Below the pieces are notes generated by a model. It saw nothing but the letters and a program-made list of their open reading frames with translations, made no database searches and was not told where the DNA came from. DNA of 63,479 nucleotides, from IMG/VR virus record IMGVR_UViG_3300020461_000006, positions 1 through 63,479 of that record, one strand, 5' to 3'. A program made the translations under genes and the position numbers. This DNA comes from a virus. Taxonomy: Duplodnaviria; Caudoviricetes. How positions within the stretch are numbered: position 1 is the stretch's first letter; every line of letters starts with the position of its first letter. This document shows, in pieces, positions 1-63,479 of the stretch.

Positions 1-1130
1 CCAGCCAAACCACCAGTTGTGGCGACCTTGACGGCCTCCTTAACGTCCAGGCCTTGGGCGACACTCTCGACAAAATCCTTTGTGGCGAGATCGGATCCGT
101 TAATCGGCGCACCTGCACCAGTGATCCGAGCGCCGTTGATGTTTCGAGCGCCAGTGATCGCATCAAGGATGTTGTTGGCATTGGCTCCCACGGCCACATC
201 GCTGCCATCGATCGCAACCGTAATTTGGTTGCCCGTTGCTGGCTTGATACCTCTCAACTCAGCCCGATAAGCGCCAGACACCAAAGTCTGAGTGCTGTGG
301 ACGAGGCTTTGACCAGAAGCACCGACGTGAACAACGCTGTTCAGACCGACCAAGGCGGCCAGTGCTGCGGATGCTGTTGTCGCTCCAGTACCGCCTTGAG
401 CGATTGAAAGCGCCGTGGTCAGACCGCTCAGGGCACTGATGTCACTGTTGGCTCCTGACTTAGCCGCGCCAAGGTTGGTACGAGCATTGGCCGCAGTGTT
501 CGCACCTGTACCACCAGTACTGACTCCCAGCGGTGTGCTGCTGTTCAGGTCGTTGATATTGATATTGCTTGCGGCAACATCCAGAGTCAGTGATTGATTG
601 CTGTCGCTGTAAGTAGCACTAAGCTTGTTTGATCCAAGTTTGATTGGACGAAGCTCAAGTGTCTTTGATCCGTTGCTTTCAACTGTGACACTTGACAGGA
701 ACTCGTAAACAGTTCCACTGACGGTGTTGTTATTGGCGTTAACGACACCAGTGTTCTTAACCGTGATGTTTGCACGGTCATTTGCAGAGTCGTCAGCAAC
801 CTCAACGTTGATGCCTACGCCATCGACAAAACGGCCTTCCTGCCGGGTAGAAGATGTCGTTCCATCGTGAAAGATGGATTTCTGAACAGAAGTATTATTA
901 ACAACTGCAGCAGTAAGGGTACCGTTTGCGTCGTCGTAAGTGAAATTAAGGGTGGTGGAATCTGTAGCTAGTGCGCCACATATATCTTGAATAGCCTCCT
1001 GGACGTTGCTCCAGGTGATCTGTTTGGCTTCAGTGCTGGTCGCGCTAAGACGATCAACAATAAGCAGAATGTCATCCGCTGCCGGTACGGTCAGCGCATT
1101 CAGGTCTGTGATGTTGCGTGTTGCGACCAT
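1..1130 (-). CDS. Tail fibre protein, runs off left edge (absent from ORF track)
   Basis: ATG at 1130 overlaps the upstream stop; frame reads MVATRNITDLNAL... and stays open to the edge; fibre-type repeats GANSDISALSGLTTALSIAQGGTGATT and DLATKDFVESVAQGLDVKEAVKVATT. Confidence 0.75.
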   Translation of the reverse strand, partial: MVATRNITDLNALTVPAADDILLIVDRLSATSTEAKQITWSNVQEAIQDICGALATDSTTLNFTYDDANGTLTAAVVNNTSVQKSIFHDGTTSSTRQEGRFVDGVGINVEVADDSANDRANITVKNTGVVNANNNTVSGTVYEFLSSVTVESNGSKTLELRPIKLGSNKLSATYSDSNQSLTLDVAASNININDLNSSTPLGVSTGGTGANTAANARTNLGAAKSGANSDISALSGLTTALSIAQGGTGATTASAALAALVGLNSVVHVGASGQSLVHSTQTLVSGAYRAELRGIKPATGNQITVAIDGSDVAVGANANNILDAITGARNINGARITGAGAPINGSDLATKDFVESVAQGLDVKEAVKVATTGGLA

Positions 1131-1942
1131 TAGATGGCACCTCGTACCTTAATTTCTTTCACTACCGGTAGCGAGTTGGATGCAGATTGTTCGCGGCACC
1201 AGTAAAAAGGTCGGAGAGGACTTGCCACATTTGTATTTGTAAATGTTGCAACTAGGACACCACCTTTTTGGACAGTGACAGTACCTGAACTACCGGCACG
1301 GGTGAGCGTAAAAATCTCATCCGATGCTACCGTAATTGTACCTGAACCTGTAGTTTGAATATCAATATCTGATCCACCAATTGCATTTGCGTAGCTGGTT
1401 GCAAGCTTAATAGAGTTTGCATCCGCACTAATTACATAGTACGAAATACCGGCTGCGAGTCCTCCCGGTAGAGAACCTGTGGAGGTTACGGTTACTCGAT
1501 CACCGGTATTAAAAGGGTGGCCTGAAATGCTGAAACTGTTTGACGAGCTATCAACTGTGGTGACGTCTTTAGGCCGTGCGATCGTCGCAACTTGAGTACC
1601 TTGCACATTAACTGCAATTTTCTCAGGAGTATTAGCCAGACGACCAAAACCAACCGGATACCGGTTTGCAGACGCAGTACCGATCAATCCAGCAGTCCAT
1701 CCAGAAAGAGTATTTAGCTCAGAATCAATGGCGAATCCCACGGCAAGGTTGGATGTGCCGGAAGACAGTGAACCAGCCAGTAAACCTGGATCGATTTTAA
1801 AGGTGATTACAGCGTCTGTCGGGGACGAGGTTGGGTTTAGAAAGATCTGTGTCCCAATCGCAAAGCTAAAAGGCCGGTCTTCATTATCAGTAGGCTGACC
1901 ATTAGCTGAAGTATTGACCAGACTTGAACCAGTGACAGTCAT
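1130..1942 (-). CDS. Virion structural / tail-associated protein
   Basis: Thr/Ser/Gly-rich beta protein with the HPFNTGDRV...YYVI...IKLATS repeat domain common in cyanophage virion proteins; coupled within tail operon. Confidence 0.6.
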   Translation of the reverse strand: MTVTGSSLVNTSANGQPTDNEDRPFSFAIGTQIFLNPTSSPTDAVITFKIDPGLLAGSLSSGTSNLAVGFAIDSELNTLSGWTAGLIGTASANRYPVGFGRLANTPEKIAVNVQGTQVATIARPKDVTTVDSSSNSFSISGHPFNTGDRVTVTSTGSLPGGLAAGISYYVISADANSIKLATSYANAIGGSDIDIQTTGSGTITVASDEIFTLTRAGSSGTVTVQKGGVLVATFTNTNVASPLRPFYWCREQSASNSLPVVKEIKVRGAI

Positions 1943-4089
1943 TAGACAACCCCATTCGTGAGGTACATGTTTACAGTTGGAGCCGTCTGAACGCTGTATG
2001 CATCAGAACTGGTGGCATTGACAAGACTCATCCATTCGGCGTTGTACTCCTGCGTCGGGTCAAGCGCCGAGTAAGAAGCGTTGAATGGTTTTGCGAGAAA
2101 TACAACCTCAGACCGATAAATTGGTTTGAGTGAAGCTGCAACATTACTTGTTAAGTCAAGCTCGTAATGAGCGACAAGCGTGTCACCAGCTGCAATGCCT
2201 GACAGAACAGGCGTCGTATTCACTTTAGCTGCTTTGAGTTTGAAGCTCGTTGAACTATCAACGCTCAGTACATAGTAATTAGTAGAGCCTTTACTAATCC
2301 GCTGGCCTTCGTAAATTCGAACGTGGAACGCGTTGTCAACGGTAATAACGCCCGTTGTTGTGTTGAATGTATCTACAGAGATTGTGTCGGTAGTGATAGG
2401 GAATTCAGTAGGCGCGTCATATTCGGTGGTCAGATTCTCCCTGTATGCACTGAAAAACTCTTTTAAGTCAATATTTGCACCGCGTGCATCAACTAAGAAG
2501 CTGCAAACTTTACGTCCAGACTTGACAACACGATAATCATTGAAGCTGACGTCAAGACTTAAAAGGTCACCACTGTCGTATTGAGTGTTAACAGTCAAGA
2601 ACTCATTAGTTGGATCTTCCTGAGTAATCGCAAATTCGGTCTGTGTGCTGTCAAAGCTAGTGATCAGCTGTGGAACCAAATTGAACGGAGAAACGTAATC
2701 TCCAGTCCTGTACGGAAGGCGTCCGTTGATATGTCCTACCTCTGAAGGCGAAACCATCTCAGGATCTTTCCAGACCTCGATCTCTACAAGGTCAGACGCA
2801 CCAACATTTAAAACAAGTGGATTAGTGACTAGAAAATTATCTACCAGCTTGCCATCGTCATTGACCAACTCCTCTTTAGATCGGAGTGTCATTACGGATG
2901 TTCCAGCCCCGCTGTAGGTGCCGCCAACCACAGGGTCGATTGACGCATCAAAGCCAGCGTCGACGACCGCGATCTTGGAGCGATCGATTGTCCCACCGTC
3001 GACCAGGACGGAAGCCCCGTAACGCTCGATGAATTCAGAGCGAGCGATGTTCCCGCTGTTATTGATTTCTACCCAAATAGGAAGGCTGGGTGTTCGCAGA
3101 GAGGGAACGTCATAACTACGGGTTCCAGTTCCGCCATCCGATTCGGAAAGATCGTTTCTTACAGCAGTGTCGGCAAGGATCAACTCATGGGCAAGGATCC
3201 AGCGAGCACGCGGAATTTGTGTAATTGAAGTGGGAAGATCCTCATCTTCATCAACAAGAAAACAGTAGAACTTGACATCAGATGCCCCGTACCATCCCCA
3301 TTCCACAAGCCACATGTGTGCCTTGGATAGGTCTAAATTTGCCTTCGATTTACCGGTGCCGTCTAAAGGATCTCCTGTCCATTCAGATCGTGGAACCCTG
3401 GTTTCGTAACGCAGTCCATTGCCTGCACTATTTCTATACAGGATCTGCAGGCGGTCACCAACACCATCGCCTGAGCATTCAACAAAGAAGCCATCGTTAG
3501 TGTCGCCGACACCCCAGAGACGAGTGACGCTGACCGGGGTCTCCTGGACAGACATCTTGACTGCCAGGCTTGCGCGAACGATGCGTCCCGGCTGATAGCG
3601 ATACCGTTTCTTAGTACAGATACGCGCACGCTGGAAACCACCGTCGTTGCTGTTTAGAAAAAGCTGTGCGGAGCTTGCGGATGCGTTGTATTTGACTTCA
3701 CCATCTGGTGAAGGCGTGTAGATAGCACTAACTTTAGATTGCTGTGTCCAGCGTGCTGACTGGGTGCCGTCTAACTGCGGGCGCTCATTCAGACCCGTAA
3801 CATCAAAAATCCAATCTTCCTCGGTCAGCTCGTATGCATCATTACGAGTGAGGAAGTTGTAGGGCGTAGTAACACGCGGAAAACCAAGAAGGTCACGATC
3901 GACCTCCGTGGTATTTCGGTAATTATCAATGATGGGGTATGTGTAGCCTTCCCTCGGCAGAACAGTGGGAACGCTTTTGTCACCTGTGGTTTGACCGGCT
4001 GGGAATTCTGATGCGGCCTGAACCTCTTTCCCGTTCCGAGTAACGGATTTTTGCCCGATATCCTCAGGTAGTTGGTAGGCCGTGGTCAT
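1942..4089 (-). CDS. Large virion structural protein (paralogue of 4089-5705)
   Basis: Likely start MTTAYQL at a TGATG overlap (4089); motifs DLLGFPRV, TKKRYRYQPGR, EWGWYG, PSLRTPSLP. Confidence 0.65.
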   Translation of the reverse strand: MTTAYQLPEDIGQKSVTRNGKEVQAASEFPAGQTTGDKSVPTVLPREGYTYPIIDNYRNTTEVDRDLLGFPRVTTPYNFLTRNDAYELTEEDWIFDVTGLNERPQLDGTQSARWTQQSKVSAIYTPSPDGEVKYNASASSAQLFLNSNDGGFQRARICTKKRYRYQPGRIVRASLAVKMSVQETPVSVTRLWGVGDTNDGFFVECSGDGVGDRLQILYRNSAGNGLRYETRVPRSEWTGDPLDGTGKSKANLDLSKAHMWLVEWGWYGASDVKFYCFLVDEDEDLPTSITQIPRARWILAHELILADTAVRNDLSESDGGTGTRSYDVPSLRTPSLPIWVEINNSGNIARSEFIERYGASVLVDGGTIDRSKIAVVDAGFDASIDPVVGGTYSGAGTSVMTLRSKEELVNDDGKLVDNFLVTNPLVLNVGASDLVEIEVWKDPEMVSPSEVGHINGRLPYRTGDYVSPFNLVPQLITSFDSTQTEFAITQEDPTNEFLTVNTQYDSGDLLSLDVSFNDYRVVKSGRKVCSFLVDARGANIDLKEFFSAYRENLTTEYDAPTEFPITTDTISVDTFNTTTGVITVDNAFHVRIYEGQRISKGSTNYYVLSVDSSTSFKLKAAKVNTTPVLSGIAAGDTLVAHYELDLTSNVAASLKPIYRSEVVFLAKPFNASYSALDPTQEYNAEWMSLVNATSSDAYSVQTAPTVNMYLTNGVV

Positions 4090-5705
4090 CAGCGTTGTCC
4101 CCAAGTAATACTTGCTTTGGCGGTATTAGACGCGTTGTCAATCGAGCGAACTGCGATGACCAGGACATCACCGGCAACTCCAGAAGCTGCGGTGGATTCA
4201 CGCGTCAGGTACTGACGTGCGAACGAGAAGATATCCGTTAGGTCAACAGTGTCAGCATCGGCATCACCTGTGAAGAAGCTCGCCAACTGCTCACCACCTG
4301 TGAATGCAGCAATGGCATTAGAAGCAGATGTCGGATCGTTGGTCTCAATGGCAGACAACGTTCCAGTACTTGTGAAGGTGGTTACGGGATTAGAAGACGC
4401 GTCGGTCATCGTTGCTGGGTTTTTTACCAGTAGGAACTGCGCCCTGTGTGAGCTGACCATGGACAGCATCAGTGGGAATACCCGCAGCAGGTTGCGCTTC
4501 GACTCACCCTGGTTGTTGGTGATGTTTTCTTTGATTCGAAGAGCCAGGAGAGGCTTGAAGTTGCTTGTTCCCACACCCGTGGCTTTGGCACCGTCCTTGC
4601 TGAAGACGGAAAGCTTGCTGTAGTCACCGCCATCAATACTGATCTGGCTGCCGTACTTACGCAGATAGCTGTTGGCAGAGATGGTGCCTGTCTTCTCGAT
4701 GCGGAATTGCATCGGAAGGGTTGGGTTACCCAGAGAGGGGTAGGGGATCCTGTCGCTGCAATTGAGGTTGTGCGCGATCACCCAACGAGCAGTCTTTGCC
4801 GTTTCGCCGGAGGGGAGGTTCGCATCTACAGGGACGTAGAACATCAAGCGTGCGCCTGTTCCGCCGTACCAGCCGAACTCAATACGACACATCGCCAGGT
4901 TCGTCAGGCTCAGCTTGTGAGTCGACGACGTGTCAGCAGAACCGAGAATCGCAGCTCCATCCTCGCCAACCATGGTGTCGCCGTTCCAATAACGACGAGG
5001 AACGATCTCCTCCATGATTGTCGGGGAGCTTGACACCAGCTTGTAGATGGTGCCGAGATCGGTACGACCAGGCTGAGCAGTTAGGACTGCAGCGTCAACA
5101 GTGAAGGTTGTGGGATCAGTGCCCTGCGCGGTGTATCCGTTGAGGTGGTCCTGGGGACGCTCACCAGAGGATGTCCGACGCACGAAGTACAGCTCATCAC
5201 CGACCACTCGAACGAAGTAGCCATCGGTGGCATCGAACATGCCGTACTCGATAACCGCATTTGCATCGCGGCTCATCGACACACCAAAGGAAGCACTCGT
5301 AATGCGACCGGTTTGGTACGGGAAGCTCTGCTTAGTAATCAGGCTGGCGATGTTGCCGTTAGAGGCAGACGGGGTCAACAACACCTCAGCAGCCGATTGC
5401 TGCAGCAGGTGATTGACCTGGGTTACGCGACTTCCACCAGTGGTTTGCTCATTCTTCGCCCAGATGTTTGGGTCGATATCAATGAGGTTCGTGTCATCAA
5501 AGATCGCCAGGGGCGTCTGTACACGGGGAATGCCCAGCAGATCATCACGGACCTGTGATGGGGCAGAGAGGTTGTCAAGAATCGGGATCGGACTTTGATC
5601 CGAAGCGACAACAACAGGAATGGAATTAGCGCTAGTTGCTTGACCAGCAGGAATAGGCGTAGTTTTGCCTACTGTGATTACACTTACGCCTTCTTCAACA
5701 GACAT
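4089..5705 (-). CDS. Large virion structural protein (paralogue of 1942-4089)
   Basis: Motifs DLLGIPRV, TKQSFPYQTGR, EFGWYG, PSLGNPTLP shared with the neighbouring gene. Confidence 0.65.
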   Translation of the reverse strand: MSVEEGVSVITVGKTTPIPAGQATSANSIPVVVASDQSPIPILDNLSAPSQVRDDLLGIPRVQTPLAIFDDTNLIDIDPNIWAKNEQTTGGSRVTQVNHLLQQSAAEVLLTPSASNGNIASLITKQSFPYQTGRITSASFGVSMSRDANAVIEYGMFDATDGYFVRVVGDELYFVRRTSSGERPQDHLNGYTAQGTDPTTFTVDAAVLTAQPGRTDLGTIYKLVSSSPTIMEEIVPRRYWNGDTMVGEDGAAILGSADTSSTHKLSLTNLAMCRIEFGWYGGTGARLMFYVPVDANLPSGETAKTARWVIAHNLNCSDRIPYPSLGNPTLPMQFRIEKTGTISANSYLRKYGSQISIDGGDYSKLSVFSKDGAKATGVGTSNFKPLLALRIKENITNNQGESKRNLLRVFPLMLSMVSSHRAQFLLVKNPATMTDASSNPVTTFTSTGTLSAIETNDPTSASNAIAAFTGGEQLASFFTGDADADTVDLTDIFSFARQYLTRESTAASGVAGDVLVIAVRSIDNASNTAKASITWGQR

Positions 5706-5717
5706 TAGGGATTACCT

Positions 5718-6440
5718 TCAGCTGACAGAATCTCTAGAAATACGAGGAATGACTTCCAGCGTGCCTACTGCGAGGGTATCCTCTTTGTACACACTGATTG
5801 TACCCTGGGTGGAACCTGCCGAGAATGCAGGTGAACCTGCGGTTGTTGGTTCAATCTCAAAAATTGTGGAGCTAATAATCGACAATTTATTGGGATAGAA
5901 GTTGACACCGTCATAGACGCTTTGACCAGTTCCGGTGAGAAGGATCTGATCTTCGCTAGTTAGTTTATGCGCCGCAGAAGTTGTAATGCGGACCTTGTTT
6001 ACAGTGCCGCCACCTGAGCTAGTAAAAGAACTTCCAGAGGTAATGCTCTGGATTGTCGCTTGATTTACGGTGAAATACTCTCTGAGATCCCAGAGATATA
6101 CACCCTGCTGTTCATCAGTGACGTCAATGCCAGTAGCAATACCACTAACGTTGATGCCACGGTCGGTGTAGCCAAGAGGGACATTTCTACCAAGCGCTTC
6201 GGTTTGACGGCTCGTCAACTTGAGCTGTAATTGTCCTTGGGCTGGATCCAACTCGACAATGCCAAACGAATCAACCGCAGAAACGGGGTTCGTGTTGTCA
6301 TTGAAGAAACGACGAATATCCGCAACAAGGACGGAATTGCTGTAGTTGTAAGGAGTGCCCCAAGGACGCTCAATATTTAGATACAGCTCGTCAAAAGAAT
6401 CGCCTTCTCTTACGGTGACGTTAATACTGTCCAGTGCCAT
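5718..6440 (-). CDS. Tail/baseplate-associated beta-sandwich protein
   Basis: N-terminus (INVTVREGDSF...ADIRR...LKLTSRQTEAL...YLWDL) resembles 60793-61131; tail operon context. Confidence 0.5.
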   Translation of the reverse strand: MALDSINVTVREGDSFDELYLNIERPWGTPYNYSNSVLVADIRRFFNDNTNPVSAVDSFGIVELDPAQGQLQLKLTSRQTEALGRNVPLGYTDRGINVSGIATGIDVTDEQQGVYLWDLREYFTVNQATIQSITSGSSFTSSGGGTVNKVRITTSAAHKLTSEDQILLTGTGQSVYDGVNFYPNKLSIISSTIFEIEPTTAGSPAFSAGSTQGTISVYKEDTLAVGTLEVIPRISRDSVS

Positions 6441-6442
6441 TT

Positions 6443-7189
6443 CTATTTAGCTAGAAGCTTATTGATCAGGCGCTGCTGGGGTGTACCCGGAACTTCCATG
6501 ACAGGGTCAGGAAGTTGACCAGATTGCGCTCTTTCTAACTTTAACTGATGCAGCTTTAAAACAGATTGGTAGTAGTTATCATTTAGTGCTCTCAATCGCT
6601 GGTTCTCAAGCTCAAGCGTATCGATTCGCTCCTGTAGAGGCGCTGGAGGAACCGGGACATGTTTGACAACAGTACGAACTTCAGGAGTATTGGCTTCGGA
6701 CAACTTGGCAATATGTTGATCCCTTTGTACTAGAACGGTCTCCATATCACGCTTGTGTTGCTCAAACTTCTGTCGTAGTTGCTCTTCGCGAAGTTTGATT
6801 TCAGCGATCTCGCGTTCTTGCTTTTCTGCAAGTTCCAATGCTTCTGCTAATTCTGTGGCGAGTCGGCGCACTTGTACGCGATCAACCGACGTAGATACTT
6901 TTTCTGGTTCGGGGGCGTGTGCCTGACCGTTAGGCGTAATATCGATTTCGCCGTAATTGGGGATAGTCCACCGCAGTGTGAAATCTGTCCTGCGGGTGTC
7001 ACCTAAGCTTTTGAAACCAACGTTATAAAATACGCCAGCCGGGGTAGGGAGAAGATCGAAATCGATTGCTCCGTCAACAACGTCATAATGCTGTTCATAA
7101 CGCTCACATCCAAAGAAAGGAACCGAAGGCTGGACAGCCAAGATTCCGCTTCGATGATCTTCAAATAGCAGACCATACACACGGGTCAT
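6443..7189 (-). CDS. Hypothetical protein with C-terminal coiled coil
   Basis: 248 aa ORF tightly packed in operon; heptad-rich C-terminal half. Confidence 0.6.
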   Translation of the reverse strand: MTRVYGLLFEDHRSGILAVQPSVPFFGCERYEQHYDVVDGAIDFDLLPTPAGVFYNVGFKSLGDTRRTDFTLRWTIPNYGEIDITPNGQAHAPEPEKVSTSVDRVQVRRLATELAEALELAEKQEREIAEIKLREEQLRQKFEQHKRDMETVLVQRDQHIAKLSEANTPEVRTVVKHVPVPPAPLQERIDTLELENQRLRALNDNYYQSVLKLHQLKLERAQSGQLPDPVMEVPGTPQQRLINKLLAK

Positions 7190-7191
7190 GA

Positions 7192-7605
7192 CTAGATCTC
7201 CCGATAACTAACAGTCACAGTGATGTCAGCTGCGCCCGTTTTATTAATCATCAGCTTGTCGCCTGATGCTGTCTCGAACAGACCCAGCTCGTTTGATAAA
7301 GCGACAGTGCCGTTGATCGGTAGGTAAAGACTTTCAGCCACAACAGCTGTAGAAGCACCAGTTTCAAATTTGACCGAACAAGCTGCAGCAGCGCTGATCG
7401 TTAAGCTAAGAACTCGAATCTTCTTAGCGGAGACAGCAGCTACGAGGTCAGAGGTAAGAGTTGCAGCTAGCTGGGTAACAGTTGCAAACTTCACTTCGTC
7501 AGAGAAGACGTCGTGAAATGTCAGATAGCCATTTGTAGTAGAGCCCGCCCCCGTGCCACGGATGTAGGCATCGTTCCCGTTGGCATCGCGTCCGTATAGC
7601 GCCAT
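7192..7605 (-). CDS. Small virion structural protein
   Basis: 137 aa beta-rich ORF translationally coupled in tail operon. Confidence 0.55.
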   Translation of the reverse strand: MALYGRDANGNDAYIRGTGAGSTTNGYLTFHDVFSDEVKFATVTQLAATLTSDLVAAVSAKKIRVLSLTISAAAACSVKFETGASTAVVAESLYLPINGTVALSNELGLFETASGDKLMINKTGAADITVTVSYREI

Positions 7606-7955
7606 CAGATAAAGGACAGGAGGATGATGTTATTCAAACTTTCGAAGTCAGCAACCATGCTGAATACAAGAAAGTTGCCGGAGGTAATGAATGGAGTTTT
7701 AGTTCCATCTCTTAAAACCGCCCGTATTCTAACTGTAGCGTTTTCGAAATGTTCAGCTGGGAATTCTACCCTTGGCGTCCTAGGATTTCCTACTGAAAGC
7801 CACTCTAATTCATCCTGATCATATCTATCGACTTCATAGTGATCGATATTTGGATCAGGAAGGCTGTCAACAAAAAGTGCTCCTGGACATACTGGATCTA
7901 GAGCAGCGTATGGAATTATTGATGGAGGTTCCCACTCAGCGACGATTGTTCTCAT
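7605..7955 (-). CDS. Fibronectin-III-like tail protein
   Basis: WEPP...HYEV...W...VRIRAV pattern typical of FN3; directly follows tail tip J. Confidence 0.45.
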   Translation of the reverse strand: MRTIVAEWEPPSIIPYAALDPVCPGALFVDSLPDPNIDHYEVDRYDQDELEWLSVGNPRTPRVEFPAEHFENATVRIRAVLRDGTKTPFITSGNFLVFSMVADFESLNNIILLSFI

Positions 7956-10534
7956 GTCTCAAGATTCCTAATACTAAAGTTGATCTTTTTGGGATTGAGG
8001 CCTGGATTTTTGTTTCTTTTGTATGAGGTTGTTGCCTTGCCGTAATCCAGCTCCTGGTTGTCATCCACATAATCCCATTTGTCGTGCGTGTAGGAAACGC
8101 CAGTGACTTCATACACACCGTTACTGTTTTCTTTCACAGATTGGACTCTGTAGCGACGGAACACGTTCTCGTCATCTTCATTAACAAGGATCCACATTTG
8201 ATTAGTAGTTGGTATATTGTTAAATCCAGAAACCGTAAAGGCGCTTCCCGCAATATTTTTTACATGCGATCTCTCCGCTATACCTGAATTGCCATAGATA
8301 TAGAGATACCAGCTACCTGAGGACAGGTCAACTCCAGTAATATCTCTGTCGACGATTACACTGTTTGTGCTACCTGCGACGATCCTTCCACCGCCAGTGA
8401 TGCGAGTCTTCAGTGGATCAGCGATCAGGCAGATATCACCGGGAAGAAGCATTGCTCCTTCAGTACCAACAGAGAACGACACAGTTTCAGTGTTGAGCTG
8501 ATTGCTGCCAAGGATATAGCGACCAAGTCGTCTTGCCTGTTCACGGCTAGTACATCCCAATGCGCGGATTGTTTTCTGGTTATAGCCATAGCGTTCTATA
8601 GCCACACGATCTTCGATGCTTTCCTTTAACTCTGTATAAAACTCTCTAGGCTCGACGTAGCTAACCTCTACAGCAGTTGTGCGTGCTCGTCGAGCTGTAC
8701 CTTCGTAGACAAAACACGGTTCAGTAACCTCGCCGCTGTCATCAGTTTCTTGGATGACATTAGCTTCTGAGTAAAGGCGAAAATATTCCCTGTCTGATCC
8801 TTCCAGCTTCTTATCGATGATGAGCGAGACGTAGCCCCCTGCGTAAATCAGACTGCCTTGGAAAGTTGCAGCTACGGAACGGATTAGATCTAATGCATCG
8901 GACTTTCGATTGACGTAGGCGTTAAAAGTTATCTTTTTATCATCGCAGTATTCTGCAGCTTTACGGAATGAACCTAAATCAATATCGTTTAGAGCAATGC
9001 CTGGCTCGACAACCTTATCTCCTTTTTTCTTGAGTTCATATTCACGCAAACCACATCCGTAGCGGGGGTTTGTCAAGAGATCTAGAAGCACATAGGCAGG
9101 ATTATCACTCCAGGCATAGCTGACGACAAGATTGGAATTGAGAGTGGGAACTTTTATACCTCTAAATAGACCTTGCACAGAGGGCATCTGCGTAAATTCT
9201 CCAACGTCATATCTAAGGCCGAGCAAAGCACTATTGGGATACACAAGATCTTCTTCCCAAAACACGTCTGCAGAAACAAACTGCACGTCGCCCTTCACCC
9301 ATGTGAATGAGTATTGGTTCGCACCGCCTTCATGCGACTCTGGGTCGGGTATAGGCCCTTTATCAAGCCTGACCAAGGACATTGAGACCGGCATTGCTGC
9401 CCCTGATATGTCAATGTCAGGTATGTCGTAGACCTTTCTTGCTTTTAATGGGCCATGATCTCTAACTTCCTCGTTGTAGAGGATGTTTCCGTTAGCATCT
9501 TGCACTCTGATATTCCAGCGGAGAAACTGTTGAGCTTCACTTGGAAGGTTCATGTCACTATGTGACTTTTTATCGTATCTTTCATAGCTTGTGCTCGCTT
9601 CGCCACCACTTTTGGGGCTGCTTTGTTTGACCTGATAACTAGGTCCACGAAGGATTCTTAGCTGTAGTTTGTCTGCATCTGGTTGGTTGAATGAACGAAT
9701 AATTTGAGGGTTTGGGTCATTCTCAGGAGATGGCTGAAGTGTCGCACCGATGCCAACATGGAAACCTGCTGAATCAATCTTGGTAATTACTTTGTCAGTT
9801 TGTGTGCCATCTGTAATCTTGATGAGATCTACGGAACTGGCACCTGATTGCAGGCCGTTGAAATAGATATCCTTATTCGCATTGCCAGATGCTAAGCCTT
9901 CAATCTGACCTTCAGAAATGATCTGAAGAATATGGCCTTGCTCTTTATCGATATAGGAGGAAATGACAGGCATGTTCTGAACCAAAAACTCCCCATACAG
10001 AAGAGGAATCGCTGTCCCCTGACTAGATGTAGCGGTACCCCCAGCAAACACAGCGTCATCAGCTTCGCGTCCTTCTTGTTTTCCACCCTCCGGTACGCCA
10101 GGCGCGAATATGCCTGCAATGCCTGTAAATATCAGCCCCATACCAAGGCTGAATGCTGCCATCTTCATGCCATATGAAATTGTTCCGACAGCACCATATG
10201 TAATACCAAACGCGCCCATAGAGATCGCGACGAGTAATGCGCCAACAAGAATCAGTCCAATATTTTTAAAACTAAAATTAAGGGCACCAGTGATGACGGG
10301 GACAAGGGAGAAACTAGAACAATTAAGACCAAGTCCCTCGTAGTCAACCCTATCCTGATTGTTAGTAATTACTTGGAAGAAGATACCGTGTTCGTGAGCG
10401 CAGGTGAGAAACTCACGAAACCCTGGAATTAATTGGCATAGAGCACGGAGCGCCTCATTAGGATTACGCACAGCAAGGTTGTGCTCGCGACCAAAACGCT
10501 TACCAGCTACTCCTTCCAGGGTGATCTTCATCAT
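7952..10534 (-). CDS. Tail tip protein: lambda gpI-like N-terminus fused to gpJ-like central tail protein
   Basis: N-terminal LEGVAGKRFGR..EALRALC..PGF..VPVITGA and QGTAIPLLYGE (gpI); then ISEGQIEG, YPNSALLG, WSDNPAYVLLDLLTNPRYG, GCTSREQARRLGR, LLPGDI (gpJ). Confidence 0.9.
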   Translation of the reverse strand: MMKITLEGVAGKRFGREHNLAVRNPNEALRALCQLIPGFREFLTCAHEHGIFFQVITNNQDRVDYEGLGLNCSSFSLVPVITGALNFSFKNIGLILVGALLVAISMGAFGITYGAVGTISYGMKMAAFSLGMGLIFTGIAGIFAPGVPEGGKQEGREADDAVFAGGTATSSQGTAIPLLYGEFLVQNMPVISSYIDKEQGHILQIISEGQIEGLASGNANKDIYFNGLQSGASSVDLIKITDGTQTDKVITKIDSAGFHVGIGATLQPSPENDPNPQIIRSFNQPDADKLQLRILRGPSYQVKQSSPKSGGEASTSYERYDKKSHSDMNLPSEAQQFLRWNIRVQDANGNILYNEEVRDHGPLKARKVYDIPDIDISGAAMPVSMSLVRLDKGPIPDPESHEGGANQYSFTWVKGDVQFVSADVFWEEDLVYPNSALLGLRYDVGEFTQMPSVQGLFRGIKVPTLNSNLVVSYAWSDNPAYVLLDLLTNPRYGCGLREYELKKKGDKVVEPGIALNDIDLGSFRKAAEYCDDKKITFNAYVNRKSDALDLIRSVAATFQGSLIYAGGYVSLIIDKKLEGSDREYFRLYSEANVIQETDDSGEVTEPCFVYEGTARRARTTAVEVSYVEPREFYTELKESIEDRVAIERYGYNQKTIRALGCTSREQARRLGRYILGSNQLNTETVSFSVGTEGAMLLPGDICLIADPLKTRITGGGRIVAGSTNSVIVDRDITGVDLSSGSWYLYIYGNSGIAERSHVKNIAGSAFTVSGFNNIPTTNQMWILVNEDDENVFRRYRVQSVKENSNGVYEVTGVSYTHDKWDYVDDNQELDYGKATTSYKRNKNPGLNPKKINFSIRNLET

Positions 10535-10872
10535 CGGTTTAAGACCTTATTGAATACCTCGATTCCTTTTTCTGCTGACCACTTCTCAAGCGTGTCAGTT
10601 TCAACCACATAAACGTATGAGATCAAATCCATGTTGGCGGCTACAGCGATATCGTGCTCACTGAAGCCGTACACACCAAATGGATGAGAGTGGAAGATCG
10701 TGTCGGGAACGTACTTTAAATACGTTTCGGCATCGATTAAAAAGGCTTGCGTAGGCTCACTTGCCTTATTTTCGCATCTAATTGCTTTGCCTTCTTGGAC
10801 TACACCGCATACTTCCTCAGGACTGGCCTCTAGTGCAAGCTTGGCGATCTGTTGGTGAAGTCTTTTAGACAT
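10531..10872 (-). CDS. JAB/MPN domain tail assembly protein (gpK-like, no NlpC/P60 domain)
   Basis: PEEVCG...FHSHPxxxxxFSEHD JAB metal motif; located between L and I/J. Confidence 0.85.
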   Translation of the reverse strand: MSKRLHQQIAKLALEASPEEVCGVVQEGKAIRCENKASEPTQAFLIDAETYLKYVPDTIFHSHPFGVYGFSEHDIAVAANMDLISYVYVVETDTLEKWSAEKGIEVFNKVLNR

Positions 10873-11543
10873 CAGGTCTGAGCTGTTGGAAATCCTCCGT
10901 ACCGAAGATCGTCACCCTGTTTCCCAAAGTGCTTTTGACAAGCATCTAAGGTTTTTAAGCAACCGTCTCCTTCACCAGCTGTTGGTACATCAGGCCCGTC
11001 GTACTTACAGTCTGGTCCTCGATAAGCAAAGGGACAGAAGTTCGTGTAGAGACGACGCTTAGGAATGCTTAGACCTTCTACATCAAAGATGGAAGCAAGT
11101 TCGTAGCTAACACCTAGTTTTGTCTCCTCAATCTTGCGGTTGAAGTACCAAGTGTCAGGGCTGAAGTGGGCATTCTTATCAGGGGAAGGGCCTGGCGTGT
11201 TGCCGATCTTCAACAGGAATTTACCGTAAGTTCTTATCCGGATAAGCCTAAATCCGATGAGATCGTCAAAGTCTCGACTCAGGTCTGTCATTCCTCCATC
11301 GACGTTGGCAAATCGAACCTTTGGTGTTGGGAGCTTATTACTACCTGAAATTTCTACGCCAGCAAACTGGACAGGCGATGGGTTGTAAACCACCTCATCA
11401 TCCTTCTCGTTGACGTAAGTTACTGGGAGACCAGCGCTCTGCTCAGGACTAACAATGTTGATCCGTCCAAACAAATCACCCATGTGCGACCTTTCACCAG
11501 AAATGATGAATAGTGAGATTAGTGCGTCTTCCTTGAGTGTCAT
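10872..11543 (-). CDS. Minor tail protein L (lambda gpL-like)
   Basis: LPTPKVRFAN, RIRTYGKFL, YELASIFD, C-terminal CPFAYRGPDC...C...C...YGGFP Cys cluster. Confidence 0.9.
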   Translation of the reverse strand: MTLKEDALISLFIISGERSHMGDLFGRINIVSPEQSAGLPVTYVNEKDDEVVYNPSPVQFAGVEISGSNKLPTPKVRFANVDGGMTDLSRDFDDLIGFRLIRIRTYGKFLLKIGNTPGPSPDKNAHFSPDTWYFNRKIEETKLGVSYELASIFDVEGLSIPKRRLYTNFCPFAYRGPDCKYDGPDVPTAGEGDGCLKTLDACQKHFGKQGDDLRYGGFPTAQT

Positions 11544-12376
11544 TAGCTATACCCTCTTGCTTCCCTGATCACTTTGCCTTTTAGTTCTTTAATACGGTTA
11601 TAGCCTTTAAAACTATTTGTCAGTCCGTCCCACGGTCTATCCTCAGGAGGGACATTTTCGCTATAGATATCTGTGTCAACACCACCACCCGTGTAGTTGT
11701 TGTAGGTGTTTAGCTCGCTTTGATAAGTGTCCCAATGAGGTTTGACTTGGGCGTTCCAGAGAGAACCTACAAGTCGCTTCATATGAGCGATCCGGCCATT
11801 CATTTTGTTGTTGCTTTTGTATCTTGTAGGTAATTCGCCAAATCCAACGAAATAAGTCTCGCTGTTTCCAAACCTATCGTCATTGAAAGAATCAGAACTG
11901 CCTTTGGTTTTAAAAAAATCTACATTGTCGTAAAGCAGATCAACCTCTTTATATCCTGTGCCGGGATTATAGAGAATAAACTTCTGTTCATTGTTTCCAT
12001 AACCGTCAGTCGCGTCAGGATTATCGATCCTATCGGCTAACTTGTCTGGAAGGAGGATATAGAAACTATCGACGTCTACGCCAGAACTATCTTCGGTGTT
12101 ATCTGTCTCGTCGCTAGTATTCTTTTCGTCGTTGTTGGCTCTGTTGAACTCGTCTAGGTAATCCCATGGATCGTTGCCTAAAAGATTGTCGTATGCTTTT
12201 TCGACATCGTTCTTGCTCTTATTTCCAACGCCTGGGTATTCAGACAACTCAGCAGCCCGGTTAACGTAAAACTTACGCTCCTCATCCTGAAAATCCCTAA
12301 TAGCTTCAGACAACGCCGCGTAATTAGGCGCAACAAGGCTGAGTGTTGACTTGTTTATAACGTTTCGGCGTCCCAT
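11543..12376 (-). CDS. Hypothetical acidic protein between gpM and gpL homologues
   Basis: 277 aa Asp/Asn-rich ORF coupled to both neighbours. Confidence 0.65.
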   Translation of the reverse strand: MGRRNVINKSTLSLVAPNYAALSEAIRDFQDEERKFYVNRAAELSEYPGVGNKSKNDVEKAYDNLLGNDPWDYLDEFNRANNDEKNTSDETDNTEDSSGVDVDSFYILLPDKLADRIDNPDATDGYGNNEQKFILYNPGTGYKEVDLLYDNVDFFKTKGSSDSFNDDRFGNSETYFVGFGELPTRYKSNNKMNGRIAHMKRLVGSLWNAQVKPHWDTYQSELNTYNNYTGGGVDTDIYSENVPPEDRPWDGLTNSFKGYNRIKELKGKVIREARGYS

Positions 12377-12762
12377 TAGTTTGCGTTGGCCTCGATCAGG
12401 GTGAACTGAAAGATCTCATATGACTCTCTTTGCGTCGTAGCTCTTGCCGCACTTGCTTGGACTAAATATTGCCTTACATAACTACTGTCTTTAAGTCTAT
12501 ATCGACGCTGAATGTTGGAATAAGGTTCCAGAGTACAAAGCAGGTAGTCTCCTATAGCTGCATTATCTAATGCAGTTCGCATTGTTGTGGCATCAGCCAC
12601 TTTCAGCGGCCTTGTTGTGATGTCGTACTCAACCATCCGAGAATTGACACCATCTGCAGCAATCTGCTCATAGCCATCACCAAATCCAAATCTACGCACG
12701 CGGTGTGACATGCGCTCTTGGACGGTATTGACAAGATCGATCCCAAAATTAACGTCGGCCAT
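12376..12762 (-). CDS. Minor (distal) tail protein M (lambda gpM-like)
   Basis: FGDGYEQIAADGVN signature; follows tape measure. Confidence 0.85.
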   Translation of the reverse strand: MADVNFGIDLVNTVQERMSHRVRRFGFGDGYEQIAADGVNSRMVEYDITTRPLKVADATTMRTALDNAAIGDYLLCTLEPYSNIQRRYRLKDSSYVRQYLVQASAARATTQRESYEIFQFTLIEANAN

Positions 12763-15700
12763 TGTGCAGCATTCCGCCTGATCTTCTTTCTTCCATGATG
12801 ACCCGTTTTACCGCAACATCGATGGCTTTGCCGAGTTTACCGGCATCATCACCTGACATTTCAGTATTAGAACCACCAGATTGATCAACATTGACTGTCA
12901 CGTTTGAAGTGACATCACCACCCATCTTTCCGCCCTTGCCAAAATCGACTGGGATGGCTTTGCCGTTGGGAAGAGGAACAACAGCTTCGTTCATTCCACC
13001 TTCGCCGATCATTGCGGCAGTAGGGCCTGTGACAATTCCGCCCTTAGCGAACTGACGAATACCGAAGTTGGGACCGAATGTTCCAAAGCCTTGTCCCATG
13101 GAGTTCTGCATGACGCCGCCACCTGAACCGATGCCAACCCCACTGGGCATTGATACTCCTTCGCCAATGCCTGCACCGCCGAAGAAAGAGCCACCTCCTC
13201 CGAACAAGTTCAGCAGTGTCTTAAAGACCAGCATCTTGATCATGTCGGCGATGATCTTCTGCGCCATCTGCATGAAGGAATCAGCGATGCCCTGGAACAT
13301 ATTGCCCAGGACTTCCTGCACAGATGCTGAGCCAGAGAGGATGTCCGCGAAACCTTGTGTGAAGGCTGTGCTGATGGCATTACCTACACCACCTGCAACC
13401 TCTCCGAGCATCTGGAAACGTTCCAGCATCGCGTCCATTTCTGCCTGACGCTCTGCGTTGAAGAGTTCTGCATTTTTAAATTCCTCGAACGCTTTGGCGA
13501 CAGACTCAGACATTTCGCCATCCCCTTCCTGGAGCAGCTGCGCACGCCGTGACTCAATCCGGCCTTGAGCAAGAATCTCGTTCTGCCTGTATTTATCGAA
13601 CTCCATACCAGCTGCCATCTGGGCGTTGCCCATGATGAGGTTCTGATCAGTGCGGAGTGTTCCTGACTTGGCATCACGCTGAAGAGACTGAATCTGGTTC
13701 GCTTGCTTCAGCAGTTCATTGGCCTTGATACGAAGAGCTGCTTCCTCTTTGAGCTGTTCGAGAATGCCACCAGCGCCGTTGTAACGCTCTTGGATAGCTG
13801 CAACGACTGCGTTGTATTCGTCTGCTTCGATCTCTCCACGTTTAAACGCAGCTTGAAGGCCTTCAACAGCTTCTCCAACCTCACGCTGCATGATCAGGTT
13901 CTTTGCTGTGGCATCAGCGTTGGCGCGTGCAGTCTCAGGATCGAGGCCTTTACCAAGTTCATCGAGCATTGCAGCAGCTTTAATTGCTGAATCCTTCAGC
14001 TGCTCCAGGGGAACGTTGGGCAGGAGGCTGGTGACGATGCGGTCAAGGTTGTCCTTGTTAGTCAGATCCTGTCCCGCTGCTCGGACAAAATTGATCTGAG
14101 CCTGAATACCTTGTGCTGCACGCTTAGCTGAAGCGAAACCATCGGCGCTTGCAAGACCTAAGTCAGCAGATTGGACAGTCTGCGTAGGTTTATCTAGATC
14201 GGGGATATTTAATTTGGCTTCCTCAGCTTCTTTTCTCTTACCTGCGAGTTGTTGCTCTTTGATCGCCATCTCCAAGCCTTTCTTCTTCAGCTCGGCGATT
14301 TTGCGCTCAATATCAAATCGGTAGTTAGCAATTTGCTTCTCAACATCAGCATTCGCGATGATCAGCTCTTGCTCAGCAGACTTAATTGCCAATTCACCTC
14401 GCTTCTTCTCGGAAATGAACGTGTTCAACGCTTGCAGGGCTGCTGCAGATGCGCCCTCCTCACCTTCGATGAGCTTCCGGTTACGGCGCTCCATCATGCG
14501 GATCTTGATCTGCTCCTGAGCTTGGAACAGTTCGAGGTTCTTTCTCGCTAGATCCTGTTGTGCCTGGAACTCACGGTTCGCGGCCTGATGATTAAAGTCA
14601 GTTCTAGCTTTTGCCAGAGACTCTTCAAGCTTTCCGTACTCCTTGCGGCGTGTTGTGATGTCTTCAGCAAGACGTTCCCTATCCTTCGTCTTTCCGTATT
14701 CAGTAATAGCATCTAGATAGGCCTTTTCAGCAATCAACCTCTTACCTGTTATCCGTTGAATCTGGTTATCTATCTCAACCAACTGAGCCTTACTAATTTC
14801 TCCTAAGACCGGGATATTGGCTTGATCTTTGATCTGTTTTTGATTCTTAATAAGCTGAGCTAACTCAGCATCTAAATCGGTATAGGCTTTTTTAAGTTTG
14901 TTGATACCAGCTTGCGCTTTAGCATCAGCGATTTCCTTCATCGCTTTCTGTGCTGCCGATGAGTTCTCATCAACATCAGCGAATGTTGTGTTTAGATCAA
15001 CAAGCGCATCGTTCATGCTGTTGATCGCAGCAGCATGCTTTTGAGCCCTCTGGAATCGTGCAAATGCCTCAACAAGACCTGCAACAGCAAGTTGTGCAGC
15101 AAGCAGGATGATGTTGAACTTCAGCACGTTCAGCATCAAGCCTTTTATGCCAGTTCCAAGTACAGCTGCACCACCGCCAGCGGTTGCCATTCCTGCGCCT
15201 GCCTTCGATGCAGCTCCTCCTGCAAGGTTTAGTTGCGTTATCAACGCAGTCATCTGAGGATTGACGATTCCCAACCGCTGCGCCACAGCAGTCAGCGCTG
15301 TAGCAAACGCCTGCATTGCTGCTCCAGCGAAGCCTGCAGCTGAAGCGAACGCCTTGCCCATGAACGCCATGACGCCGACCACAGCGGCCTTGAGCTTTGC
15401 GAAGCCTGCAATCAAGAACCCTGACGTGAGGGCGACCTTGACTAGAGCCCCTACACCGATCGTCTCTAAGAGTTTGAACTGTCCAACAATCGAGGCGAAG
15501 TACTCAACGACAGGTGTCTGGAGTAGTGAGCCGTAGATACCAAGAAGTCCCGCAAACCCATCGACTACAGGCTGCAACGCATATGCAAGAGCCGTGACTG
15601 TCTCTAACAGGCTCTTGAAGACTTCGACATTGAGGCTGGCAAAACCAACTGCCAGGTTTTTGAGTCCGGTTCCGACCTTGGCAAAGGTGCGAACAACCAG

Positions 15701-17008
15701 CAGGACAAGCTGGGAGAAGGTGGTCTGGACATCAGCCGCCAACAACGCGATGGATTGGCTTAAAGAATCGATCTGCGCTTTTGCTGCTTGAGCGGCCTGA
15801 GTACCCCCACCGCCACCACTTTGTTGGGCCTGTCCTCTGACACCGCCTCCAATGATTTGTGAAGCGCCTGCAAGTGCAGTACCAAGACCTGACGCAGCTC
15901 CTAGGGCTTCATCCTTGATGCCGACCAGTAAGTCGTAGACAACTGTCAGCCCGTCGATGAGCGGTTGGACAAGGGGTTTACCGAAGGCTTCACCTGTTAG
16001 CTCAACGAAGTCCCTGAGGTTTGAGGCGACACCACTAAAGCTCCGAGCAGCGAGCTGCTGACCAGCGACTGCGGTAGCCAGCTTTGAGTTCAGGAACCCA
16101 ATGACGCCTTCAGTGCTCTGCTTGGCCTTCTTGACATCCTCGTTGGTGATACCTAAAGCTTTTGCTAGGTAAGAGTCAGTCGTGATATCACCGCGCAGGA
16201 TCGAGCCGATCTCCTGTCGTGCCTGATAAAGCGGGATACCAAACGTACCCAGTGCTCCTGCGAAGGAGATGGCAAGGTCTTCAGCATCTTGAAGGCTGCC
16301 CCCGATCTGACCCACCTGCTGGGCCACCATCCCGAAGACTTCGATGACCTCTTGACTGGTGACACCTGCCAAATCAAGGGAACGTTGGCGGATGCTGTCG
16401 ATGCGCTTTTCGATCGTTCCCGTGAGGGCGACGATTGCTTCGTATGGCTCGGTAATTACCTCCCCATTACGCAGCACATCATTAGTAGATGCCAGTGCGG
16501 TCTGGGTTTTTAAAATGCTTTCCTGAAGCCTTACAGCCTCACCAACAGTGCCACTAAACAAGCCGCCAAAAGCTTGTTGGAGGACACCTGTGATTTGCTG
16601 AATGCCATAGAGCGCAAAGCCGACCTTTGCGAGGCTATTGACTATTCCTACAGCGCTACCAGCAAGGCCGTCAAATGACCTCTGAAGAAGTTGCCCTGGT
16701 TTACGCGCATCGTTTAATGCCCCTCCAATCTGCTTAGTCTTCTTGACAAGGATCTCTGCAGACTCGATCTCATCATCAAAGACGCCTTCCATCTTGGCGA
16801 CCTTGAAGGCAGCCTTTGCTGTATCACCAACAGTGGCTAGATCGCGTTTAAAATCACGAATACTATTCCGTGCCTTCTCGACAGAGAAGTCAATATCTCT
16901 TTTCTTGCTACTGACCTTGTCGGCTTGTTTGCCGATGTCATTGATGTCTCTGCTCGCCCGATTGGTCTCGGCGTTAATAAATAGAGTTAGGTCGCCGAGA
17001 GATGCCAC
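12749..17008 (-). CDS. Tape measure protein
   Basis: 1419 aa, Ala/Gly-rich helical with hydrophobic middle; C-terminal FAKGGIVTGPT..IGEGG..EAVVPL; follows chaperone genes. Confidence 0.95.
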   Translation of the reverse strand: MASLGDLTLFINAETNRASRDINDIGKQADKVSSKKRDIDFSVEKARNSIRDFKRDLATVGDTAKAAFKVAKMEGVFDDEIESAEILVKKTKQIGGALNDARKPGQLLQRSFDGLAGSAVGIVNSLAKVGFALYGIQQITGVLQQAFGGLFSGTVGEAVRLQESILKTQTALASTNDVLRNGEVITEPYEAIVALTGTIEKRIDSIRQRSLDLAGVTSQEVIEVFGMVAQQVGQIGGSLQDAEDLAISFAGALGTFGIPLYQARQEIGSILRGDITTDSYLAKALGITNEDVKKAKQSTEGVIGFLNSKLATAVAGQQLAARSFSGVASNLRDFVELTGEAFGKPLVQPLIDGLTVVYDLLVGIKDEALGAASGLGTALAGASQIIGGGVRGQAQQSGGGGGTQAAQAAKAQIDSLSQSIALLAADVQTTFSQLVLLVVRTFAKVGTGLKNLAVGFASLNVEVFKSLLETVTALAYALQPVVDGFAGLLGIYGSLLQTPVVEYFASIVGQFKLLETIGVGALVKVALTSGFLIAGFAKLKAAVVGVMAFMGKAFASAAGFAGAAMQAFATALTAVAQRLGIVNPQMTALITQLNLAGGAASKAGAGMATAGGGAAVLGTGIKGLMLNVLKFNIILLAAQLAVAGLVEAFARFQRAQKHAAAINSMNDALVDLNTTFADVDENSSAAQKAMKEIADAKAQAGINKLKKAYTDLDAELAQLIKNQKQIKDQANIPVLGEISKAQLVEIDNQIQRITGKRLIAEKAYLDAITEYGKTKDRERLAEDITTRRKEYGKLEESLAKARTDFNHQAANREFQAQQDLARKNLELFQAQEQIKIRMMERRNRKLIEGEEGASAAALQALNTFISEKKRGELAIKSAEQELIIANADVEKQIANYRFDIERKIAELKKKGLEMAIKEQQLAGKRKEAEEAKLNIPDLDKPTQTVQSADLGLASADGFASAKRAAQGIQAQINFVRAAGQDLTNKDNLDRIVTSLLPNVPLEQLKDSAIKAAAMLDELGKGLDPETARANADATAKNLIMQREVGEAVEGLQAAFKRGEIEADEYNAVVAAIQERYNGAGGILEQLKEEAALRIKANELLKQANQIQSLQRDAKSGTLRTDQNLIMGNAQMAAGMEFDKYRQNEILAQGRIESRRAQLLQEGDGEMSESVAKAFEEFKNAELFNAERQAEMDAMLERFQMLGEVAGGVGNAISTAFTQGFADILSGSASVQEVLGNMFQGIADSFMQMAQKIIADMIKMLVFKTLLNLFGGGGSFFGGAGIGEGVSMPSGVGIGSGGGVMQNSMGQGFGTFGPNFGIRQFAKGGIVTGPTAAMIGEGGMNEAVVPLPNGKAIPVDFGKGGKMGGDVTSNVTVNVDQSGGSNTEMSGDDAGKLGKAIDVAVKRVIMEERRSGGMLHNGRR

Positions 17009-17011
17009 AGT

Positions 17012-17943
17012 TTATCCAGGAGTTAAATATGGACTTAGAGCAGCAACAACGTGCGTTGGAATACGCCTACTCCTTACCAGTTTAGACAAGATCTCACGCG
17101 TAAGATCATCGTCAGTATCATTGTCTGATTCAAGCTCAAAGGGAAGAAGATTCTCCAACTTCACTTTTACCTTCTCCTTGCTACCTGCCATTGCAGAAGC
17201 AGTTTGAAGCACGATGTGAGCAAGCTTGGCAGTTGATATTGACGAGATGTTGGCTTGCCGCTTTTCTTCCTCAGCCCATTTCTGCAGGATGAACCTGATT
17301 TCCTTGATTGGAGTACGCAAAAAAGTTTGCCTGGTGTACTCCTGGCCTAAGGGTGAGTACTTGAGCCTTAAATACAGGTCAGACAGCTCCAGGGGAGTTG
17401 TTTTTAAATACGAGCGATATGACGCCAGTAACTCTTCTGGGTCTTGTTCGCTCGGAGTTACTTTCCCTCTTCAGGCCAGCCGTTACGTTCCCAGTTGATG
17501 AACTCGAAAATGTCGTTCAACAATTTACTGGGGATCGTCAGGGTGTCTTCCCGACTCCAATCAGCAACGGTTTCCCACTTGTCACCTTGCTTGATCTCCC
17601 CACGGAAGCGGAGGAACAGCGTGGTCATCTCGATCTGTTGTTCAGCAACCGTCGCAGATTCCTTTTGAATCTCCGCCAGCTCCTCTGCATACTCATAGAG
17701 CACTTCGTTATCGCTGTCAGATTCCGACAGCATCTCCAATGCAGCCTTAACAGAGATCTTTTTCTTTTTGGAGACCGCCTTAGCAATCTTGAGCAGTGTG
17801 TAAGTATTTTGCGCTTGCTTACGCGCAATACTCTCAACACCCTCAGCCTCACCAGCCACTAGATCCTCATAGATGGGGAAGCGGAAGGGAAGAATGTCGT
17901 AATACTCTTTTTCCTGGAAGAAAAGCTTTGAATACTTGCTCAT
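17012..17943 (-). CDS. Tail assembly chaperone GT (-1 frameshift product)
   Basis: G GGA AAG directly before the G stop; the -1 frame is open (VTPSEQDPEELL...) and continues into ORF 17012-17320. Confidence 0.85.
17458..17943 (-). CDS. Tail assembly chaperone G
   Basis: Between tail tube and tape measure; ends ...WPEEGK* at slippery site. Confidence 0.85.
   Translation of the reverse strand: MSKYSKLFFQEKEYYDILPFRFPIYEDLVAGEAEGVESIARKQAQNTYTLLKIAKAVSKKKKISVKAALEMLSESDSDNEVLYEYAEELAEIQKESATVAEQQIEMTTLFLRFRGEIKQGDKWETVADWSREDTLTIPSKLLNDIFEFINWERNGWPEEGK
17461..17467 (-). other. -1 ribosomal frameshift site GGGAAAG
   Basis: Same heptamer as lambda G/GT, in the equivalent position. Confidence 0.85.
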
Positions 17944-18170
17944 CAATCTACTAAAAATGACATTTCAACAGCCACCATTTCTGTTGGCTGATTAACGGCA
18001 TCTAATGGAAGCGTCAAGGACAACTTACCACCTTCTTCAGTTAGGAGTGTCATCGGTGAAGACGACAAAGGGGCGATGTAAACCGCCCCTACCTCTAGAT
18101 AATCGTGATCTTGTCGGCAATTGATGAAGTATGAACGCTTGTCTTCGGAGACCAGCAGTTCGTGAGTCAT
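17943..18170 (-). CDS. Hypothetical protein
   Basis: Short ORF with TGATG overlaps at both ends. Confidence 0.6.
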   Translation of the reverse strand: MTHELLVSEDKRSYFINCRQDHDYLEVGAVYIAPLSSSPMTLLTEEGGKLSLTLPLDAVNQPTEMVAVEMSFLVD

Positions 18171-18742
18171 CAATACACAGACAGAGCGGAGGTGTTGTTG
18201 TCGAAGGTGCCTGCCCAGATCTCGCCTCGGGACTGGAAGGTCCAGGAATATTCGATCAAACCGTCAGAAGGAGCAGCCTCAGACACGTTGACCACAGAAC
18301 CCTGGAATGCACGGCAGTGATACAGGTACTTACTGTTGGAATCGATGCCTAAGAAGGTGAACATCTCAACCCAGATCTCAACGTCAGGGTCAGATTCTGC
18401 GTTCAGCACCAGCTGAAGACCGTCGTCGACGTCAGCTTGAGGAACACCGCTGGCGTCCAGGCTGTTAATAAAGAATGCAGAGCAAGCCAGCTCACCAGCC
18501 TGGGTAACACCCACGGAATCTCGCCAGCCGCTATCGCCTAAGAGGAAGAATTCTTGGGAGTTAGGTGCGGGAGTGAACTCAGCTCGGGTTGCACCCTTAA
18601 GGAACTTGTATGCGCTCAGTCCGGTAGGCAGAGTGATTGCGCCGCCGGAAAGTGTGCAGGATTTACGGGTACCGCCGGGGTCATGGATCCGCACGATGCG
18701 GTCACGCCCCTTAGCAAAAGCACCACCAGGAAGATTAGCCAT
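18170..18742 (-). CDS. Major tail (tube) protein
   Basis: 190 aa; EFFLLGDSGWRDSV and C-terminal GLIEYSWTFQSRG typical of siphovirus tubes; synteny. Confidence 0.75.
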   Translation of the reverse strand: MANLPGGAFAKGRDRIVRIHDPGGTRKSCTLSGGAITLPTGLSAYKFLKGATRAEFTPAPNSQEFFLLGDSGWRDSVGVTQAGELACSAFFINSLDASGVPQADVDDGLQLVLNAESDPDVEIWVEMFTFLGIDSNSKYLYHCRAFQGSVVNVSEAAPSDGLIEYSWTFQSRGEIWAGTFDNNTSALSVY

Positions 18743-19143
18743 TAGCTTCTCTCAGGTTGAATTGAATAATCGGGGATAAACACTTTCAGTGTTTCGAAGG
18801 AGATGTCAGTCTGAGCTACATGCACAGGATCCTGAATATCAGGGAACCACTGAAAGAGAAGCTCGCGCACCTCGGCTAATGTTTCAGCCGTGTCGTAGCT
18901 GGTGAGATAGATCGGCCAACGGACGTCTAAAACAACTGCTTGGGACAAGGTGGGCCTGTTCGCCATTTCAGGGACTTCATCAATGACACATTCGATGCCG
19001 CTGATTGTCCAATCCTTGGGAACTTGCTGCTGACCCCGTACCCAAAGGGCGGGGGACGTAGATCCATCTGGGAGGTTGTAATAACCTAATTTGGACCCAA
19101 TTGCTGAGTTAATTAAACCGCGTATTTGGGATACACTAGCCAC
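18742..19143 (-). CDS. Putative tail terminator protein
   Basis: Size and position directly upstream of tail tube. Confidence 0.5.
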   Translation of the reverse strand: MASVSQIRGLINSAIGSKLGYYNLPDGSTSPALWVRGQQQVPKDWTISGIECVIDEVPEMANRPTLSQAVVLDVRWPIYLTSYDTAETLAEVRELLFQWFPDIQDPVHVAQTDISFETLKVFIPDYSIQPERS

Positions 19144-19507
19144 TTAACTCTCTCCTAAGTATAGTCTCAAAGTAACTTTTAGCGTCCACGTTTTCTAGTG
19201 CAGTGCGTGTCCACGGCCTAGCAGGCCATTCACCACCGCCCTTTAGCTTTGTGCCTTCGTGTACTTGGGCTGCGTATTCAACAGGCCACGAAAACTCAAA
19301 CTCTGTATCTGAAACGCGGCGCACAGTTTGACTTGCACGAAGACGGCCCGTATCGACGATGTCGCGTGTCCGGCCATCTACCCAATTCCATTTATCAGAT
19401 GAGATTTCGCTTGTATATTCAGCCGATAATCGGTTTACAAGCTGTTGGGTCGCTTTAGCTACTGCTTTATCGAAGACAGAAGTATCTAGCTTCTTTGGTG
19501 TTGCCAT
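19136..19507 (-). CDS. HK97 gp10-like tail completion/neck protein
   Basis: VDTGRLRAS...YAAQVHEGT...PARPW motifs. Confidence 0.8.
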   Translation of the reverse strand: MATPKKLDTSVFDKAVAKATQQLVNRLSAEYTSEISSDKWNWVDGRTRDIVDTGRLRASQTVRRVSDTEFEFSWPVEYAAQVHEGTKLKGGGEWPARPWTRTALENVDAKSYFETILRRELSG

Positions 19508-19509
19508 CT

Positions 19510-19887
19510 TTAACCTGCCTTGCCATTTTGCTCAAATACACCCGTAAACTCCTGAAAGAGTGTGCTGCGTGCATAAGTAAGCGTGTTGCTGCCTAGATCA
19601 GTAAGACGAATAGTCCCACTAATACCATTGACGGTGCAGCTGGCAACGCTTCCAACTTTGACCTTGGCGCTAAATGTAGTTGGTGAGAGTAAACGGCCCT
19701 TACAGACCATCTCGTTTTCATCAACGCCTGGTTTTTGATCAGACTTATTTGGCTGTAACTGGATATTTGCTGTGTAATTCTCAGTCGAATTGACAGGTAC
19801 TCGGTTACCAGTCTTCGAGTCAACAGCAAATGTGCTGTAGACCTTGAAGGCTAGAGAAGCATTGTCATAGGGTGCAAATGCTCCCAT
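19510..19887 (-). CDS. Putative head closure protein
   Basis: Synteny between adaptor and gp10-like gene; ~125 aa beta protein. Confidence 0.5.
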   Translation of the reverse strand: MGAFAPYDNASLAFKVYSTFAVDSKTGNRVPVNSTENYTANIQLQPNKSDQKPGVDENEMVCKGRLLSPTTFSAKVKVGSVASCTVNGISGTIRLTDLGSNTLTYARSTLFQEFTGVFEQNGKAG

Positions 19888-20195
19888 CAATATGCAAATC
19901 CGGTGGTTTCCGCTAATCCTTGTTGCATCAGCTCATAGATATACCCGTAATTAGTCGCTTTAAAGCCGTCCCCAGAGTTACCCCCAGAGACGGCTCCAAC
20001 TTGTTGACCAATTGCTTGGGTACGAAGCGTCAGCATGTGGGCGGTCAGATAGTTGACCGCGTCGTCGTGCTTGTCTCCCCACAAGTCACTGTCACACTGA
20101 CGTCCAGCTTCAGCGACGGTTGCCGTCACCACAGAAGTTTCGATATTCCCAAACTCAGGAAACCGAGCAACAAATGTGGTGGCGGTAACTGCCAT
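19887..20195 (-). CDS. Head-tail adaptor (DUF4054-like)
   Basis: FVARFPEF...YLTAHML...TNYG..Y pattern. Confidence 0.8.
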   Translation of the reverse strand: MAVTATTFVARFPEFGNIETSVVTATVAEAGRQCDSDLWGDKHDDAVNYLTAHMLTLRTQAIGQQVGAVSGGNSGDGFKATNYGYIYELMQQGLAETTGFAY

Positions 20196-20608
20196 CAGCC
20201 TTCCCCTTCAGTAATCGCCTTAATGCGTTTTGCGATGGCGTTCTTGATGCGGATTCGGTTCTCGGCATAGTCCCACTCTTTGAGAAGGTCCAAGTCGAAG
20301 GTGCCGTTGATCGCGCTAAGAGCCTCTTTGACAGGCATGGTTTCAAGGCCACCAGACACCTGACCTGCAGGTGTCGTGACAACCTCGACGTCCTCCTGGA
20401 CTTGGAGGGCACCGAGCGTAAGGAGTTCGCCCACCAGGGGCATTTCCTTGATCTTCTCCCAATCAGAGGCAGAAACGTCGCGATTGACGCCTGACTTGAG
20501 AAGGTAGCGCTTGGTGACACCCGCTTTTTCTCCGATGATGGAGAAGCCGAGGGTGACCTCCTTGTCCCGTGGGGGATTTTCCAGCTGAGGGGTGTAGGTA
20601 ATGATCAT
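20195..20608 (-). CDS. Hypothetical head-associated protein
   Basis: Follows capsid gene; short helical C-terminus DLLKEW..ENRIRIKNAIAKRI. Confidence 0.6.
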   Translation of the reverse strand: MIITYTPQLENPPRDKEVTLGFSIIGEKAGVTKRYLLKSGVNRDVSASDWEKIKEMPLVGELLTLGALQVQEDVEVVTTPAGQVSGGLETMPVKEALSAINGTFDLDLLKEWDYAENRIRIKNAIAKRIKAITEGEG

Positions 20609-20631
20609 GTTTTCTGATTAGGTCTTAGTTA

Positions 20632-21534
20632 TCAGGCCTTTTCGACGTACAGGACGCTCTTGGGGTAGTACAGAGCGACACCGCCGACGCGTGCGTGAGC
20701 AGCAACGCTGAATTCCAGGTTGTTGCGGACAGGAGGCAGGAACTCCAGGGTGCGGGGGATGTGCAGCTGAAGCTTCTCGGGGGAGCGGTCGTAGCAGATG
20801 ATCCGATCCTTGGTCAGCACAGACTTGCCAGCTTCCAGCTCGTTGATCGGCTCGATGGAGCGGATGAACGGGTTGGTACGCAGGAAGAATTCCAGAACCG
20901 TGGTGTCGCTGGTGGTGGAGCGAGCGGTGGTGGAGATGATGCGATACACGTCGTAGGGGACGAGCATCGTGTTGGGGGATTCCTTCATGTTGGAACCCTG
21001 GACAATGCTGGTGGGGGCTTCGTTCAGAAGCTCCAACATTTCATCCGTGGTGCAGTTGTCGAACCATTTGTTAGGAACGGTCTTGTCAACGTTTGCGTTG
21101 TTGAAGAAGCCGTCCATAGAGACTGCAGTCTCGCCGAAGTAGGCGACGGATTGCACCTTCTCCTCGTAGGCACGACGTACTGCATTCGCGCGTCGCTGCT
21201 CAAGGTTCATGCCGGGCACCATTGCGGCGGCACGGGTTTCCTGGATGGTGTAGGCGAAGGAGGCACCCAGGCTGCGGACCTGATGGGTGACTTCCTTACG
21301 CAGCACGTCAGCGCGAGGCAGATCCGAGGCTTTGTCCTGGATCAGCTTCATGCTTCCCTGAGCATCGAAGATGCGGTATGTGAAGCTATCGGCACCGGGT
21401 CCAATCTCGGTCGAGATGGGAATTACGGTCGAATATTTGATATCGGCATACTGAACCTCGAAAGTTCTTGCCAATACCTGTTCTAATTCGCGAGCCAAAA
21501 ATAGGCCCACATCGTCATTGCGAATTTCAGACAT
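20632..21534 (-). CDS. Major capsid protein (DUF2184 / encapsulin-related HK97 fold)
   Basis: FLARELEQV, DLPRAD, YTIQETRAA, GGVALYYP motifs; strong GGAGG ribosome-binding site; biased codon usage. Confidence 0.9.
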   Translation of the reverse strand: MSEIRNDDVGLFLARELEQVLARTFEVQYADIKYSTVIPISTEIGPGADSFTYRIFDAQGSMKLIQDKASDLPRADVLRKEVTHQVRSLGASFAYTIQETRAAAMVPGMNLEQRRANAVRRAYEEKVQSVAYFGETAVSMDGFFNNANVDKTVPNKWFDNCTTDEMLELLNEAPTSIVQGSNMKESPNTMLVPYDVYRIISTTARSTTSDTTVLEFFLRTNPFIRSIEPINELEAGKSVLTKDRIICYDRSPEKLQLHIPRTLEFLPPVRNNLEFSVAAHARVGGVALYYPKSVLYVEKA

Positions 21535-21549
21535 TAGGGTTGCCTCCTA

Positions 21550-22164
21550 TCAAGTATCGGCAGTAACAGTGAGAGTCGGGATGTCGATCTCAAGCAGTGC
21601 AATTGCACCTGCGGAAGCAGCACTCAGCCAGCGAGCACCCGCAGTTACCAGGAAGGTTTTTCCTGCTTCTGCATCTTTCGCGAAGCGGCCTTTGTATCCA
21701 TAATTGCTTGAGGCAGACGCGGAATCGGTGTGATAAACGCGAACTGCATCGCCGAGGGCGACAGCATCGGTGGTGTAGACATAAATCACGCCCTTTGAAA
21801 GGACGTTCACCATTTGCTTATCGGGGTACCCGACTCGACCATCAGAGGTCTTATAAGTCGGAGTGCTGGTATAGGTGGATTGTGCAGCGTTCTCAAAAAC
21901 GTTGCTATCCACGGCAATACCGAGGATGTCGGTGGCAGTAGCACCAGCAGGGAGCTTGGCACCCAGACCGGAGGTTGCAGAGCCATCGATGATCACAGCG
22001 TGACCGTAAGGAATTACGGCGCTGGATTCGTTGGTGTAGGACCGGGAGACATAAGCCTGCAGGTCGGCGATCAAACCCTCATGACCATTGGTCAGAGCCA
22101 GGGGATAAGCGCCCTGTGCTCCTGCGGGGTTCGAAACGTTGGTATCGGTGAAAGTAACAGCCAT
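21550..22164 (-). CDS. Capsid decoration/cement protein
   Basis: IPYGHAV, VNVLSKGVIYV motifs; between DUF2213 and capsid; AGGAG RBS. Confidence 0.75.
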   Translation of the reverse strand: MAVTFTDTNVSNPAGAQGAYPLALTNGHEGLIADLQAYVSRSYTNESSAVIPYGHAVIIDGSATSGLGAKLPAGATATDILGIAVDSNVFENAAQSTYTSTPTYKTSDGRVGYPDKQMVNVLSKGVIYVYTTDAVALGDAVRVYHTDSASASSNYGYKGRFAKDAEAGKTFLVTAGARWLSAASAGAIALLEIDIPTLTVTADT

Positions 22165-22179
22165 TAGTATTCGCTCCTA

Positions 22180-23421
22180 TCAAACGTGAGCAGTGAGATC
22201 TGACTTCCAACCGTTGAGCAGTTGCTCGCGGTAGGAATCACCGGAGTCGAGCTTCTCGGAGCCAGAAACGGCAGCGATTGCAGCGCGGACTTCAGCGACG
22301 TTGGAGCCGTCAGCTTCGGGTTGGAATTCGGCGTCAGCCTTGATTTCCTCTTCGTCCTCCTCGACGTCTTCCATAGCGGCGAGAACACCGTCAAGGACGC
22401 CCAGCAGGTAGTCGTTGTTGGCATCTTCGCGAGGAGCCTGTTCGAAGACGTTCTCGTAAGCGATAGCCATGATGGCCCGCTCATCTTCGCCGTCGAATTT
22501 GTACTCGTCCGGAAGGATGGGAGCGAACTTGTCCAGGGTTGCGAGGCGTGCGTTGACGGCCTCATTAATTTCTGCAGCGTCATCGCGCTTGTCTGCAGCT
22601 TCAGCAGATTCAGCGACTTGCTTTTCGAGTTCTTCGATACGCTCCAGAGCCGCATCAAGGCGACCAAGAGTTTCTTCGTTCTCTGTAACTACGGCTTGAA
22701 TTTGTTCTTCCTGAGAATCCAGCTTGCTTTGGAGGTCAGCCTTGGCACGCTCAGCCTCCTTAGCGAAGGATTGGACCGCGCCAGCAGTTTCTGCGGGAAG
22801 TTCAAGATCCAGGCCGTCGAGGGTGATTCGTGCCATGGAAATAACGGGCGAATTCGACGGGGTTTCATCCCACGCAATCGCATCATTGCGATCACATGAG
22901 TCGAGGATTAGGCGAACGTCACGACCCGCACGTCCCTTCGGAACAATCGCGATATGGTTAATCCGAATGTTGCGTTGGACGCCGTCGTAACTTTCACCTT
23001 GTGGTGTAACACCGGGGGTAGGATCAAAGTCAACGCGATAACCGCTGCTGACTTCCTGTGCATCGCCTCGCTGGATACGCTCAATAGCGCCCTTATCAGT
23101 GATAAGAAGCGCGACTTCTACGAACCCATCGTTGTAACGAACCTGCGAACCCGCATGTCCGATTTGATGCACCTTTGTGTTATCAGCATCAAGCAGAACC
23201 GGGGGATGACCCATGGTTACTGACTTCATACCGAAGGAAGCAAGAGACTCAGGCTTCGCTACTTCTTCTTCGGGGCGGTATTCACGGCACTGTTGGCCGT
23301 CACCACGGGTATAAAGCTGAGTCCCTACACGGGCCGCCTTACACCACACTTTCAAATACCCTTCATCCGTAGTTTCGGACTTAGATATTTGACCGTAATC
23401 GTAACGATGACAAGTCTCCAT
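22180..23421 (-). CDS. DUF2213 protein (putative prohead protease + scaffold)
   Basis: TDEGYL, ARVGTQLY, RPEEEV, VTMGHP, EVSSGY, QRNIRINHIAIVPKGRAG; acidic coiled-coil C-terminus. Confidence 0.9.
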   Translation of the reverse strand: METCHRYDYGQISKSETTDEGYLKVWCKAARVGTQLYTRGDGQQCREYRPEEEVAKPESLASFGMKSVTMGHPPVLLDADNTKVHQIGHAGSQVRYNDGFVEVALLITDKGAIERIQRGDAQEVSSGYRVDFDPTPGVTPQGESYDGVQRNIRINHIAIVPKGRAGRDVRLILDSCDRNDAIAWDETPSNSPVISMARITLDGLDLELPAETAGAVQSFAKEAERAKADLQSKLDSQEEQIQAVVTENEETLGRLDAALERIEELEKQVAESAEAADKRDDAAEINEAVNARLATLDKFAPILPDEYKFDGEDERAIMAIAYENVFEQAPREDANNDYLLGVLDGVLAAMEDVEEDEEEIKADAEFQPEADGSNVAEVRAAIAAVSGSEKLDSGDSYREQLLNGWKSDLTAHV

Positions 23422-23430
23422 ACCCTGATA

Positions 23431-23928
23431 CTAACTAAGTTTAACCGAGTTAGTAATATCTACCCCTTTTGTGAGGTAAGAATCCATGGTCAACTGTTTT
23501 ACGGTTGACGTATCAGTAATTAGATACGGATCCCAATTGAAAGAGTTAAATTGTTTCCTGAGCTTTTTCTGTGGCGGGTGCCAGTGGATCGATTGATGAG
23601 TATGAGCACTCAGGGGAACCATCCAAATGTGACCATATTCCAACGAAACGATGCCGAAATAATCAATCTCGTCTGCCGTATAAAGTCTCGCACCACCTTT
23701 GCAGCTTGTATTAAGGGTTGCTGCGTAATAATCAGACCCATCTTTTCTGCATCGGTACAGCGTCTTCACATTCACACGCACCAATTGCCCGTTCCACTCC
23801 ACGACGTAATCGACGCGATGTAGATCATGCTTTGGTGCGGCAATAAAGATGCCGTTTTGAAGGAAATGACCTTCAAATAGGTGCTCACCCTGTGCCCCTC
23901 GATGAGAGGCATTGCTGATAAAGGTCAA
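23431..23928 (-). CDS. Free-standing PD-(D/E)XK endonuclease (group I intron-associated type)
   Basis: GAQGE...VDYVVE...RVNVKT...YTADEIDYF pattern. Confidence 0.75.
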   Translation of the reverse strand: MTFISNASHRGAQGEHLFEGHFLQNGIFIAAPKHDLHRVDYVVEWNGQLVRVNVKTLYRCRKDGSDYYAATLNTSCKGGARLYTADEIDYFGIVSLEYGHIWMVPLSAHTHQSIHWHPPQKKLRKQFNSFNWDPYLITDTSTVKQLTMDSYLTKGVDITNSVKLS

Positions 23929-23961
23929 TAGGCCGAATCAGTTAGACCTATGTAGCAGATA

Positions 23962-24051
23962 TTAGTGAGGCTTGATTTGGGTCATGTAAATGGTGGCTAG
24001 CAGGAGGCTAATCATCCACGACACGCCGAATGTGATCACGCCTTTAAACAT
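23962..24051 (-). CDS. 29-aa hydrophobic peptide MFKGVITFGVSWMISLLLATIYMTQIKPH
   Basis: TGATG coupling to upstream gene; single TM-like segment; below ORF-track cutoff. Confidence 0.5.
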   Translation of the reverse strand: MFKGVITFGVSWMISLLLATIYMTQIKPH

Positions 24052-24545
24052 CAGTAAGAGCGTTTTTTGTATGCGTCCATGATCTTTGCCATGCGATCAC
24101 GCACGTTCTTGGTCTTGGCGTGCCCGTCTTTGTAGAAAGATCCCAGGCGGTATGCACCGGCAGGTCGCTTGCTTCTCTTCTTCATGAAATCAGGCTCGTA
24201 CTTACGTCGTGCTTTGAGGATTGCTGCCTTGTGACGTCGCTTGCCTTTCGTCATTGCGGACTTGACCGCAACCTTGTGTCGACGTTGACCCTTGATGACT
24301 GCAGCTTTGTGTCGGCGCATTCCTAGTGCCGTTGCCCGCTCAGCTCTCAGACTGAGGGTGGGCGTCATCTTGATTGTGGTGACGGAGCCTGGCTTACGGC
24401 GTTTCAGTGCAGCTGCACCACCAGCAATGACCCCAGCGGCAGCGACTGCTTTTACAGCAGTGCCAGCGCCGGAGCCCTTGGAGCACTTAGCGGTGTTCGG
24501 GATGTAAGAAGCACCGCACTTCTTGTCAGTGCGTGATGTGGTCAT
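24051..24545 (-). CDS. Highly basic head-module protein with RTDKKCGASYIPNTAKC tag
   Basis: Lys/Arg-rich; shared Cys tag; internal RRHK repeats. Confidence 0.75.
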   Translation of the reverse strand: MTTSRTDKKCGASYIPNTAKCSKGSGAGTAVKAVAAAGVIAGGAAALKRRKPGSVTTIKMTPTLSLRAERATALGMRRHKAAVIKGQRRHKVAVKSAMTKGKRRHKAAILKARRKYEPDFMKKRSKRPAGAYRLGSFYKDGHAKTKNVRDRMAKIMDAYKKRSY

Positions 24546-25021
24546 AGGTTGTACTTCCTAAGGAGTCGCCTACTCAACAACGCAGAAGCTCCAATTGATC
24601 CAGCAAGAATGCCCAATTCAGCTGCAGCTTTGCCTGCCTTTTTGAGTCCCTTGCCTGCGCCTCCGCGTTTCTTCTTTACCTGCTTACTTTTCTGACTGCT
24701 TGACCCCAGCTCAGCCTTTCCTTCTGGGGTTTTGAAGTATTCCATGGCAAGCTTCTCTGCCTTGGGGCTGTTTGCTCCCAGCTTGCTCGGGTCAATACCT
24801 TTGTTCTTGAGGAACTTTGCGTAAGCACCCTTTGCTTGCACCGATTCTCCACCCCATTTTTCAGGGCTGTTAGCACCGCCGGTCTTCGCACGCCCCTTAG
24901 CCTGGCCTGCCCCCTTTTGACACTTAGCGTTCTGGGGAATGTAGGAGTTACCGCAGGGTTTATCCAACCGGACAGCATTGAACTGATCAACGCTGTCATT
25001 GAGCACATCAGGGGTAAACAT
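24542..25021 (-). CDS. Basic head-module protein with RLDKPCGNSYIPQNAKC tag
   Basis: Shared Cys tag; C-terminal hydrophobic Gly/Ala segment. Confidence 0.75.
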   Translation of the reverse strand: MFTPDVLNDSVDQFNAVRLDKPCGNSYIPQNAKCQKGAGQAKGRAKTGGANSPEKWGGESVQAKGAYAKFLKNKGIDPSKLGANSPKAEKLAMEYFKTPEGKAELGSSSQKSKQVKKKRGGAGKGLKKAGKAAAELGILAGSIGASALLSRRLLRKYNL

Positions 25022-25023
25022 GA

Positions 25024-25962
25024 TCAGCGGCGTTTTTTCTTAGATCCAGGAAGCATCTCCATACCCCCGCCTTGATAGGAACGCACACCTTGAGCACGAC
25101 GTGACGCCGTTTGACGAAGTTGTGTCATCCGGCGGCGTAGGTTTTTAGAACCACCAGTCCGTTTGTATCCAGCAATTCCGCCGAGAGCTGCTTCCTGGCC
25201 GACACCAAATGCAGCAAGCTTGCCTGCAGATTTAGAAAACTCTTTTGCTAGTCCTTTGTTGCCTAAACGAGAAGCTTTAGACGCACCAGCCAATTGAGCT
25301 GCTGATGCACCCAGGGAAACATTACGGAGTCCGCGGGAGGCCATACCGAGGTTGCCCGTCAACAGACCTGCATAGGCTTGAGTAGCACCAACACCAATTG
25401 CAGCACCACTACCTACGTTGGCGGCGAACTCACCTGCTCTTTTTATCTTGTTGCCAACACCTTTTGTAGTGGCTTTCGCCTTATAGAACTGGGCTCGACG
25501 TTTCTCAACAGCTGGGCCTGACCCCTGCAGTTGCCTCAAGGAAAAGTCACTGGGTTTTGTACCAGCCTTTTTGGCTTTACCTGCTCCCTTAGAACACTTC
25601 TCGTTCTGAGAAATATATGAGTTGCCGCAGGGTTTGTCGGCACGCTCCTCTTCGTCATCGTTAATCAGAAGTCCACTGAGTTCTTCAGCGACCGCATCAC
25701 ACTTCTTGCCATAACCATCAGCGTATGGACCCTTACGACCCATGTCTTCCTTGCTGCACTTCTTGCAGCCATCCTTGTCGTAGTAGCCAGCAGGATTGCC
25801 CTTAGGATCCTGTCGCTTCACGCCTTTCTTCTTCTTTGCAGTCTTAGCTGAATCCCTGAAATCCTTTGCAGAAGGTGCGCCCTCTTCACCGGGCTTACGC
25901 ATCTTCTCACCGCGCTTACGTTTTGCGTGAATGTTGGCGTACAAGCCAGGTTTTTTGCTCAT
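25024..25962 (-). CDS. Basic head-module protein with RADKPCGNSYISQNEKC tag
   Basis: N-terminal GLYANIHAKRKR module; internal Cys tag; Gly/Ala-rich hydrophobic segments. Confidence 0.75.
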   Translation of the reverse strand: MSKKPGLYANIHAKRKRGEKMRKPGEEGAPSAKDFRDSAKTAKKKKGVKRQDPKGNPAGYYDKDGCKKCSKEDMGRKGPYADGYGKKCDAVAEELSGLLINDDEEERADKPCGNSYISQNEKCSKGAGKAKKAGTKPSDFSLRQLQGSGPAVEKRRAQFYKAKATTKGVGNKIKRAGEFAANVGSGAAIGVGATQAYAGLLTGNLGMASRGLRNVSLGASAAQLAGASKASRLGNKGLAKEFSKSAGKLAAFGVGQEAALGGIAGYKRTGGSKNLRRRMTQLRQTASRRAQGVRSYQGGGMEMLPGSKKKRR

Positions 25963-26819
25963 GTCTCCCTCGTTGGAGTAGGACCGAAAGTTTCAAACGA
26001 GGCGGGACCGTAACTTAAGTTCACGCCTTTAGATCTAGCGTAACTAAGAACTTCTTCTCGGTGCTTTTTTCTCAGCCGGTCATACTCTGGATCGATGTCA
26101 AATACATCGTCAGAGTAAGGAGCGAGATAACAACGGCAGCGAGGATGACGGGGTACAGCAATTGCATTTCTCTTAAATACGTTTCCCGCTTGTGATGTGC
26201 AGACTTCACAGGTGCGGTCGTCAGAAGTGGCGAAATACATCACCAGTTCAATTCCATTCTGCGCGTAGTAATTCCTAGATGCTTCGTTGTGAGCCCTTAA
26301 AGATTCGGTTCTTACAATGACTTCAGCGCGTGTTTTGGTGACGCGTAGTCGTCGCTTCAAGTCCTTGGTAATCAGCTCTGTAGGTCGTCCCTCGGCGATC
26401 CCTTGCGCTAATACTTCTGCAGCGGTAGTCGAAAATGTACGTCCATGTTTTTCTAGGTATCCTCTCGCTTGCCTCGCTGCTGCTGTCACTGCTTCTACTG
26501 GGACGGTTACAGCGACTTGAGACTGCGATACAGACTTCGATAGCTGTTCAGCTAGATCTAGGCCAAAGGATGTTGAGCGAGATAACAGGCGACGAAATGA
26601 GGTTAAGTATTCGTCAGATTGATCCGGACGAAGAGCAGGTATCAACTCCAAAGTCCGAGCGTTTCTCTCTGCAGTCTGAAATTGACCGCTTCGTAACTGA
26701 GCGTAGGTACGCCGAAGAAGACGATTGAAAGCCTTATCTAATGACTTATTGACGATCTCAATGGTCTGATTTTCCTGGCCCTTCAAGGCTGTGTTGTAAG
26801 CCTCAATCAGATCTTCCAT
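25959..26819 (-). CDS. Minor head / head morphogenesis protein (SPP1 gp7 / Mu gpF family)
   Basis: RAEVIVRTE, DDRTCEVC, PRHPRCRC. Confidence 0.92.
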   Translation of the reverse strand: MEDLIEAYNTALKGQENQTIEIVNKSLDKAFNRLLRRTYAQLRSGQFQTAERNARTLELIPALRPDQSDEYLTSFRRLLSRSTSFGLDLAEQLSKSVSQSQVAVTVPVEAVTAAARQARGYLEKHGRTFSTTAAEVLAQGIAEGRPTELITKDLKRRLRVTKTRAEVIVRTESLRAHNEASRNYYAQNGIELVMYFATSDDRTCEVCTSQAGNVFKRNAIAVPRHPRCRCYLAPYSDDVFDIDPEYDRLRKKHREEVLSYARSKGVNLSYGPASFETFGPTPTRET

Positions 26820-26822
26820 CTT

Positions 26823-27023
26823 TTACACAAGGTCGTTAAGCAGCAAGGTATCCATGAGCACGCAGAACAACCCGTCACGAAGCATCTCTAGCTCTACCTG
26901 CTCATTGGGATCGCCACCAGGCCAGCTTTTATAGGACTCAGTAACGCTCTTATGTAGCAACCGAAGAGCGGCGAGATTGCAGTTGATAGTTACCGGGAGA
27001 TCACCGTTGTCAGTTGGTTCCAT
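26823..27023 (-). CDS. Hypothetical protein
   Basis: 66 aa, WPGGDPNEQ motif; operon packing. Confidence 0.6.
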   Translation of the reverse strand: MEPTDNGDLPVTINCNLAALRLLHKSVTESYKSWPGGDPNEQVELEMLRDGLFCVLMDTLLLNDLV

Positions 27024-27150
27024 TTTGCTGGAGCTTCTTGTCGATCTTCAGGGCCTTCTTTAGCAACTTTTGAGCTTTCTTTCTTGTTGTGCAATTATCT
27101 GCATCTGTGAGAACTTGAATTAGCTTTTGATGTTGCTTTGCCCTGTTCAT
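27010..27150 (-). CDS. 46-aa basic hypothetical protein (MNRAKQHQKL...)
   Basis: Fills the gap between coupled genes; below ORF-track cutoff. Confidence 0.5.
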   Translation of the reverse strand: MNRAKQHQKLIQVLTDADNCTTRKKAQKLLKKALKIDKKLQQNGTN

Positions 27151-27152
27151 GA

Positions 27153-28802
27153 TCAGCTCCTGCGTGATCGTTTACCAGAGCACTTCCACTTAGCTCGCGA
27201 GAGGCACAGAGGAGTGTTCCGATCCTTTCCAGCGCAGTTTTTATTGTGAGATTTCATGTCTCCGAAACTACGAGCGCAGTAACGGTCACCTTTGTTGGTA
27301 CCAGGGGCAATGCTGTAACCCTTAGCTCCGTATTTGACGGTGCGCTTACGTCCCGTCTTGGGATTGGTCACCGTCTTACTGAACTTTTTTCCTTCGGCAT
27401 CCGCAGCCTCCGAATCACGGAACAGACGCTTGTGCTTCAAGGGATAAATACGATCTGCCTCGCTGTAGAAAGGCTTCTGCTCTGAGCTGAAGCTGCGCTT
27501 GCCTTGGGCTCCATACTTACCTGTGCCCTTAGCACGCATCTTCTCTAGCTCTCGTTTTTGATAGGCAGTCAGCCCGGTCTTGCGGAATTTGCTGCGGATC
27601 TTGCGGCGGTTCTTTAGAGCAGCTGCACCGCCTACAACCAGAGCAGCGCCTGCTGCTGCCTTAGCGATCGTGCGTGCGGTGTTCTTCTTTGTGCATTTGG
27701 CGTTATCCGGGATACCGGAGTTGCCGCACTTCTTGTCCTCACGCTCGGCCTCGTCCATCCCAAAGCGCTCCTGCCAAGAACGTGGATCAGGTTTAGGTCC
27801 TCTGACTCCCTCCGAACGAATGAAGCTAGAAACTGTTCTGCGTCCAGCCCTAAAGCTACGTTGAGCGGAGCTGATCCCAGCGTTGTAAGCGTTCTTGATT
27901 GGGTTTTGAGACTTGAGAAGCTTGCTCCTGAGTTTGGAGGCTCGGCTGGTAGTCGTGTTTAGTTGTTTGAACGCAGATTGATACGCAGACTCGCGAGTGT
28001 TGAAGTCAGATTGTGCCTTGTTGACTGCGTTGTTAGCCCTGCGGAAAGCAGTCTCAGCTGATTTCAGATTGGTAGCGCGTGCTCGATCGGTCTGAGCAAT
28101 CGATTGAGGATTCTGTCCTAGGGCAAATCCACTTCTGCGCTTGCCTTTGTTTTGCATGGCGGCTTTTGCAGCCTCCAATCGGGTTTTCTCAGTGCTGAGT
28201 TTTTCTTGGGCTTTGCTAAGTGTGCTTTGAGCGCTGTTGCGAGCAGATTCCAGGGGCTTGATCTGTTTTTCAAGTCGGAAACGCTGTCTTGTGAGACGTT
28301 TAAAGGCACCTAGATCTCGCTTACGGCGAGCAAATGCCATACCGACACCCGCTCCAATATCAAAACCACCGACAGCCATATTTGCTGCGCCTGCAACTGC
28401 AGCAGTCGTGCCACCAAAGGCGGAAGCAACACCAAGGCCTTGAGAAACGGCCCCAGATTTACGCTTTAACTTCAAGGCCAATGCTGGGTTTTTAGCTCCC
28501 AAAGTTGCGGCACCTGCAACAGCAGCACCAACAGCAGCGGCACCACCAATGGCAGTCAGGGCACGACGAGTTCTACGACGGCTGCGGGCTTTTTGAATCT
28601 TCTCCTTCTGCTCCGCCGAAAGCTGAACTGCATTGCCGCGAGTGGGAGGTGTTTGTCCTTCACCTTTGATGCGGCAGTTCCAGTGCTTGGGAATGCAGCG
28701 TCCACCACATTGCTTGCCTTTCTCGGTACAAGCACGTTGGGCTTTGGCGTCACCCCGTAACGCTGCCAAATAAAGTTCTTTTGATTCAGATCGCTTTGTC
28801 AC
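27153..28802 (-). CDS. Large basic multi-module head protein with Cys tags
   Basis: RGD...C-x5-CGGRCIPKHWNC at N-terminus; REDKKCGNSGIPDNAKC internally; coiled coil; C-terminal YCARS Cys module. Confidence 0.75.
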   Translation of the reverse strand: MTKRSESKELYLAALRGDAKAQRACTEKGKQCGGRCIPKHWNCRIKGEGQTPPTRGNAVQLSAEQKEKIQKARSRRRTRRALTAIGGAAAVGAAVAGAATLGAKNPALALKLKRKSGAVSQGLGVASAFGGTTAAVAGAANMAVGGFDIGAGVGMAFARRKRDLGAFKRLTRQRFRLEKQIKPLESARNSAQSTLSKAQEKLSTEKTRLEAAKAAMQNKGKRRSGFALGQNPQSIAQTDRARATNLKSAETAFRRANNAVNKAQSDFNTRESAYQSAFKQLNTTTSRASKLRSKLLKSQNPIKNAYNAGISSAQRSFRAGRRTVSSFIRSEGVRGPKPDPRSWQERFGMDEAEREDKKCGNSGIPDNAKCTKKNTARTIAKAAAGAALVVGGAAALKNRRKIRSKFRKTGLTAYQKRELEKMRAKGTGKYGAQGKRSFSSEQKPFYSEADRIYPLKHKRLFRDSEAADAEGKKFSKTVTNPKTGRKRTVKYGAKGYSIAPGTNKGDRYCARSFGDMKSHNKNCAGKDRNTPLCLSRAKWKCSGKRSRRS

Positions 28803-30601
28803 GGGTATTCGAACGTGGTTTTCAGGTGTTCGATATCTGCATCCTGAAGTAGTGTCACTCCACTTACTTCTTTATCGGCTGCATAAGTTTGCAGTGCCTT
28901 CTTGGCTGATCGAGATGAATAGAAGCCAAGCAACAGTGGGCCTGACTCCATTGTGCCGTCTTCTCTAGTGAAGTGGCCTCGATATACCTTCTTATCGTTA
29001 AAACGATTGCCTATAAGTAGCAAAGACTCGGCATCATTTCTCTGCCCATCAATATGGGTTACATAACCCACTCGGAAGGATCCATTTGATTTTCCAGCGA
29101 TGATCGACAGTCCACTCATGCGGATGATGTCGTCCTCATCAGTCACTTCTTGCTGTTGAGGTGGAGCCTCCTCAGGTTGTGGTTGCATGGACTGCTCCAG
29201 AGCAGCCTGCTGTCCGACATATCCCTGGATCAGAGATTCCTGCTCAAGTTGAGCCTTCAGAAGCAGACGCTCTTCCTCTTCTTCCTGCAGCGCCGTTTCA
29301 ATGCTGTATTCAGTGCCAGAGAAGCGAGCCTTACGAACTTCAATCGCAGTCAACACACCCATCTCGACGTAGAGCTTGTCGGTGTTAGCAACCTTGGATC
29401 GCAGTTCAGCTTTGTCGCTGTCTGACTCTGAGTAGTAAGGCGGGAAGTAAACGCTCCATTCTTCTGGAACCTGACCCTGTGTCGGTCCTTCCGGCATCGC
29501 CAATACCAGCTGGAAGAACTGGTTCAGGGGTTGGCGCAGGCTGTGTGTTTGGAAGCGCTCCACTGCTGCTGCCCAGGACTTGTCCTCGTATTTGCCGGAC
29601 TCTGAAAGACCACCAGCAGGAGACGTTCCGAACAGCAACGTCTTCGGCATGTCGGCTGCTGCGACGAGGTCATCAGTCAGTCGATCGAAGATCTCTTGAG
29701 CACCTCCAAGGGAGCGTGATGCGAAGGAAACTTCTTCCTCCGTGTCCAGTGCCATGCCGCCGTACAACGACCTAGCAAGTGCATTGGCTTCGAGACGTGT
29801 CTTGAGAGCCTTCTCGTTCCCGGCTGTGACCTTACTGGCGAGCCCAGGAATTTTGTGGACGAATAAATCCATCTCGTTGAGCATCGTTGCCATGCCATCA
29901 GTGGCACCGCGATACCTCTTCCACACCTCGTAGAAGGGTTGGAGATAGCTCTGTCCCCAGCCCTCGTTCAGTAGACGTTGCCGCCAGGGGAGATACAGAC
30001 CATCGAGGCGCAGCACCCTGCTGTTGTGGACGAGCAGGTAGTTGAGATCGTTCTCTGTCGTTACTGCCTTACTGGTGGAGATCCTGTAAAGCTCAGGCTT
30101 CCGGTAGTTGAGGTAGTTGTAGTCGTGGGGAACGATCTCTCGTCGGGAAAGCGGGACGAGGTCAGCAATGCCCCGGACACGCTCAGGAACAACAGGCTCA
30201 CTAGGCTCAAGCCCATCATCGAGGACCAGAAATAGTGCAGCTCCTCCATAGATTCGCTGTAGCTTGAGCGCTTCTTCGATGTACGCGTAGAAGTCAATTT
30301 CCTCCAGGTAATTCTCGAAGGACTTGAGAATGCCGTCGTAATCTTCAGTCTCTTCGCCCAGCTTGATGGTGGGTTGCTCAGTGACAGCAGCCTCTGCGTA
30401 GATGTCGATGACGCGACGACACAAAGGGTCGTAATACAGCGCCTCTAGTTCTGCCTCAGATAACTGCTTGGGAGAACGAAGTGCGAAGTACTCGCTTTTA
30501 TCCTTCTTTGTGCCAAGACCCGTGATGGCGTTGACAAGCACACCATCGTTGCGGATATCAGAATCCATTTTGATCTCTGGAGTTTCCGAAGTTTCCGACA
30601 A
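28799..30601 (-). CDS. Portal protein (DUF1073 family) with C-terminal extension
   Basis: NAITGLGT, RIYGGA, VHNSRVL, GWGQS, ADMPKTLLFGTSPAG; follows terminase. Confidence 0.9.
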   Translation of the reverse strand: MSETSETPEIKMDSDIRNDGVLVNAITGLGTKKDKSEYFALRSPKQLSEAELEALYYDPLCRRVIDIYAEAAVTEQPTIKLGEETEDYDGILKSFENYLEEIDFYAYIEEALKLQRIYGGAALFLVLDDGLEPSEPVVPERVRGIADLVPLSRREIVPHDYNYLNYRKPELYRISTSKAVTTENDLNYLLVHNSRVLRLDGLYLPWRQRLLNEGWGQSYLQPFYEVWKRYRGATDGMATMLNEMDLFVHKIPGLASKVTAGNEKALKTRLEANALARSLYGGMALDTEEEVSFASRSLGGAQEIFDRLTDDLVAAADMPKTLLFGTSPAGGLSESGKYEDKSWAAAVERFQTHSLRQPLNQFFQLVLAMPEGPTQGQVPEEWSVYFPPYYSESDSDKAELRSKVANTDKLYVEMGVLTAIEVRKARFSGTEYSIETALQEEEEERLLLKAQLEQESLIQGYVGQQAALEQSMQPQPEEAPPQQQEVTDEDDIIRMSGLSIIAGKSNGSFRVGYVTHIDGQRNDAESLLLIGNRFNDKKVYRGHFTREDGTMESGPLLLGFYSSRSAKKALQTYAADKEVSGVTLLQDADIEHLKTTFEYP

Positions 30602-30644
30602 AGTTTCGGCCTTAACTCATTAACTCTAATCTAACAATTGTCTA

Positions 30645-30842
30645 TTAGCTGAGACCGAGTTTTCCCAGCAGTGCTTTGGTGTTCGATGCCTTTTCTTGGT
30701 GGTAACGGTTTAGATCCCTGATGCAGAACTGCAAGTCCTTATAGAACTCCTCTTCAGGGTTGGGGAAGTCAAAGTACTCCGATACAGAGTCCATCAAGGC
30801 ATCACGACGACGCTTCTTAAGCGCTTCATCCTGGTAGTTCAT
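30645..30842 (-). CDS. Hypothetical protein
   Basis: ATG coupled to terminase stop (TAATG). Confidence 0.6.
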   Translation of the reverse strand: MNYQDEALKKRRRDALMDSVSEYFDFPNPEEEFYKDLQFCIRDLNRYHQEKASNTKALLGKLGLS

Positions 30843-32254
30843 TAGATGAGATCTAACCAATCAGTTGTGGGAGTTGTAGCAACTACTGAGAGTGCAAGAG
30901 CGAGTGCCATCACCGAATCATCGTGTGCGCCATCTCCTGCCTGTCTATCACCTGTTTCCAGCTGTCTAAACATCAACATCTCCTGATAGAAGGGATCTCT
31001 AGGAACCTTCAGCTCCTCACGCTCCAGGAAGTAAGTGATGCGATCCGTATTTGAGATTTTGTTGGGTCTGTTGGTGTTGTATGGCTCGACCATGTACTTT
31101 GCCAGAGCCTTTGAGAGAATCTCAGATACGACAGCACCGACACCGTTCTTCTCGACGATCACTTTTGAGGGGCTGAAGTTCTCTGCCTGCTCAATGATCT
31201 GTTTGATGCAGTAGTCGGAGGACTTATATCTGACACGGAACATATTGACCACTTGGTACGGCGCAGTGGTGATGTCCAGGACAACGGAGCACCAGTAATC
31301 ATCACCACCTCCAGCTGGGTCGATCGCCATGATGTAGTCACGGTTGATCAGTCCTGACTCGATACAGCGACCGTGACACGCTTTCTCCACCAGTTCGGGT
31401 GGGAAGACCTGAGCGTCTGAGGCGACATAGTCCATCTCATATTCCTGCCTCCACGCTCTGTCTGTCAGTTTTGCCTTGGCTTTTGTTTTCGCAGCCCAGT
31501 CAGGATCCGACGCATAGATCGGAATACTTGAGTAATGGATCTTGAACCGATTCCAGCCGTCGTCTTCGCCGTGCCAGAGGTTGGCGAACATGTTTCCCAT
31601 CCCGTTTGGGGTGGATAACAGGATGAGCTTGGACTTCTCGCCGAGCGTTGCCATCGTCGGCTGTGCTGCGGTGTAAATCTCGTCTGCTCCATCGAGGAAA
31701 GCGGCCTCGTCGAGCACCACCACGGAAACAGAAGGGATACCACGGGCGGCTCTTGGGGTAGCAGGTAGGAAATAGATGGTTCCGAGTCCTTTGAACGACA
31801 GTTCGCTGTTGGATTCGGTGGTGAACTCAATTGATGAGTCCTCGATGCTTGCGGCCTGGGCTCGGATCCGTTTGCCCAACGCACCGGAGTCAGTAGCCGT
31901 TTTGGAGAACACCACTGCTGCGAAGCCTGGTTCAGTCAGAGCGCGACACAGCAGGTAGGAGCAGACCGTTTCAGAAGCGCCGACCTGGCGGGACTTCAAG
32001 ACGATCGTGTACTGGTGAGAACAGATCGAATTAATCAGCTTCTTCTGGATATCGAAGGGCTGAAAGGGTTTGACGCTGCCTGATGTTCTGATCCACGTCA
32101 GTGGTGCGAACTGATCCCACTTGTCTGCAGTTGGAAATTTAGGTTTGAAACCAACAGCAGTAGATGTAAGGCGCTTCTCAGCTGCCTCGCGGTCATGCTG
32201 CTCCTGTAATTTCTCTAACCTCTCCAACCGGGTTAAGTGTTTGGCGTTGGGCAT
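30842..32254 (-). CDS. terL: Terminase large subunit
   Basis: Walker A LKSRQVGAS, Walker B VVLDEAAF, LLSTPNG, nuclease AIDPA and HDDSVMALAL. Confidence 0.95.
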   Translation of the reverse strand: MPNAKHLTRLERLEKLQEQHDREAAEKRLTSTAVGFKPKFPTADKWDQFAPLTWIRTSGSVKPFQPFDIQKKLINSICSHQYTIVLKSRQVGASETVCSYLLCRALTEPGFAAVVFSKTATDSGALGKRIRAQAASIEDSSIEFTTESNSELSFKGLGTIYFLPATPRAARGIPSVSVVVLDEAAFLDGADEIYTAAQPTMATLGEKSKLILLSTPNGMGNMFANLWHGEDDGWNRFKIHYSSIPIYASDPDWAAKTKAKAKLTDRAWRQEYEMDYVASDAQVFPPELVEKACHGRCIESGLINRDYIMAIDPAGGGDDYWCSVVLDITTAPYQVVNMFRVRYKSSDYCIKQIIEQAENFSPSKVIVEKNGVGAVVSEILSKALAKYMVEPYNTNRPNKISNTDRITYFLEREELKVPRDPFYQEMLMFRQLETGDRQAGDGAHDDSVMALALALSVVATTPTTDWLDLI

Positions 32255-32621
32255 TTGCCTCTAGCTGTTCAATCCGACGCTCAATAGTTCGTGCCTCATA
32301 TTGCTTATGAGCAGAATCAATGAGAATCTTGATCGCCTGCACTTTAACGTTCACTGCGATATCAGGATCTTCAGAATCGATAATCTCACGCAGCTTCTGG
32401 ATAGCTTCAGGTAGCGCCTCAGAAGTTACACCGAAGGATCGGTGAAAGATCTCCTGTTGATAATCCCAGATCGCGTTATTAAATTCTTCCAGTTGCTTCC
32501 AAGCACGTATCCCCTCGGTCGAGCACCTTGCGCGTTTAGCTGCATCGCGCCAAGTAAAGCCAGCAGCAAGAGCCTGCGCCGCAAGTACCTGGCGCTCATT
32601 CAATTCTGTTGGACGATCCAT
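32193..32621 (-). CDS. Terminase small subunit-like HTH protein
   Basis: N-terminal HTH (LNERQ..AA..LAAG..WRDAAKRARCS..IRAW); directly upstream of terL. Confidence 0.7.
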   Translation of the reverse strand: MDRPTELNERQVLAAQALAAGFTWRDAAKRARCSTEGIRAWKQLEEFNNAIWDYQQEIFHRSFGVTSEALPEAIQKLREIIDSEDPDIAVNVKVQAIKILIDSAHKQYEARTIERRIEQLEANAQRQTLNPVGEVREITGAA

Positions 32622-32838
32622 TGCAGCTGCTCAGATTTTTAGCCGCCTCATATGCTGCCCAACGCATTGCTGCGGGTTGGAGTAACAACGCAAGACGTGC
32701 CAGGTCTTTGGTGACTTCAAGAAGTGAATCACGGTCCAATTTATCAATACCTTTCATCATCTGTGCGTAACGCAGTTGATCGTTGACGCTGGGTTCAATC
32801 GTCCTCATCGAGTTCCTCTTCAGTGTCCATGCCCTCAT
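32596..32838 (-). CDS. Hypothetical protein
   Basis: Operon packing; true start may be the downstream Met. Confidence 0.5.
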   Translation of the reverse strand: MRAWTLKRNSMRTIEPSVNDQLRYAQMMKGIDKLDRDSLLEVTKDLARLALLLQPAAMRWAAYEAAKNLSSCNGSSNRIE

Positions 32839-33199
32839 GCTGTTCAGCGAGAGCTGATCCGATCCGTGACATCAACACCTTGGCGCATGTCAGAACGTCT
32901 GTGTCGTCCCCTGCCTTGATGCTCCTCTTGATTCTGGTGAATAGTTTTTTGTTTTCTGTCCGAGTGTGCCTTGATTCCTCAAGGCAGACCCCGATAATTT
33001 CTTCCATTTGTTTGTAGGGAGCTGCTGTTGCAACCTTGCGGGTGTACGCATAGGTCAAAACAGAAGCCAGTCCCCACTCGTCATAGCTGCGGACAAGCTC
33101 ACCTTGATCACTTATCTCCTCAAATTGTTGAGCAAGTGGGTGACGATAGTCAGTTGGGATTAGCGACAGTGGCACCGCGCAATCCGTAACATACTCCAT
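32795..33199 (-). CDS. Hypothetical protein
   Basis: 134 aa ORF upstream of packaging genes. Confidence 0.6.
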   Translation of the reverse strand: MEYVTDCAVPLSLIPTDYRHPLAQQFEEISDQGELVRSYDEWGLASVLTYAYTRKVATAAPYKQMEEIIGVCLEESRHTRTENKKLFTRIKRSIKAGDDTDVLTCAKVLMSRIGSALAEQHEGMDTEEELDEDD

Positions 33200-33661
33200 G
33201 AGACAAGGGGTACTTATCCCATCTAAGCGTGTTATGCAGCAACGTGATCTGCAACAACCCCTTGGTGGCGAATTACACGATATGGTTGGTCGTGTTTGAG
33301 GAAGTTGCTATTCGCAAATGCGATCTCTGAATCGCTGATGGCTCGAATCTCATATAAGGTTCCTGACGGCTCAGTTATCTTGCACATCATTGCTGGCTGA
33401 AGCATTCTGTTTTACTCGGCGATCCCTACATTACCGGGCTTTCTGTTAGCGTGCATCGCCCAAAAGCTAGTCATCCCAGTCATTGTCGTACACCGCAACA
33501 TTCTTAAAGTCGCTGGATTTAGGTTCAGGTTTACGTGTCTGTTGAATACGGACCAGGGCGTAGCCGTATCGATGGAGCAGGCGTGAGAGCAGGATTTGCA
33601 GAGCTTTCATGATCACAACATGTTTATTCAGTTTTACACATTGGTGTAGGTAGCTAGACAT

Positions 33662-33694
33662 TAAAAAAACCGGGGTAGGTGTACCTATCCCGGT
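33662..33694 (-). terminator. Intrinsic terminator ending early-gene transcript
   Basis: Minus strand ACCGGGATAGGT-AC-ACCTACCCCGGT hairpin followed by a T run. Confidence 0.7.
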
Positions 33695-33765
33695 GTTAGG
33701 CAGGATAAACCTGAGCCCTTCCTGGCGAATACTAACGCGGGCTGAACATCCAATACATCAGACGG

Positions 33766-33960
33766 TCAAAGAAACGGATCTGAGGCATCGAAGGGAAGAT
33801 CCCATTCTTCCGCGATGGCTTGTGCTTCTTCATTTCTTGCTCCATCCAATAAAGCAAGGACTCGTTGGCAGATCCATTCCTGGTTGACATCGTCGACTGA
33901 TAAGACTTGCATTTCGGCTCCATTAGTTCTCCTCACAACGTATCTGTTTTTTGGAGGCAT
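33766..33960 (-). CDS. Hypothetical early protein
   Basis: 64 aa ORF in early cluster. Confidence 0.45.
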   Translation of the reverse strand: MPPKNRYVVRRTNGAEMQVLSVDDVNQEWICQRVLALLDGARNEEAQAIAEEWDLPFDASDPFL

Positions 33961-34108
33961 TCAGCTTCGGCTGACCGAACCTCTGCTCTGGTTGCTGCTG
34001 ACACACCAGCATCAGCAACATTAATCAGAGTGTCAAAGATTGAAGCTGAGTGAGGCTTGAGTGCCTCAAAAAAGAAGCTGGCAAACAAAAGGCGTTCTTT
34101 GGTTTTTG

Positions 34109-34390
34109 TCATTGGTGCTCCATGTTGAGGATTTCACTGATGGCTTGCTTGTAGCCGTCCCAATAGATGGCTTGGAACTCACGGTCCTGGCCTTTGAACT
34201 CACTCCATGCGCTTTTCTGGCGTGCTGTTGCCCAGCTCAGCAGACTCCTAATACTGTTCCTTTGCACCTCAAGATTGGAATCATCTGGTTCATGGAAAAT
34301 CTTCTTGAGATCAGTCCCTGTTGTTGAGTTGAGTTGTAACAAGTGGCGCTCAAAAGCTGCTCGGTCTTGTGCGGCTTGAATTGAAGTCAT
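34109..34390 (-). CDS. Hypothetical early protein
   Basis: 93 aa, TAATG-coupled. Confidence 0.6.
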   Translation of the reverse strand: MTSIQAAQDRAAFERHLLQLNSTTGTDLKKIFHEPDDSNLEVQRNSIRSLLSWATARQKSAWSEFKGQDREFQAIYWDGYKQAISEILNMEHQ

Positions 34391-34581
34391 TAGACGTTTT
34401 GGGATTGGTTCTCGATGAAGCGTTGAAAAGCACCACGCTTTAGGTTGAACTGGGTTCTTTTCCTGGGTTCCTTGTGGGTGATGTAGACCTTCTTGCCGTT
34501 CCGGAAGAAGTATTGAGCACCTCTCGCTCCCTTGTAGACAGGGGCATCATCAGGAACAAGGCTGGAATCAGCGTGTGTCAT
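34390..34581 (-). CDS. Hypothetical early protein
   Basis: YKGARGAQYFFRNGKKVY motif (GxRGG-like small domain). Confidence 0.6.
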   Translation of the reverse strand: MTHADSSLVPDDAPVYKGARGAQYFFRNGKKVYITHKEPRKRTQFNLKRGAFQRFIENQSQNV

Positions 34582-34584
34582 TAA

Positions 34585-34779
34585 TCAGTTAGCGATGGTG
34601 TAGTTGTTGCAGAAGTGATCCCACTCGATCTTGTGCAGACCACGCTCCTTGTGGATGCCTTTGATTACCCAGCAGGGTTGAAGCCCAGCTTTTAAGGGTC
34701 GTTCGACAGTTAGGAGGATGAACTGTTCCTTGTCGCAATCTCTGGTGACCGTGCGGCCAATCAGTTCTTTGAGTTTCAA
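34585..34779 (-). CDS. Hypothetical early protein
   Basis: TTG start preceded by a TCTCTCTCGCACC leader variant. Confidence 0.5.
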   Translation of the reverse strand: MKLKELIGRTVTRDCDKEQFILLTVERPLKAGLQPCWVIKGIHKERGLHKIEWDHFCNNYTIAN

Positions 34780-34802
34780 GGTGCGAGAGAGATAAAAGTG
34801 AT

Positions 34803-35015
34803 CAAAAAGGGGGCTGGTCTTACGGCAGCGTCCTTACTTCCGGCCAATTTGCCTTCCGGCTGGAGTCACCGGAGTCCTCGATGGGACCGCCTTTGCCTTG
34901 GAGAGGCCCGGAGATGCAGCGGTAACTGCACCTCACCAACCGCTTGATCCGAGCAGTTGCAGGCATCACTACGGAGGACGCGTCTGGGGTGTTTACGTCA
35001 CCCCGCCCGCCAGCA
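34803..35015 (-). ncRNA. Candidate ~210-nt multi-stem structured RNA
   Basis: Intergenic; nested stems GCTGG/CCAGC, GCGTCCT/AGGACGC, TGCCT/AGGCA and six hairpins; G-U pairs favour the minus strand; ends in T run. Confidence 0.65.
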
Positions 35016-35017
35016 GA

Positions 35018-36100
35018 TCAGACGAGAGCCAGCAGGGACTTGCGGGCTCGGTCGATGCGCTTCGCACTGGCACCGCCGTAAAGAGCCTCCAGACGTGTGC
35101 GGGCTTTGTCGGTGACGCTGCGGCTCATGCCACGGTTGCGACCTCGGTCATGAGTCTCGAACTGGGTGATGGCCTGGAACAGTCCCCAGGCAGTGCCCTT
35201 TTCAACGCCAAAGCCCGTGTCACCGCTGTAATGCGAGTTGATGACATCGATGTAGGAAAGATCAGTGAGCAGACGCGGACGCGTTGCCCCGCTGTTCTTA
35301 TCCGTAACAGGACGAGACAAGTCATCGGAATAGGTATGCTCCAGGACTGCTTTGGCTTGATCCGAGTTCAGGCGCAGCGTCGTTAGAGGTCGCAGGGTCT
35401 GGAGGTCGATCTCGAACTTCAGCTGTTCGACGTTGATCAGACGAGGCAACGCCTTAGCGAACGCTGTGACAGATGCGGTGTGACGCATGACCATGCCTGC
35501 ACCCTCTTGCTTGGCGCGGTTGGCACCTTTGTTGCAGAGGAAGTTGATCTGGTTGGCACACTGCAGTCGGACGTCTGAGAAGAAGACGCCGAAGGCAGAG
35601 GAGCCATCAAAGGAGTTGAAGGCGTGGAGGTAGCGACGGACCTTGTCACCTGAGGTGACTTCGCCCTCGATGTCGCAGCGAGCAGAGACGAACACCTTCT
35701 TGCCACCACGGATGGTGAGGATGTTGTCGATCTCTACGTTCTCCCGCAGGTAGTCGAACAGCAGAACCAGAGCGTCGTTCTGCACCGGGGTGTAGTTGCT
35801 GCTCATGACGCCAAGCGAGACGCCTGTGTCCTCCCTGACGAGGTGGCAGTGCTCATCGTCGACGCGAGTCTCGCCATTGTGCTGATAGGTGCTGACGACC
35901 TTGTTGACCTTGAAGTCTGCGTCAGCCAGACGGAAGGCTTCGGAGGCGGACACGTTCTCGGTGATGAGCGTTCCGCCCGCTTGTGCAACCAGGGGATTGA
36001 CCTGATAACCATTCTCCTTGTACTTGCCATAGACCATTGCCTCCTTTTCTCGGGAGTATTGGGTGCTGACGGCGTTCGCGTATTTGAACTGGGAAGTCAT
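35018..36100 (-). CDS. DUF932/DUF945-family protein
   Basis: YTPVQND, GGKKVF, NSFDGSSA, VRLQCANQ, RHT, TAWGLFQAITQFETH; start reassigned to MTSQFKY (36100), which follows the promoter and leader motif. Confidence 0.85.
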   Translation of the reverse strand: MTSQFKYANAVSTQYSREKEAMVYGKYKENGYQVNPLVAQAGGTLITENVSASEAFRLADADFKVNKVVSTYQHNGETRVDDEHCHLVREDTGVSLGVMSSNYTPVQNDALVLLFDYLRENVEIDNILTIRGGKKVFVSARCDIEGEVTSGDKVRRYLHAFNSFDGSSAFGVFFSDVRLQCANQINFLCNKGANRAKQEGAGMVMRHTASVTAFAKALPRLINVEQLKFEIDLQTLRPLTTLRLNSDQAKAVLEHTYSDDLSRPVTDKNSGATRPRLLTDLSYIDVINSHYSGDTGFGVEKGTAWGLFQAITQFETHDRGRNRGMSRSVTDKARTRLEALYGGASAKRIDRARKSLLALV

Positions 36101-36146
36101 GGGGTAGTTAGGTGAGAGAGATACGAGGACGTTGCCCGTCCTGTTG

Positions 36147-36175
36147 AGGATACGAATATCCACCTGACCTGTCTA
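36147..36175 (-). promoter_or_regulatory. Sigma70-type early promoter TAGACA-17-TATCCT
   Basis: Exact 17-bp spacing; followed by AGGACG-GGCAA-CGTCCT hairpin, leader motif and ATG; -35 lies inside a CTGACCT-N4-AGGTCAG palindrome. Confidence 0.6.
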
Positions 36176-36288
36176 GGTCAGTTTGCCAGGTAGACATCCA
36201 CCGTTACACTGAGTGCTCACCGACCGTCCGCTACGAAGCGGTTGGTAGGTGAGAGAGATACGACCTCGGGGTGAGATCCGGGGTCTTT

Positions 36289-36471
36289 TTATTGGAAACC
36301 CTTTCCTTGAGGAATCGAGGTTGCAATGACGCGTCTCTTGCGAAGTGCTTCGCGTTCACGCTTGCGTCTCCACTCGCGAGTTGTGTTGGCGTCTTTACCG
36401 ATAAAGGCACTACCTCCCATGGCTCGTAAAAGCTCGTTGGTGACAGCTCCAGCAGCGTTGTTTACTTTCAT
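36289..36471 (-). CDS. Hypothetical early protein
   Basis: 60 aa, ATGA-coupled, ends KGFQ. Confidence 0.5.
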   Translation of the reverse strand: MKVNNAAGAVTNELLRAMGGSAFIGKDANTTREWRRKREREALRKRRVIATSIPQGKGFQ

Positions 36472-36713
36472 GAGTCAGCCTCTGTGTGATCGAATTGAAT
36501 GGCGACCAGGGGCGCGTCCTTCTTGAAGAACTTGGCCTCGGTCTGATCTGTTGCAAGACGGAGTGCCTGGATGACTTTCTCCGCTTCGCCTTCCGTAAAG
36601 GCGTATTGACTGGCTGAGAGATTGCCAATCACCTTGATGGCTTTGATCGCTTTCTCCAGCCGTGGAATGAGCAGACGCTTGAAGTCAGCTCGTTTGTCTT
36701 GAATGGTTTTCAT
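36468..36713 (-). CDS. Hypothetical early protein
   Basis: KRADFKRL...R..KA...I..IGNLS..Y motif, recurrent in phage small proteins. Confidence 0.65.
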   Translation of the reverse strand: MKTIQDKRADFKRLLIPRLEKAIKAIKVIGNLSASQYAFTEGEAEKVIQALRLATDQTEAKFFKKDAPLVAIQFDHTEADS

Positions 36714-36716
36714 GGG

Positions 36717-36944
36717 TTAATCAGGTGTGGGTGTACCAGTTCCTTCATCAGCATCGAGAGTTTCAGAAAAAACAATTCCTTGAAGGATTGTTTTGAGACT
36801 TTCAGCAGAAGTCAACAAACGCTTTCGCAGTGCTGAACGGTCGGTGAATTTCTTAGACCAAGCTTCAAAAGCTTTATCGAAGTCTTCAATATCCGAGTGA
36901 AAGTCGTTGGCAATTCGAACATCAAAATGGTGGTGATACCTCAT
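36717..36944 (-). CDS. Hypothetical early protein
   Basis: 75 aa, ATGA-coupled. Confidence 0.55.
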   Translation of the reverse strand: MRYHHHFDVRIANDFHSDIEDFDKAFEAWSKKFTDRSALRKRLLTSAESLKTILQGIVFSETLDADEGTGTPTPD

Positions 36945-37219
36945 CGGACATCAACTCCTTCAATGAACTTCGGGGCTTGGAAGATTCCGCAGACGTGATC
37001 GCAAGTGTCTGAGTAGTGTTGTGCCCAGGCACGGGCTGTGCGGAGAGAATCGAAGTAGTGATCGTTGCCAGTTGGGTTATGGCCGCCGAAGCAACCATCT
37101 GCCGCATCACGGGTGGTGATGACAACGTATTTGGCAGCGTCCTTGTTGACCTGCTTCTGACTCAGCTCAGAGAATCGCTTCTCTCGTTCTTCAGAAGAAC
37201 GGTTGTAGTTGTAGGTCAT
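36941..37219 (-). CDS. Hypothetical early protein
   Basis: 92 aa in early cluster. Confidence 0.55.
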   Translation of the reverse strand: MTYNYNRSSEEREKRFSELSQKQVNKDAAKYVVITTRDAADGCFGGHNPTGNDHYFDSLRTARAWAQHYSDTCDHVCGIFQAPKFIEGVDVR

Positions 37220-37359
37220 TCGGATAGCTCCTCTTGGTCAGTTACCCAGGTTTCGAAGTCTGGTGGTGTGCTGTAGTCGTCGCCGTAGTTCTGAGGAGAG
37301 GGATCGAAGTTTTCGAGGTACTCCTCGTAGCGTGCTCGTAATAAGTCAGTCATGGTTAG

Positions 37360-37632
37360 TCAGCCGATGGAGAAGTAGAGGGTCTTGCCGTTGATCGAGC
37401 GTTTCTCGACTTTCTCTTCCTTGACCAGTGACTCCAGGAGTCCATAACTGAACCACTGACGAGAGTCGTTGTATCCAATCGCTTTACCTACATCGCAGTT
37501 GCGGACACCCTCAGGGTTGTTGTCCATGAACTCGATGATGGTTTGCTTGAGAATGTGATTCGAGATGAGAGTGTGTGCAGGCCAGACAATCTTGTCGGCT
37601 CTGAACTTGTTTGTGGTGACGGACGAGGTCAT
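37360..37632 (-). CDS. Small winged-helix-like protein
   Basis: IIEFM..NPEG....V.KAIG....Y.LLESLVKEEKVEK..GKTLYF; leader motif upstream. Confidence 0.6.
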   Translation of the reverse strand: MTSSVTTNKFRADKIVWPAHTLISNHILKQTIIEFMDNNPEGVRNCDVGKAIGYNDSRQWFSYGLLESLVKEEKVEKRSINGKTLYFSIG

Positions 37633-37693
37633 GTGATTAGGTGAGAGAGATGAAAAGATCTGGCATCAAGCCCAGGCCAGTGTTGGGCGGGAT

Positions 37694-37963
37694 TTAAGGC
37701 TCGTAACTGCCCTTGAAGTTGGGAACCAGGCCGAAGCGTTCCTGTGCTTTCTCCTTCCTCTTTTCTTTACGGAGACGCTGTGCCAGGGATGTGACGTGCT
37801 CCATAACCTTCAAGGTGTCTTCAGTAGAAGCACCTTCGGGCATTTCCTTCTGCACAACTCGCAGAAGTGGAAAGAAGAGATCAGAAGCTTCCTGCATTTC
37901 TTCTTGAGTGATTGGATCTGTGTCTTTCATTTCAGCAACAGGATGGGCGGACAACTGTGACAA
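37694..37963 (-). CDS. Hypothetical early protein
   Basis: Helical ORF; start may be 37930 (MKDTD). Confidence 0.55.
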   Translation of the reverse strand: MSQLSAHPVAEMKDTDPITQEEMQEASDLFFPLLRVVQKEMPEGASTEDTLKVMEHVTSLAQRLRKEKRKEKAQERFGLVPNFKGSYEP

Positions 37964-38073
37964 TTCGACTGGGTTCTGGATCGTTGGTTATGTAGTGAAA
38001 GCCTTGCGGATGAAGGCATATCCACTTAGCGCGACTTTCCAAAATCGAAAGGTCGCGAGCGCGGAGGACAAGA

Positions 38074-38331
38074 TCATGCAGGTTCATAGTTGATTGCAGA
38101 AGTGTTCAAGTGTCCGTATGGGAGAACGTATTCGAAGGTTGCTCCTGAGTAATAGGAATTGCTTTTCAAAGAGAACTGAAGTCGTTCATTGTGCTCATTG
38201 AGATTCTTGATGTAGTCAAGTGCTTTCTCTTGTGCCTCTTCCTTTGAATCAGCAATCACAAAGAACCACGAAGACGGAATGTCGCGTCCGTGTTCATTGT
38301 TAATTAGCGTTCTGAACTTGTAAGTTTTCAT
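38074..38331 (-). CDS. Hypothetical early protein
   Basis: MKTYKF...VIADSKEEAQEKA motif; start reassigned. Confidence 0.55.
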   Translation of the reverse strand: MKTYKFRTLINNEHGRDIPSSWFFVIADSKEEAQEKALDYIKNLNEHNERLQFSLKSNSYYSGATFEYVLPYGHLNTSAINYEPA

Positions 38332-38454
38332 AATTAAGTGGTGGAGATGCGTGAGTAGAAAAGACTGCATCTGCAGTCGGCCAAGGTGTAAGGAAGAGAA
38401 CGACAGTGCAGATGAGTATGGTTGTCATTCCGAAGATCTTCTCTTGCTGTTTGG

Positions 38455-38865
38455 TCATTGCTCCACCTGGCTCTTGATGGGTTTGACAGTCAGGTAGACA
38501 GATTCGCTGAATTCAGCAGTGCCGTTCTCCTGCTCCACACGTTGCAGATGAGAGATGCGGTTTGACTCACGACGCAGCTCGTCGCTGTATTTCCAAACCT
38601 TGCGACGACAGACCACGACTTGCTCGTCATCAGTTGCAGCAGCTTGGATCTCATGCTTGTTCATGAAGTGCAGGATCTGTGCCTGACGTGCTTTCACTTC
38701 TGCTTCAATGTCCTTGAGAAGCTTCTTACGGTCGAGATAGATCTGCAGTTCACGTTCGTATTGTTCTTCTGTCCAGTTTTCAGCCATGGGTTTGGTTGCT
38801 TTGGTTGAGAACTTGATGCGCTTCTTAGTAGCAGATTGTTGCTTGTTGCGAGTTGAGATGGTCAT
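38455..38865 (-). CDS. Hypothetical early coiled-coil protein
   Basis: 136 aa; leader motif abuts ATG. Confidence 0.65.
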   Translation of the reverse strand: MTISTRNKQQSATKKRIKFSTKATKPMAENWTEEQYERELQIYLDRKKLLKDIEAEVKARQAQILHFMNKHEIQAAATDDEQVVVCRRKVWKYSDELRRESNRISHLQRVEQENGTAEFSESVYLTVKPIKSQVEQ

Positions 38866-38883
38866 GGTGAGAGAGAGAAAGAA

Positions 38884-39231
38884 TCAGAGTGCGTATGCGT
38901 TGTCGGTTAAGACAACCTGGCGAGAAGATGTGAATAACTCGCCATTGTGTTTCCACACAAAAGCATCATCACGTTGTGGGTTGTATGTGATGCGTCTGTG
39001 AGAAGGGCTGACATCAAAGGAAGAAGTACAGATCTCGCCTTCTAAGTAGGCGTGAACGTACTTCTTACCTTCTACCCTTGTTTGTTGCTGACCGTAGTCA
39101 TTAACTACAGTTGTGACGTTGTTGAGTGCAAGACGTTGAAGATGTCCAGCGACTCTCCAACCTTTGCCTGGAATGTGTTTTTGTACACTCCAGATGTGCT
39201 TTGTAAGGTTGTAGTAGACGCGTACTTTCAT
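38884..39231 (-). CDS. Conserved phage hypothetical protein
   Basis: VRVYYNL....WS, K.VHAY..G, ITYNP...F motifs recurrent in phage early proteins. Confidence 0.7.
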   Translation of the reverse strand: MKVRVYYNLTKHIWSVQKHIPGKGWRVAGHLQRLALNNVTTVVNDYGQQQTRVEGKKYVHAYLEGEICTSSFDVSPSHRRITYNPQRDDAFVWKHNGELFTSSRQVVLTDNAYAL

Positions 39232-39512
39232 TGCTCCATTGCCTCATTAGCGTTGTCAGCCCATGCCAGGCAATAATCCAAACAATCATCAAGTTTGGCA
39301 AGAATTTCTGCCCGCTCAAATAATGCTTGGTTGTAATCATCTACAGGATTACATTGAAAGTCGCGACCATGACATGTGCATTTCTGTAAGATGTGCAATG
39401 CCTTTCTGATTGCATCTTGAGCATCCATGTACTCGTCGAAAAGTGATTGTGCATCTGTACCGTTGAGATTGATCTTAGGAAGAGTGAATGGTGACTTAGT
39501 TGGTGTGTACAT
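39228..39512 (-). CDS. Hypothetical early protein
   Basis: LPKINLNGT...HGRDF motif; start reassigned to MYTPTK. Confidence 0.6.
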   Translation of the reverse strand: MYTPTKSPFTLPKINLNGTDAQSLFDEYMDAQDAIRKALHILQKCTCHGRDFQCNPVDDYNQALFERAEILAKLDDCLDYCLAWADNANEAMEQ

Positions 39513-39711
39513 GATCAGGATGTTGATGAAGGTAATCGAAATGTGGATCGTCGTAATGTTTGATCCAGCAGCAGTAATTTCCAGACATTGAGACTGCAAA
39601 TATGCGGTCATCGCATACTTGTTCAATCCACATTCTGTTGTCGTTGTTCATCGCATTAGCGAGACGATTCTTGGCTTTAGAAGATCGAGGATTGACGAAG
39701 ACAACAGTCAT
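39496..39711 (-). CDS. Hypothetical early protein
   Basis: V.PRSSKAKNRLANAM...W....DDPHF pattern. Confidence 0.6.
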   Translation of the reverse strand: MTVVFVNPRSSKAKNRLANAMNNDNRMWIEQVCDDRIFAVSMSGNYCCWIKHYDDPHFDYLHQHPDHVHTN

Positions 39712-39950
39712 CGATGTGGCCTCCCGTAGATTTCACAATTGCGATCACGGAGTGAGTCACAACAACCGTCGTCAGTTGCGAAGTAGGTTCTTACTGGTGG
39801 TTCTATTCGTTTTTTGAAAGTAATAACTTTCCAATCTTCTTTTTTGATGTACTGAGATCGCCTGTAGGCAGATGCCATTGCTTTGGCTTCCTTGTAGGTG
39901 TAGGCAATACCCACAACCTTGTTAGATCGTGTGTCGATGACGTTGAACAT
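39708..39950 (-). CDS. Hypothetical early protein
   Basis: Start reassigned to MFNVID, 12 nt downstream of leader motif. Confidence 0.55.
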   Translation of the reverse strand: MFNVIDTRSNKVVGIAYTYKEAKAMASAYRRSQYIKKEDWKVITFKKRIEPPVRTYFATDDGCCDSLRDRNCEIYGRPHR

Positions 39951-39996
39951 GATGAGTGAGTGAGGTGAGAGAGATGACCGCAACCGGATAAGGTTA

Positions 39997-40734
39997 CTAC
40001 GAAACAGCAGTTTTGGAGCTATAGCCGGTGAACTTGTTGGCTTTGCGACGTTCGGCAATCGCTTTGCTCCACTCAGAACCCTTAGGTTGAGTGCCATGCA
40101 CTAGAAGTGCAAAGGGTTTATTACCGAAACAATGCGAATCATCGTGATCGACTTCTAAACCGTCTTCCATAGCTTCTTCTTCAGTTTTGTAGACCTTTGC
40201 AAATCTGGGGAACAATCCCTGATCAATTAGATGATCGAACTTGCCGCCATACGATGCAGTGAGATAGAAATTCTCAGGGAGAACAAGATCTAAGAAGAAG
40301 TCCAGAGATTTGCTGTAGCAGTAGAACTTAAGATCTGGATTCTGTTTTGCGACTTCTATCCATGCGTTTAGGTAACCACGGGAGAAGAAATCGCCAGATT
40401 CATGAATCCGTACAAGCTTTGTATTCTTCTTCCTGTGATGTTGAACGCTTGCGTTGATTAAATCAACCATTGAACCCTCAATGACTGATCGCATCAACAA
40501 TTCCATATTGTTGGCTCGTAAGTTATAAACAGCGTCATACTGTACTTCTGAAGATGCAGCAAAACATCTGAATTCTGTTTGCTTGCCGTCTTGAATTTTA
40601 CGCTTGCCGTTATCCTGCAGAACTGCAAACGATTTGCAGAACACTGCGCCAGGGCATGTTTTGCCTGCAGGAAGGCTGAAAATGAGTCGTTGCTTGAGTT
40701 TTGCGTTGCCTTGTGAGAACTTAAGAAATGACAT
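39997..40734 (-). CDS. Gene product 88 (GP88)-like Cys-rich protein
   Basis: GNAKL..FSLPAGKTCPGA..C, CFAA, VRIHESGDF, FYCYSKS. Confidence 0.75.
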   Translation of the reverse strand: MSFLKFSQGNAKLKQRLIFSLPAGKTCPGAVFCKSFAVLQDNGKRKIQDGKQTEFRCFAASSEVQYDAVYNLRANNMELLMRSVIEGSMVDLINASVQHHRKKNTKLVRIHESGDFFSRGYLNAWIEVAKQNPDLKFYCYSKSLDFFLDLVLPENFYLTASYGGKFDHLIDQGLFPRFAKVYKTEEEAMEDGLEVDHDDSHCFGNKPFALLVHGTQPKGSEWSKAIAERRKANKFTGYSSKTAVS

Positions 40735-40736
40735 TG

Positions 40737-41246
40737 TGAGATGCTGAATGCACAGCTTGAGGTGAGAGAGAAAGAAAAAAAAAAAAAAAAAAGAACTCAG
40801 TAAAGTTCTATATGTTGCCAGTAATTATGCTCAGGATGGAACACATAAAGATGTTCACAATCCATGTTGCGCCAATACTTATCAGCTGTTGATGAAGCAC
40901 GGATCACTGGTTTTTCACCATCGCCACGCTCGCAGTGATAAACAGGCTGCGGATCGCGTTGGTGAGTTTTTGGAAGATCGTAGTTTGTGCGACCGTCCGC
41001 ATCTTTTTGAAACGTAGATTGCCAAGTGTCAGTAGACCTTAGGCATGACATTGAACCGGGTTTGATGAGAGATTTAACAGCAGAAATTGTGCTGTAGTGC
41101 TCATTGAGAATAGGCAATTGATGCTCGGGATATCCATCCCAATGGCAATAAACTGCCCTGATTTTTCCTGAGGGTAATTGATACCCAATCGCAGATCTGG
41201 TGCCCATAATGAGATGCTGAATGCACAGCTTGTGAGGTGAGAGAGA
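40737..41246 (-). repeat. Duplicated 5' leader: 23-bp direct repeat TGAGATGCTGAATGCACAGCTTG (40737-40759, 41210-41232) plus AGGTGAGAGAGA and A tract
   Basis: Identical copies directly upstream of two consecutive early genes. Confidence 0.9.
40797..41207 (-). CDS. Conserved phage early protein
   Basis: MGTRSAIG...YCHWDGYP...EHLYVF signature. Confidence 0.75.
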   Translation of the reverse strand: MGTRSAIGYQLPSGKIRAVYCHWDGYPEHQLPILNEHYSTISAVKSLIKPGSMSCLRSTDTWQSTFQKDADGRTNYDLPKTHQRDPQPVYHCERGDGEKPVIRASSTADKYWRNMDCEHLYVFHPEHNYWQHIELY

Positions 41247-41995
41247 TAAAAAAAAAATGTTAGAAAGTTTGGCCCGTATTTAGGGGATGACTACACTCAC
41301 GCTCAAGTTACAAGCTCTCTGCAGGTAGACACACTGATCCCTAAATACAGTCCTAAAAAATATTTTTTATTCAATGCGACACCGACGATCTAACCTCACA
41401 CTCCAGGGATCCCGCCCGACTGGTAGCAGAGCACCGTTACGGTGGCGCATGCCTGGTGAGACTGTATCGACCGCAGGCGTTACCCGTTGGTGTCTCAACC
41501 GTTCTGGCCTTTACCGGGTCTGACTTCCTGCCGCGTAGCGAGGTTGCCGGGTAAAGGTTGGCTTATGTCCCTGGTAGGGGTTCCGGGCTGTGTCGTTTGG
41601 CGTGTGTTCCTTTCGGTGACCACAACCTACAGACCTGACCCGGTTAATCCAGAAATAGTAGACGCCTTGCCAGTTGGCACACTCTCCAGCCATCCGTACC
41701 CGGTAAAGGAAACGCGTAGCGCCCGCGAAATACCATGAAACCCACCAATCCGTCAATATCAAATAACAAATCTCTAAATATTAGATAGCGGGGGCCTGTT
41801 AATTATTAACCTAACTCTTACTCAATAACCAATAAATAACTAAATATGATCTATATGCTAACTATGCCCCCGCATAATTAAATATACATACATAGAAACA
41901 TAGATTTCAGCTATCTGAGACGATTGCTAGCAAAACCGCAAAAGATCCTAGCATGATCACCCCGAAGATCATCAGCAATTGATGCGTGTACATCG

Positions 41996-42499
41996 TCAGC
42001 AATCGTAGATCAGACATTCAGGATCACTTGGATATATAGAGCAATACGAGTCCCAATAAGTCAGTTTCTTATCTGCGGGATTGTTTTTAAGCTCGTCGAG
42101 CGCCTCTTTATCTAGAGTTCCTTCACGTAGTGAATGTTCCAACGCAATCATTGCATCGTCCATTTCCGCATTCTGCCTCATCCATGTGAATAACGTATCC
42201 TCCCTAATTTCGTTCCAAATATGTTGTGGACGCCACCAAGGTAGAACTTGATAATTACTCTTAGATCCGTTGCATTCAGAGCAACATCTTACTAGGTTCC
42301 ACCTCTTATTTGGCCCGCCATGTGAGCGTGGGATGACATGATCGAGGGTCCAGGATGTTGCTTTGCGTCCACAATACGCACATCGGTCACCGGGATAATC
42401 CGCGATGATTGCTTTCCTAAACCGCTTTACCGCATTTTTTGGCCTTGTTTCGTGAAGTTGAAAGAGCAATTCGTCTGACGATTGCGCTACTCGCATCAC
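41996..42499 (-). CDS. HNH endonuclease
   Basis: CAYCG..TLDHVIPRSHGG...NLVRCCSECNGSK. Confidence 0.92.
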   Translation of the reverse strand: MMRVAQSSDELLFQLHETRPKNAVKRFRKAIIADYPGDRCAYCGRKATSWTLDHVIPRSHGGPNKRWNLVRCCSECNGSKSNYQVLPWWRPQHIWNEIREDTLFTWMRQNAEMDDAMIALEHSLREGTLDKEALDELKNNPADKKLTYWDSYCSIYPSDPECLIYDC

Positions 42500-42527
42500 T
42501 TATTTAGTTGGCTTATTCCCAAGATAA

Positions 42528-42920
42528 CTAAGGAAAGATCTTGATAAAGATCCAAGGCTCGCCTTCTTTGACGTGAAAGAAGTGTGTTTCGATTGAATCT
42601 AGTACTCGAAGGTTGTCATTCTTCAGCACACGACTGTAAACCAGGCCGTCTAAACAGGCCTTTAAATAATTATCAAGATCTCCTCGTTTGGTCTGACCGT
42701 TGAAGATGATTTCAATATGAGATACATGCTCTAGGCATTCGTACTCCCAGTCCCGACGAACGATCTCGCTGAAGTCGGACAGCCACTCCTTGTAGCTGGG
42801 ATCGTTGTAGACCTGCCCCTTGCTACTAAATCGGGGTCGGCTTGCTGGTCGTGGTGGCATAGATACGTTGATGACGTAAGGATCGCTGACGTTGGTTAGC
42901 TCCTTGTTTAATTCGTCCAT
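42528..42920 (-). CDS. rusA: RusA-family Holliday junction resolvase
   Basis: PRPASRPRF, GDLDNYLKACLDGL, NDN. Confidence 0.88.
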   Translation of the reverse strand: MDELNKELTNVSDPYVINVSMPPRPASRPRFSSKGQVYNDPSYKEWLSDFSEIVRRDWEYECLEHVSHIEIIFNGQTKRGDLDNYLKACLDGLVYSRVLKNDNLRVLDSIETHFFHVKEGEPWIFIKIFP

Positions 42921-43594
42921 CCCAATGCCTCAGAAGTGATAGGAAATACGCTGCAAAAGATCTGTTGGATCTCCTTAGCAATCAGTCGGTGTTCAAGCTG
43001 GGTGTCGTCCTGGGTACGCACTTGCAAGTAATGGATCCACCCGCGAACTGAAGAATTTGCATACAAAACGCTGGGCGTACATACAGGGAGGATCCGCCTT
43101 GCTGTTTCCTTTGCGATCCCTGCCTCAAGCAGCGCCTCGTACTTCTCGTAAGCCAGGTCGATGACCTCCTGGGCCATAGCCTGTGCTTCGCCCTGCTCCA
43201 GGTCCGTCAGGTCATCAAATGAGTTCTGACGGTTCTTCGTGTCTTGTCTGCGAAACGTAGGAAGTGATGCCTTACTGGTCTTGGCATAGCGGCAACTAAA
43301 TTGCTGAAATGCCAGCCCAGAATGACGAATCATCTGCGTGGCTACGTCAAGCTCCGTCTCAATCCGGACGCACATATTCGCCATCTGAAATGGTGACCAG
43401 TGCTTTTCCTTCATTAAGAAGTGCAGGAGCTTAGGCCCAGTACTCCAGTTGTCGGCGTTTGAAGGATTGGAGACTCTCGCCATTTTTACTATGAGGCGTT
43501 CCGCGTCCTGTGTTGCGTGTACCAAGGTGACGGGACGATCCAATGAAATCGAACCGCTTTCGGGGTTTTCTTTCAGTCCTGGAGGCAGAGTCAT
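42908..43594 (-). CDS. thyX: FAD-dependent thymidylate synthase
   Basis: ARVSNP, HWSPF, QMIRHSGLAFQQFSCRY, GIAKETARRILP, TQLEH. Confidence 0.92.
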   Translation of the reverse strand: MTLPPGLKENPESGSISLDRPVTLVHATQDAERLIVKMARVSNPSNADNWSTGPKLLHFLMKEKHWSPFQMANMCVRIETELDVATQMIRHSGLAFQQFSCRYAKTSKASLPTFRRQDTKNRQNSFDDLTDLEQGEAQAMAQEVIDLAYEKYEALLEAGIAKETARRILPVCTPSVLYANSSVRGWIHYLQVRTQDDTQLEHRLIAKEIQQIFCSVFPITSEALGWTN

Positions 43595-43651
43595 TTTCTA
43601 ATTCTTCAAACGTGACGAAGGTGTTGGTGATGCCGTCTTCGAGTTGCCACA

Positions 43652-43909
43652 TCAGTCGAGAGGGATCAAACGCATTTGCTGGACACGGGTATCGACGATC
43701 TTTGAGCTGTCAAAGCGCACTGCATACGTCGGATAGGAAGCACCGCTCTTGTTGCGTGTCCAAGTCAGGTCGACAATGGTGCCTTTGCGAGGCTCTCCAA
43801 AGAGCATCTGGGCGGATCCGCTCTGCCTGCGACGTACTCGCTGACCTATCTCGTATAGGTGACCTTGGCTCCGTGTACCGGGCAGGTTGTCTTGTTGGGT
43901 GCTAGACAT
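43652..43909 (-). CDS. Small SH3/KOW-like hypothetical protein
   Basis: YEIGQRV...GTIV...YAVRFD pattern. Confidence 0.5.
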   Translation of the reverse strand: MSSTQQDNLPGTRSQGHLYEIGQRVRRRQSGSAQMLFGEPRKGTIVDLTWTRNKSGASYPTYAVRFDSSKIVDTRVQQMRLIPLD

Positions 43910-43986
43910 TTAAAAGCTGACCGCGTGGATTGAAAACAGACCGAGGCAGCTACGAGTTTGTGGACGTCGACGGGGAGCGTCTCGTC

Positions 43987-44208
43987 CTAGCTGTCGGGTT
44001 TCTTGGGGAGGCCGGTGGCCTGACTGTGAAGGTCAAGCAGAGCCACCCCCAACAACCACTCCCTCGCAACCTTCAACCCCGACTTCCCCTGGATGACGGT
44101 GAACATTCCCAGATGGCTGCGTAATAGCTCCCTGGCTGATACATCCGTCTGTGTCGCTGTTTGTGTCCAGGTGACAAGTTGAGAGAGGGTTATCCGAGAG
44201 GGCTTCAT
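43987..44208 (-). CDS. Hypothetical protein
   Basis: 73 aa; overlaps 44033-44338 in another frame, so assignment is uncertain. Confidence 0.4.
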   Translation of the reverse strand: MKPSRITLSQLVTWTQTATQTDVSARELLRSHLGMFTVIQGKSGLKVAREWLLGVALLDLHSQATGLPKKPDS

Positions 44209-44338
44209 TGGCCTTGGCTAAAGCGTTTATGACTTCTTCTTGAGTTGTTTGATAGAACCCTGCTATCTGATCTATTGACCATCTGTGCTGTTCCTCGATC
44301 AAATCCTCGTAGAAGAATTTGTGAATTGGTTTTCTCAT
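44033..44338 (-). CDS. Hypothetical protein, possible short HTH
   Basis: WSIDQIAGFYQTTQEEVINAL; starts 6 nt after exonuclease stop. Confidence 0.5.
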   Translation of the reverse strand: MRKPIHKFFYEDLIEEQHRWSIDQIAGFYQTTQEEVINALAKANEALSDNPLSTCHLDTNSDTDGCISQGAITQPSGNVHRHPGEVGVEGCEGVVVGGGSA

Positions 44339-44344
44339 TGTTAA

Positions 44345-45052
44345 CTATGCCACACCTCTAGACATTGGTTGGTGATAGTTATCTGGCAGTGGATTCTTTT
44401 CGTGCCAATCTTCCAACTTCTCCAGGAAGTGGCAGTACAGCTGATTGATGTCGGTGCGGCCCAGCTCATGGATCTGGAAGGGCTTGTTCGGCAACGCGAC
44501 GACAATCAGTCCTTTCTTAATGCAAAGACCTTGGCGGGCATACACAAAGTTTGCCGCCTTGATATACGCAGCGACTTGCAACTCGTAGCCATACAGTTTG
44601 GAACCTGTGACTGGCTTATTTGCTGTTTTGAAGTCGATACATGTAGGTTGATCCCCATCACCCGGCATGTACGCCAAACAGTCGAGAGCGCCTGCGTAAT
44701 TGTCGCTGTTCCACACAGCCCCCTCAAGGAGAAGGGGCTGCTCAATCTGCTCCAGAAAGGGGCGGAGTGAGTTGTAGAACGGCTGGTAACTGAAATGAAA
44801 CGGTGGATGCTCTCCCGTTGTTAGGAATTGCTCCGCACCGTCATGCGTCCATGTCCCGCGTTGTGAGGCCCGTTGAAGGATCTCATCGGCTGCTTTTTCA
44901 CCCTTGTACTTCCTCCAACCTGCAAACTTCGAGTCATCACGCAATATCGTGGTGACGCTGGGTTTCAGGCCGAGAGGCGTTGCATAGACCCGGTGACCAT
45001 CAATGGTGGTCCGGACTGCTTCGTACTTGGGGATGGCCTTGACGCGTGGCAT
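44345..45052 (-). CDS. PD-(D/E)XK exonuclease (recombination exonuclease-like)
   Basis: PSVTTIL, RGTWTH, YAGALDC, IDFKTA, LQVAAY. Confidence 0.88.
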   Translation of the reverse strand: MPRVKAIPKYEAVRTTIDGHRVYATPLGLKPSVTTILRDDSKFAGWRKYKGEKAADEILQRASQRGTWTHDGAEQFLTTGEHPPFHFSYQPFYNSLRPFLEQIEQPLLLEGAVWNSDNYAGALDCLAYMPGDGDQPTCIDFKTANKPVTGSKLYGYELQVAAYIKAANFVYARQGLCIKKGLIVVALPNKPFQIHELGRTDINQLYCHFLEKLEDWHEKNPLPDNYHQPMSRGVA

Positions 45053-45106
45053 AGATGCCGTGCAAAGGGATGGAGGGGGCGTAATACCCCCGACCGGATG
45101 GAGATG

Positions 45107-45781
45107 TCAGTCCTCAGACTTGCCGAACACTTTGTCTCCAGGCTCGCCCATGCAGTAGGCCTTTAGATCGCACTGGAAGCTGTCGAAGGCTTCAGTGATC
45201 TCGTCAGCAACTGGCTCTGGAGGCAGTGCCATCAGGGTGTGAACCGTGTCGTTCTTGGTTTTGCCTTTACGGCTCCACTCGAAGTCGTAACCGCGAGGGT
45301 CTCCATAACGCGGGTTCTCAACCGCTTTGGTGAACTGCTGAATCAGAGTCTGTTGAGTGAAGCTCCAGATTTGGAACTTCTCTTCCTTGTAGTTCCAGAC
45401 GATCATCGCCATGAAGGTCTTCACTAGAGGGTCGCCATTCTTTCGAGTGGCAGCACCTTCAGGAATTTCTTCAAATGGGACTTCGTCGAAACCATTTTCT
45501 GCAAGGGCTTCTGCGTCCCAGCGAGCGCAACCACGACGGGATTGACCATCGTCGTCCTGGTAGTCGTACCAGATTTCCGAACCCCAGCGACATTGCGACA
45601 TGACGCGGAATTCGACGCTCTCGCCGTCCTTAGGGACAGCAACGTAACCGCTTGTAGCGGCTGCACGATCAGCTGCTTCCTTCTTCTCTGACTCCAGACG
45701 AGTCCGGAGTGCTGTCGGAAGAAAGCTGTTCGTTTCTTGTGAGGTTTTTGTGGTTTGGTTGCGGCGTGTAGTTACAGGCAT
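45107..45781 (-). CDS. Putative single-stranded DNA-binding protein
   Basis: FMAMIVWNYKEEKFQIW..TQ..L, GDPRGYDFEWSRKG; acidic; upstream of exonuclease. Confidence 0.6.
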   Translation of the reverse strand: MPVTTRRNQTTKTSQETNSFLPTALRTRLESEKKEAADRAAATSGYVAVPKDGESVEFRVMSQCRWGSEIWYDYQDDDGQSRRGCARWDAEALAENGFDEVPFEEIPEGAATRKNGDPLVKTFMAMIVWNYKEEKFQIWSFTQQTLIQQFTKAVENPRYGDPRGYDFEWSRKGKTKNDTVHTLMALPPEPVADEITEAFDSFQCDLKAYCMGEPGDKVFGKSED

Positions 45782-45956
45782 TTGCTGGCTGCTTGAGGAG
45801 CTGTTGTGTGATTTCTTGGTGGCGAAGCAGGCGTTCCAGCATCTCTGAAGGAGAGAGGTTAGATTGCTGAGCTAGGCCAGACAAGAACCCGAAGGAGTGG
45901 TCTGTTAGCCAGACGGTCCTCCGGCGCTTCGCCTCCCCGTACTGCCTTGCGGGCAT
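45669..45956 (-). CDS. Ribbon-helix-helix-like regulator
   Basis: RRTVWLTD....L..LAQ..NLS.SEMLERLLR. Confidence 0.6.
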   Translation of the reverse strand: MPARQYGEAKRRRTVWLTDHSFGFLSGLAQQSNLSPSEMLERLLRHQEITQQLLKQPANACNYTPQPNHKNLTRNEQLSSDSTPDSSGVREEGSS

Positions 45957-46021
45957 CAGGTGGTTGCGAATGCATACAACCTACTGCGGTTATACCGACA
46001 ATGCAACCCAATGAGGTTGAT

Positions 46022-46783
46022 TTAGCCTTGAAGCTCTTTCAAAAGCTCAGCATTAGTGCGTGAGTAGCTCAGATGCTCCCCAAGGAGGCGGGTCATTTTG
46101 GCGATCATCTCCTCAATTTCATCCGGACTCCAGGATGCTTGACCCTTAATTAGCTCTGCAAATAACTTTTTCTGGTGGGGGTTACCTGGGAAGTGACCGC
46201 CCATTTCATCAGCGTCTTCGAGAGGGTCCATCTCCTGAACGGCCATCAGCTTTCTGACTAGACGTCCTGCCCTGCCGCTGATTGTGATTGCATCTTCGGC
46301 ACTGACCACGGGTTTGCTCAGGTCCATCGGGACAGGACGCAATCCCAGGAATACCTCAGTCAAATAACCTGCTGTGACTGGGTTTCCAATCTCGTCTCGC
46401 ATAATCGACGCGCCTTCAATCAAGTGGGCGAGCCTTCCAAAACGGATTATTGGCTCGTTTCTTTGGTACGCGTCTATTGCTCTACAGACGTACTCCAGCG
46501 CCACAAACGCCAGTGGTCCTGGGTTCTTAATTCGCTGAGCCCTGTAACCGGCAATGGTGCTGCTGTGAAGCAGTGCTTTGTCGCCCGTGCAGAGCTTGCA
46601 CAGTGCAACCAATTGAGGATGAGAAAAATGGTTTACATCCATAAACCAAGCAAACCATCGACCAAAACCAATAATTCCACTCTCTTTGCAGCTCTCTAGC
46701 TCTTCTCCAGGAATGAATGGCCGTGATGGGATACCGGGGATCTCATTAATTCTTTTTAGTTCGGAAACGAGATCGGTCACCAC
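46022..46783 (-). CDS. Hypothetical protein, possible repressor-like regulator
   Basis: 253 aa, divergent from primase; weak HTH-like segment LHSSTIAGYRAQRIKNPG. Confidence 0.5.
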   Translation of the reverse strand: MVTDLVSELKRINEIPGIPSRPFIPGEELESCKESGIIGFGRWFAWFMDVNHFSHPQLVALCKLCTGDKALLHSSTIAGYRAQRIKNPGPLAFVALEYVCRAIDAYQRNEPIIRFGRLAHLIEGASIMRDEIGNPVTAGYLTEVFLGLRPVPMDLSKPVVSAEDAITISGRAGRLVRKLMAVQEMDPLEDADEMGGHFPGNPHQKKLFAELIKGQASWSPDEIEEMIAKMTRLLGEHLSYSRTNAELLKELQG

Positions 46784-46928
46784 GGTTACGCCGTCGCGTT
46801 TAGGTCAGCCCGAATAGTACGTGCTAACCGCACAAAATGCGACTTTTTCACGATGCGTTCAGCTTCTGCCTTTTAGAAACTCAACCTGGACAGGCTCGGT
46901 ACCGTGACCTTGTAAGGACAAAGAGCAC

Positions 46929-49580
46929 ATGGACATGAGCCCCCAGATGGCAGCTGAAGAGTTGCTGCGTCGGAAGCATCTCCCACAAGAATGGAAATGG
47001 TGTCTTGTGCGCGGTAAGGACGCATTCGGACAAGGTACATCATCAGACCCTCTCGATACGGATACCACTCTCAAGAAGGTCAAGACCCGGCATCACCGCC
47101 AGACCGGCATTGGCTTGATTACCGGTGAGAAGAGCGGCGGGATTGTTGCTGTCGACATTGATGGTCTTGCTGATGGGCATCTTGGACCCTGCCGATCTGA
47201 ATGGCTGCTGAGGGAAAAACTGGGTGACGCTTACCCGGATTCCAACGACACGATGAGCTGGAGGGGGCGGCCTGGTAGGCGTCAGCTGCTGTACCAGATT
47301 CCTGAAAGTGTTCGACCTCTGGTGGAGAGCTTCACCAAGAAAGAAATGTTCCCTGAGTTGGAGGGGAGCACCGAGGAGGTGAAAGTTAGATACAGCGGGT
47401 GCTACTCGGTGATCCCTGGTTCCATTCACCCAGGAACCAAGAAGCCTTACGAATGGCTGAACTACAACGAGGGCCGAGTCGCAATCGCTCCGGGTTGGCT
47501 GATCGACTTCATGCTCTCTCACGTCGAGAAGCCGAAGGAGCACAACAGCTTTATTCCCCAGTCCTTTTATGAGAGGCAGGACGCCAGCACCGATTTCACA
47601 TATCGGCAGATGCGTCGTCACTTCTTTATGGAAGGCGGGCTTCTGGAGAAGCTTTTAGAGACCGAAGGGGCATTTGAAGCGATCTACAACGCTGAGGTCT
47701 GGGATTACCAGCCTCTTCAGGTTGAAAACTCTGAGAAACGAACCCTTGTTGGAGGCTGTCCTTTCCACGACAGCAGCAGCGGAACCAGCTTCACCATCTG
47801 GTCCGACAAGTTGAATTGGTACTGCCATAAAGAGGAAGTCGGTGGGGATGCGCTCCGACTTCTCCATGCCTTGCGTGAAGGAGACATCAATGCAGGTGAT
47901 CCAAAACCTGTAGATCTTCAGAACTATCTCCAACAAATCGCTGAGGTCGTCGGCGTTCGTTATCCAGAGGATTTCAAAGAAGTCCAGAAAACGCAGGAGG
48001 TCAAGAAGTACGACCCGATCGAGGGGCCTTCTCTTCTGCAGGTTGCGCGGGAGATCTTTGAGAAGTTCCCGAACCCGGCAGAGCAAGACCTCGAACTGCT
48101 GCAGCTGGCAAATGATTACGGCGTAAGAAAGGACGCAGACCAGATCCGGTTGCTGCTCCAGGACGACGAGGACTTCAAGCGCTCTGGTGACACACTCGAC
48201 TTCCAGGCACGTCAGGCGCTGATCACCGGAACTGACTGGTTGATTCCTGATGTGCTGAAGCGTCCGTCCACCGTCCTGCTTCATGGTGATGGTGGCTGTG
48301 GAAAATCACTGGCCTGTCAGGTGCTGGCGAAGCACATCGGTCAGGGCCTGCCCTTCAAGGTCAGGGGCGCAGAGATGCCAGTTAAGTCAGGCCCCGTTCT
48401 CTGGTGCAACGCTGACCAGTCGCTCGAAACACTCGAAGAGCAGCTCGAAGCACAAGGAATCCATAACGCTCCCTGGTTCCATGTCTTTCATGACTTCCGC
48501 TTGCGTCACGTTCATCGGCTTGCTTCCAAGATCAAAAAGCTGCAGCCAGCGCTGGTCATCATCGATTCCTTGGCAGCGAGTCAGCCCACCGTCGATGGGA
48601 ACAAGCAGATCGTGTCGGCTCCTCTTTATTGGTTGGAGGCCAACAACGGTACGGCGTTCCCGAAATGCACCTTTGTGGTGATCCATCACAACAACAAGCA
48701 GGGCGGCTTCAGGGGTCACTCTTCAATCCGCGATGCGGTCTCGGAAACGTGGTCGATCTCAAAACCCACTGATGCAGAGATGGAGGCCAACGAGTGGGGT
48801 GAGGACACCTTCCGTCGTCGCAAGATCACCATTGGGAAGAGCCGTAGCAATAGGGAGGGTGACTCACTGATCACTTACCTCCACGAAGACTTCACGATGG
48901 ATCTGGAGGACTTCACGCCAACTCAACGGGCTCGTCCTGGCGGAAGCGTGTCCGTGTACGACCGCGTTCACGCCATCATCCGCGAATGCACTGAGGTTGG
49001 TAAAGCACTCCGCAGAGATGAACTGACCATCAGGGTCAATGCAGACGGTGGTCGCAAGGCCTCTGACTCAGCCATCCGTAAATCGTTGCAGAGGCTGGAA
49101 ACGAGAGAGCTGATTGCCTCTGTCGTTGCGGAGGATCAGAACCGCTCTGATGCCTCCCCTGCGAAGGCGTACATCGCCAAAACTGCTGACGGTGTTGTGT
49201 TGTTTGAATCGCTTCTTTCTCTCTCGCGGGGAGAGTGTCTTGATGATTTTTGTCCCACTGGAGAAGAACCCAGTGAGGGAGAGGCGTTTCCAGTGGGACA
49301 ACCCAGTGGGACAACCAGTGGGACAACCAGTGGGACAGCCCCAAAAACACCACAAAATGAGCAAAATGACTTAACCCCTGATGAACACAACCGGACAAGG
49401 TCAGATAGGTACACCAATCCCCAGTGGGACAACTTGAACCCTGTCCCACTGGAAAACTCAGTCACAGACAGCAATCTTCCCAGTGGGACAAGTACGGAGG
49501 ACAGTAGGGCAAACGGCCTTGAAGGGTTGGAGGTACGGCAACCACCCAGTTGGGATGAAATTTTAGGGTGTAACATTTAG
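46929..49580 (+). CDS. Primase-helicase (Prim-Pol + zinc finger + AAA_25/RecA-like helicase)
   Basis: GIGLITG..GIVAVDIDG, SVIPGSIHP, CPFHD..WYCH, Walker A HGDGGCGKS, VIIDSL, IHHNNK. Confidence 0.9.
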   Translation: MDMSPQMAAEELLRRKHLPQEWKWCLVRGKDAFGQGTSSDPLDTDTTLKKVKTRHHRQTGIGLITGEKSGGIVAVDIDGLADGHLGPCRSEWLLREKLGDAYPDSNDTMSWRGRPGRRQLLYQIPESVRPLVESFTKKEMFPELEGSTEEVKVRYSGCYSVIPGSIHPGTKKPYEWLNYNEGRVAIAPGWLIDFMLSHVEKPKEHNSFIPQSFYERQDASTDFTYRQMRRHFFMEGGLLEKLLETEGAFEAIYNAEVWDYQPLQVENSEKRTLVGGCPFHDSSSGTSFTIWSDKLNWYCHKEEVGGDALRLLHALREGDINAGDPKPVDLQNYLQQIAEVVGVRYPEDFKEVQKTQEVKKYDPIEGPSLLQVAREIFEKFPNPAEQDLELLQLANDYGVRKDADQIRLLLQDDEDFKRSGDTLDFQARQALITGTDWLIPDVLKRPSTVLLHGDGGCGKSLACQVLAKHIGQGLPFKVRGAEMPVKSGPVLWCNADQSLETLEEQLEAQGIHNAPWFHVFHDFRLRHVHRLASKIKKLQPALVIIDSLAASQPTVDGNKQIVSAPLYWLEANNGTAFPKCTFVVIHHNNKQGGFRGHSSIRDAVSETWSISKPTDAEMEANEWGEDTFRRRKITIGKSRSNREGDSLITYLHEDFTMDLEDFTPTQRARPGGSVSVYDRVHAIIRECTEVGKALRRDELTIRVNADGGRKASDSAIRKSLQRLETRELIASVVAEDQNRSDASPAKAYIAKTADGVVLFESLLSLSRGECLDDFCPTGEEPSEGEAFPVGQPSGTTSGTTSGTAPKTPQNEQNDLTPDEHNRTRSDRYTNPQWDNLNPVPLENSVTDSNLPSGTSTEDSRANGLEGLEVRQPPSWDEILGCNI
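49251..49490. repeat. Iteron-like repeats CCAGTGGGACA (putative replication origin)
   Basis: Six direct copies (49290, 49303, 49315, 49327, 49421, 49480) and two inverted copies (49251, 49442). Confidence 0.85.
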
Positions 49581-49625
49581 CAACTAACCCGGTGCTAAGG
49601 CGTACCGCAGCTTTTGGAGGTGCTC

Positions 49626-50075
49626 ATGACTAAGCGAACCGTCGTTCCCATGTCCGACGACTGTCATGCAGCTTTGAAGCAGTACGCAGCCTTCTACGGC
49701 ATGTCCATGTCGGAGGTGCTTTACAACTGCACCCGGATGCAGTTCCACACTCAGGCCCTGAACTGCCAGTTTGTCGACGACATGCTCGACAAGCTGGACA
49801 TTCCGCTTGATAAGCGTGCTGGCAAGGAGTGCTTCACCGCTTTGTGCTTCGGTTGCAAGCACCTGACAGCCTGTAAAACTGGCGTCTACAAAGGCGTTGT
49901 CGAGATGAACGACAAGCTCATGAAGAGAAATCCGCTCAAGCCAAGTGGCAAGCAGATCGTTGCTGACATGCAGATCCGTCATGGTCAGCGCCCTCAGTTC
50001 TTTAAAGAGGAATGGCAAAAACCTGACGATGCAGCCTCTGATCAGGACGTCCTGGCGGATGCCTTCACGATCTAG
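49626..50075 (+). CDS. RHH-like protein with Cys cluster
   Basis: RTVVPMSD..H.ALKQYAA..GMSMSEVL; C-x4-C-x2-C-x5-C. Confidence 0.6.
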   Translation: MTKRTVVPMSDDCHAALKQYAAFYGMSMSEVLYNCTRMQFHTQALNCQFVDDMLDKLDIPLDKRAGKECFTALCFGCKHLTACKTGVYKGVVEMNDKLMKRNPLKPSGKQIVADMQIRHGQRPQFFKEEWQKPDDAASDQDVLADAFTI

Positions 50076-50311
50076 AGAGGGTGGCAGCACGCCACCTTTA
50101 TTTTTGCAAACGAGTGTTACATAACTTATTTAAGTTTGAACCTTTAAGCAAAAACACTTCCAAACAAACTTAATCGACGAAAGCTTAAGGAATCCGGGAG
50201 TAAGCCGAATTGCTCATAACTTGCAGGCCTGCCTGGCCGAGAATCATTATCAACCCTATGGGGTTGACTCTTGATCCCGTCCGGATACCATTCACCTGTT
50301 GAAGACCACAG

Positions 50312-50575
50312 ATGAGGACCGAAGTCGATCAAGAGCGTTTCTTCGCAGAAACCTCGGAGCAGGACTCCTGCGTAATTGGAATTTCCGCCGGACTAGACGA
50401 CCTCTCCTCTATTCACGTCGTGAACCACCTGAGCGAGGCGGCGGTCTCGATCCCCATCAACGACCGGACCATCAATGAGCTTGAATCCTTCATTCACTTA
50501 TATCGAACGTGGGAGCGAGGTACCCAGCGCGGTGATCGAGCTTCACAAGCTCAAGATATGTGGTCTGGACATTGA
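50312..50575 (+). CDS. Hypothetical protein
   Basis: 87 aa ORF upstream of and overlapping polA. Confidence 0.4.
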   Translation: MRTEVDQERFFAETSEQDSCVIGISAGLDDLSSIHVVNHLSEAAVSIPINDRTINELESFIHLYRTWERGTQRGDRASQAQDMWSGH

Positions 50576-52292
50576 GACTTCGGGTCTTGATCCACAACAC
50601 GACCAGATTTTGCTCATCCAACTCGGGACAGCTGATCACGTCTTCGTCTTCGACTTCAAAGCAATTGGTGATTCCGCGCAGCATTTAGGACGAATCATCA
50701 GCAGCACTTACATCTTGAAGCTGGGTCAGAACCTCAGTTTTGAGTGGAGCTTTTTAGAGGCGAACGGACTACCGCTGAGAGGCACCCTGCTCGACACGAT
50801 GATCGCAGGGAAGCTTCTAAACCTCGGGTTGAAAGTCAGAAATGGTCTTGGTGATCTTGTCGCCCGCCACCTCGGTCAAGAGATGGAGGAGAAGAAGGAA
50901 CTACAGCTCTCGTTTGTAGGGCACGAAGGTCCGTTCTCAGAAGAGCAGCTGCTCTACGCGGCGCGAGACGTCTCTGTTTGCTTTCCGCTGTGGGATGTGC
51001 TCCGTAAAAAGCTACAGAAACAAGAGCTGCTTTACATCTTCAAGCTGGAGTGTCGTGCATTACCGGCCTTCGCTTCGATGAAGCACAACGGGTTCCTGCT
51101 CGACATTCCCTATTACAGGGAGCTTTTGGCAGAGAAGTCCGCTGAACGGGATGCTGCGAAAGCGGCTCTCCTAGAGACCTTCAAGAAATCTGGGGTTCTG
51201 AGCCAGTACACGAACCCCGAAACCAATGAGATCCTCATACACCCCAGTTTCTACGGGAAGGGCGAGAACAAAGTCAAAGGCTTCAACGTCAACAGTGTCC
51301 AACAACTCAGGCCAGTACTGCAGAATCTGGGTGTAGCCGTTGAAAAAAGCCTAAATAAAACAGCACTTGCCTGGCTGGCTCCTGATCACCAAATCGTCCG
51401 TGACTACTTGCACTTCAAGTCATTGGACACCGCGTGTGCCCAGGTCGAGAACTTGATCACACATGCACAAGAGCACTCTGATAAACGGATACGGGCCAAC
51501 TACCGCCAGCTTGGTACCGACACCGGGAGAGTTAGTTGCGCTAAACCAAATTTGCAGAACGTCAAACGTGACAAGGAGTACAGGCGTGGCTTCATCGCAC
51601 GACCGGGTTATGTACTTGTGATCGCTGACTACTCTCAGCTTGAGCTGCGGATTGCTGCTGAATGCAGTGGTGAAGAGCGGATGAGGCAGGCGTACCGAGA
51701 CAACATTGACTTCCACACCCGGACCGCCGCTTTGATGAACGGCATTGAGGAAGATGAAGTCACGACCGAACAACGCAGAAGCGCGAAGACTTACAACTTC
51801 GGGGCGTTATTTGGAAGTGGTGCAAAATCTATGAGAACGCAAGCCGCTAGTGCTGGTCTGTACCTGACACCCGACGAAGCCCAGGAAAAGCTTGATCAAT
51901 GGAAAGGTGCTTTTCCTCAACTGATCGGTTGGCAACGCGATCAAGGAAATAGCTCTGGTCCCGTCTACACCTTGATGGGCCGACGACGCCTACTAACTCC
52001 TTTCTCTGACAAGTACACCACTCGCTTGAACACACAGGTTCAGGGCACTGGTGGCGACTGCATGAAAGCGGCGCTGGCTTTGTTGTGGGAGAAATACCTT
52101 TCTGTCAACCCCGAATGGCGACTTGTTGCAAATGTTCACGATGAGGCCGTCCTCGAAGTCCCTGAGGAGGAAAAGGACGAAGCCCAGGTTGTTCTCAAAG
52201 AGTGCATGGAGTCTGCGGCGTATGAGGTGATGCTCGTCGAAGTTCCGATCGTGGCTGAGGCTGGCTGCGGAACTGATTGGTCTGCTAAATGA
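50475..52292 (+). CDS. polA: DNA polymerase family A (3'-5' exonuclease + polymerase)
   Basis: LDIETSG, YAARD, TGRVSC..PNLQN, ADYSQLELR, RRSAKTYNFG, NVHDE. Confidence 0.95.
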   Translation: MSLNPSFTYIERGSEVPSAVIELHKLKICGLDIETSGLDPQHDQILLIQLGTADHVFVFDFKAIGDSAQHLGRIISSTYILKLGQNLSFEWSFLEANGLPLRGTLLDTMIAGKLLNLGLKVRNGLGDLVARHLGQEMEEKKELQLSFVGHEGPFSEEQLLYAARDVSVCFPLWDVLRKKLQKQELLYIFKLECRALPAFASMKHNGFLLDIPYYRELLAEKSAERDAAKAALLETFKKSGVLSQYTNPETNEILIHPSFYGKGENKVKGFNVNSVQQLRPVLQNLGVAVEKSLNKTALAWLAPDHQIVRDYLHFKSLDTACAQVENLITHAQEHSDKRIRANYRQLGTDTGRVSCAKPNLQNVKRDKEYRRGFIARPGYVLVIADYSQLELRIAAECSGEERMRQAYRDNIDFHTRTAALMNGIEEDEVTTEQRRSAKTYNFGALFGSGAKSMRTQAASAGLYLTPDEAQEKLDQWKGAFPQLIGWQRDQGNSSGPVYTLMGRRRLLTPFSDKYTTRLNTQVQGTGGDCMKAALALLWEKYLSVNPEWRLVANVHDEAVLEVPEEEKDEAQVVLKECMESAAYEVMLVEVPIVAEAGCGTDWSAK

Positions 52293-52322
52293 CGGTATCT
52301 TTGACTGGACTGGGTTATAACA

Positions 52323-52493
52323 GTGTCCAGGGAAGATTACGAACAGCAGCTGAAAGTGATTGTGGATCAGCTTCCTATGGGGTTGCTCCACCGTCTGGTT
52401 AAGGACGCTCAGTACTTCCTGGACTGGTATCACTCCAAAAAAGAATCGCGCAGGAAATGGCGCGGCAAAAAACCCTTCACACGTTTTGACTGA
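52323..52493 (+). CDS. 56-aa hypothetical protein (VSREDYEQQL...)
   Basis: TGATG-coupled to dcd; below ORF-track cutoff. Confidence 0.45.
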   Translation: MSREDYEQQLKVIVDQLPMGLLHRLVKDAQYFLDWYHSKKESRRKWRGKKPFTRFD

Positions 52494-53014
52494 TGATTGA
52501 CATTCGGATTGAAGAGTTGGCGATCAAAGGAATGATCGAGCCTTATTATCCACAGTGTATTCAACCATGTAGTTACGACGTACATTTGGGTTCGACGCTG
52601 AAGGTTGAAACCGAGGTTGGGTGGAACGAACTTGACATATCTGAATACTCAGAAGACAAACCTCTAATGATGCCGCCTGGCTGTTTTCTTCTCGCCGAGA
52701 CTATTGAATATCTAAGAATTCCTCAAAATGTAGAGGCCCATTTGCACCTCGTTAGTTCTCGCGCACGCGAGGGACTGAATCACCTGCTGGCTGGCCTGGT
52801 TGATTGCGGGTATGAGGGGCGACTTACCCTGGAGTTAAAAAATTCACTGCAATTTGGACATATTCCTATCTATCCAGGTCTGCGAATTGCCCAGCTAACT
52901 TTCTTCGAATACGCACAAGATGCCGCTATGCCATATAGAGGACGTTACTTTAGGGACAGTAAGGTAAGTATGGCAAAGAGTGGGCAGGATGTACTCGAAT
53001 TACAGAGGTCATAA
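52493..53014 (+). CDS. dcd: dCTP deaminase
   Basis: IQPCSYDVHLG, SSRAREGL, AGLVDCGYEGRLTLEL, RIAQLTF. Confidence 0.9.
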   Translation: MIDIRIEELAIKGMIEPYYPQCIQPCSYDVHLGSTLKVETEVGWNELDISEYSEDKPLMMPPGCFLLAETIEYLRIPQNVEAHLHLVSSRAREGLNHLLAGLVDCGYEGRLTLELKNSLQFGHIPIYPGLRIAQLTFFEYAQDAAMPYRGRYFRDSKVSMAKSGQDVLELQRS

Positions 53015-53088
53015 AATCTATGAGGTTGCTTACCCTGTCGGGGAGAACGCCGCTTATTTTGCTTTTATAAACGGCGATCGTCACTACT

Positions 53089-53286
53089 TCAAGTCTCGCC
53101 TTGCTGCTCAGAGTTATTTGGATCGGGTTCTTGGTGATCAGCAGCCTTGAGTTGAATTGAACCGTCAGGGTTCATATCCCAAGCAAGAACCGTTCCTTCT
53201 TCCCATTCCATCACTTTCATCAGATCTGCTGGAAAGCTTATTCCGCCCTCTTCATCGAGCGGAATTACCCAAGTTTTTTGAGTCAT
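53089..53286 (-). CDS. AbrB/MazE-like small DNA-binding protein
   Basis: ISFPADLMKVMEWEEGTVLAW...DGSIQLK. Confidence 0.7.
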   Translation of the reverse strand: MTQKTWVIPLDEEGGISFPADLMKVMEWEEGTVLAWDMNPDGSIQLKAADHQEPDPNNSEQQGET

Positions 53287-53666
53287 GGTTTATGGAATCG
53301 AGAAGTTTGAAGGATCTTCGAGAAGATTTAATTAAGTTGATCGAGCTTTCGCGCCGTCCCTATTTAAGCGATGGTGCGCGGGCTGTCATTGCGTTGCAAA
53401 TGACAGTTACTCAAGACATTTTAGATAGGTTGTCTCCTCGGTAATTAACGGCTAGCTTTTCGTCTTTCCATCTTTGGATAAGAATTTCGGCCTGCCAGCA
53501 GCAGCTGCTGTAAGTCACGACACCGTCTGGAAATTCGGCTTTGTAAAAAGCATGACCGGCATGGTCGAAAAGCGTTTCGATCATCTTGTTTTTGCATTTA
53601 TCTTAATACGGTTGGAGTGGCAACCTAACCGATCTTGGTTATCTTGAGTGAGCTGCGAAGAGACCG

Positions 53667-56024
53667 TTGATCGCCCTACGACCATTGAAAAGATCTGAAT
53701 TTGCTGAATCTGCACCGGCTGCGAACCCGGTGTTTTACCGGACATACAGCCGTAAAAAAGAAGATGGAACCCGCGAAAGCTTCATTGAAGTCTGTGATCG
53801 AGTCATAAAAGGACTGAGCAAACTAGGCCGATTCGACACTGAGGAAGAGCGGCTTGTAGAGCATTTACTGCTGCAAAAGAAGATGCTTCCTTCAGGACGC
53901 TGGCTATGGGTTGGCGGAACTGAGTGGATTGAAGAACCTAAGAATTTTTCCGGTGCTTACAACTGCACATCCACTGAGCTAGTGGATTGGGAAGCCTTTG
54001 GTTTGATGATGGACCTGGCAATGATGGGCTCTGGCACAGGCGCGATCATCGAGGAACGAATGATCAAGCGCTTGCCTGAGATCCGCAACAGGCTGAAGGT
54101 CGATGAAGTGGTCGGAGTCGGTGGTGTTTCTGACGAGAACCGTCACGAAAACACTTATGTGGATTACTTAGGCAACAATCTGAAAATTACGGTCGGAGAC
54201 TCACGGCGTGGCTGGGTCGATGCGTACACCGCCATTCTCGAAGCCAGTTCAGAAATGGTGTTTGACTGTCAGCGTCCTGTCCACATCAGGGTAGATCTTT
54301 CTCACGTTCGTCCTACTGGTCAGAAACTGAAAGGCTTTGGTGGAACTTCGAATCCCATCAAGCTTGAGAACCTTTTCTATCGAATCGCTGACATCATCAA
54401 TGGAGCATTTGGGCGTCAGCTGACGTCTGTTGAGTGCTGCCTGCTTTTGGATGAAGCGGCCACGGTGGTTGTCGCTGGCAACATCCGTCGCAGTGCGGGC
54501 ATGCGTCAGTTCAACAGCAATGACATCGCTGCGGCATCTGCCAAGGACAACCTTTGGCAACAAGACGCTAATGGCACCTGGCGTATAGACCCACAGCGAG
54601 ACGCGTTGCGGATGGCGAATCACACCCGCGTTTATCACTCCAAACCATCTCGGGATGAGGTGTTGGCTGCTGTGACCAAGCAGTTTTACAGCGGTGAAGG
54701 CGCAATTCAATTTGCTCCTGAAGCCATCGCCCGATCCAACGTCGACCTCCTCGACACCGATGAAAAGCGCAAGCAATTCATCAACCTCTATTGCGAGGAA
54801 GGACGCGAGGTCGCTGCGGCTTATTTGACCGTGTTGGACCCCGGCACTCGTCCCATGGACGACAAAGAGCTTCGTCACCGCATGAACCGCTATGGACTAA
54901 ATCCTTGCGGGGAGATCTTGGGCACCGACTTCCACTGCAATCTGAGCGAGATTCACCTCAATCAGCTGGATCCCAACAACTGGCAAGAGCAGGAGGATGC
55001 CTTCCGTGCAGGCGCACTTACTGCCGGCGCTCTCCTGCATCATGAATTCAATGTTCCCCGTTATCGGGAGAGCCGGGATCTAGATCCGATTGTGGGCGTC
55101 AGCTTCACCGGTCTGTTCGACTTTTTTGTCCACGCTTTTGGTGCTGAATGGTTGCGTTGGTTTGTGGATGGCCGTCCTGACACAGCTGCAGGTAAGGCGT
55201 TCAAGAAGACAGAAGCCTCCTATTTGATGCGTTGGCGGAAGGTTGTTGAAACCACGCTTAAGGAATACTGCGAGAAGCACAAGCTCCGTGTTCCCAACCG
55301 CAGCACCACTGTCCAGCCTGCTGGAACCAAGAGTCTTCTGACTGGCGCAAGCAGTGGGTGGCACCCTCCCAAGTCGCAACGCTTCATTCGTCGGGTGACT
55401 TTCCGGAAGAACGATCCTGTTGCGCTGGCTTGTATTGACTACGGGTATTCAGTTGTTCCCTCGCAGTCCGATAAGGATGAGGAAGGGAAGCTGCTCGACA
55501 ACCCCTTTGATCCACGTTGCACCGAATGGTTGGTCGAGATTCCTTATTCGACCAGCTGGGCTGACATCCCTGGTTGTGACGATGTGGACATCTCAGCGAT
55601 TACTGCTGCAGCGCAGTTCGACTTCTACATGCAAGTGCAGAAGTTCTATACGACACACAACACGTCAGCCACGATCGAGTACCGCGAAAACGAAATCGAA
55701 CCACTTTCTGACCTGATCTTTAAGTCGATCGAGTCTGATGGTGGTTACATCTCAGCAGCGCTGCTTGCTCGTTTCGATGCTGGTGCCACCTTCCCCCGGC
55801 TCCCGTTCGAGCCGATCTCGAAGGAGGAGTACCTGGAGCTGCAGGCTGAAATGGGTGTTCGTCGGCGCAATGGTGACTTCCTCGCATCGCTAACCAACCA
55901 CGACGATGGGGAGCTGATCGAAGCTGGTCCTGCTCCATGTGATTCGGACAAGTGTTTGATTGAAGGCGCAGACGGTATCGCTAAACCGTTCTCAGAGGAA
56001 TCTATGTTCGCTCCGATTACTTAA
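53667..56024 (+). CDS. nrdJ: Class II (adenosylcobalamin) ribonucleotide reductase
   Basis: ANPVFYRTYSR, PSGRWLWVGG, AYNC, GNIRRSA, NPCGE, TTVQPAGT; monomeric cyanobacterial type. Confidence 0.95.
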   Translation: MIALRPLKRSEFAESAPAANPVFYRTYSRKKEDGTRESFIEVCDRVIKGLSKLGRFDTEEERLVEHLLLQKKMLPSGRWLWVGGTEWIEEPKNFSGAYNCTSTELVDWEAFGLMMDLAMMGSGTGAIIEERMIKRLPEIRNRLKVDEVVGVGGVSDENRHENTYVDYLGNNLKITVGDSRRGWVDAYTAILEASSEMVFDCQRPVHIRVDLSHVRPTGQKLKGFGGTSNPIKLENLFYRIADIINGAFGRQLTSVECCLLLDEAATVVVAGNIRRSAGMRQFNSNDIAAASAKDNLWQQDANGTWRIDPQRDALRMANHTRVYHSKPSRDEVLAAVTKQFYSGEGAIQFAPEAIARSNVDLLDTDEKRKQFINLYCEEGREVAAAYLTVLDPGTRPMDDKELRHRMNRYGLNPCGEILGTDFHCNLSEIHLNQLDPNNWQEQEDAFRAGALTAGALLHHEFNVPRYRESRDLDPIVGVSFTGLFDFFVHAFGAEWLRWFVDGRPDTAAGKAFKKTEASYLMRWRKVVETTLKEYCEKHKLRVPNRSTTVQPAGTKSLLTGASSGWHPPKSQRFIRRVTFRKNDPVALACIDYGYSVVPSQSDKDEEGKLLDNPFDPRCTEWLVEIPYSTSWADIPGCDDVDISAITAAAQFDFYMQVQKFYTTHNTSATIEYRENEIEPLSDLIFKSIESDGGYISAALLARFDAGATFPRLPFEPISKEEYLELQAEMGVRRRNGDFLASLTNHDDGELIEAGPAPCDSDKCLIEGADGIAKPFSEESMFAPIT

Positions 56025-56209
56025 TGGAGCTTAAAGAAGCTCTTGTGGTGATCTTCAAAGGGCAATCCAATGTCGCTGTTATGGCGGCCAAGTTGGATAT
56101 GCCCATTGAATCACTTCAAGAAAAATTTCGCGAATATGTAAGCAGAACGCCAATTGATCCTGATGTCTGGAAGGGAGATGTCGAGATCTCTTGGCCTTTC
56201 ATTACTTAA
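56024..56209 (+). CDS. Hypothetical protein
   Basis: TAATG-coupled to nrdJ. Confidence 0.55.
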   Translation: MELKEALVVIFKGQSNVAVMAAKLDMPIESLQEKFREYVSRTPIDPDVWKGDVEISWPFIT

Positions 56210-56211
56210 TC

Positions 56212-56358
56212 ATGGATCAAACAACTTACGAGAATTGGCTTCGAGTGAAGCAGCATATGGAGGAGTCCGGTAATACGGCCAACTTCTTCTATATGAGGGC
56301 TTGCGAAGTCGTCAAAACCAGACAAGACCCAGGCCCTATGCCGCCAACTTCTGCCTAA
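56212..56358 (+). CDS. 48-aa cyanophage-type small protein (MDQTTYENWLRVK...)
   Basis: NW..VK...E.SGNT..FFY.RAC pattern; below ORF-track cutoff. Confidence 0.55.
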   Translation: MDQTTYENWLRVKQHMEESGNTANFFYMRACEVVKTRQDPGPMPPTSA

Positions 56359-57448
56359 GACGACGCTTTAAATCTTCTTTCTTCGTCCATCTCAAATAAG
56401 TGGCCTTATGGATTTTCTCCGCATGGCCCATCATCTCTGCAGCCACAGCGACATCAATGTGGCTGTAGTCAGGATGCGTATGCACACGCGCAGCCCAGGC
56501 ATGTCGCAAGTCGTATGTCTTGGGCTCTTCTCTCCAGGTTGCTAGGTGTCGATGGCGGGCCATGTATTTCGTCACTCGCTTACCAAGCACGACATGGCTG
56601 GCCGCAGCGTCAAATCCTGGCAGTACAAAGTCGCGAAGGTTCCAACGGTCGATCCAATCTGGATGTGCAGGAGCAACGACATGAAATCCGGTCTTGGAGT
56701 TATCCGAGATCTCGATTAACCCATCGGCGTCGGGGAGGCTGTGAAGGCGGAACGGTTCGTGGTTCCGAAGACCCCAAGTCGCGATGTAACCAAAGACGAC
56801 CTGCCAACCTCTGTTTTTCAAAGAGTCAATGAACTGCTCGACCTCCTCGTCCGATGGGAGCGTTCTTGGTTCAACGGCTTGGCTTGGGCTGTACTTATTG
56901 CATGACTTGACCCGGTCCATCCAGTTCCGGTCGAGTTCAACGCCTACTTCGACGAGGCGATTGCAGGTCACCAGTCGCCTGGTCCGCTCTCTTGAGTTTT
57001 CAGGCGAGCTTTCCACCCACTGCTCAATAACCAGCGGATGGACTGCTCCAGGAAGACGTGCAAGGGATCTGGAGTGCCTCCAGTAGTCAGGGTGCGTGTC
57101 CTGGATTTCGAGTTTCCGAAGGTGCGTCTCCAGCTCCAGGGAGAGCGCTCTCCATCCGGTGTAACCGGGTTTCTCAGCAGCCTTCTTCTGCTCCACCAGG
57201 GCGTTGGGATTGTCGTCCAGATGAAGGCACAACTTGAAGACCCGGTCAACTGCTCCAGGCTCCGTGGAGTAGACCCCAGTACTTTTCCTGTCAGATCCAT
57301 CCGGAAAAGGACAGATTGCCTTGACGTAGAACACCGGACTCTGAGAAGTCAGTCGTATCCTGAAATTGCTGCCCAACTCCATTAGGACAGCATTCTTTTT
57401 CACCCAGTTTTCTTGGCTAGTGGGTCTGCCCAATTGTTTGCCTGCCAT
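56336..57448 (-). CDS. int: Tyrosine integrase
   Basis: ATWGLRNHE, SKTG, YDLRHAWA, MMGH...H..TY; start reassigned to MAGKQ (57448) because the longer ORF reads through attP. Confidence 0.92.
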   Translation of the reverse strand: MAGKQLGRPTSQENWVKKNAVLMELGSNFRIRLTSQSPVFYVKAICPFPDGSDRKSTGVYSTEPGAVDRVFKLCLHLDDNPNALVEQKKAAEKPGYTGWRALSLELETHLRKLEIQDTHPDYWRHSRSLARLPGAVHPLVIEQWVESSPENSRERTRRLVTCNRLVEVGVELDRNWMDRVKSCNKYSPSQAVEPRTLPSDEEVEQFIDSLKNRGWQVVFGYIATWGLRNHEPFRLHSLPDADGLIEISDNSKTGFHVVAPAHPDWIDRWNLRDFVLPGFDAAASHVVLGKRVTKYMARHRHLATWREEPKTYDLRHAWAARVHTHPDYSHIDVAVAAEMMGHAEKIHKATYLRWTKKEDLKRRLRQKLAA

Positions 57449-57607
57449 CGGTTTAACCAGAGTAGGTTGAGATTGACTGCAGCGCAAGAGATCTAAGTGA
57501 CAGCAGTTGACCTCATTAGGTTGAACCAATCTCAGGCAGACAAGAAAAAATCTCGGAAACACCAAGTGGCGTCCCCAAGATCCCTTGCCTTGCAACGGTT
57601 TTGAGAA

Positions 57608-57662
57608 TGGAGCCAAGGAGACTCGAACTCCTGACCCCCTGCATGCCATGCAGGTGCTCTAC
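57608..57662 (-). other. attP core: 3' part of tRNA-Ala(GGC)
   Basis: Minus strand GTAGAGCACCTGCATGGCATGCAGGGGGTCAGGAGTTCGAGTCTCCTTGGCTCCA has anticodon arm, T arm and 3' acceptor strand; the 5' acceptor/D strand is absent; adjacent to integrase. Confidence 0.9.
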
Positions 57663-57761
57663 GTTGCGAGAGAATGGATCTCAGTGAGACTCTGCCAGTT
57701 ACTTTGCCTCTAGTGCTGAAGACCCAAACAGCTTAAGGAGAAAGATGTATCGGTGCAAACA

Positions 57762-57781
57762 GTAATAATCGCTACTAAACT
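57762..57781 (+). promoter_or_regulatory. NtcA box GTA-N8-TAC abutting -10 element TAAACT
   Basis: GTAATAATCGCTAC at 57762-57775, -10 at 57776-57781; second near-consensus GTA-N8-AAC at 57747-57760. Confidence 0.6.
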
Positions 57782-57786
57782 GGAGG

Positions 57787-57840
57787 TACGTTGGGCCGAA
57801 AGGCTGCAGTCCGCGCTCACCATGCAACGGGGGTGAGTTC
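57787..57840 (+). ncRNA. Probable glutamine riboswitch (Downstream-peptide / glutamine-II-like)
   Basis: CGTTG...GCAACG closing stem, GGCC-GAAA-GGCT hairpin, CTCACC/GGTGAG pseudoknot; upstream of DUF4278-like ORF. Confidence 0.65.
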
Positions 57841-57857
57841 TCGGTAGGAGCGATCCA

Positions 57858-57971
57858 ATGAACGTGCTTGAAATCATCCGTCGTAAGCAGATCCGCGAAG
57901 AACGGCTTCAAAATGCCCAGATGGTCTCCCTCTGCTACAGGGGTGTGATCTACGAACGAAAAGCCAAGTGA
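57858..57971 (+). CDS. DUF4278-like small protein (37 aa)
   Basis: MNVLEIIRRKQ...LCYRGVIY; AGGAG RBS; below ORF-track cutoff. Confidence 0.75.
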   Translation: MNVLEIIRRKQIREERLQNAQMVSLCYRGVIYERKAK

Positions 57972-57980
57972 TAGGTACAT

Positions 57981-58325
57981 TTGAGTGTCAAAAGTGGCAT
58001 TCAAATGTTTATCCCAAATGATGGAATAGAGAGCCCGGACCTTTTGGTTACGGGCCTTTTTTCTGAGACGGAGGCGGTAGCTAACCCATCGCACTACAAC
58101 CAAGGCGTATCTCCATACGACGTGGCTAGGACCATGTATGGAGCGGAAGGATTACTGAAGTTCGTAACAGTAAACGCTGTAAAATATGTGAGTCGTTACC
58201 CTCATAAACACAAGGGTAATCCGGACCAGCAACTTTCTGATCTGGTGAAAGCTCGTCAGAGCCTAGACACAGCTATTGAGCTGCATAAAGAAATTTACGG
58301 CAACGACATCGTCCGCCATGGGTGA
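57981..58325 (+). CDS. DUF3310 (SaV-like) protein
   Basis: NPSHYNQG, NAVKYVSRY.HK, DLVKA; start uncertain. Confidence 0.8.
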   Translation: MSVKSGIQMFIPNDGIESPDLLVTGLFSETEAVANPSHYNQGVSPYDVARTMYGAEGLLKFVTVNAVKYVSRYPHKHKGNPDQQLSDLVKARQSLDTAIELHKEIYGNDIVRHG

Positions 58326-58515
58326 AAAGGTAAAGTACGTCAGATTCCGCTTTACAGGTACTCTCGACGATCTAAATGAGATCCGAGAAGAAGTGGAAGA
58401 GGTGATGAAATCCCATGGATGGAAACGCGGATTTTCTGAGATGGCACCTCTAGAGGCCAACCCAGAAATCTATGCGCTTGCAACTGGATGGAAACGATTT
58501 AAGGACGAAGGTTAA
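58318..58515 (+). CDS. Hypothetical protein
   Basis: Start MGEKVK overlapping upstream gene. Confidence 0.5.
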   Translation: MGEKVKYVRFRFTGTLDDLNEIREEVEEVMKSHGWKRGFSEMAPLEANPEIYALATGWKRFKDEG

Positions 58516-58664
58516 CGCTTGCCCTGACCTCTGTAGATCTTTCGATTGCTCGAACGTTTAGTCCGGCCAGAGAACTTCTGTGACCGGACTCTTCTTCCAT
58601 TGCCAATACGAGTCCGCTTTGGAGTGCCGGTGACGAAGTCGACCCCAGAAATACTTCTAGACAT
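58512..58664 (-). CDS. 50-aa basic peptide ending YRGQGKR
   Basis: PKRTRIG.G...YRGQG motif recurrent in marine phages. Confidence 0.6.
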   Translation of the reverse strand: MSRSISGVDFVTGTPKRTRIGNGRRVRSQKFSGRTKRSSNRKIYRGQGKR

Positions 58665-58672
58665 TTAAGTTA

Positions 58673-58843
58673 CTAAGCTTCAAATTCTAAGCACTCAGGC
58701 CAAGTCTTTGATTTGAAAAAATCGTGCAGTTGCTTACGCTGCTGGTGGTATCGAGGCTGCTGAAAATATGGATCAGCATACAATCTTTCCACAGCCCCGT
58801 TGTATTGAGAACAGGATAAAGACCAAGCAAGTAAGAATTCCAT
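58673..58843 (-). CDS. 56-aa hypothetical protein (MEFLLAWSLSC...)
   Basis: Starts 2 nt after endolysin stop; two Cys. Confidence 0.5.
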   Translation of the reverse strand: MEFLLAWSLSCSQYNGAVERLYADPYFQQPRYHQQRKQLHDFFKSKTWPECLEFEA

Positions 58844-58845
58844 AG

Positions 58846-60015
58846 CTACTTTACAATGATTCCCCAGCCAGATCCTTCACCCTCAACTGACCAACGAGGC
58901 AGAAGGTTTTGGTAGGAGTAATGTTGATGATTGCCATTTGTGTGATTCAGATATCCGCCATTGAGGACATCGAGTTCACCATTCGGGTCGTTGACGATTA
59001 AGTAATCTTCGTCAAAACCCACGACAGTTACCCAGTGACCTTCACCTATAGGTCCAGAACTTGGACCTTCGTGGAGGATTCCAATAGGTACGGGATAGCC
59101 TTTATGAAGCTGGTCCTTAATATCGGAAAGCACAAGATCTTGCCGGAACTCAGAATCAAGCCCAAAACTTTCTAAGGCATATAGCTGAGCATATGGATCG
59201 GTTGAGTCTCCATACTCATTCACCCTTTCGAGGTAAAAGTCATCTTTATGACCCTTAAGGACACCAGGACAAAGATAATCAAGGGCCATAGCACAGGCGC
59301 TAGAGAAGCACATGCGAAAACCTTCATCTGTCTCTGAATCATTCTGTGCGAAGTAAGGAACTTTAAGTTCCACATTCAGACCATCTTGTGCAGCTGGTGC
59401 TTGGCTGTATTGATCCATTAGATCAACCAGCTTGTCCGCGTACTGAGGATCAGTCGCATATCCTTCCTTTACAAGGAGGTATGCAGCTTCATCACGGGTA
59501 GCTGCGCGATTAATGCCCTTGTACTTTTCGTAATCCTTGTACCAACGGTTGACGACATAGTTTGCAGCGTCGTCAATGCTGGTGAAGTTCTTAAACCATG
59601 CACAGGTCGTAACCCACTCGCCGTTGATGTACTCAGTCGTTTCCTTTCGAGTGCAAGTGGTTTCCGGTCGACGGCCTCCGCCCTTGACTCCCCAGTAGTT
59701 CCACTTTCCAGCGGGATACTTTCCAAAACCACTTTCAAGCGCCCACTGGGCTGCAAGTAATTCAGGAAACTTTGCACCAGCGTTGCGACCGGCAGCTGTA
59801 ATTCCGCCCCAAGTATTGTCAACCTTTTCAGGGACTGGCTTTTGTTCTAGAGGTGTGCGGAAAATCTTGACCCATGCCGCACTATCACAGACAAGCTTTG
59901 GATCAGTTTCTTCAAGGTCATCCTGGAGCCGAAGGACTGCAGCAACATGCTGTTTGTTCGTCGGATCGTAGTAACGGAAAAAGTCAGCGAGTTTCCCGGT
60001 CGGGAAGATCTTCAT
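58846..60015 (-). CDS. Endolysin: GH73 glucosaminidase + C39-like peptidase
   Basis: AQWALESGFG, NYWGVK, GYATDPQY; VPYFAQ..CFSSACAM, GHWVTVVG, VNDP. Confidence 0.88.
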   Translation of the reverse strand: MKIFPTGKLADFFRYYDPTNKQHVAAVLRLQDDLEETDPKLVCDSAAWVKIFRTPLEQKPVPEKVDNTWGGITAAGRNAGAKFPELLAAQWALESGFGKYPAGKWNYWGVKGGGRRPETTCTRKETTEYINGEWVTTCAWFKNFTSIDDAANYVVNRWYKDYEKYKGINRAATRDEAAYLLVKEGYATDPQYADKLVDLMDQYSQAPAAQDGLNVELKVPYFAQNDSETDEGFRMCFSSACAMALDYLCPGVLKGHKDDFYLERVNEYGDSTDPYAQLYALESFGLDSEFRQDLVLSDIKDQLHKGYPVPIGILHEGPSSGPIGEGHWVTVVGFDEDYLIVNDPNGELDVLNGGYLNHTNGNHQHYSYQNLLPRWSVEGEGSGWGIIVK

Positions 60016-60423
60016 CGTCTACAAATTCATATCTAGCTTCCAAGGCACCACCCAAAATTTGCTGGGCTTCTGACCCATCAGGCGGATGCTCTATGAAGCG
60101 GGGCTTTGGTGTGTCGGGTTCTGGCTGGCTATCTAACCAGGCTTGTTCGGCCTGCTTGATTTTGGACGGCAGTGTTCGATGGAATTTCTGCTCACGAATC
60201 ATCCGGCGAATGTCTTCCCAGACAGATCGTGTGTAATAAGTCCATAGAATCTGACCATCCGGCGGCCAATTTACTTTTTTCGATCCTTCAGCAGTGCGGT
60301 CAGAGCAGCGGCTAGCAGCTGGAACACGGAGTTGGATTTGAGCTTTTCGTTAGGAACAAGCGCCAAAATCTCGGACACAGCAGCAAGTACCACCCAGAAA
60401 ATGGGGGATTCAATGATACCCAT
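59984..60423 (-). CDS. Putative -1 frameshift-extended form of holin-like protein
   Basis: A AAA AAG at 60274-60280 just before the stop; the -1 frame is open into ORF 59984-60202. Confidence 0.55.
60271..60423 (-). CDS. Holin-like small membrane protein (50 aa)
   Basis: MGIIESPIFWVVLAAVSEILALVP..KSNSVFQLL..; upstream of endolysin; below ORF-track cutoff. Confidence 0.65.
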   Translation of the reverse strand: MGIIESPIFWVVLAAVSEILALVPNEKLKSNSVFQLLAAALTALLKDRKK

Positions 60424-60434
60424 ATCAAGTAAAA

Positions 60435-60716
60435 CTACTTTGCGTTTTTATTGTAACCAATCAGGATTTGGTCAAGTTTATAATCCATGCGATCGATTCT
60501 GTCGTCGAGTCGCTTCAGGATGACGCCTAGATCGTCTTTGTCGACGTAGTCCTTTGCGAGGCGTAACTCGATTGAATCAATGCGTTGATCCACTATTGCG
60601 ATGTGATTTGAGTGACTTTTGTCAATAGATTCGAATTTGCGGCCAAGTGTAAGAAATGCCGAAGCAGCTCCACCCACCACACTGAGCACTAAGCTCAGCG
60701 GAAGTACAGGTTCCAC
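60435..60716 (-). CDS. Membrane-anchored coiled-coil protein of lysis cassette
   Basis: N-terminal TM segment then coiled coil (YVDKDD...RIDRMDYKLD). Confidence 0.6.
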   Translation of the reverse strand: MEPVLPLSLVLSVVGGAASAFLTLGRKFESIDKSHSNHIAIVDQRIDSIELRLAKDYVDKDDLGVILKRLDDRIDRMDYKLDQILIGYNKNAK

Positions 60717-60792
60717 GCTATGAAAGTGCTCTTTTACCTAATATAATCGATCGGGTATCTTAAACTGAATACGAAGACTGGCTTTTATAGCT

Positions 60793-61131
60793 GTGATTGA
60801 GCCGGGTAATTACGACATAACTATTCATCAAGGTGCAACCTTTTCGCTGGATCTGCAGTATAAGGATGCATCTGGGAATGGTGTAAATATGGCTGGGTAC
60901 TCAGTTGCAGGGAAGCTAGTCAATCGCCTGAATACTGCAACAGTTGCGACGTTCACTACGAGCTGGGTTGATCAGTCAATTGGCAAGTTTCGAATTAAAT
61001 TAGCTGCGGCCACAACCGCTGCTTTCACTGAAGAAAGCCAGTATGACTTGATGATCACCGAGCCTGGTGGTGATAAATATTATCTGCTGCAAGGAAGGGC
61101 TCTGTTTGATCCTGGATTCTCTGGAGTGTAA
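60793..61131 (+). CDS. Tail fibre/baseplate adaptor-like protein
   Basis: YDITIHQGATF...YDL...YYLLQG pattern. Confidence 0.65.
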   Translation: MIEPGNYDITIHQGATFSLDLQYKDASGNGVNMAGYSVAGKLVNRLNTATVATFTTSWVDQSIGKFRIKLAAATTAAFTEESQYDLMITEPGGDKYYLLQGRALFDPGFSGV

Positions 61132-61421
61132 TGAGCCACGACGCCAAGGTCCAAGTTTCTCCTGCGCTATCAAGCGTTGTTCGAGTCACAGAGACCGAAA
61201 ATCAGGTCACGGTTACACGTTCCACTTCTGCGAACGTTGTTTCTGTAACTGCAACGGGACCGCAAGGCCCCTCTTTTGCCGGTAGTTCCTTCATGGACAC
61301 CGCTGCAATCGATGCCCTGACATCAGGGGACCAAGGAAAAGTTCTGGAATGGAACGGATCGGTGTTCACCCCGACCAATGTTCTAGATGACGATCTAACC
61401 CTGCATGGAGGTGCCTTCTAA
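61131..61421 (+). CDS. Tail-fibre-associated small protein
   Basis: GPQGP, VLEWNG, terminal GGAF. Confidence 0.6.
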   Translation: MSHDAKVQVSPALSSVVRVTETENQVTVTRSTSANVVSVTATGPQGPSFAGSSFMDTAAIDALTSGDQGKVLEWNGSVFTPTNVLDDDLTLHGGAF

Positions 61422-62339
61422 ATGGCAGTAACTTTCAAGATAAAACGAAGGGCCAGTAATGGCGCATCGGGAAGCCCATCGCAGCTCGCCTCGGGTGAGT
61501 TGGCATACAACGAGGTAGCCAGCGATAACACTCTGTACTACGGCTATGGAGATAACGGGTCGGGCGTGGCTACAAGTGTGGTCGCTATCGCAGGGGCTGG
61601 TGCTTACGCCACCCTGTCTGGCAACCAGACCATCAATGGCGACAAGACCTTCACCGGCACGCTGACATTCAGTGCTGCAACCATCGTTGGTATTGACACT
61701 GATGATGTTGGAGAGGGTGCCAACAACCTTTATTACACAGACGCACGCACCAGAGCAGCCCTAAGCGCTACCACTGGCTCTGGCGTCACCTATAACACCA
61801 CCACTGGTGTAGTTGCACTAGCCAACATCCCCAACAGCTCGCTGGCTAACAGCAGCGTCACGGTGAATGGCGCGACCATGAACCTGGGTGGGTCGATGAC
61901 CGTCCAGGGCACCACCAATGAGGTGGAGGTCAGCAACACAGGAACCACGGTCACTGTTGGTCTGCCGAATGACGTCACCATCGGCAATGACCTTGTGGTG
62001 ACAGGGGACTTGACGGTTAATGGCACCCTGACAACGCTGTCCTCGACAGAGGTCCGCGTGGAGGACAAAAACCTCCTGCTCGGTGACACCGCTACTCCGA
62101 CAGACGTCACCGCAAACGGTGGTGGCTTGACCCTGGCTGGAGCCACAAGCAAGGAGATCAATTGGTACAGCGCCACCAATGCGTGGACGTTTAACCAGGC
62201 GATCAACATCACCAACAGTGGCACGTTCATGATCGCCAACACTCAGGTGCTGAATGCATCTCGGGTGATGTCAAACGTGGCAATTACTGGCGCAAATAAC
62301 ACCATCGATAACGTCACCCTTGATGGGGGTACTTTTTAG
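61422..62339 (+). CDS. Tail fibre protein
   Basis: IKRR...PSQLASGELAYN, EGANNLYYTDAR, VTGDLTVNGT, terminal LDGGTF. Confidence 0.75.
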   Translation: MAVTFKIKRRASNGASGSPSQLASGELAYNEVASDNTLYYGYGDNGSGVATSVVAIAGAGAYATLSGNQTINGDKTFTGTLTFSAATIVGIDTDDVGEGANNLYYTDARTRAALSATTGSGVTYNTTTGVVALANIPNSSLANSSVTVNGATMNLGGSMTVQGTTNEVEVSNTGTTVTVGLPNDVTIGNDLVVTGDLTVNGTLTTLSSTEVRVEDKNLLLGDTATPTDVTANGGGLTLAGATSKEINWYSATNAWTFNQAINITNSGTFMIANTQVLNASRVMSNVAITGANNTIDNVTLDGGTF

Positions 62340-62342
62340 ACC

Positions 62343-62669
62343 ATGGCAAACACCATTCGCATAAAGCGAAGTGCAGTAGGGGGCAAAGTCCCCACCACAT
62401 CGCAGATCTCTTTGGGCGAGTTAGCAATTAACACGACTGACGGGAAGCTTTACACCCGCAAGGAGGTGAGTGGTGTTGCCTCGATTGTTGAAATTGGGGC
62501 TGGGGGTGGAGGCATCTCTGGTCCCATCCTCCAATCCAAACAAGTGATTGATTCAAATGTGAATATGACTACTGGATACAATGGGTTATCTATTGGCGAT
62601 GTGGAGATTGCCAACGGATACACCGTTGAAGTACCTGCAAACTCCACCTGGACAGTGAGTAATCTCTGA
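62343..62669 (+). CDS. Tail-fibre-associated protein
   Basis: IRIKRSAV.GKVP....GELAINTTDGKLY. Confidence 0.7.
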   Translation: MANTIRIKRSAVGGKVPTTSQISLGELAINTTDGKLYTRKEVSGVASIVEIGAGGGGISGPILQSKQVIDSNVNMTTGYNGLSIGDVEIANGYTVEVPANSTWTVSNL

Positions 62670-63055
62670 TGGCATACGGAACAGTTAAGGTCGATCAGAT
62701 CACGACCAGTACGCAAACACTTACGATCGATAACCTGGCAACACAGTCCTATGTGACTAGCCAGGGGTTCGTGACCAGCAGTGGTCTGTCGGGTACTTAT
62801 GCAAACCTCGCATCACCAGCTTTTACTGGGGATATCGAGCTGTCAGCACAGGCCCCTATCAAATTTATGGATGCCGATAGCTCGCATTACGTTGCGTTCA
62901 AGGCACCAGCAACTGTCGCTGCAAACGTGACCTGGACCCTGCCAGCGACAGACGCAGCAGGGCAGTTGACATCTGACGGTTCGGGACAGCTCAGCTGGGC
63001 TGCTGCCAGTGGAGGCGGTGGCGCATCGATAGGACTGGCCTTGGCTCTGGGTTAG
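62669..63055 (+). CDS. Tail-fibre-associated protein
   Basis: YANLASPAFTG, DSSHYVAFKAP...TWTLP, SDGSGQLSW. Confidence 0.7.
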   Translation: MAYGTVKVDQITTSTQTLTIDNLATQSYVTSQGFVTSSGLSGTYANLASPAFTGDIELSAQAPIKFMDADSSHYVAFKAPATVAANVTWTLPATDAAGQLTSDGSGQLSWAAASGGGGASIGLALALG

Positions 63056-63479
63056 TCCAGAGGATCGTCGAAGATCACAACGTCTTCACCAGATCCCCCG
63101 AACAAACTTTCGCCGCTGACGAAACCGGCGCTACTGATTCCTGCAGAAGTCGTTCCACCGCTGAAGATGATGGTGTCGTCACCCTCGTCCTCAGGAGTGA
63201 TCACCACTGGATCAGGCTCAGGAGTGGGCTCTGGTTCAGGAGCAGGTTCTGGCTCAGGTGATGGCTCAGGATCAGGGGTAGGTTCGGGGATCTCAGGCTC
63301 GAAGTCGCCCAAGGTGATCAGTCCCCACAGCCCAGCAGCATTCAACGCCGCATAGATCTCTTGGAGCTGCTCGTCAGTCAAGGTTGCAGAAGCCAGCACC
63401 AAATCAATGCAGTGCTGAAGTGCGGTCAGGTTCGGCTGGCCCAGCTTGGCATCAACCATTGCTGAAAGGAACTGAGTAC
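63052..63479 (-). CDS. Pro/Glu-rich hypothetical protein, 5' end beyond right edge
   Basis: Frame open to window edge; PEP repeats. Confidence 0.55.
   Translation of the reverse strand, partial: TQFLSAMVDAKLGQPNLTALQHCIDLVLASATLTDEQLQEIYAALNAAGLWGLITLGDFEPEIPEPTPDPEPSPEPEPAPEPEPTPEPDPVVITPEDEGDDTIIFSGGTTSAGISSAGFVSGESLFGGSGEDVVIFDDPLD

What the first reader, a model, noticed from the sequence alone, without database searches (positions are those of the whole stretch)
24051..28802. Shared Cys-containing tag on four unrelated basic head proteins: candidate capsid cargo-loading system
Seen: four otherwise dissimilar Lys/Arg-rich ORFs between portal and DUF2213 carry the same ~20-aa motif: RTDKKCGASYIPNTAKCSKG (~24474-24533), RLDKPCGNSYIPQNAKCQKG (~24911-24970), RADKPCGNSYISQNEKCSKG (~25585-25644) and REDKKCGNSGIPDNAKCTKK (~27687-27743). 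A variant KQCGGRCIPKHWNC sits at the N-terminus of the 549-aa protein. Each tag precedes a different basic payload, usually with a Gly/Ala-rich hydrophobic segment. Known: T4 internal proteins use a cleavable capsid-targeting sequence, and encapsulins load cargo through short peptides; DUF2184 capsids are encapsulin-related. Inference: the tag is a modular disulfide- or metal-closed address that loads interchangeable internal/ejection proteins into the prohead.
Basis: partly seen in the sequence, partly recalled or inferred. Interest (0 to 1): 0.85.

Follow-up and report, generated by a model that had tools for sequence, protein, structure and literature searches.

The report
Cys-loop tag on phage head cargo
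A 20-residue two-cysteine motif really is shared by four otherwise unrelated basic proteins in a marine phage's head-gene cluster and by hundreds of relatives that carry kinases, ADP-ribosyltransferases and J-domains, so it marks a probable family of capsid-packaged, injected proteins, but its proposed role as a loading address is still untested.

Summary
Five copies of K-x-C-G-x-S-x-I-P-x4-C sit in four minus-strand ORFs between portal and DUF2213 protease. Chance expects 0.29, and it is the only significant similarity between the proteins.

It is a real, unnamed mini-domain. A profile finds 636 cluster representatives among 1.84 billion proteins. Pfam, PHROGs and NCBIfam have no family for it.

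In relatives it precedes kinases, ADP-ribosyltransferases, J-domains, LRAT/NlpC and polyvalent-protein domains. It lies beside homologous head genes in 30 of 32 and 57 of 59 loci. It also occurs in two other head lineages, fused to portal-MuF and to a Mu-like prohead protease.

In this lineage a Gly/Ala-rich uncharged segment usually follows it. An extra Cys pair is gained and lost together, and four-Cys relatives occur in exported bacterial proteins, which favours a disulfide hairpin.

Best reading: a variable array of head-packaged, ejected cargo modules sharing a T4-CTS-like common element. Packaging and the address role are inferred, not shown. I rate it a new variant of a known kind, interest 0.62.

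The parts
28799..30601 (-). Portal protein (600 aa). Its stop overlaps the start of p549 by 4 nt.
   Evidence: Pfam Phage_portal_3 2.7e-59. phrog_146. Junction.
27153..28802 (-). p549: basic cargo protein (net +85, pI 11.1) with two tags, three Gly/Ala-rich uncharged stretches, a central helical part and a Cys-rich C-terminus.
   Evidence: No Pfam, PHROG or NCBIfam family.
28674..28730 (-). Four-Cys form of the tag (residues 25-43, C-x6-C-x3-C-x6-C) at the N-terminus of p549.
   Evidence: AF2 puts a beta-hairpin at residues 29-32/35-38, block pLDDT 61-69. The first ORF after portal is tagged in 25 of 25 complete slots.
28362..28562 (-). Two Gly/Ala-rich uncharged stretches of p549 (residues 81-103 and 116-147).
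27684..27743 (-). Second tag of p549 (REDKKCGNSGIPDNAKCTKK; core 27693-27728).
   Evidence: (55.9 bits).
27615..27659 (-). Gly/Ala-rich uncharged stretch after p549's second tag (residues 382-396).
   Evidence: Shared with p164.
26823..27023 (-). p66: small acidic protein (pI 4.2) with no tag. It is conserved next to MuF in some relatives.
   Evidence: phrog_628 7e-14..
25959..26819 (-). MuF-like minor head protein (286 aa) with no tag. Its stop overlaps the start of p312 by 4 nt.
   Evidence: Pfam Phage_Mu_F 2.4e-13. Junction.
25024..25962 (-). p312: basic cargo protein (net +41). It has an N-terminal phrog_16028 domain, a tag at residues 112-123, then Gly/Ala-rich stretches (residues 179-209 and 214-228).
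25585..25644 (-). Tag of p312 (RADKPCGNSYISQNEKCSKG; core 25594-25629).
   Evidence: 57.7 bits.
24542..25021 (-). p159: basic cargo protein (net +19). Tag at residues 23-34, uncharged stretch at 136-150.
24911..24970 (-). Tag of p159 (RLDKPCGNSYIPQNAKCQKG; core 24920-24955).
   Evidence: 58.7 bits.
24051..24545 (-). p164: basic cargo protein (net +38, pI 11.4). Tag at residues 10-21, Gly/Ala stretch at 33-47, three RRHK repeats, and a conserved C-terminal domain (RRKYEP..LGSFYKD..VRDR..KIMD.Y).
   Evidence: AF2 gives coil for the tag and helices at 29-41, 64-116 and 143-160.
24474..24533 (-). Tag of p164 (RTDKKCGASYIPNTAKCSKG; core 24483-24518).
   Evidence: 54.0 bits.
23431..23928 (-). PD-(D/E)XK endonuclease-like gene between the cargo array and the protease. 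No tag.
   Evidence: Pfam PDDEXK_5 5.4e-8. Present at the same place in many related loci.
22180..23421 (-). DUF2213 prohead protease with an acidic C-terminal half that I read as scaffold-like (residues 200-413: 19 K+R, 56 D+E).
   Evidence: Pfam DUF2213 6.6e-43. phrog_530 'head maturation protease'. Charges.
20632..22164 (-). Cement protein (21550-22164) and major capsid protein (20632-21534), which close the head module.
   Evidence: Pfam Phage_cement 2.2e-22 and Major_capside 5.3e-56.

Best explanation
p549, p312, p159 and p164 are cargo genes of a variable cassette array. The array fills the slot between portal and prohead protease in a lineage of marine siphophages, and it is translationally coupled to portal and MuF.

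Each cargo module begins with the same mini-domain, R-x-[DG]-K-[KP]-C-G-x-S-x-I-P-x3-K-C-x-K. It is probably a beta-hairpin whose two invariant Cys close a 10-residue loop. The closure is most likely a disulfide that forms once the particle is outside the reducing cytoplasm.

In this lineage a Gly/Ala-rich uncharged helix with a basic C-terminal flank usually follows, and then a variable payload. In this window the payloads are basic, non-enzymatic segments. In relatives they are protein kinases, ADP-ribosyltransferases, J-domains, LRAT/NlpC enzymes and domains typical of polyvalent proteins.

The proteins are most likely built into the prohead and leave it with the DNA. The mini-domain would be the common element that lets unrelated payloads share that route. 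It would act as an incorporation or retention signal, analogous in logic to the T4 capsid targeting sequence but unrelated to it.

Shown: the motif, its modularity, purifying selection, the paired behaviour of the cysteines, and linkage to head modules in at least three head lineages.

Inferred: packaging, ejection, the disulfide, and the address role.
For: Motif real and under selection.

Family size and anonymity:
- 636 representatives at E<=1e-3 and 166 at E<=1e-10 among 1.84 billion proteins, with up to 9 copies per protein.
- 356 hits among 8000 scored candidates, named only 'hypothetical protein' or 'Bud32'.
- No Pfam, PHROG or NCBIfam family.

Position-specific conservation over 567 distinct instances: C 100%, G 91%, S 64%, I 90%, P 69%, C 100%.

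Payload exchange:
- Of 70 tagged ORFs scanned, 12 have kinase-like domains, 3 DnaJ, 1 LRAT, 1 ADPrib_exo_Tox, 1 DUF6321 and 1 Portal_Mu+MuF. 51 have no Pfam family.
- Of 61 representatives scanned, 22 have families. These include InPase+ART-PolyVal+PolyA_pol+HD, ART-PolyVal+DUF3990, an ATLF-type zincin and Rho_N.

Head linkage:
- 30 of 32 loci and 57 of 59 motif-bearing loci carry window-type head genes. None of the 16 loci that matched the DNA pattern only by chance carries one.
- In 25 complete slots the first ORF after portal is always tagged, and 85 of 115 non-MuF, non-endonuclease ORFs are tagged.
- The slot is 4.5-10.1 kb between conserved flanks.
- There are 4-nt start/stop overlaps at portal/p549, MuF/p312 and p159/p164.

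Independent lineages:
- L024 fuses Portal_Mu, MuF and the tag.
- L043 has a different capsid protein family and Mu-like genes, with 10 tags in 4 ORFs of the head module. One tag is N-terminal to a Mu-like_Pro prohead protease. That architecture is kept in 8 of 121 protease homologues, down to 53% identity.

The first tag lies within 50 residues of the start in 47 of 70 ORFs.

Cys pairing: Cys at -7 occurs in 160 of 693 instances, and always together with Cys at +4.

The four-Cys form occurs behind signal peptides in bacterial proteins.

Precedents from the literature:
- In T4, a shared N-terminal sequence on divergent basic internal proteins, including the ADP-ribosyltransferase Alt, targets them to the prohead core (PMC9026906, passages).
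- Fusion to MuF, portal or the capsid protease, or a place among head genes, is the accepted indicator of head packaging (PMC5512222 and PMC9503650, passages).
Against: - There is no direct evidence that any of these proteins is in a virion. No cultured phage in INPHARED carries the motif.
- The nearest isolate, Synechococcus phage S-CBS4, fills the slot with glycosyltransferases and has no tag.
- One address per polypeptide should suffice, yet polyproteins repeat the tag before each module.
- The tag is internal in 23 of 70 ORFs.
- 30 of 115 slot ORFs lack it.
- It occurs with three unrelated sets of portal, protease and capsid genes, so no single conserved receptor is evident.
- In the fusions to portal-MuF and to the protease, the head protein itself could be the vehicle and the tag merely part of the cargo.
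- One tagged polyprotein (L039) lies among methyltransferase genes, not head genes.
- Two loci (L131, L212) have tagged ORFs beside tail genes.
- Four-Cys relatives exist in exported bacterial proteins with a housekeeping context.
- AF2 models of the tag are of low confidence.
Confidence: 0.45

Rival explanations
1. Delivery module acting after ejection. The Cys hairpin stays on the periplasmic side, where it is oxidised. The Gly/Ala-rich helix inserts into the inner membrane, and the payload ends up tethered on the cytoplasmic face. Alternatively the helices of several cargo proteins bundle into the DNA conduit. On this reading the tag has nothing to do with loading.
For: - 46 of 105 tags are followed within 60 residues (median 18) by an uncharged hydrophobic stretch of at least 17 residues.
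- 48 of 61 such stretches in these proteins lie in those zones, which are about 18.5% of the residues.
- The 8 residues after the stretch are net positive in 40 of 46 cases.
- All four window proteins have such stretches.
- Four-Cys relatives are exported bacterial proteins.
- The payloads (kinase, ADP-ribosyltransferase, J-domain) need the cytoplasm.
Against: - The L043 lineage has tags without hydrophobic stretches.
- Polyproteins with 3-4 tag-helix-payload units would get conflicting topologies unless they are cleaved.
- Many stretches are only about 15 residues and are interrupted by Lys.
- This reading gives no reason for a tag on a prohead protease.
Confidence: 0.2
2. Processing element. 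The motif marks the boundaries at which the prohead protease, or an autocatalytic step at the K-C bond, cuts polyproteins and head-protein fusions into separate modules.
For: - Tags sit between domains in polyproteins, for example in P0204 and L007.
- In L024 the tag lies between MuF and the C-terminal tail.
- In L043 and relatives it lies N-terminal to the protease domain.
- Internal copies in the window are preceded by acidic runs (DEAERE, DDEEER).
- In T4 the targeting sequence is also the cleavage site (PMC9026906), so this rival can coexist with the address reading.
Against: - Prohead protease sites are short, to my recollection. Here 20 residues with invariant C, G, I, C at fixed spacing point to a folded element.
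- No conserved acidic or small residue stands upstream: positions -8 to -6 have no residue above 19%.
- In 47 of 70 ORFs a cut would remove fewer than 50 residues.
Confidence: 0.12
3. Metal knuckle for DNA binding. The motif binds Zn, and together with the Lys/Arg-rich payloads it condenses or escorts the packaged DNA.
For: - The proteins are extremely basic.
- A four-Cys form exists.
- A C/H/H/C form (His at +4 and +9) occurs in 95 of 693 instances.
- There are weak profile hits to GAL4 zinc clusters (E 0.2-0.8).
Against: - 334 of 693 instances have only the two invariant Cys and no His or Cys at the covarying positions. Two ligands cannot hold a Zn ion alone.
- The extra Cys pair is gained and lost as a pair, as a second disulfide would be.
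- Relatives sit behind signal peptides.
- The other weak hits are to disulfide mini-domains: LDL-A and a spider toxin family.
Confidence: 0.1
4. Not virion proteins. These are late-expressed host-takeover or membrane proteins that merely ride in the head operon, and the motif serves their own biochemistry.
For: There are no virion data. L039 carries a tagged LRAT+DnaJ polyprotein outside a head module. The bacterial relatives are not phage proteins.
Against: - The placement and translational coupling inside head modules are consistent.
- There are fusions to portal-MuF and to the prohead protease.
- The tag is shared with domains of polyvalent proteins, which are predicted to be injected (PMC5512222).
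Confidence: 0.1

Closest known systems
T4 internal proteins (IPI-III, Alt) with their capsid targeting sequence (CTS)
   Same: A short shared sequence sits on divergent, basic, non-conserved proteins that include an ADP-ribosyltransferase. The genes vary between related phages. The proteins are built into the prohead and ejected into the host (PMC9026906, passages).
   Different: - The T4 CTS is about 10 residues at the extreme N-terminus and is removed by gp21. Here the element is 20 residues with two invariant Cys and is often internal or repeated.
- The head module differs: DUF2213 protease, PF09950 capsid protein and MuF in a siphophage.
- I made no sequence comparison with T4.
- Packaging is not shown here.
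Polyvalent proteins and MuF-fused effectors (Iyer et al. 2017, PMC5512222; Iyer et al. 2022, PMC9503650)
   Same: Effector domains (kinase, ART-PolyVal, InPase, zincin) are encoded among head genes and predicted to be injected. Some tagged relatives are true polyvalent proteins (P0204, P0263, P0147).
   Different: - The window's own proteins have no recognised effector domain.
- MuF is a separate gene here.
- The tag is absent from 66 of 68 loci with InPase or ART-PolyVal homologues.
- The paper's text has no occurrence of cysteine, disulfide, transmembrane or ribbon. Its FTP supplement was not seen.
Phage P1 Dar proteins (DarA/Hdf/DarB)
   Same: These are head-internal proteins tied to head morphogenesis, lost with the DNA on ejection, with an anti-defence role (PMC12810830, abstract only).
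   Different: Loading works through DarA-Hdf bound to the capsid's inner surface. No shared Cys motif is known to me (recalled). P1 is a myovirus.
Ejection proteins of podoviruses (P22 gp7/16/20, T7 gp14-16)
   Same: They are stored in the head, leave before or with the DNA, and interact with membranes (search listing, plus recalled knowledge).
   Different: They are conserved structural conduit proteins, not a variable array with enzymatic payloads. No such motif is known to me. The window encodes a long lambda-type tail.
Encapsulin cargo-loading peptides
   Same: A short peptide directs diverse cargo into an HK97-fold shell (recalled).
   Different: The encapsulin peptide is C-terminal, has no Cys, and works in a shell without portal or terminase. 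I found no support here beyond the general idea.
LDL-receptor class A module (PF00057), N-terminal half
   Same: The four-Cys form reads C..CG.RCIP..W.C, like the first four Cys of an LDL-A module. The covarying pair at -7/+4 corresponds to the LDL-A C1-C3 disulfide (connectivity recalled).
   Different: - The matches are below threshold: 12-15 bits against a gathering score of 24.1, to profile positions 2-22 of 37, in 3 of 10 phage segments. PDB hits have E 0.06-0.9.
- There is no fifth or sixth Cys and no acidic Ca-binding cluster.
- This is a lead on the fold, not membership.

Membership tests
T4-type CTS / internal proteins | A short sequence shared by otherwise unrelated basic proteins in a variable locus of the head gene region | tested here: met
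T4-type CTS / internal proteins | Position at the extreme N-terminus as a roughly 10-residue propeptide | tested here: not met
   The first Cys is at residues 10, 23, 32, 112 and 359 in the window. The first tag is within 50 residues in 47 of 70 ORFs and further in for 23. The conserved element is about 20 residues.
T4-type CTS / internal proteins | Removal by the prohead protease, and being necessary and sufficient for packaging | not testable with these tools
   This needs virion mass spectrometry and tag-reporter fusions.
T4-type CTS / internal proteins | T4-type head core (gp21 protease, gp22 scaffold) | tested here: not met
   The head module is Phage_portal_3, MuF, DUF2213, cement and PF09950.
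Polyvalent proteins (Iyer 2017) | Two or more domains of disparate activity in one polypeptide | tested here: not met
   None of the four window proteins has a Pfam domain. The feature is met in relatives such as L007, P0204, P0263 and P0205.
Polyvalent proteins (Iyer 2017) | Encoded in a phage with portal-terminase packaging, among head genes | tested here: met
MuF-fused polymorphic toxins/effectors | MuF domain and effector in the same polypeptide | tested here: not met
   MuF is a separate 286-aa gene in the window. None of 268 family proteins matched the lineage's MuF or portal profiles. Only L024 has Portal_Mu+MuF+tag.
Encapsulin cargo-loading peptide | C-terminal peptide on cargo; shell without portal | tested here: not met
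   Tags are N-terminal or internal. Portal and terminase are present.
LDL-A module (PF00057) | Six Cys, a D-x-S-D-E calcium cage, and a score above the gathering threshold | tested here: not met
   12-15 bits against 24.1, covering only profile positions 2-22 of 37. There are two or four Cys only.
Zinc knuckle / ribbon | Four metal ligands (Cys/His) in the element | tested here: inconclusive
   160 of 693 instances have four Cys and 95 have C/H/H/C, but 334 have only two Cys. Metal binding cannot be tested here.

The most novel reading that the evidence does not exclude
The Cys hairpin is a portable, sequence-defined capsid cargo tag of HK97-type siphophages. On its own, or with the Gly/Ala helix that follows it, it would be enough to get any payload built into the prohead and delivered into the host with the DNA. 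Marine phages would use it to shuffle a large arsenal of injected kinases, ADP-ribosyltransferases, J-proteins and lipid- or wall-active enzymes. That would be a polymorphic-effector system for virions, with a disulfide that forms only outside the cell acting as a lock.
Probability: 0.3. Interest if true: 0.85.

Novelty: new variant of a known kind. Interest (0 to 1): 0.62.

Why it matters
To my knowledge it is poorly understood how tailed phages other than T4 and P1 choose which proteins to pack into the head. Polyvalent and MuF-fused effectors are so far predicted from gene context alone.

A short, well-defined motif shared by hundreds of putative cargo proteins gives a concrete handle for testing this. 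One can ask whether tagged reporters enter proheads, what the receptor is, and whether the Cys pair acts as a redox switch.

It also points to a large, unannotated set of candidate injected enzymes in marine siphophages: kinases, ADP-ribosyltransferases and J-domains. If the tag proves portable, it offers a possible tool for loading proteins into phage capsids.

If the tag proves to be a membrane or processing element instead, it would still define a new conserved module of virion-associated proteins.

Tried and rejected
- Complex prediction of portal + MuF + 34-residue tag, each given as an alignment: verdict 'no answer', score 0.00, controls not run. It says nothing for or against binding. 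Scaffold/protease and capsid protein were not tried because the cap is one job.
- AF2 of p164 (mean pLDDT 57; tag pLDDT 41-44, coil) and of p549 residues 1-110 (mean pLDDT 57). Confidence was too low for a fold search, so none was run.
- INPHARED phages: megablast of the 10-kb head region, tblastn of p159 and tblastn of the 34-residue tag at E<=10. None matched, so no cultured carrier and no proteome is on hand.
- ESM Atlas for p164 and p549: no usable hit.
- Earlier findings of this scan by place, sequence and words: nothing.
- Contexts of further tagged proteins: P0263, P0147 and P0222 gave no viral contig.
- Profiles of the lineage's MuF and portal against 268 family proteins: no fusions.
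- Pfam at E<=5 on the window's payload parts: nothing credible.
- PDB profile searches: only sub-threshold LDL-A and GAL4 hits.
- Literature: five text searches and term look-ups in PMC5512222 and PMC9503650 found no description of the motif. A text search cannot find a sequence motif, and the 2017 paper's FTP supplement with its LPD alignments was not available. Absence from print is therefore only weakly supported.
- Rejected: recent duplication as the source of the similarity.
- Rejected: low-complexity artefact. The motif survives SEG and composition correction.
- Rejected: lipobox or signal peptide in the phage proteins. The Cys are internal and flanked by Lys.

Full report
**What is there.** The window is an IMG/VR virus record of 63,479 bases, estimated 90% complete. 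It encodes a siphophage with a lambda-type tail (tail proteins L, K-like JAB, M, J; a 1419-aa tape measure), family A DNA polymerase, primase-helicase, class II ribonucleotide reductase and ThyX.

On the minus strand lies a head module, in this order:
- large terminase (30842-32254)
- portal (28799-30601)
- p549 (27153-28802)
- an acidic 66-aa protein (26823-27023)
- MuF (25959-26819)
- p312 (25024-25962)
- p159 (24542-25021)
- p164 (24051-24545)
- a PD-(D/E)XK endonuclease-like gene (23431-23928)
- DUF2213 prohead protease with an acidic C-terminal half (22180-23421)
- cement protein
- major capsid protein

Start and stop codons overlap by 4 nt at portal/p549, MuF/p312 and p159/p164.

The core pattern C-G-x3-I-x5-C occurs 5 times in the six-frame translation of the window, and only in these four ORFs. 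Shuffled sequence gives 0.29 on average, and 0 of 200 shuffles reach 5. Shuffling the residues of the four proteins gives 0.0015.

With low-complexity and composition filters, the tag is the only significant similarity between the four proteins. Without filters, p164 and the second copy in p549 also share the Gly/Ala stretch that follows. Identical residues often use different codons (same codon in 1/5 to 10/15 positions), so the likeness is kept by selection on the protein. The four proteins have net charges of +85, +41, +19 and +38. The C-terminal half of the DUF2213 protein has 19 K+R against 56 D+E, and the portal has a net charge of -34.

**It is a family, and an unnamed one.** A pattern scan of IMG/VR gave 32 loci. 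They hold 116 same-strand copies in 82 distinct ORFs, with 1 to 8 same-strand copies per locus. Six further regex hits on the other strand look like chance.

A 34-column profile of 103 copies found 636 cluster representatives at E<=1e-3 among 1.84 billion proteins. 166 of them are at E<=1e-10, and one protein has up to nine copies. A word-indexed search found 356 more-or-less overlapping hits. They come from marine and other metagenomes and are named only 'hypothetical protein' or 'Bud32'.

Over 567 distinct instances the pattern is R(49%)-x-[GD]-K(71%)-[PK]-C(100%)-G(91%)-x-S(64%)-x-I(90%)-P(69%)-x4-C(100%)-x-K(53%). Pfam, PHROGs and NCBIfam have no model for it. In the text of the polyvalent-protein paper the words cysteine, disulfide, transmembrane and ribbon do not occur.

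**What follows the tag.** In the window the payloads have no known family. p164 does have a conserved C-terminal domain shared with its orthologues, and that domain is fused behind another tagged module in L029.

In relatives, 19 of 70 tagged ORFs scanned have Pfam domains: 12 kinase-like (RIO/APH/Kdo/Pkinase), 3 DnaJ, 1 LRAT/NlpC, 1 ADP-ribosyltransferase, 1 DUF6321 and 1 Portal_Mu+MuF. I left 12 of the 82 ORFs out of that scan: the four of L001, which is nearly identical to the window, plus duplicates and short end pieces.

Of 61 of the 150 best representatives, 22 have domains:
- 8 DnaJ
- 8 kinase-like
- a PI3/PI4-kinase-like hit
- LRAT
- domains that define polyvalent proteins: InPase + ART-PolyVal + PolyA_pol + HD in P0204, ART-PolyVal + DUF3990 in P0263, an ATLF-type zincin in P0147, and Rho_N in P0150

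By my reading of the positions, in every case of the window lineage that I checked the payload lies roughly 90-150 residues C-terminal to the nearest tag. In P0204 the tags lie between domains.

**The second half of the module.** I examined 78 ORFs of L002-L032, which hold 105 tags. 46 tags are followed within 60 residues (median 18) by an uncharged hydrophobic stretch of at least 17 residues. 48 of the 61 such stretches in these proteins lie in those zones, which make up about 18.5% of the residues. The next eight residues are net positive in 40 of 46 cases. My criterion is strict. The 15-residue stretches of p164 and p549 that are bounded by Lys fail it, so the true share is higher. The L043 lineage has tags without such stretches.

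**Linkage to heads.** 30 of the 32 loci carry window-type head genes on the same strand. The exceptions are L024 and L032, and L032 ends before the place where its near-identical relative L030 has the protease.

A second scan, with a DNA pattern for the K-P-C-G-x-S-H-I-P form, gave 75 loci of at least 4 kb. 59 of them hold a profile match, and 57 of those 59 have window-type head genes. The 16 loci that matched the DNA pattern only by chance have none. Some of these loci are overlapping pieces of one contig, and three repeat contigs of the first scan. Because nearly all of them belong to one phage lineage, these counts show a lineage trait and are not independent events.

Within that lineage the slot between portal and protease varies from 4.5 to 10.1 kb. 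In 25 non-redundant complete slots the first ORF after portal is always tagged. 85 ORFs are tagged and 30 are not. Many of the untagged ones are under 135 aa and may not be genes, but some are 250-450 aa.

The nearest isolate, Synechococcus phage S-CBS4, has a DUF2213 protein 38% identical to the window's. It keeps portal and protease but fills the slot with glycosyltransferases and a methyltransferase. It has no tag and no match to the lineage's MuF profile.

**Independent lineages.**
- L024 has one 1028-aa protein with Portal_Mu, MuF and then a tag at residue 740. A different protease family lies downstream.
- L043 is a 105-kb viral contig with another capsid protein family (phrog_1005) and Mu gp36-like genes. 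It has 10 tags in four ORFs of its head module. These are a 761-aa ORF, a 406-aa ORF whose C-terminus is a Mu-like_Pro prohead protease, the 2212-aa polyvalent protein P0204, and a 312-aa ORF.
- The tag-protease architecture recurs in 8 of 121 homologues of that protease, down to 53% identity. One of them has three tags.
- Of 68 loci with InPase or ART-PolyVal homologues, only 2 have the tag. So it is not a general feature of polyvalent proteins.
- L040 (the same contig as L019) has a tagged DnaJ protein a few genes downstream of a distant DUF2213-cement-capsid set.
- L039 has a tagged LRAT+DnaJ polyprotein among methyltransferase genes.
- L131 and L212 have tagged ORFs beside tail genes.

**The cysteines.** Among 693 distinct instances, Cys at position -7 occurs 160 times and always together with Cys at +4. 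180 instances have Cys at +4, and 17 of the rest have Cys at -6. A His/His pair at +4/+9 occurs 95 times. 334 instances have only the two invariant Cys.

A pair that is gained and lost together, on a background of two invariant Cys, fits one or two disulfides better than a four-ligand metal site. Two bacterial MAG proteins carry the four-Cys form behind signal peptides: a 112-aa Rhizobium protein and a 135-aa Bdellovibrionales protein. The Rhizobium protein sits among housekeeping genes.

The four-Cys form gives weak, sub-threshold matches to the first half of LDL-A modules and to a spider knottin family. AF2 places a hairpin around the C-G turn at moderate confidence but models the two-Cys tag as coil. 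I take the disulfide hairpin as likely but not shown.

**How it most likely works.** The gene order, the coupling to portal and MuF, the basic composition, the kinds of payload, and the fusions to portal-MuF and to a prohead protease all point to proteins that end up inside the prohead. The cited papers use the same context criteria for head packaging (PMC5512222 and PMC9503650, passages).

The closest worked-out case is T4. There, divergent basic internal proteins and the ADP-ribosyltransferase Alt share a short N-terminal targeting sequence that binds the scaffolding core and is then cut off. The review also suggests that the protease's own propeptides may target it likewise (PMC9026906, passages).

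I therefore rank first the reading that the Cys hairpin is the common incorporation or retention element of a variable cargo array (0.45). Within that figure, my odds are about 0.65 that the proteins are packaged and about 0.35 that the tag itself is the address.

The rivals are:
- a post-ejection membrane module (0.2)
- a processing site (0.12), which could coexist with the address as it does in T4
- a Zn/DNA knuckle (0.1)
- non-virion late proteins (0.1)

The repetition of the tag inside polyproteins, and its presence with three unrelated head gene sets, are the main facts that a simple address does not explain.

**Novelty.** The idea of a shared targeting element on variable internal proteins is known from T4. 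Injected polyvalent effectors are known as predictions. The motif itself, its pairing with a Gly/Ala helix, its spread over hundreds of proteins and its use in HK97-type siphophage heads appear to be undescribed, within the limits of the searches named above. I rate it a new variant of a known kind.

**Recalled, not from any call:** the LDL-A disulfide connectivity, and the general properties of the P22 and T7 ejection proteins and of encapsulin peptides.

Noticed in passing
window 26823-27023 (-): An acidic 66-aa protein (pI 4.2, phrog_628) lies between p549 and MuF and is kept in some relatives (L001, L005, L137). It is a small acidic partner beside very basic cargo and could be a chaperone, but that is untested.
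   Followed up: partly
window 23431-23928 (-): A PD-(D/E)XK endonuclease-like gene (PDDEXK_5, phrog_5018) sits between the cargo array and the protease at the same place in many related loci. It has a 122-nt gap upstream. It could be a fixed homing-type insertion or a head-associated nuclease.
   Followed up: partly
window 25828-25956 (-), p312 residues 3-45: The N-terminus of p312 (KPGLYANIHAKRKRGEKMRKPGEEGAP...) matches phrog_16028 at 1.6e-18. This is a small basic domain of unknown function that also occurs inside larger phage proteins (phrog_22379).
   Followed up: no
window 24051-24380 (-), p164 C-terminal part: p164 has three RRHK(A/V)A(V/I) repeats in a long predicted helix (residues 64-116, pLDDT 70-80). 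It also has a conserved C-terminal domain (RRKYEP..LGSFYKD..VRDR..KIMD.Y) that is invariant across 10 orthologues. No family is known for it.
   Followed up: partly
window 27153-27300 (-), p549 C-terminus: There is a further four-Cys cluster (..DRYCARSFGDMKSHNKNCAGKDRNTPLCLSRAKWKC..) after a K/G-rich stretch. It has no Pfam match at E<=5. A relative (L007) has DUF5872 in a comparable position.
   Followed up: no
L041:1540-1944 and L042:3827-4162: Small exported bacterial proteins (Bdellovibrionales and Rhizobium MAGs) carry C-x5-C-G-N-[ST]-C-I-x5-C-H behind signal peptides. One has two copies separated by a Pro/Ala-rich linker. They have no family name.
   Followed up: partly
L033 (Synechococcus phage S-CBS4, record 9161-14127): In the nearest isolate the portal-protease slot holds two glycosyltransferases, a SAM methyltransferase, an HNH endonuclease and a repressor-like gene instead of tagged cargo. 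So the slot is a general hotspot for accessory genes.
   Followed up: no
window 35018-36163 (-) and L043:763-1734: DUF932 proteins occur in both unrelated phages. In L043 the DUF932 gene lies directly upstream of the untyped 519-aa ORF that precedes the tagged array.
   Followed up: no
L043:17625-19346: A 574-aa ORF with a PI3/PI4-kinase-like catalytic stretch (1.5e-11) lies directly after the tagged ORFs in the 105-kb phage. P0222 (2122 aa, six tags) has the same kind of hit.
   Followed up: no

Follow-up and report, generated by a model that had tools for sequence, protein, structure and literature searches.

Why would a marine cyanobacterial phage repeat one 11-letter sequence just before the start codons of its small genes, and why does one copy of that sequence have no gene behind it? 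The question was raised by a preliminary description of IMG/VR record IMGVR_UViG_3300020461_000006, in which the motif was proposed to replace the Shine-Dalgarno (SD) site before early genes. The window analysed here is the whole virus record of 63,479 nucleotides. The exact motif, GGTGAGAGAGA, was found 7 times on the + strand and 0 times on the other strand, against 0.05 copies expected by chance (largest 2 in 100 shuffles), while the reversed-pattern control gave 0. The copies begin at 36111, 36248, 37640, 38866, 39964, 40761 and 41236, which are the previously given coordinates plus 1, as the preceding A had been counted, and the variant GGTGCGAGAGA lies at 34780. Allowing two mismatches gave 28 matches against 22.8 expected, so only the exact copies stand out. 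On the minus strand, which is the gene strand, the motif reads TCTCTCTCACC, and a start codon follows it in seven of the eight cases, as had been claimed; the copy at 36248 has none. The observation is therefore confirmed.

The comparison with ribosome binding sites was also found to hold in its details, though not in its emphasis. The major head gene (start 21534) has AGGAGG and the neighbouring virion gene (start 22164) has AGGAG, in agreement with the statement that capsid and decoration genes carry normal SD sites, and UCACCU is indeed part of the 16S 3' end (GGAUCACCUCCU) in a Synechococcus genome, so that the end of the tag is identical to the tail and the tag cannot pair with the anti-SD. 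However, only 18 of 81 genes of 60 aa or more have a 4-letter SD core before their first start candidate, against 11% at random positions. Lacking an SD is the norm in this phage and is not special to the tagged genes, so "replaces the SD" overstates the case.

Enrichment before start codons in relatives had been named beforehand as a test of the motif. In 16 related phage sequences, the 10-letter core occurs 60 times on the gene strand and never on the other, and 44 of 44 copies outside the orphan locus lie 0-30 nt before an ATG-led reading frame, a criterion that 21.7% of random positions also pass; 13 of the 44 abut the ATG. The element is conserved in relatives whose DUF932 protein is only 57-78% identical, and orthologous genes keep the tag while the spacer and flanks diverge. 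All copies in the window lie in 34.8-41.2 kb, and in the complete relative G007, eight copies lie within about 6.5 kb across the genome end. Five picocyanobacterial genomes hold 3-6 copies of the core each, mostly inside genes, against 2-7 for the reversed control, indicating that the tag is phage-private. The motif is thus a strand-specific, start-associated leader element of non-structural genes that is under selection, although early timing of these genes is not shown.

The copy without a gene, treated in the preliminary description as an exception, is the informative one. It lies in a unit on the opposite strand that is conserved in 19 distinct sequences, some of them near-identical and all related, and that comprises a TAnnnT box, two covarying hairpins, the complement of the motif (AGGUGAGAGAGAUA) between them, and a hairpin plus U-run terminator. 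Two helices have 96.5% of cells paired and seven pairs with double changes, which 0 of 500 shuffles reach, and slid controls gave 20-53%. The seed and the terminator loop are invariant while the stems vary. The structure favours the + strand, where 386 of 399 pairs are canonical against 323 of 399 on the minus strand, with 67 G·U pairs against 4. The covariance model scored 100.5 bits on + against 14.4 bits on -, and the fold z-score was -4.18 on + against -2.33 for the minus-strand stretch. The features of the region are given in the table.

Table. Coordinates of the leader tags and of the candidate small-RNA locus in the window, with duplex energies predicted against the seed (kcal/mol).
Position (strand)	Feature	Start codon and gene	Observations
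36217..36293 (+)	Candidate small RNA, about 77 nt		5' end inferred from the -10 box and 3' end from the U-run; MFE -36.3 kcal/mol; no ORF
36205..36210 (+)	Putative -10 box TACACT of the small-RNA promoter		Listed by a promoter scan; T, A and the final T invariant in 19 of 19 aligned relatives inside an otherwise variable stretch, always 7 nt before the structured part; weak -35 (TTGCCA) at 36183-36188, not conserved
36223..36246 (+)	5' hairpin of the small RNA		Extended in the MFE by 36217-36221 (UCACC) pairing with 36248-36252 (GGUGA); three pairs with compensatory changes; six G·U cells at one pair would be A·C on the other strand
36247..36260 (+)	Seed AGGUGAGAGAGAUA, complement of the leader tag (the copy at 36247/36248)		Columns GGTGAGA.AGA invariant in 19 of 19
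36262..36285 (+)	Terminator hairpin, loop (G)GUGAGAU (a second partial seed), followed by the U-run at 36286-36293		Top + strand terminator in the scan, 9 pairs, tail TTTTTATTGG; stem covaries, loop GTGAGA invariant; T columns after the hairpin conserved in 19 of 19
36111..36121 (-)	Leader tag	10 nt before ATG 36100; DUF932 gene, 35018-36100	Shares 18 nt with the small-RNA locus; duplex -33.3
36147..36175 (-)	Sigma-70-type promoter, TAGACA-17-TATCCT	DUF932 gene	From the promoter scan; back to back with the putative small-RNA promoter; 5' UTR hairpin at 36126-36142 follows; same -35/17/-10 arrangement seen by eye in relatives (TGGACA-17-TATCTT and similar); places the tag inside the 5' UTR
37640..37650 (-)	Leader tag	7 nt before ATG 37632; 90-aa gene, first of a six-gene run	Duplex -25.4
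38866..38876 (-)	Leader tag	Abuts ATG 38865; 136-aa gene	Intergenic gap only 18 nt; orthologues in 8 relatives also have 0 spacing; duplex -24.4
39964..39974 (-)	Leader tag	13-14 nt before ATG 39950; 80-aa gene	L031 orthologue has 0 spacing and the same N-terminus; duplex -25.7
40761..40771 (-)	Leader tag	26 nt before ATG 40734; GP88-family gene	Preceded by a hairpin and a T18 run; duplex -22.5
41236..41246 (-)	Leader tag	27-28 nt before ATG 41207; 136-aa gene	Leader duplicates that of the GP88 gene; duplex -26.1
34780..34790 (-)	Variant tag TCTCTCGCACC	Abuts TTG 34779 (start codon inferred); 64-aa frame	Relative L032 has the exact tag before an ATG in the same upstream context

The reading considered more likely than not, though far from certain, is that the tag UCUCUCUCACC(U) is the docking site for a phage-encoded small RNA whose gene is the orphan copy, read from the + strand, opposite to the protein genes. 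The predicted transcript would consist of a 5' hairpin, an unpaired AGGUGAGAGAGAUA, a terminator hairpin whose loop repeats GUGAGA, and a U tail. The unpaired stretch can form 11-18 bp with the leaders of the first gene of at least seven small-gene units, 0-28 nt before the AUG, and six of the 7 exact targets score well beyond a background of -10.1 ± 3.1 kcal/mol (mean and sd), while the variant at 34780 is not among the top windows. The strongest predicted target is the DUF932 gene, transcribed divergently from the neighbouring promoter. In this view, pairing so close to the AUG of SD-less mRNAs should block 30S binding or trigger cleavage, so that the RNA would switch these genes down together. 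The computation establishes the motif, its placement and conservation, the strand-specific structure, the promoter-box sequence and the terminator, whereas it is inferred from sequence alone that the RNA is made, that it pairs in trans, and that its effect on the targets is repression rather than activation.

Further support comes from co-occurrence. In a clade of relatives represented by L031, the seed and all four of its targets carry the same C-to-A change, although this is a single evolutionary event, and gene conversion or a changed protein specificity could produce the same pattern. GP88 orthologues in 17 loci without the RNA lack the tag, while those in RNA-bearing phages have it. On the other hand, complementarity is automatic for any antisense transcript across a motif copy and is not independent proof of action in trans. 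In the MFE, GGUGA of the seed is paired with the RNA's own 5' UCACC, and only four of seven tags are predicted to be clearly unpaired in their mRNAs. A few non-tag windows reach similar duplex energies, for example, -27.6 at 26436 + and -25.5 at 10419 -, and in the two leaders with 26-28 nt spacing, the duplex would lie at the edge of the ribosome footprint. The preliminary interpretation, which offered a translational enhancer binding S1, a site for a phage RNA-binding regulator or a recombination handle, is thus partly supported, the regulator being more likely an RNA than a protein or S1 alone.

Among the alternatives, all of which appear unlikely, the least improbable is that the tag is only an SD-independent translation element, a pyrimidine-rich landing pad for ribosomal protein S1 or the 30S subunit, with the orphan copy an unrelated terminator or structured spacer. 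The tag is C/U-rich and lies next to the AUG of SD-less first cistrons that follow structured intergenic regions, SD use is rare in this phage, and S1-dependent, SD-independent initiation occurs in cyanobacteria; such a role could coexist with the small RNA. However, a host-factor site would be expected in host leaders, where the core is at chance level in the five genomes, and S1 needs no exact 10-11-mer, yet the core is invariant across relatives. Nor does this reading explain the conserved, putative + strand -10 box, the terminator, the G·U asymmetry or the invariant loop. Only slightly less likely is an operator for a phage-encoded RNA-binding or DNA-binding protein working like a T4 RegA-type translational repressor, with the orphan locus as an additional or decoy site. 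It would fit a phage-private, one-stranded, start-associated and invariant element, the concerted change in the L031 clade, and the display of the tag core in a hairpin loop on the minus strand, which could be a protein site. Against it, no RNA-binding, sigma or repressor domain was found in the 30 proteins scanned, most of which gave no family at all, spacing to the AUG varies from 0 to 30 nt, and the strand test indicates that the orphan structure is selected on the + strand, where the sequence is the complement of the tag.

Two further readings are considered very unlikely. A promoter or initiator element for a modified or phage-directed RNA polymerase, giving leaderless or short-leader mRNAs, is suggested by the position of the tag at the head of gene units, often directly after terminator-like hairpins and T-runs, and by the copies abutting the ATG, as a leaderless start would require. 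Yet no RNA polymerase or sigma gene was detected in the searches made, and no tag was listed as a promoter in the scan for sigma-70-type sites. The DUF932 copy lies about 25 nt downstream of a conserved sigma-70-type promoter, the 38866 copy lies in a gap inside an operon, a -10-like reading would put the transcription start inside the coding frame at 0 spacing, and no fixed upstream element was seen by eye. A short homology handle for shuffling gene cassettes, with no role in expression, would agree with direct repeats at cassette borders in the variable part of the genome and with gene content between tags that differs among relatives, but it has no support beyond the repeats themselves. The retention of the tag by diverged orthologues speaks against it, as do GP88 genes in other cyanophages that do not travel with the tag and the shortness of 10-11 nt for homologous recombination, and it does not explain the strict position before the AUG or the features of the orphan locus.

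Of known systems, the start-associated sequences (SAS) of Cluster K mycobacteriophages (PMC3203893; PMC11373665; PMC12699233) are close in arrangement. Both are short asymmetric repeats in one orientation, present in many copies, only in the non-structural part of the genome and a few nt before start codons of unrelated genes, and both are conserved across subgroups and absent or at chance level in the host. SAS, whose function is still stated as unknown in these papers, is 13 bp, with consensus GGGATAGGAGCCC, contains the SD core AGGAG and sits 3-9 nt from the start, while the tag is 10-11 nt, sits 0-30 nt away and has no SD core in it or between it and the ATG. There is no sequence relation, the host phylum is different, and the tag is an analogue of SAS, not a member. 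About half of the SAS sites have 17-bp inverted repeats upstream (extended SAS), whereas by eye, only unrelated hairpins precede the tags. In Cluster K, the single reverse-oriented SAS copy likewise sits in the loop of a hairpin within a conserved, covarying non-coding element. It is possible, though on present evidence doubtful, that start-associated address tags read by a phage's own small RNA are a general phage device, in which one RNA with an SD-like seed (AGGUGA...) governs a regulon of seven or more genes in this cyanophage lineage; if so, the puzzle of what SAS are for, open since the 2011 description, would have an RNA answer. In a bolder extension, as the tag copies the 16S 3' tail, the same seed could also bind ribosomes, and the RNA might bridge or compete between mRNA and the 30S subunit.

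The proposed mode of action is already known from the c4 antisense RNA of phages P1 and P7 (PMC12197685), a small phage-encoded RNA whose exposed complementary stretches pair with sites at the ribosome binding region of phage mRNAs and block their expression. The CI RNA of phage P4 can be placed beside it. However, c4 controls one operon (ant) as an immunity function of temperate phages, while the candidate described here has its own predicted promoter box and at least seven dispersed putative targets, no lysogeny genes were seen, and no Rfam 15 family matched the locus. The SD site occupies the same place as the tag, just upstream of the start codon, but differs in its complementarity to the 16S tail. 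In architecture, the candidate is the same as the cyanobacterial sRNA Yfr1 (PMC2190773; PMC6778093), which has two stem-loops separated by an unpaired, perfectly conserved stretch, the 3' hairpin acting as a Rho-independent terminator with a U tail. Yfr1 is 54-69 nt and also comes from picocyanobacteria, but no Rfam hit was obtained in 34500-41500 at E up to 10, and the phage model found nothing significant in five host-type genomes (best E 0.07). The conserved stretch of Yfr1 is pyrimidine-rich (ACUCCUCACAC) and is absent from the phage RNA, whose own stretch is purine-rich, and it is the mRNA tag that resembles the stretch of Yfr1 (shared CUCAC).

The record is classed as linear and about 90% complete, and it reads as a tailed phage with structural genes on the minus strand (major head protein, protease, portal, large terminase, and tape measure), a + strand replication block (primase-helicase, family A polymerase, and class II ribonucleotide reductase), and a minus-strand stretch of recombination and nucleotide genes (exonuclease, ThyX, RusA, and HNH) followed by many small genes of unknown function, among which the small ORFs of the region gave no informative Pfam family. 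A megablast of 34000-42000 against named phages returned no match, and no tRNA was found in the window. The host is very probably a marine picocyanobacterium, as the reductase is 63-66% identical to those of Cyanobium, Synechococcus, and Prochlorococcus genomes, which suggests a gene of host origin; the GP88-family protein is 48-68% identical to proteins of Synechococcus phages; and all 20 sequencing runs in which the DNA was found, none of them an RNA run, are labelled marine, marine plankton, or seawater metagenomes. A Glutamine-II riboswitch that passes the Rfam threshold (33.9 bits, threshold 33) points the same way; it is followed 20 nt later by a 37-aa reading frame, and the minus-strand frame that overlaps it is probably not a gene. 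An HNH endonuclease has a C-terminal stretch (residues 133-165) that just misses the Pfam threshold for CP12 (22.5 against 22.7 bits), a cyanobacterial and cyanophage Calvin-cycle regulator. At the 3' end of the primase-helicase gene lie eight copies of CCAGTGGGACA, six in one orientation (four of them in tandem at a 12-13 nt period) and two in the other, which look like replication-origin iterons.

Coordinates of the features discussed in the text (window unless another record is named)
Feature	Position	Strand
One-mismatch variant of the tag	34780	
-10-like box TACACT of the orphan locus	36205-36210	+
Orphan copy of the tag	36248	+
Leader of the GP88 gene	40735-40760	-
Hairpin and 18-T run in front of a tag	40772-40797	-
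Leader of the 136-aa gene upstream of GP88	41208-41235	-
HNH endonuclease	41996-42496	-
Iteron-like repeats	49250-49490	
Class II ribonucleotide reductase	53667-56024	+
Frame overlapping the riboswitch	57699-58103	-
Glutamine-II riboswitch	57786-57838	+
37-aa reading frame	57858-57971	+
Reverse-oriented SAS copy, Mycobacterium phage Anaya (L185)	34871-34883 (record 59870-59882)	
Unannotated gap around that copy (L185)	34683-35067	

The sequence GGTGAGAGAGA occurs seven times, always on the + strand, against 0.05 expected, together with a one-mismatch variant, and it reads TCTCTCTCACC on the gene strand. In seven of the eight cases, a start codon follows after 0-28 nt. The observation made in the preliminary description is confirmed. 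The tagged genes are the first of small runs, whose downstream genes overlap their neighbours or have their own SD-like sites. Several tags directly follow hairpins or T-runs, and one is directly preceded by a 6-bp hairpin followed by an 18-T run that is terminator-like and leaves no room for a promoter between it and the gene. The leaders of the GP88 gene and of the upstream 136-aa gene share about 24 nt (AAGCTGTGCATTCAGCATCTCA) after the tag, in which a small GCUG/CAGC hairpin is possible, and the same leader precedes GP88 orthologues in five relatives (L035, L031, L033, L146, and L154). The contrast drawn earlier with the capsid genes is correct (AGGAGG and AGGAG), and UCACCU is indeed part of the 16S 3' end in a Synechococcus genome. 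However, only 18 of 81 genes have even a 4-letter SD core; therefore, the tag does not so much replace an SD, as had been proposed, as mark a subset of generally SD-less genes.

Relatives found through the DUF932 protein (12 loci, 56-99% identity) have the tag on the gene strand in 11 of 12 cases, the twelfth being cut off upstream of the gene. Three forms occur, namely TCTCTCTCACC, (A/C)CTCTCTCACC, and, in one clade, TCTATCTCACC. A pattern for the orphan locus recovered the same 10 viral contigs and 26 metagenome stretches. Rows identical over the compared stretch were collapsed, and six pattern hits in metagenomes that lack the architecture (L145/L152, L147/L160/L164, L157, L159, L161, and L166) were dropped as chance before the alignments, which left 19 distinct sequences with the full architecture. 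In 16 of these, chosen for sufficient flank and including some close relatives of each other, the 10-letter core occurs 60 times on the gene strand and 0 times on the other. Sixteen copies are the orphan locus, and all 44 others are followed by an ATG-led frame, with a spacing of 0 nt in 13 cases, 6-10 nt in 15, 12-17 nt in 8, and 26-30 nt in 8; 21.7% of random positions pass the same loose test. Orthologous genes keep the tag while the spacer changes; for instance, the 80-aa gene has 13 nt in the window and 0 nt in L031, with the same N-terminus.

The orphan copy has no reading frame behind it, yet it is the best conserved of all. It was first folded on the gene strand, which gave two hairpins flanking the tag with compensatory changes but also many C-A mismatches. 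Read on the + strand, those mismatches become G·U pairs, and the features of a gene appear: a TACACT box, whose T, A, and last T are invariant in 19 of 19 sequences inside a variable stretch and always 7 nt before the structure; a 5' hairpin; an unpaired AGGUGAGAGAGAUA; and a 9-bp hairpin followed by UUUUUAUU, the top + strand terminator in the scan. In the alignment, 96.5% of cells are paired and seven pairs have changes on both sides, a level reached by 0 of 500 shuffles, while slid controls gave 20-53%. Canonical pairs number 386 of 399 on the + strand against 323 of 399 on the - strand, with 67 against 4 G·U pairs. The MFE is -36.3 kcal/mol (z -4.18), and the covariance model scores 100.5 bits on + against 14.4 on -. 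The seed and the terminator loop (GUGAGA, a second partial complement of the tag) are invariant, while the stems vary. No further copies were found in the window, and the hit in sequence L021 (23 bits) is a terminator only. The locus lies back to back with a conserved sigma-70-type promoter for the DUF932 gene, the conservation in relatives having been judged by eye. The mRNA of that gene begins with a hairpin of variable sequence, then the tag, then the AUG, and the tag is therefore inside a 5' UTR.

The simplest reading is a trans-acting small RNA whose seed pairs with the tags, and it is the best-supported explanation, held with moderate confidence. Predicted duplexes of the 21-nt seed region with six tags are -22.5 to -33.3 kcal/mol, against a background of -10.1 ± 3.1, and the DUF932 leader is the best of these, with 18 nt shared. 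The clade with the C-to-A tag variant has the matching change in its seed and in all four targets, and phages that share GP88 but lack the RNA also lack the tag. Nevertheless, complementarity is automatic for an antisense transcript, there is one co-variation event only, the -35 is not conserved, and part of the seed may pair with the RNA's own 5' end. The predicted accessibility of the tags is also mixed, as four of seven are unpaired at 0.76 or more and three of seven are average. The motif, its conservation, and the strand-specific structure are established by the sequence analysis, while, in the absence of RNA data, the transcript itself, its pairing in trans, and its effect on the targets are inferred. 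Pairing at -1 to about -40 of SD-less mRNAs should hinder 30S binding or invite cleavage; repression is therefore the likely sign, but this too is inference. The interpretation in the preliminary description is partly right. The tag may in addition help SD-independent initiation; the two roles are not exclusive.

Other readings were examined and rejected. A host-type ribosome site is not supported, because the 10-letter core occurs 3-6 times per genome in five picocyanobacterial genomes, the same as the reversed control and mostly inside genes, and only 1 of 20 distinct sites precedes an ATG; the tag is a private feature of this phage lineage. Nor does the motif travel with the GP88 gene, as 0 of 17 GP88 loci have the exact tag, 1 of 5 larger records has only one-mismatch hits, and their leaders are different. 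Other cyanophage lineages that share GP88 have their own repeated intergenic words: ATGACGTTAAACTG, about 60 nt upstream of the GP88 homologue in the S-EIVl-like contigs L017-L019, is part of a TTGACA-17-TAAACT promoter, and TCTCGACGAG, AACTGGCACAAGG, and ACCACACCAC occur in others (L010, L013, and L024). Pairing of the phage seed with the conserved stretch of host Yfr1 amounted to only 5 bp when aligned by hand and was dropped, and the reading of the tag as a promoter was likewise rejected.

The locus is a member of none of the systems nearest to it, as there is no hit to Yfr1 or any other Rfam family in the region and no host homologue of the RNA (best E 0.07 in five genomes). Among the papers examined, a full-text search for the core found only unrelated ones, and a search on cyanophage small RNAs found no such system, although neither search covers subscription journals. 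The nearest description is the start-associated sequences (SAS) of Cluster K mycobacteriophages (PMC3203893), which have the same genomic behaviour but a different sequence, contain an SD core, and have a function still stated as unknown in papers of 2024 and 2025 (PMC11373665; PMC12699233). Pope et al. noted that four Cluster K phages have one SAS copy in the opposite orientation, not linked to a gene start (PMC3203893). In Anaya, that copy lies in a 385-nt unannotated gap and, read on the gene strand, is the complement of SAS in the loop of a GC hairpin on a longer stem. The stretch is conserved in 135 phage records, and in eight diverse members it folds with 94.7% of cells paired and nine pairs with double changes, a level reached by 0 of 500 shuffles, with a TAGACT box invariant in 8 of 8 about 100 nt upstream. 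However, one member (Keshu) lacks the loop sequence and two have variants, and this is a lead rather than a result.

The nearest architecture is the host sRNA Yfr1, and the nearest mechanism is the c4 antisense RNA of P1 and P7. Phage antisense control is already known, but phage small RNAs are known mostly as single-target antisense RNAs or as regulators of host genes, whereas here one phage RNA would address a whole set of the phage's own genes, a regulon defined by a private tag placed at their start codons. This gives a compact, testable model for coordinate post-transcriptional control in a marine cyanophage, whose host group makes little use of SD pairing, and it also offers a concrete hypothesis for the unexplained SAS of mycobacteriophages, in which attention falls on the one copy that is read as the complement.

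What the first reader, a model, noticed from the sequence alone, without database searches (positions are those of the whole stretch)
34803..35015. Unassigned ~210-nt multi-branch structured RNA in the early region
Seen on the minus strand: outer stems GCTGG/CCAGC, GCGTCCT/AGGACGC and TGCCT/AGGCA, with hairpins GGGGTG/CACCCC, CAACTGCT/AGCGGTTG, GAGGTGCAG/CTGCATCTC, GCCT/AGGC, GTCC/GGAC and TCCGG/CCGGA. ACCGC at one hairpin tip can pair with the linker GCGGT (possible pseudoknot). Two loops display CUCCA. A T run follows. I cannot assign it to a named family. Inference: a phage ncRNA (decoy, ribozyme or regulator) co-transcribed behind the DUF932 gene.
Basis: partly seen in the sequence, partly recalled or inferred. 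Interest (0 to 1): 0.75.

Follow-up and report, generated by a model that had tools for sequence, protein, structure and literature searches.

The report
New structured RNA family in phages
This stretch encodes a roughly 200-base RNA with an elaborate, evolutionarily conserved fold that recurs in dozens of uncultured phage genomes, matches no catalogued RNA family, and still has no known job.

Summary
Window 34813-35014, minus strand, is a real structured RNA. Folding of the single sequence is not significant (z -1.29). Comparison settles it: I collected 34 distinct homologues from viral, metagenome and MAG contigs. On that alignment 85.7% of pair cells are standard pairs (65.0% in shuffles, 33-43% when partners are slid), and 41 of 55 pairs show changes on both sides. 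A model built only from 20 distant members finds the window copy at 69.8 bits.

Rfam 15 gives no match, even at E<=10.

The DUF932 neighbour is incidental. Elsewhere the RNA starts 2-4 nt after the stop codon of an ssb-type gene, and in 15 of 34 members a strong hairpin with a U-rich tail follows it. Close relatives keep the same flanking genes without the RNA, and each of 5 phage records holds one copy.

Best reading, at about 45%: an autonomous RNA cassette transcribed at the 3' end of replication/recombination genes, acting as a folded RNA on an unknown partner. Rivals are antitermination, mRNA stabiliser, riboswitch, ribozyme and ssDNA element. Function is untested.

The parts
34813..35014 (-). 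Whole structured RNA core (202 nt), from the first base of P1 to the last
   Evidence: R1 match 34805-35014 at 246.6 bits. R2, built without any main-family sequence, matches 34813-35014 at 69.8 bits, E 4e-17, over the full model. Helix coordinates checked.
35010..35014 (-). P1 5' strand GCUGG, pairing with 34813-34817 CCAGC
   Evidence: 3 of 5 pairs change on both sides across 34 sequences; 97.1% of cells paired.
35005..35007 (-). P2 5' strand GGC, pairing with 34824-34826 GCC. The 3' side is followed by the conserved internal loop GUAAGA (34818-34823).
   Evidence: Helix 2: 4 of 4 model pairs change on both sides, 93.2% paired. GUAAG is invariant in alignment A6, but it was required by one of the collection patterns.
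34986..35004 (-). P3 hairpin GGGGUG-ACGUAAA-CACCCC
   Evidence: Compensatory changes in 3 of 6 pairs in the main family and in 5 of 5 in the whole family; 74.8% paired, with imperfect alignment.
34975..34981 (-). P4 5' strand GCGUCCU, pairing with 34828-34834 AGGACGC
   Evidence: 6 of 6 model pairs change on both sides; 97.5% paired. RNAalifold recovered it independently on the MAFFT alignment of distant members.
34906..34964 (-). P5 domain: P5 (GCCUG/CGGGC) enclosing hairpins P5a and P5b
   Evidence: The P5 helix is the weakest aligned (65.9% paired in A7). In the main family 94.9% of its cells pair. P5b is absent or short in distant members.
34937..34959 (-). P5a hairpin CAACUGCU-CGGAUCA-AGCGGUUG, the most conserved part. 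Loop bases 34945-34948 (AUCA) form the pseudoknot.
   Evidence: The inner 5 pairs are invariant in 34 of 34, but they were required by the collection patterns. The outer 2 pairs change on both sides in 12 and 16 sequences.
34865..34868 (-). Pseudoknot partner UGAC in the bulge of P7, pairing with loop bases 34945-34948
   Evidence: Middle pair: C-G in 20 and U-A in 14 of 34, never unpaired. Two pairs are invariant. The fourth pair is G-U, G-C or A-U in 18 and non-standard in 16, mostly A opposite C. In the window itself this fourth pair is A opposite C, so 3 of 4 pseudoknot pairs are standard there.
34873..34888 (-). P6 hairpin GGUCC-CAUCGA-GGACU
   Evidence: 4 of 4 model pairs change on both sides; 83.8% paired. 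Recovered by RNAalifold on A6.
34840..34872 (-). P7 (CCGG/CCGG) with a 5-nt bulge, a CC/GG step and the variable hairpin P7a (GCC-GGAA-GGC)
   Evidence: P7: 3 of 5 pairs change on both sides. P7a: 3 of 3. Both recovered by RNAalifold on A6.
34803..34812 (-). C-rich spacer and U run (CCCCCUUUUU) after P1; no hairpin of its own
   Evidence: A U run is kept in the window's subgroup only. 15 of 34 other members have a strong hairpin plus U-rich tail here instead.
35018..36163 (-). Upstream gene, DUF932 family; its stop codon TGA (35018-35020) lies 3 nt before P1
   Evidence: PF06067 at E 4.1e-23; phrog_1221. The neighbourhood is not conserved family-wide.
34585..34779 (-). Next ORF downstream (64 aa, TTG start), preceded by a CU-rich leader
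   Evidence: A homologous ORF with an ATG start follows the RNA in L091. No Pfam family.

Best explanation
The window encodes one member of an uncatalogued family of phage RNAs, 191-217 nt long.

Shown:
- The family shares one fold: P1-P2 close the molecule, with a P3 hairpin and P4 at a first junction. A second junction carries P5 (with P5a and sometimes P5b), P6 and P7/P7a. A 4-pair pseudoknot joins the P5a loop to a bulge in P7.
- The RNA is always on the same strand as its neighbouring genes.
- It starts 2-6 nt after an upstream stop codon.
- In 15 of 34 members it is followed within about 10 nt by a strong hairpin with a U-rich tail, which looks like an intrinsic terminator.
- There is one copy per phage record.
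- It is present or absent between otherwise identical neighbouring genes.

Inferred: it is made as the 3' part of an early/middle replication-recombination transcript, most often the ssb transcript, like a 3'-UTR-derived RNA. Its 3' end is set by the terminator where one exists, and by processing or read-through elsewhere, as in the window. It then acts as a self-contained folded RNA that binds a specific partner, most likely a protein of the phage or host DNA- or RNA-handling machinery. On this reading it does not control the gene beside it. The partner and the effect are unknown.
For: Real RNA structure:
- Main family (15 rows, 14 distinct): 94.9% of cells paired and 11 pairs with double changes; for both the share of cells paired and the covariation score, 0 of 500 shuffles reach the observed value.
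- Whole family (34 sequences): 85.7% of cells paired against 65.0% shuffled. 41 of 55 pairs have double changes. 424 cells show double changes against 163 shuffled. Slid controls give 33-43%.
- RNAalifold on a plain MAFFT alignment of 20 distant members recovers P4, P5a, P6, P7 and P7a, with 18 of 23 pairs compensatory.
- Detection is reciprocal. R1, built from the window's clade, finds the distant members. R2, built from distant members only, finds the window.

Strand: G-U pairs, such as the invariant U-G in P5a, would be A-C mismatches on the other strand.

Included in a transcript:
- It starts 2-6 nt after a stop codon in every member checked.
- Where a terminator-like hairpin exists it always lies after the RNA, never between the stop codon and the RNA (15 of 15).

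Autonomous cassette:
- L004-L006 keep DUF932 followed by the same downstream ORF without the RNA.
- At least five different upstream neighbours occur: DUF932, a small basic ORF, an OB-fold SSB, a second SSB-like family, and others.
- There is one copy in each of 5 phage records.

Not a leader of the next gene:
- The downstream genes differ.
- The terminator hairpins are 8-10 nt from P1, or overlap it by 2 nt, with no competing pairing that I could find.

Many invariant unpaired bases and a pseudoknot argue for a precise three-dimensional shape.
Against: - No direct evidence that a discrete stable RNA exists. The only RNA-library signal is one 171-nt metatranscriptome contig of a relative. It covers 34804-34954 and runs 21 nt past the RNA's 3' end. 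Contigs cannot show ends or strand, and DNA carry-over is possible.
- No promoter of its own was found.
- The window copy has no terminator hairpin, so its 3' end is undefined.
- Downstream genes continue on the same strand in all six records looked at. That equally fits a cis-acting element inside an operon.
- The recurring position right behind ssb-type genes of two unrelated families could mean a cis role for ssb expression rather than a free-standing RNA.
- No partner protein co-occurs. BLAST clustering of six records found nothing RNA-related shared by all.
- Several invariant blocks were required by my search patterns, so their conservation is partly by construction.
Confidence: 0.45

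Rival explanations
1. A cis-acting transcription element, working like HK022 put, lambda nut or EAR. The nascent RNA would fold just after the upstream ORF and modify the RNA polymerase that made it. That polymerase would then read through the terminator immediately downstream and later ones in a long same-strand operon.
For: - The layout 'stop codon, RNA, terminator-like hairpin, further same-strand genes' occurs in 15 of 34 members.
- The orientation always matches the operon.
- No promoter of its own.
- In the window it lies 2.5 kb upstream of the terminase, at the head of about 33 kb of same-strand late genes.
- From recall, not from a call: nutR and putR lie between cro and tR1 in the same layout.
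Against: - 19 of 34 members have no hairpin nearby.
- Close relatives with the same genes lack the RNA.
- As I recall, the fold is about three times the size of put or EAR.
- EAR is, from recall, filed in Rfam, and no Rfam family matched the RNA.
- In group C a TATAAT-like box follows the terminator (read by eye), which suggests a fresh promoter rather than read-through. The promoter scan of L133 found none.
Confidence: 0.2
2. A 3'-end stabiliser or expression tuner of the upstream mRNA, chiefly ssb. A compact fold at the 3' end would protect the message from exonucleases, or set the ratio of ssb to downstream genes.
For: - It lies directly behind an OB-fold SSB gene in 13 group-C loci (the C2 cluster). 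PF00436 was tested on one member, L133, and phrog_44 on L147.
- It lies directly behind a second, unrelated SSB-like family in L142 (phrog_1607, E 2.6e-5; L148 is the same sequence by eye). L125's upstream protein is 57% identical to L142's, and that protein clusters with those of L134, L137 and L140 (cluster C65).
- It always lies before the terminator.
Against: - A plain terminator hairpin would do this job. It does not explain some 60 conserved unpaired bases and a pseudoknot.
- In the window and 13 other main-family members the upstream gene is not ssb.
Confidence: 0.1
3. A riboswitch. The fold would be an aptamer for a metabolite, for example one linked to nucleotides, controlling the terminator or the next gene.
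For: - Its size and complexity resemble large aptamers, with a junction-rich fold and invariant junction bases.
- An aptamer-then-terminator order occurs in 15 of 34 members.
- dNMP kinase follows in group C.
Against: - The downstream genes are unrelated across lineages.
- I found no alternative pairing between the P1 3' strand and the terminator.
- It lies after an ORF rather than after a promoter.
- No Rfam riboswitch model matches, including the cobalamin models that I considered from recalled motif resemblance.
Confidence: 0.08
4. A ribozyme, for example a self-cleaving RNA that cuts the operon transcript at the ORF/RNA border.
For: - A complex conserved core with a pseudoknot.
- Its position between cistrons starts a few nt after the stop codon.
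- From recall: small self-cleaving ribozymes are common in phage and marine metagenome sequence.
Against: - No match to any ribozyme model in Rfam.
- The helix order is fully nested apart from one loop-bulge pseudoknot. By my recollection of those folds, that does not fit the HDV-like, twister or glmS layouts.
Confidence: 0.08
5. An element that works as folded single-stranded DNA, such as a replication origin or priming site beside the replication/recombination genes.
For: - It neighbours SSB, exonuclease, RusA and nucleotide-metabolism genes.
- G-T pairs are tolerated in ssDNA.
- Weinberg et al. 2017 note that ssDNA and RNA motifs cannot be told apart reliably by sequence analysis, and they propose ssDNA roles for 223-349-nt plasmid motifs (PMC5737381, passages read).
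Against: - It is always placed between a stop codon and the terminator (15 of 15), never after the terminator. A DNA element has no reason for this.
- It always lies on the sense strand.
- A pseudoknot plus many conserved junction bases is typical of RNA tertiary structure.
Confidence: 0.07

Closest known systems
3'-UTR-derived bacterial small RNAs (biogenesis analogue; the examples are recalled, not from a call)
   Same: The RNA body lies between the stop codon of a parental gene and that gene's intrinsic terminator, with no promoter of its own. This layout is seen in 15 of 34 members.
   Different: At about 200 nt, with ten helices and a pseudoknot, it is not a short seed-plus-terminator RNA. 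The window copy has no terminator hairpin. Processing and stability are untested.
HK022 put RNA, lambda nut sites and the EAR element (cis-acting antitermination RNAs; properties recalled)
   Same: It lies inside long same-strand operons, just after an ORF and just before a terminator, and needs no promoter of its own.
   Different: As I recall, these elements are much smaller. No sequence or structure model match: EAR is, from recall, in Rfam, and no Rfam family matched. The RNA is dispensable between the same genes in relatives.
STAXI motif, Rfam RF01728 (Weinberg et al. 2010, PMC2864571; passages read)
   Same: A pseudoknot-containing motif of mobile elements found near ssb, antirestriction and other DNA-handling genes. 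Its function is unknown, and the RNA-versus-ssDNA question is open.
   Different: STAXI is a small pseudoknot unit repeated two or three times and is listed for Enterobacteriales. This RNA is a single 200-nt multi-junction fold in marine-type phages. There was no Rfam hit on the RNA.
ROOL and GOLLD RNAs (large phage- and prophage-associated ornate RNAs; PMC5737381 passages; PMC12286853 seen only as a search listing and abstract start)
   Same: Phage-borne, highly conserved complex folds with no known function and no linked protein.
   Different: As I recall, those are about 3-4 times longer. They are often next to tRNAs. No homology was detected.
Plasmid motifs ARRPOF, GEBRO and PAGEV (PMC5737381, passages read)
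   Same: Structured elements of 223-349 nt tied to replication regions of mobile DNA, and candidates for ssDNA function.
   Different: Different hosts and replicons. There was no model match on the RNA. Here the placement before terminators argues for RNA.

Membership tests
Any Rfam 15 family (4227 models) | Covariance-model score at or above the family's gathering score | tested here: not met
   Whole window at gathering thresholds: the only hit is Glutamine-II at 57786-57838. 34700-35120 at E<=10: 0 hits. Six main-family loci at E<=5 and eight distant loci at E<=1: no hit on the RNA.
tRNA / tmRNA | Cloverleaf or tRNA-like domain detectable by ARAGORN | tested here: not met
   0 genes in the window. 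The Rfam tRNA model hits only L147 6460-6618, not the RNA.
STAXI (RF01728) | Tandem copies of a small pseudoknot unit; match to the Rfam model | tested here: not met
   No Rfam hit. The element is a single copy with a nested multi-junction fold. Only the gene neighbourhood (ssb) is alike (for the definition).
Cobalamin-type and other large riboswitches | Match to the aptamer model; a conserved functional class of downstream genes; an expression platform overlapping P1 | tested here: not met
   No model match. Downstream genes are heterogeneous. Terminator hairpins are separate from P1. Ligand binding is not testable here.
3'-UTR-derived ncRNA | Lies between the stop codon and the intrinsic terminator of the parental gene | tested here: inconclusive
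   Met in 15 of 34 members (the scan tool confirms L142 but misses L133). Not met in the window: U run only, no hairpin.
3'-UTR-derived ncRNA | Accumulates as a discrete stable RNA species | not testable with these tools
   Only assembled metatranscriptome contigs were available. One 171-nt contig of a relative overlaps the RNA and runs past its 3' end.
put / nut / EAR-type antitermination RNA | Makes the transcribing polymerase resistant to downstream terminators | not testable with these tools
   Only the positional analogy could be examined.
Self-cleaving ribozymes (hammerhead, twister, HDV-like, glmS, pistol, hatchet) | Match to the class model or core motifs; self-scission | tested here: not met
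   No Rfam match. Cleavage itself is not testable here.
   4 of 11 DUF932 loci carry the RNA. The 4 RNA-bearing records searched with PF06067 have no DUF932. L004-L006 have DUF932 without the RNA.

The most novel reading that the evidence does not exclude
The RNA is a new functional RNA class of the phage replication/recombination module. Either it is an RNA cofactor or regulator that works with SSB-type proteins or the replisome, or it is a new large polymerase-modifying or catalytic RNA. It would be carried as a mobile RNA-gene cassette that phages exchange independently of protein genes.
Probability: 0.2. Interest if true: 0.88.

Novelty: categorically new. Interest (0 to 1): 0.72.

Why it matters
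Complex conserved RNA folds of about 200 nt with pseudoknots have nearly always turned out to be ribozymes, riboswitches or RNP cores. New classes are now rare. This one is confined, as far as tested, to uncultured phages:
- 0 of 44 other genomes of the family of the one MAG that holds it (R1), and 0 of 87 other genomes of that MAG's phylum (R2).
- No blastn match in 50,697 GenBank phage records, queried with 4 members.

It sits repeatedly right behind ssb-type genes of two unrelated families. That points to an unrecognised RNA player in phage DNA metabolism or in operon transcription.

'New' here means a new RNA family with no detectable relative. Its mechanism is unknown, so it may yet prove to be a new form of a known kind of element. 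A compact 200-nt RNA with a defined covariation model is directly testable by probing, pull-down, termination assays and cryo-EM.

Tried and rejected
1. Single-sequence thermodynamics: z -1.29 on both strands. Uninformative.

2. blastn of the RNA against GenBank phages: no match for the window, L133, L142 or L125.

3. Exact-pattern scans that added nothing:
- The first viral scans returned only the 4 known contigs.
- The pattern GTCCTCYG...CCTCTCC...GGTCCC gave 19 new stretches, none passing the model.

4. Chance pattern hits discarded after model search:
- 40 of 51 metagenome stretches (L048 at 10.2 bits, E 0.39, counted as chance).
- 32 of 33 genome contigs stretches.
- L143, L144, L146 and L149.

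6. Resemblances recalled from memory: the 16S 3' end/h45, the cobalamin 'GGUGA...UCC' and 'GCAACUG' blocks, RNase P CR-I, and the HDV fold. None is backed by any Rfam hit, so all were dropped.

7. An alternative pairing between the terminator's 3' half and the C-rich J4/5: seen in group C only, not in L125/L137, so taken as coincidence.

8. Partner search: BLAST clustering of ORFs of six RNA-bearing records found one family in all six (window 62669-63055, no Pfam family) and dCTP deaminase in five. Nothing was RNA-related.

9. Cultured relatives: the group-C SSB is 32-37% identical to those of Synechococcus phages KBS-S-2A and S-H1. R2 finds no RNA in either record.

10. RNA libraries: X18 and X20 contigs lie only on the DUF932 gene. 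The X19 contig overlaps the RNA of a relative. Depths are 2-7, so there is no evidence on ends, strand or abundance.

11. The promoter/terminator scan missed the L133 hairpin that RNAfold gives at -17.4 kcal/mol.

12. SSB in the window: no PF00436 match and no BLAST match to two loci's SSBs. Only a distant relative of the second SSB-like family was found, at 45107-45781.

13. Supplementary files of the two Weinberg papers were not opened. They hold the motif alignments and could contain a related unnamed motif.
Full report
**What is at the site.**

The minus strand of 34803-35015 lies between the stop codon of a DUF932 gene and a 64-aa ORF.
- The DUF932 gene is 35018-36163 (PF06067, E 4.1e-23).
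- The 64-aa ORF is 34585-34779.

Folding the single sequence gives -87.3 kcal/mol. That is only 1.29 sd better than dinucleotide shuffles, and the opposite strand does equally well. Thermodynamics alone therefore says nothing.

No known class matches.
- Rfam 15 finds nothing on it at gathering thresholds or at E<=10 on a 421-nt slice.
- ARAGORN finds no tRNA or tmRNA.
- No promoter-like or terminator-like site flanks it in the window.

**Homologues.**

*Main family.* Of 11 viral contigs encoding a DUF932 relative, 4 carry a homologue of the RNA just downstream (76-99% identical). The other 7 do not within the fetched flanks. A first covariance model (R1) was built from five sequences. Exact-pattern scans filtered with R1 then added:
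- 11 metagenome contigs out of 51 pattern hits;
- 1 contig of a MAG out of 33 pattern hits.

*Distant members.* Searching that MAG whole revealed a second, much more distant copy on another contig (49 bits).
- A pattern designed from what the two shared pulled 18 further viral contigs, all confirmed by R1 at 21.7-54.2 bits.
- A looser pattern added L142 (L148 is the same sequence by eye), L145 and L147.

*Reciprocal test.* A second model (R2) was built only from 20 distant members. It recovers all 14 main-family sequences, including the window at 34813-35014 (69.8 bits, E 4e-17, full length). It finds nothing in the 63 unrelated pattern-hit loci searched with it: 34 matches in 97 sources.

*Limits of the collection.* The family as collected is 34 distinct sequences. 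This is a lower bound, because the large collections could only be reached through exact patterns. It also means the blocks required by the patterns are invariant partly by construction. Those blocks are the inner P5a stem, GGUG...CC and GUAAG.

**Structure.**

*Main family.* On the alignment of 15 rows (14 distinct), 94.9% of pair cells are standard pairs and 11 pairs change on both sides. For both the share of cells paired and the covariation score, 0 of 500 shuffles reach the observed value.

*Whole family.* On the R2 alignment (34 sequences; 55 pairs, pseudoknot included):
- 85.7% of cells pair, against 65.0% in shuffles and 33-43% when partners are slid by 1-3 columns;
- 41 pairs and 424 cells show changes on both sides, against 35 pairs and 163 cells in shuffles;
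- 0 of 500 shuffles reach any of the five measures.

That alignment is fitted to the model. As a check, RNAalifold was run on a plain MAFFT alignment of the 20 distant members. It independently predicts P4, P5a, P6, P7 and P7a, with 18 of 23 pairs compensatory.

*Weak spots.* P3 (74.8% paired) and P5 (65.9%) are poorly aligned between subfamilies.

*The fold.*
- P1 and P2 close the molecule, separated by a small internal loop with a conserved GUAAG on the 3' side.
- P2, the P3 hairpin and P4 meet at a first junction.
- P4 opens into a second junction carrying P5, P6 and P7.
- P5 carries the near-invariant hairpin P5a and, in the main family only, P5b.
- P7 has a 5-nt bulge, a CC/GG step and the variable hairpin P7a.

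Window coordinates of every helix were checked.

Instead, four bases of the P5a loop (RYCA) pair with four bases of the P7 bulge (UGRY).
- Two pairs are invariant.
- The middle pair is U-A in all 14 main-family sequences and C-G in all 20 distant ones, never unpaired.
- The fourth pair is G-U, G-C or A-U in 18 sequences and non-standard in 16, mostly A opposite C.
- In the window this fourth pair is A opposite C, so 3 of 4 pairs are standard there.

The U-A to C-G switch may be a single evolutionary event, so this is good but not overwhelming support.

*Strand.* Strand-specific G-U pairs fix the minus strand as the functional one.

**Context.**

*The window's phage.* The window is a siphovirus-like phage genome of about 63 kb.
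- One long minus-strand array runs from about 46.8 kb down to 1. It holds an exonuclease, an SSB-like protein, ThyX, RusA, an HNH endonuclease, GP88 and DUF932.
- The RNA follows, then small ORFs, TerL (30842-32254), the portal and the tail genes.
- A plus-strand block holds prim-pol/helicase, PolA, dCTP deaminase and class II RNR.

*Upstream neighbours across the family.* The RNA is always on the strand of its neighbours and starts 2-6 nt after a stop codon. The upstream neighbour changes:
- DUF932 in the window's clade.
- A small basic ORF with a conserved C-terminus in seven main-family contigs. Its substitutions are mostly synonymous, so it is a real gene.
- An OB-fold SSB in the 13 loci of group C and in L147. 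PF00436 was tested on L133 and phrog_44 on L147.
- A second, unrelated SSB-like family in L142 and in L125, L134, L137 and L140. L142 hits phrog_1607 at E 2.6e-5, which is weak. L142 and L125 are 57% identical.
- Proteins ending in ...ELPF in L145 and L129.

*Downstream side.* In 15 of 34 members a hairpin of -14 to -22 kcal/mol with a U-rich tail follows within about 10 nt of P1, and its stem covaries between lineages. The other 19 have nothing stronger than -4.7 kcal/mol there. The window's subgroup has only a U run. Wherever such a hairpin exists it comes after the RNA, never before it. Genes continue on the same strand beyond it in all six records examined.

*Distribution.*
- Contigs L004-L006 have DUF932 followed directly by the same downstream ORF with no RNA.
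- The four RNA-bearing records searched have no DUF932.
- Each of five phage records has exactly one copy.
- No copy was found in 44 other genomes of the family of the one MAG that holds it (R1), or in 87 other genomes of its phylum (R2).
- No copy was found in the two cultured Synechococcus phages with the closest SSB.

**Reading.**

*Shown:* a real, strand-specific, complex RNA fold. It is phage-borne, single-copy, modular, and positioned to be included at the end of an upstream transcript.

*Inferred:* the best single reading (about 0.45) is an autonomous RNA cassette. It would be made like a 3'-UTR-derived RNA from replication/recombination transcripts, and would act as a folded RNA on a specific partner.

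The presence/absence polymorphism and the variety of neighbours favour autonomy. The many invariant unpaired bases favour a specific three-dimensional function.

*Main rival (0.2):* a cis-acting antitermination element. The layout 'ORF, RNA, terminator, more genes' is the layout I recall for nutR/putR. Against it stand the 19 members without a nearby hairpin, and the relatives that do without the RNA.

*Less likely readings:*
- a plain ssb-mRNA stabiliser (0.1), which is too elaborate for that job;
- a riboswitch (0.08), given the heterogeneous downstream genes and no switching pairing;
- a ribozyme (0.08), with no model match;
- an ssDNA element (0.07), because placement before the terminator in 15 of 15 cases has no rationale for DNA. 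Weinberg et al. rightly warn that RNA and ssDNA cannot be told apart reliably by sequence analysis (PMC5737381).

*Expression evidence is nearly nil.* One 171-nt metatranscriptome contig of a relative overlaps the RNA and runs on into the next gene's leader.

**Comparison with known things.**

The nearest analogues are by context, not homology:
- STAXI, a pseudoknot motif near ssb and antirestriction genes with the same RNA-or-ssDNA question (PMC2864571);
- ROOL and GOLLD, ornate phage-associated RNAs of unknown function;
- 3'-UTR-derived sRNAs, for biogenesis;
- put, nut and EAR, for position.

None shares a model match.

Literature searches found no description of this RNA:
- 'DUF932' with 'structured RNA': 0 papers;
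- two broader searches on phage structured RNAs and ssb-linked motifs.

**Verdict.**

The tie to DUF932 and the proposed pseudoknot are not.

It is a new RNA family of high structural complexity, with unknown function and a suggestive link to phage ssb/replication modules. I call it new as a family. Whether its mechanism is new cannot be said yet.

Noticed in passing
window 57786-57838 (+): Glutamine-II riboswitch aptamer above Rfam's gathering score (33.9 bits against 33). It is the only Rfam hit in the window and is consistent with a marine cyanophage-like origin.
   Followed up: no
L027 2309-2360 (+) and L066 1305-1356 (+): Sub-threshold Glutamine-II-like matches (26.9 and 25.4 bits). They lie about 200 nt upstream of the structured RNA but on the opposite strand, at the start of an ORF that reads away from the RNA.
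   Followed up: partly
window 41996-42499 (-): HNH endonuclease whose C-terminal 33 residues match the CP12 domain just under the cut-off (22.5 bits against 22.7). CP12 is, from recall, a cyanobacterial and cyanophage Calvin-cycle regulator, so this is an odd fusion.
   Followed up: no
L032 452-646, L066 1104-1286 (-), L063 40-228, L050 1938-2153 (-), and others: A small basic ORF with a strongly conserved C-terminal 30 residues ends 3 nt before the RNA in seven contigs. L002 and L044 have a shorter variant with the same last four residues. Substitutions are mostly synonymous. No Pfam family was found (tested on the L066 copy only).
   Followed up: partly
window 34780-34803 (-); L003, L010, L029, L002, L044, L091, L145 downstream of the RNA: CU-repeat leaders (CUCUCUCUC-like) lie directly upstream of the start codon of the gene after the RNA, with no Shine-Dalgarno sequence. 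They recur in two distant RNA lineages.
   Followed up: no
window 34390-34581 (-) and homologues after the RNA in L003, L029, L002, L044, L010: A 63-aa ORF with a weak match to the PBCV-specific basic adaptor domain (PF08789, 18.6 bits against 20.4). In L004-L006 it directly abuts DUF932.
   Followed up: partly
L101, L103, L104, L111, L115-L119: Nine viral contigs match the pattern GTCCTCYG...CCTCTCC...GGTCCC with an identical 93-nt span but are not the RNA. This is probably a conserved coding segment of another phage group.
   Followed up: no
G001 contigs C15 (5698-5901) and C192 (4225-4434): One MAG, titled 'uncultured proteobacterium', carries two different subfamily versions of the RNA on two contigs. 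None of the other genomes searched holds a copy: 0 of 44 in its family, 0 of 87 in its phylum. The contigs are probably phage DNA binned with the MAG.
   Followed up: partly
L133 2603-2660 and other group-C loci: The hairpin after the RNA is followed at once by a conserved TATAAT, TAGAAT or TATCAT box about 25 nt before the dNMP kinase start codon. It could be a promoter. The simple promoter scan did not call it.
   Followed up: partly
L147 6460-6618 (+): Two adjacent tRNA genes (61.9 and 53.8 bits) lie 3.4 kb downstream of the RNA in a 62-kb phage record.
   Followed up: no
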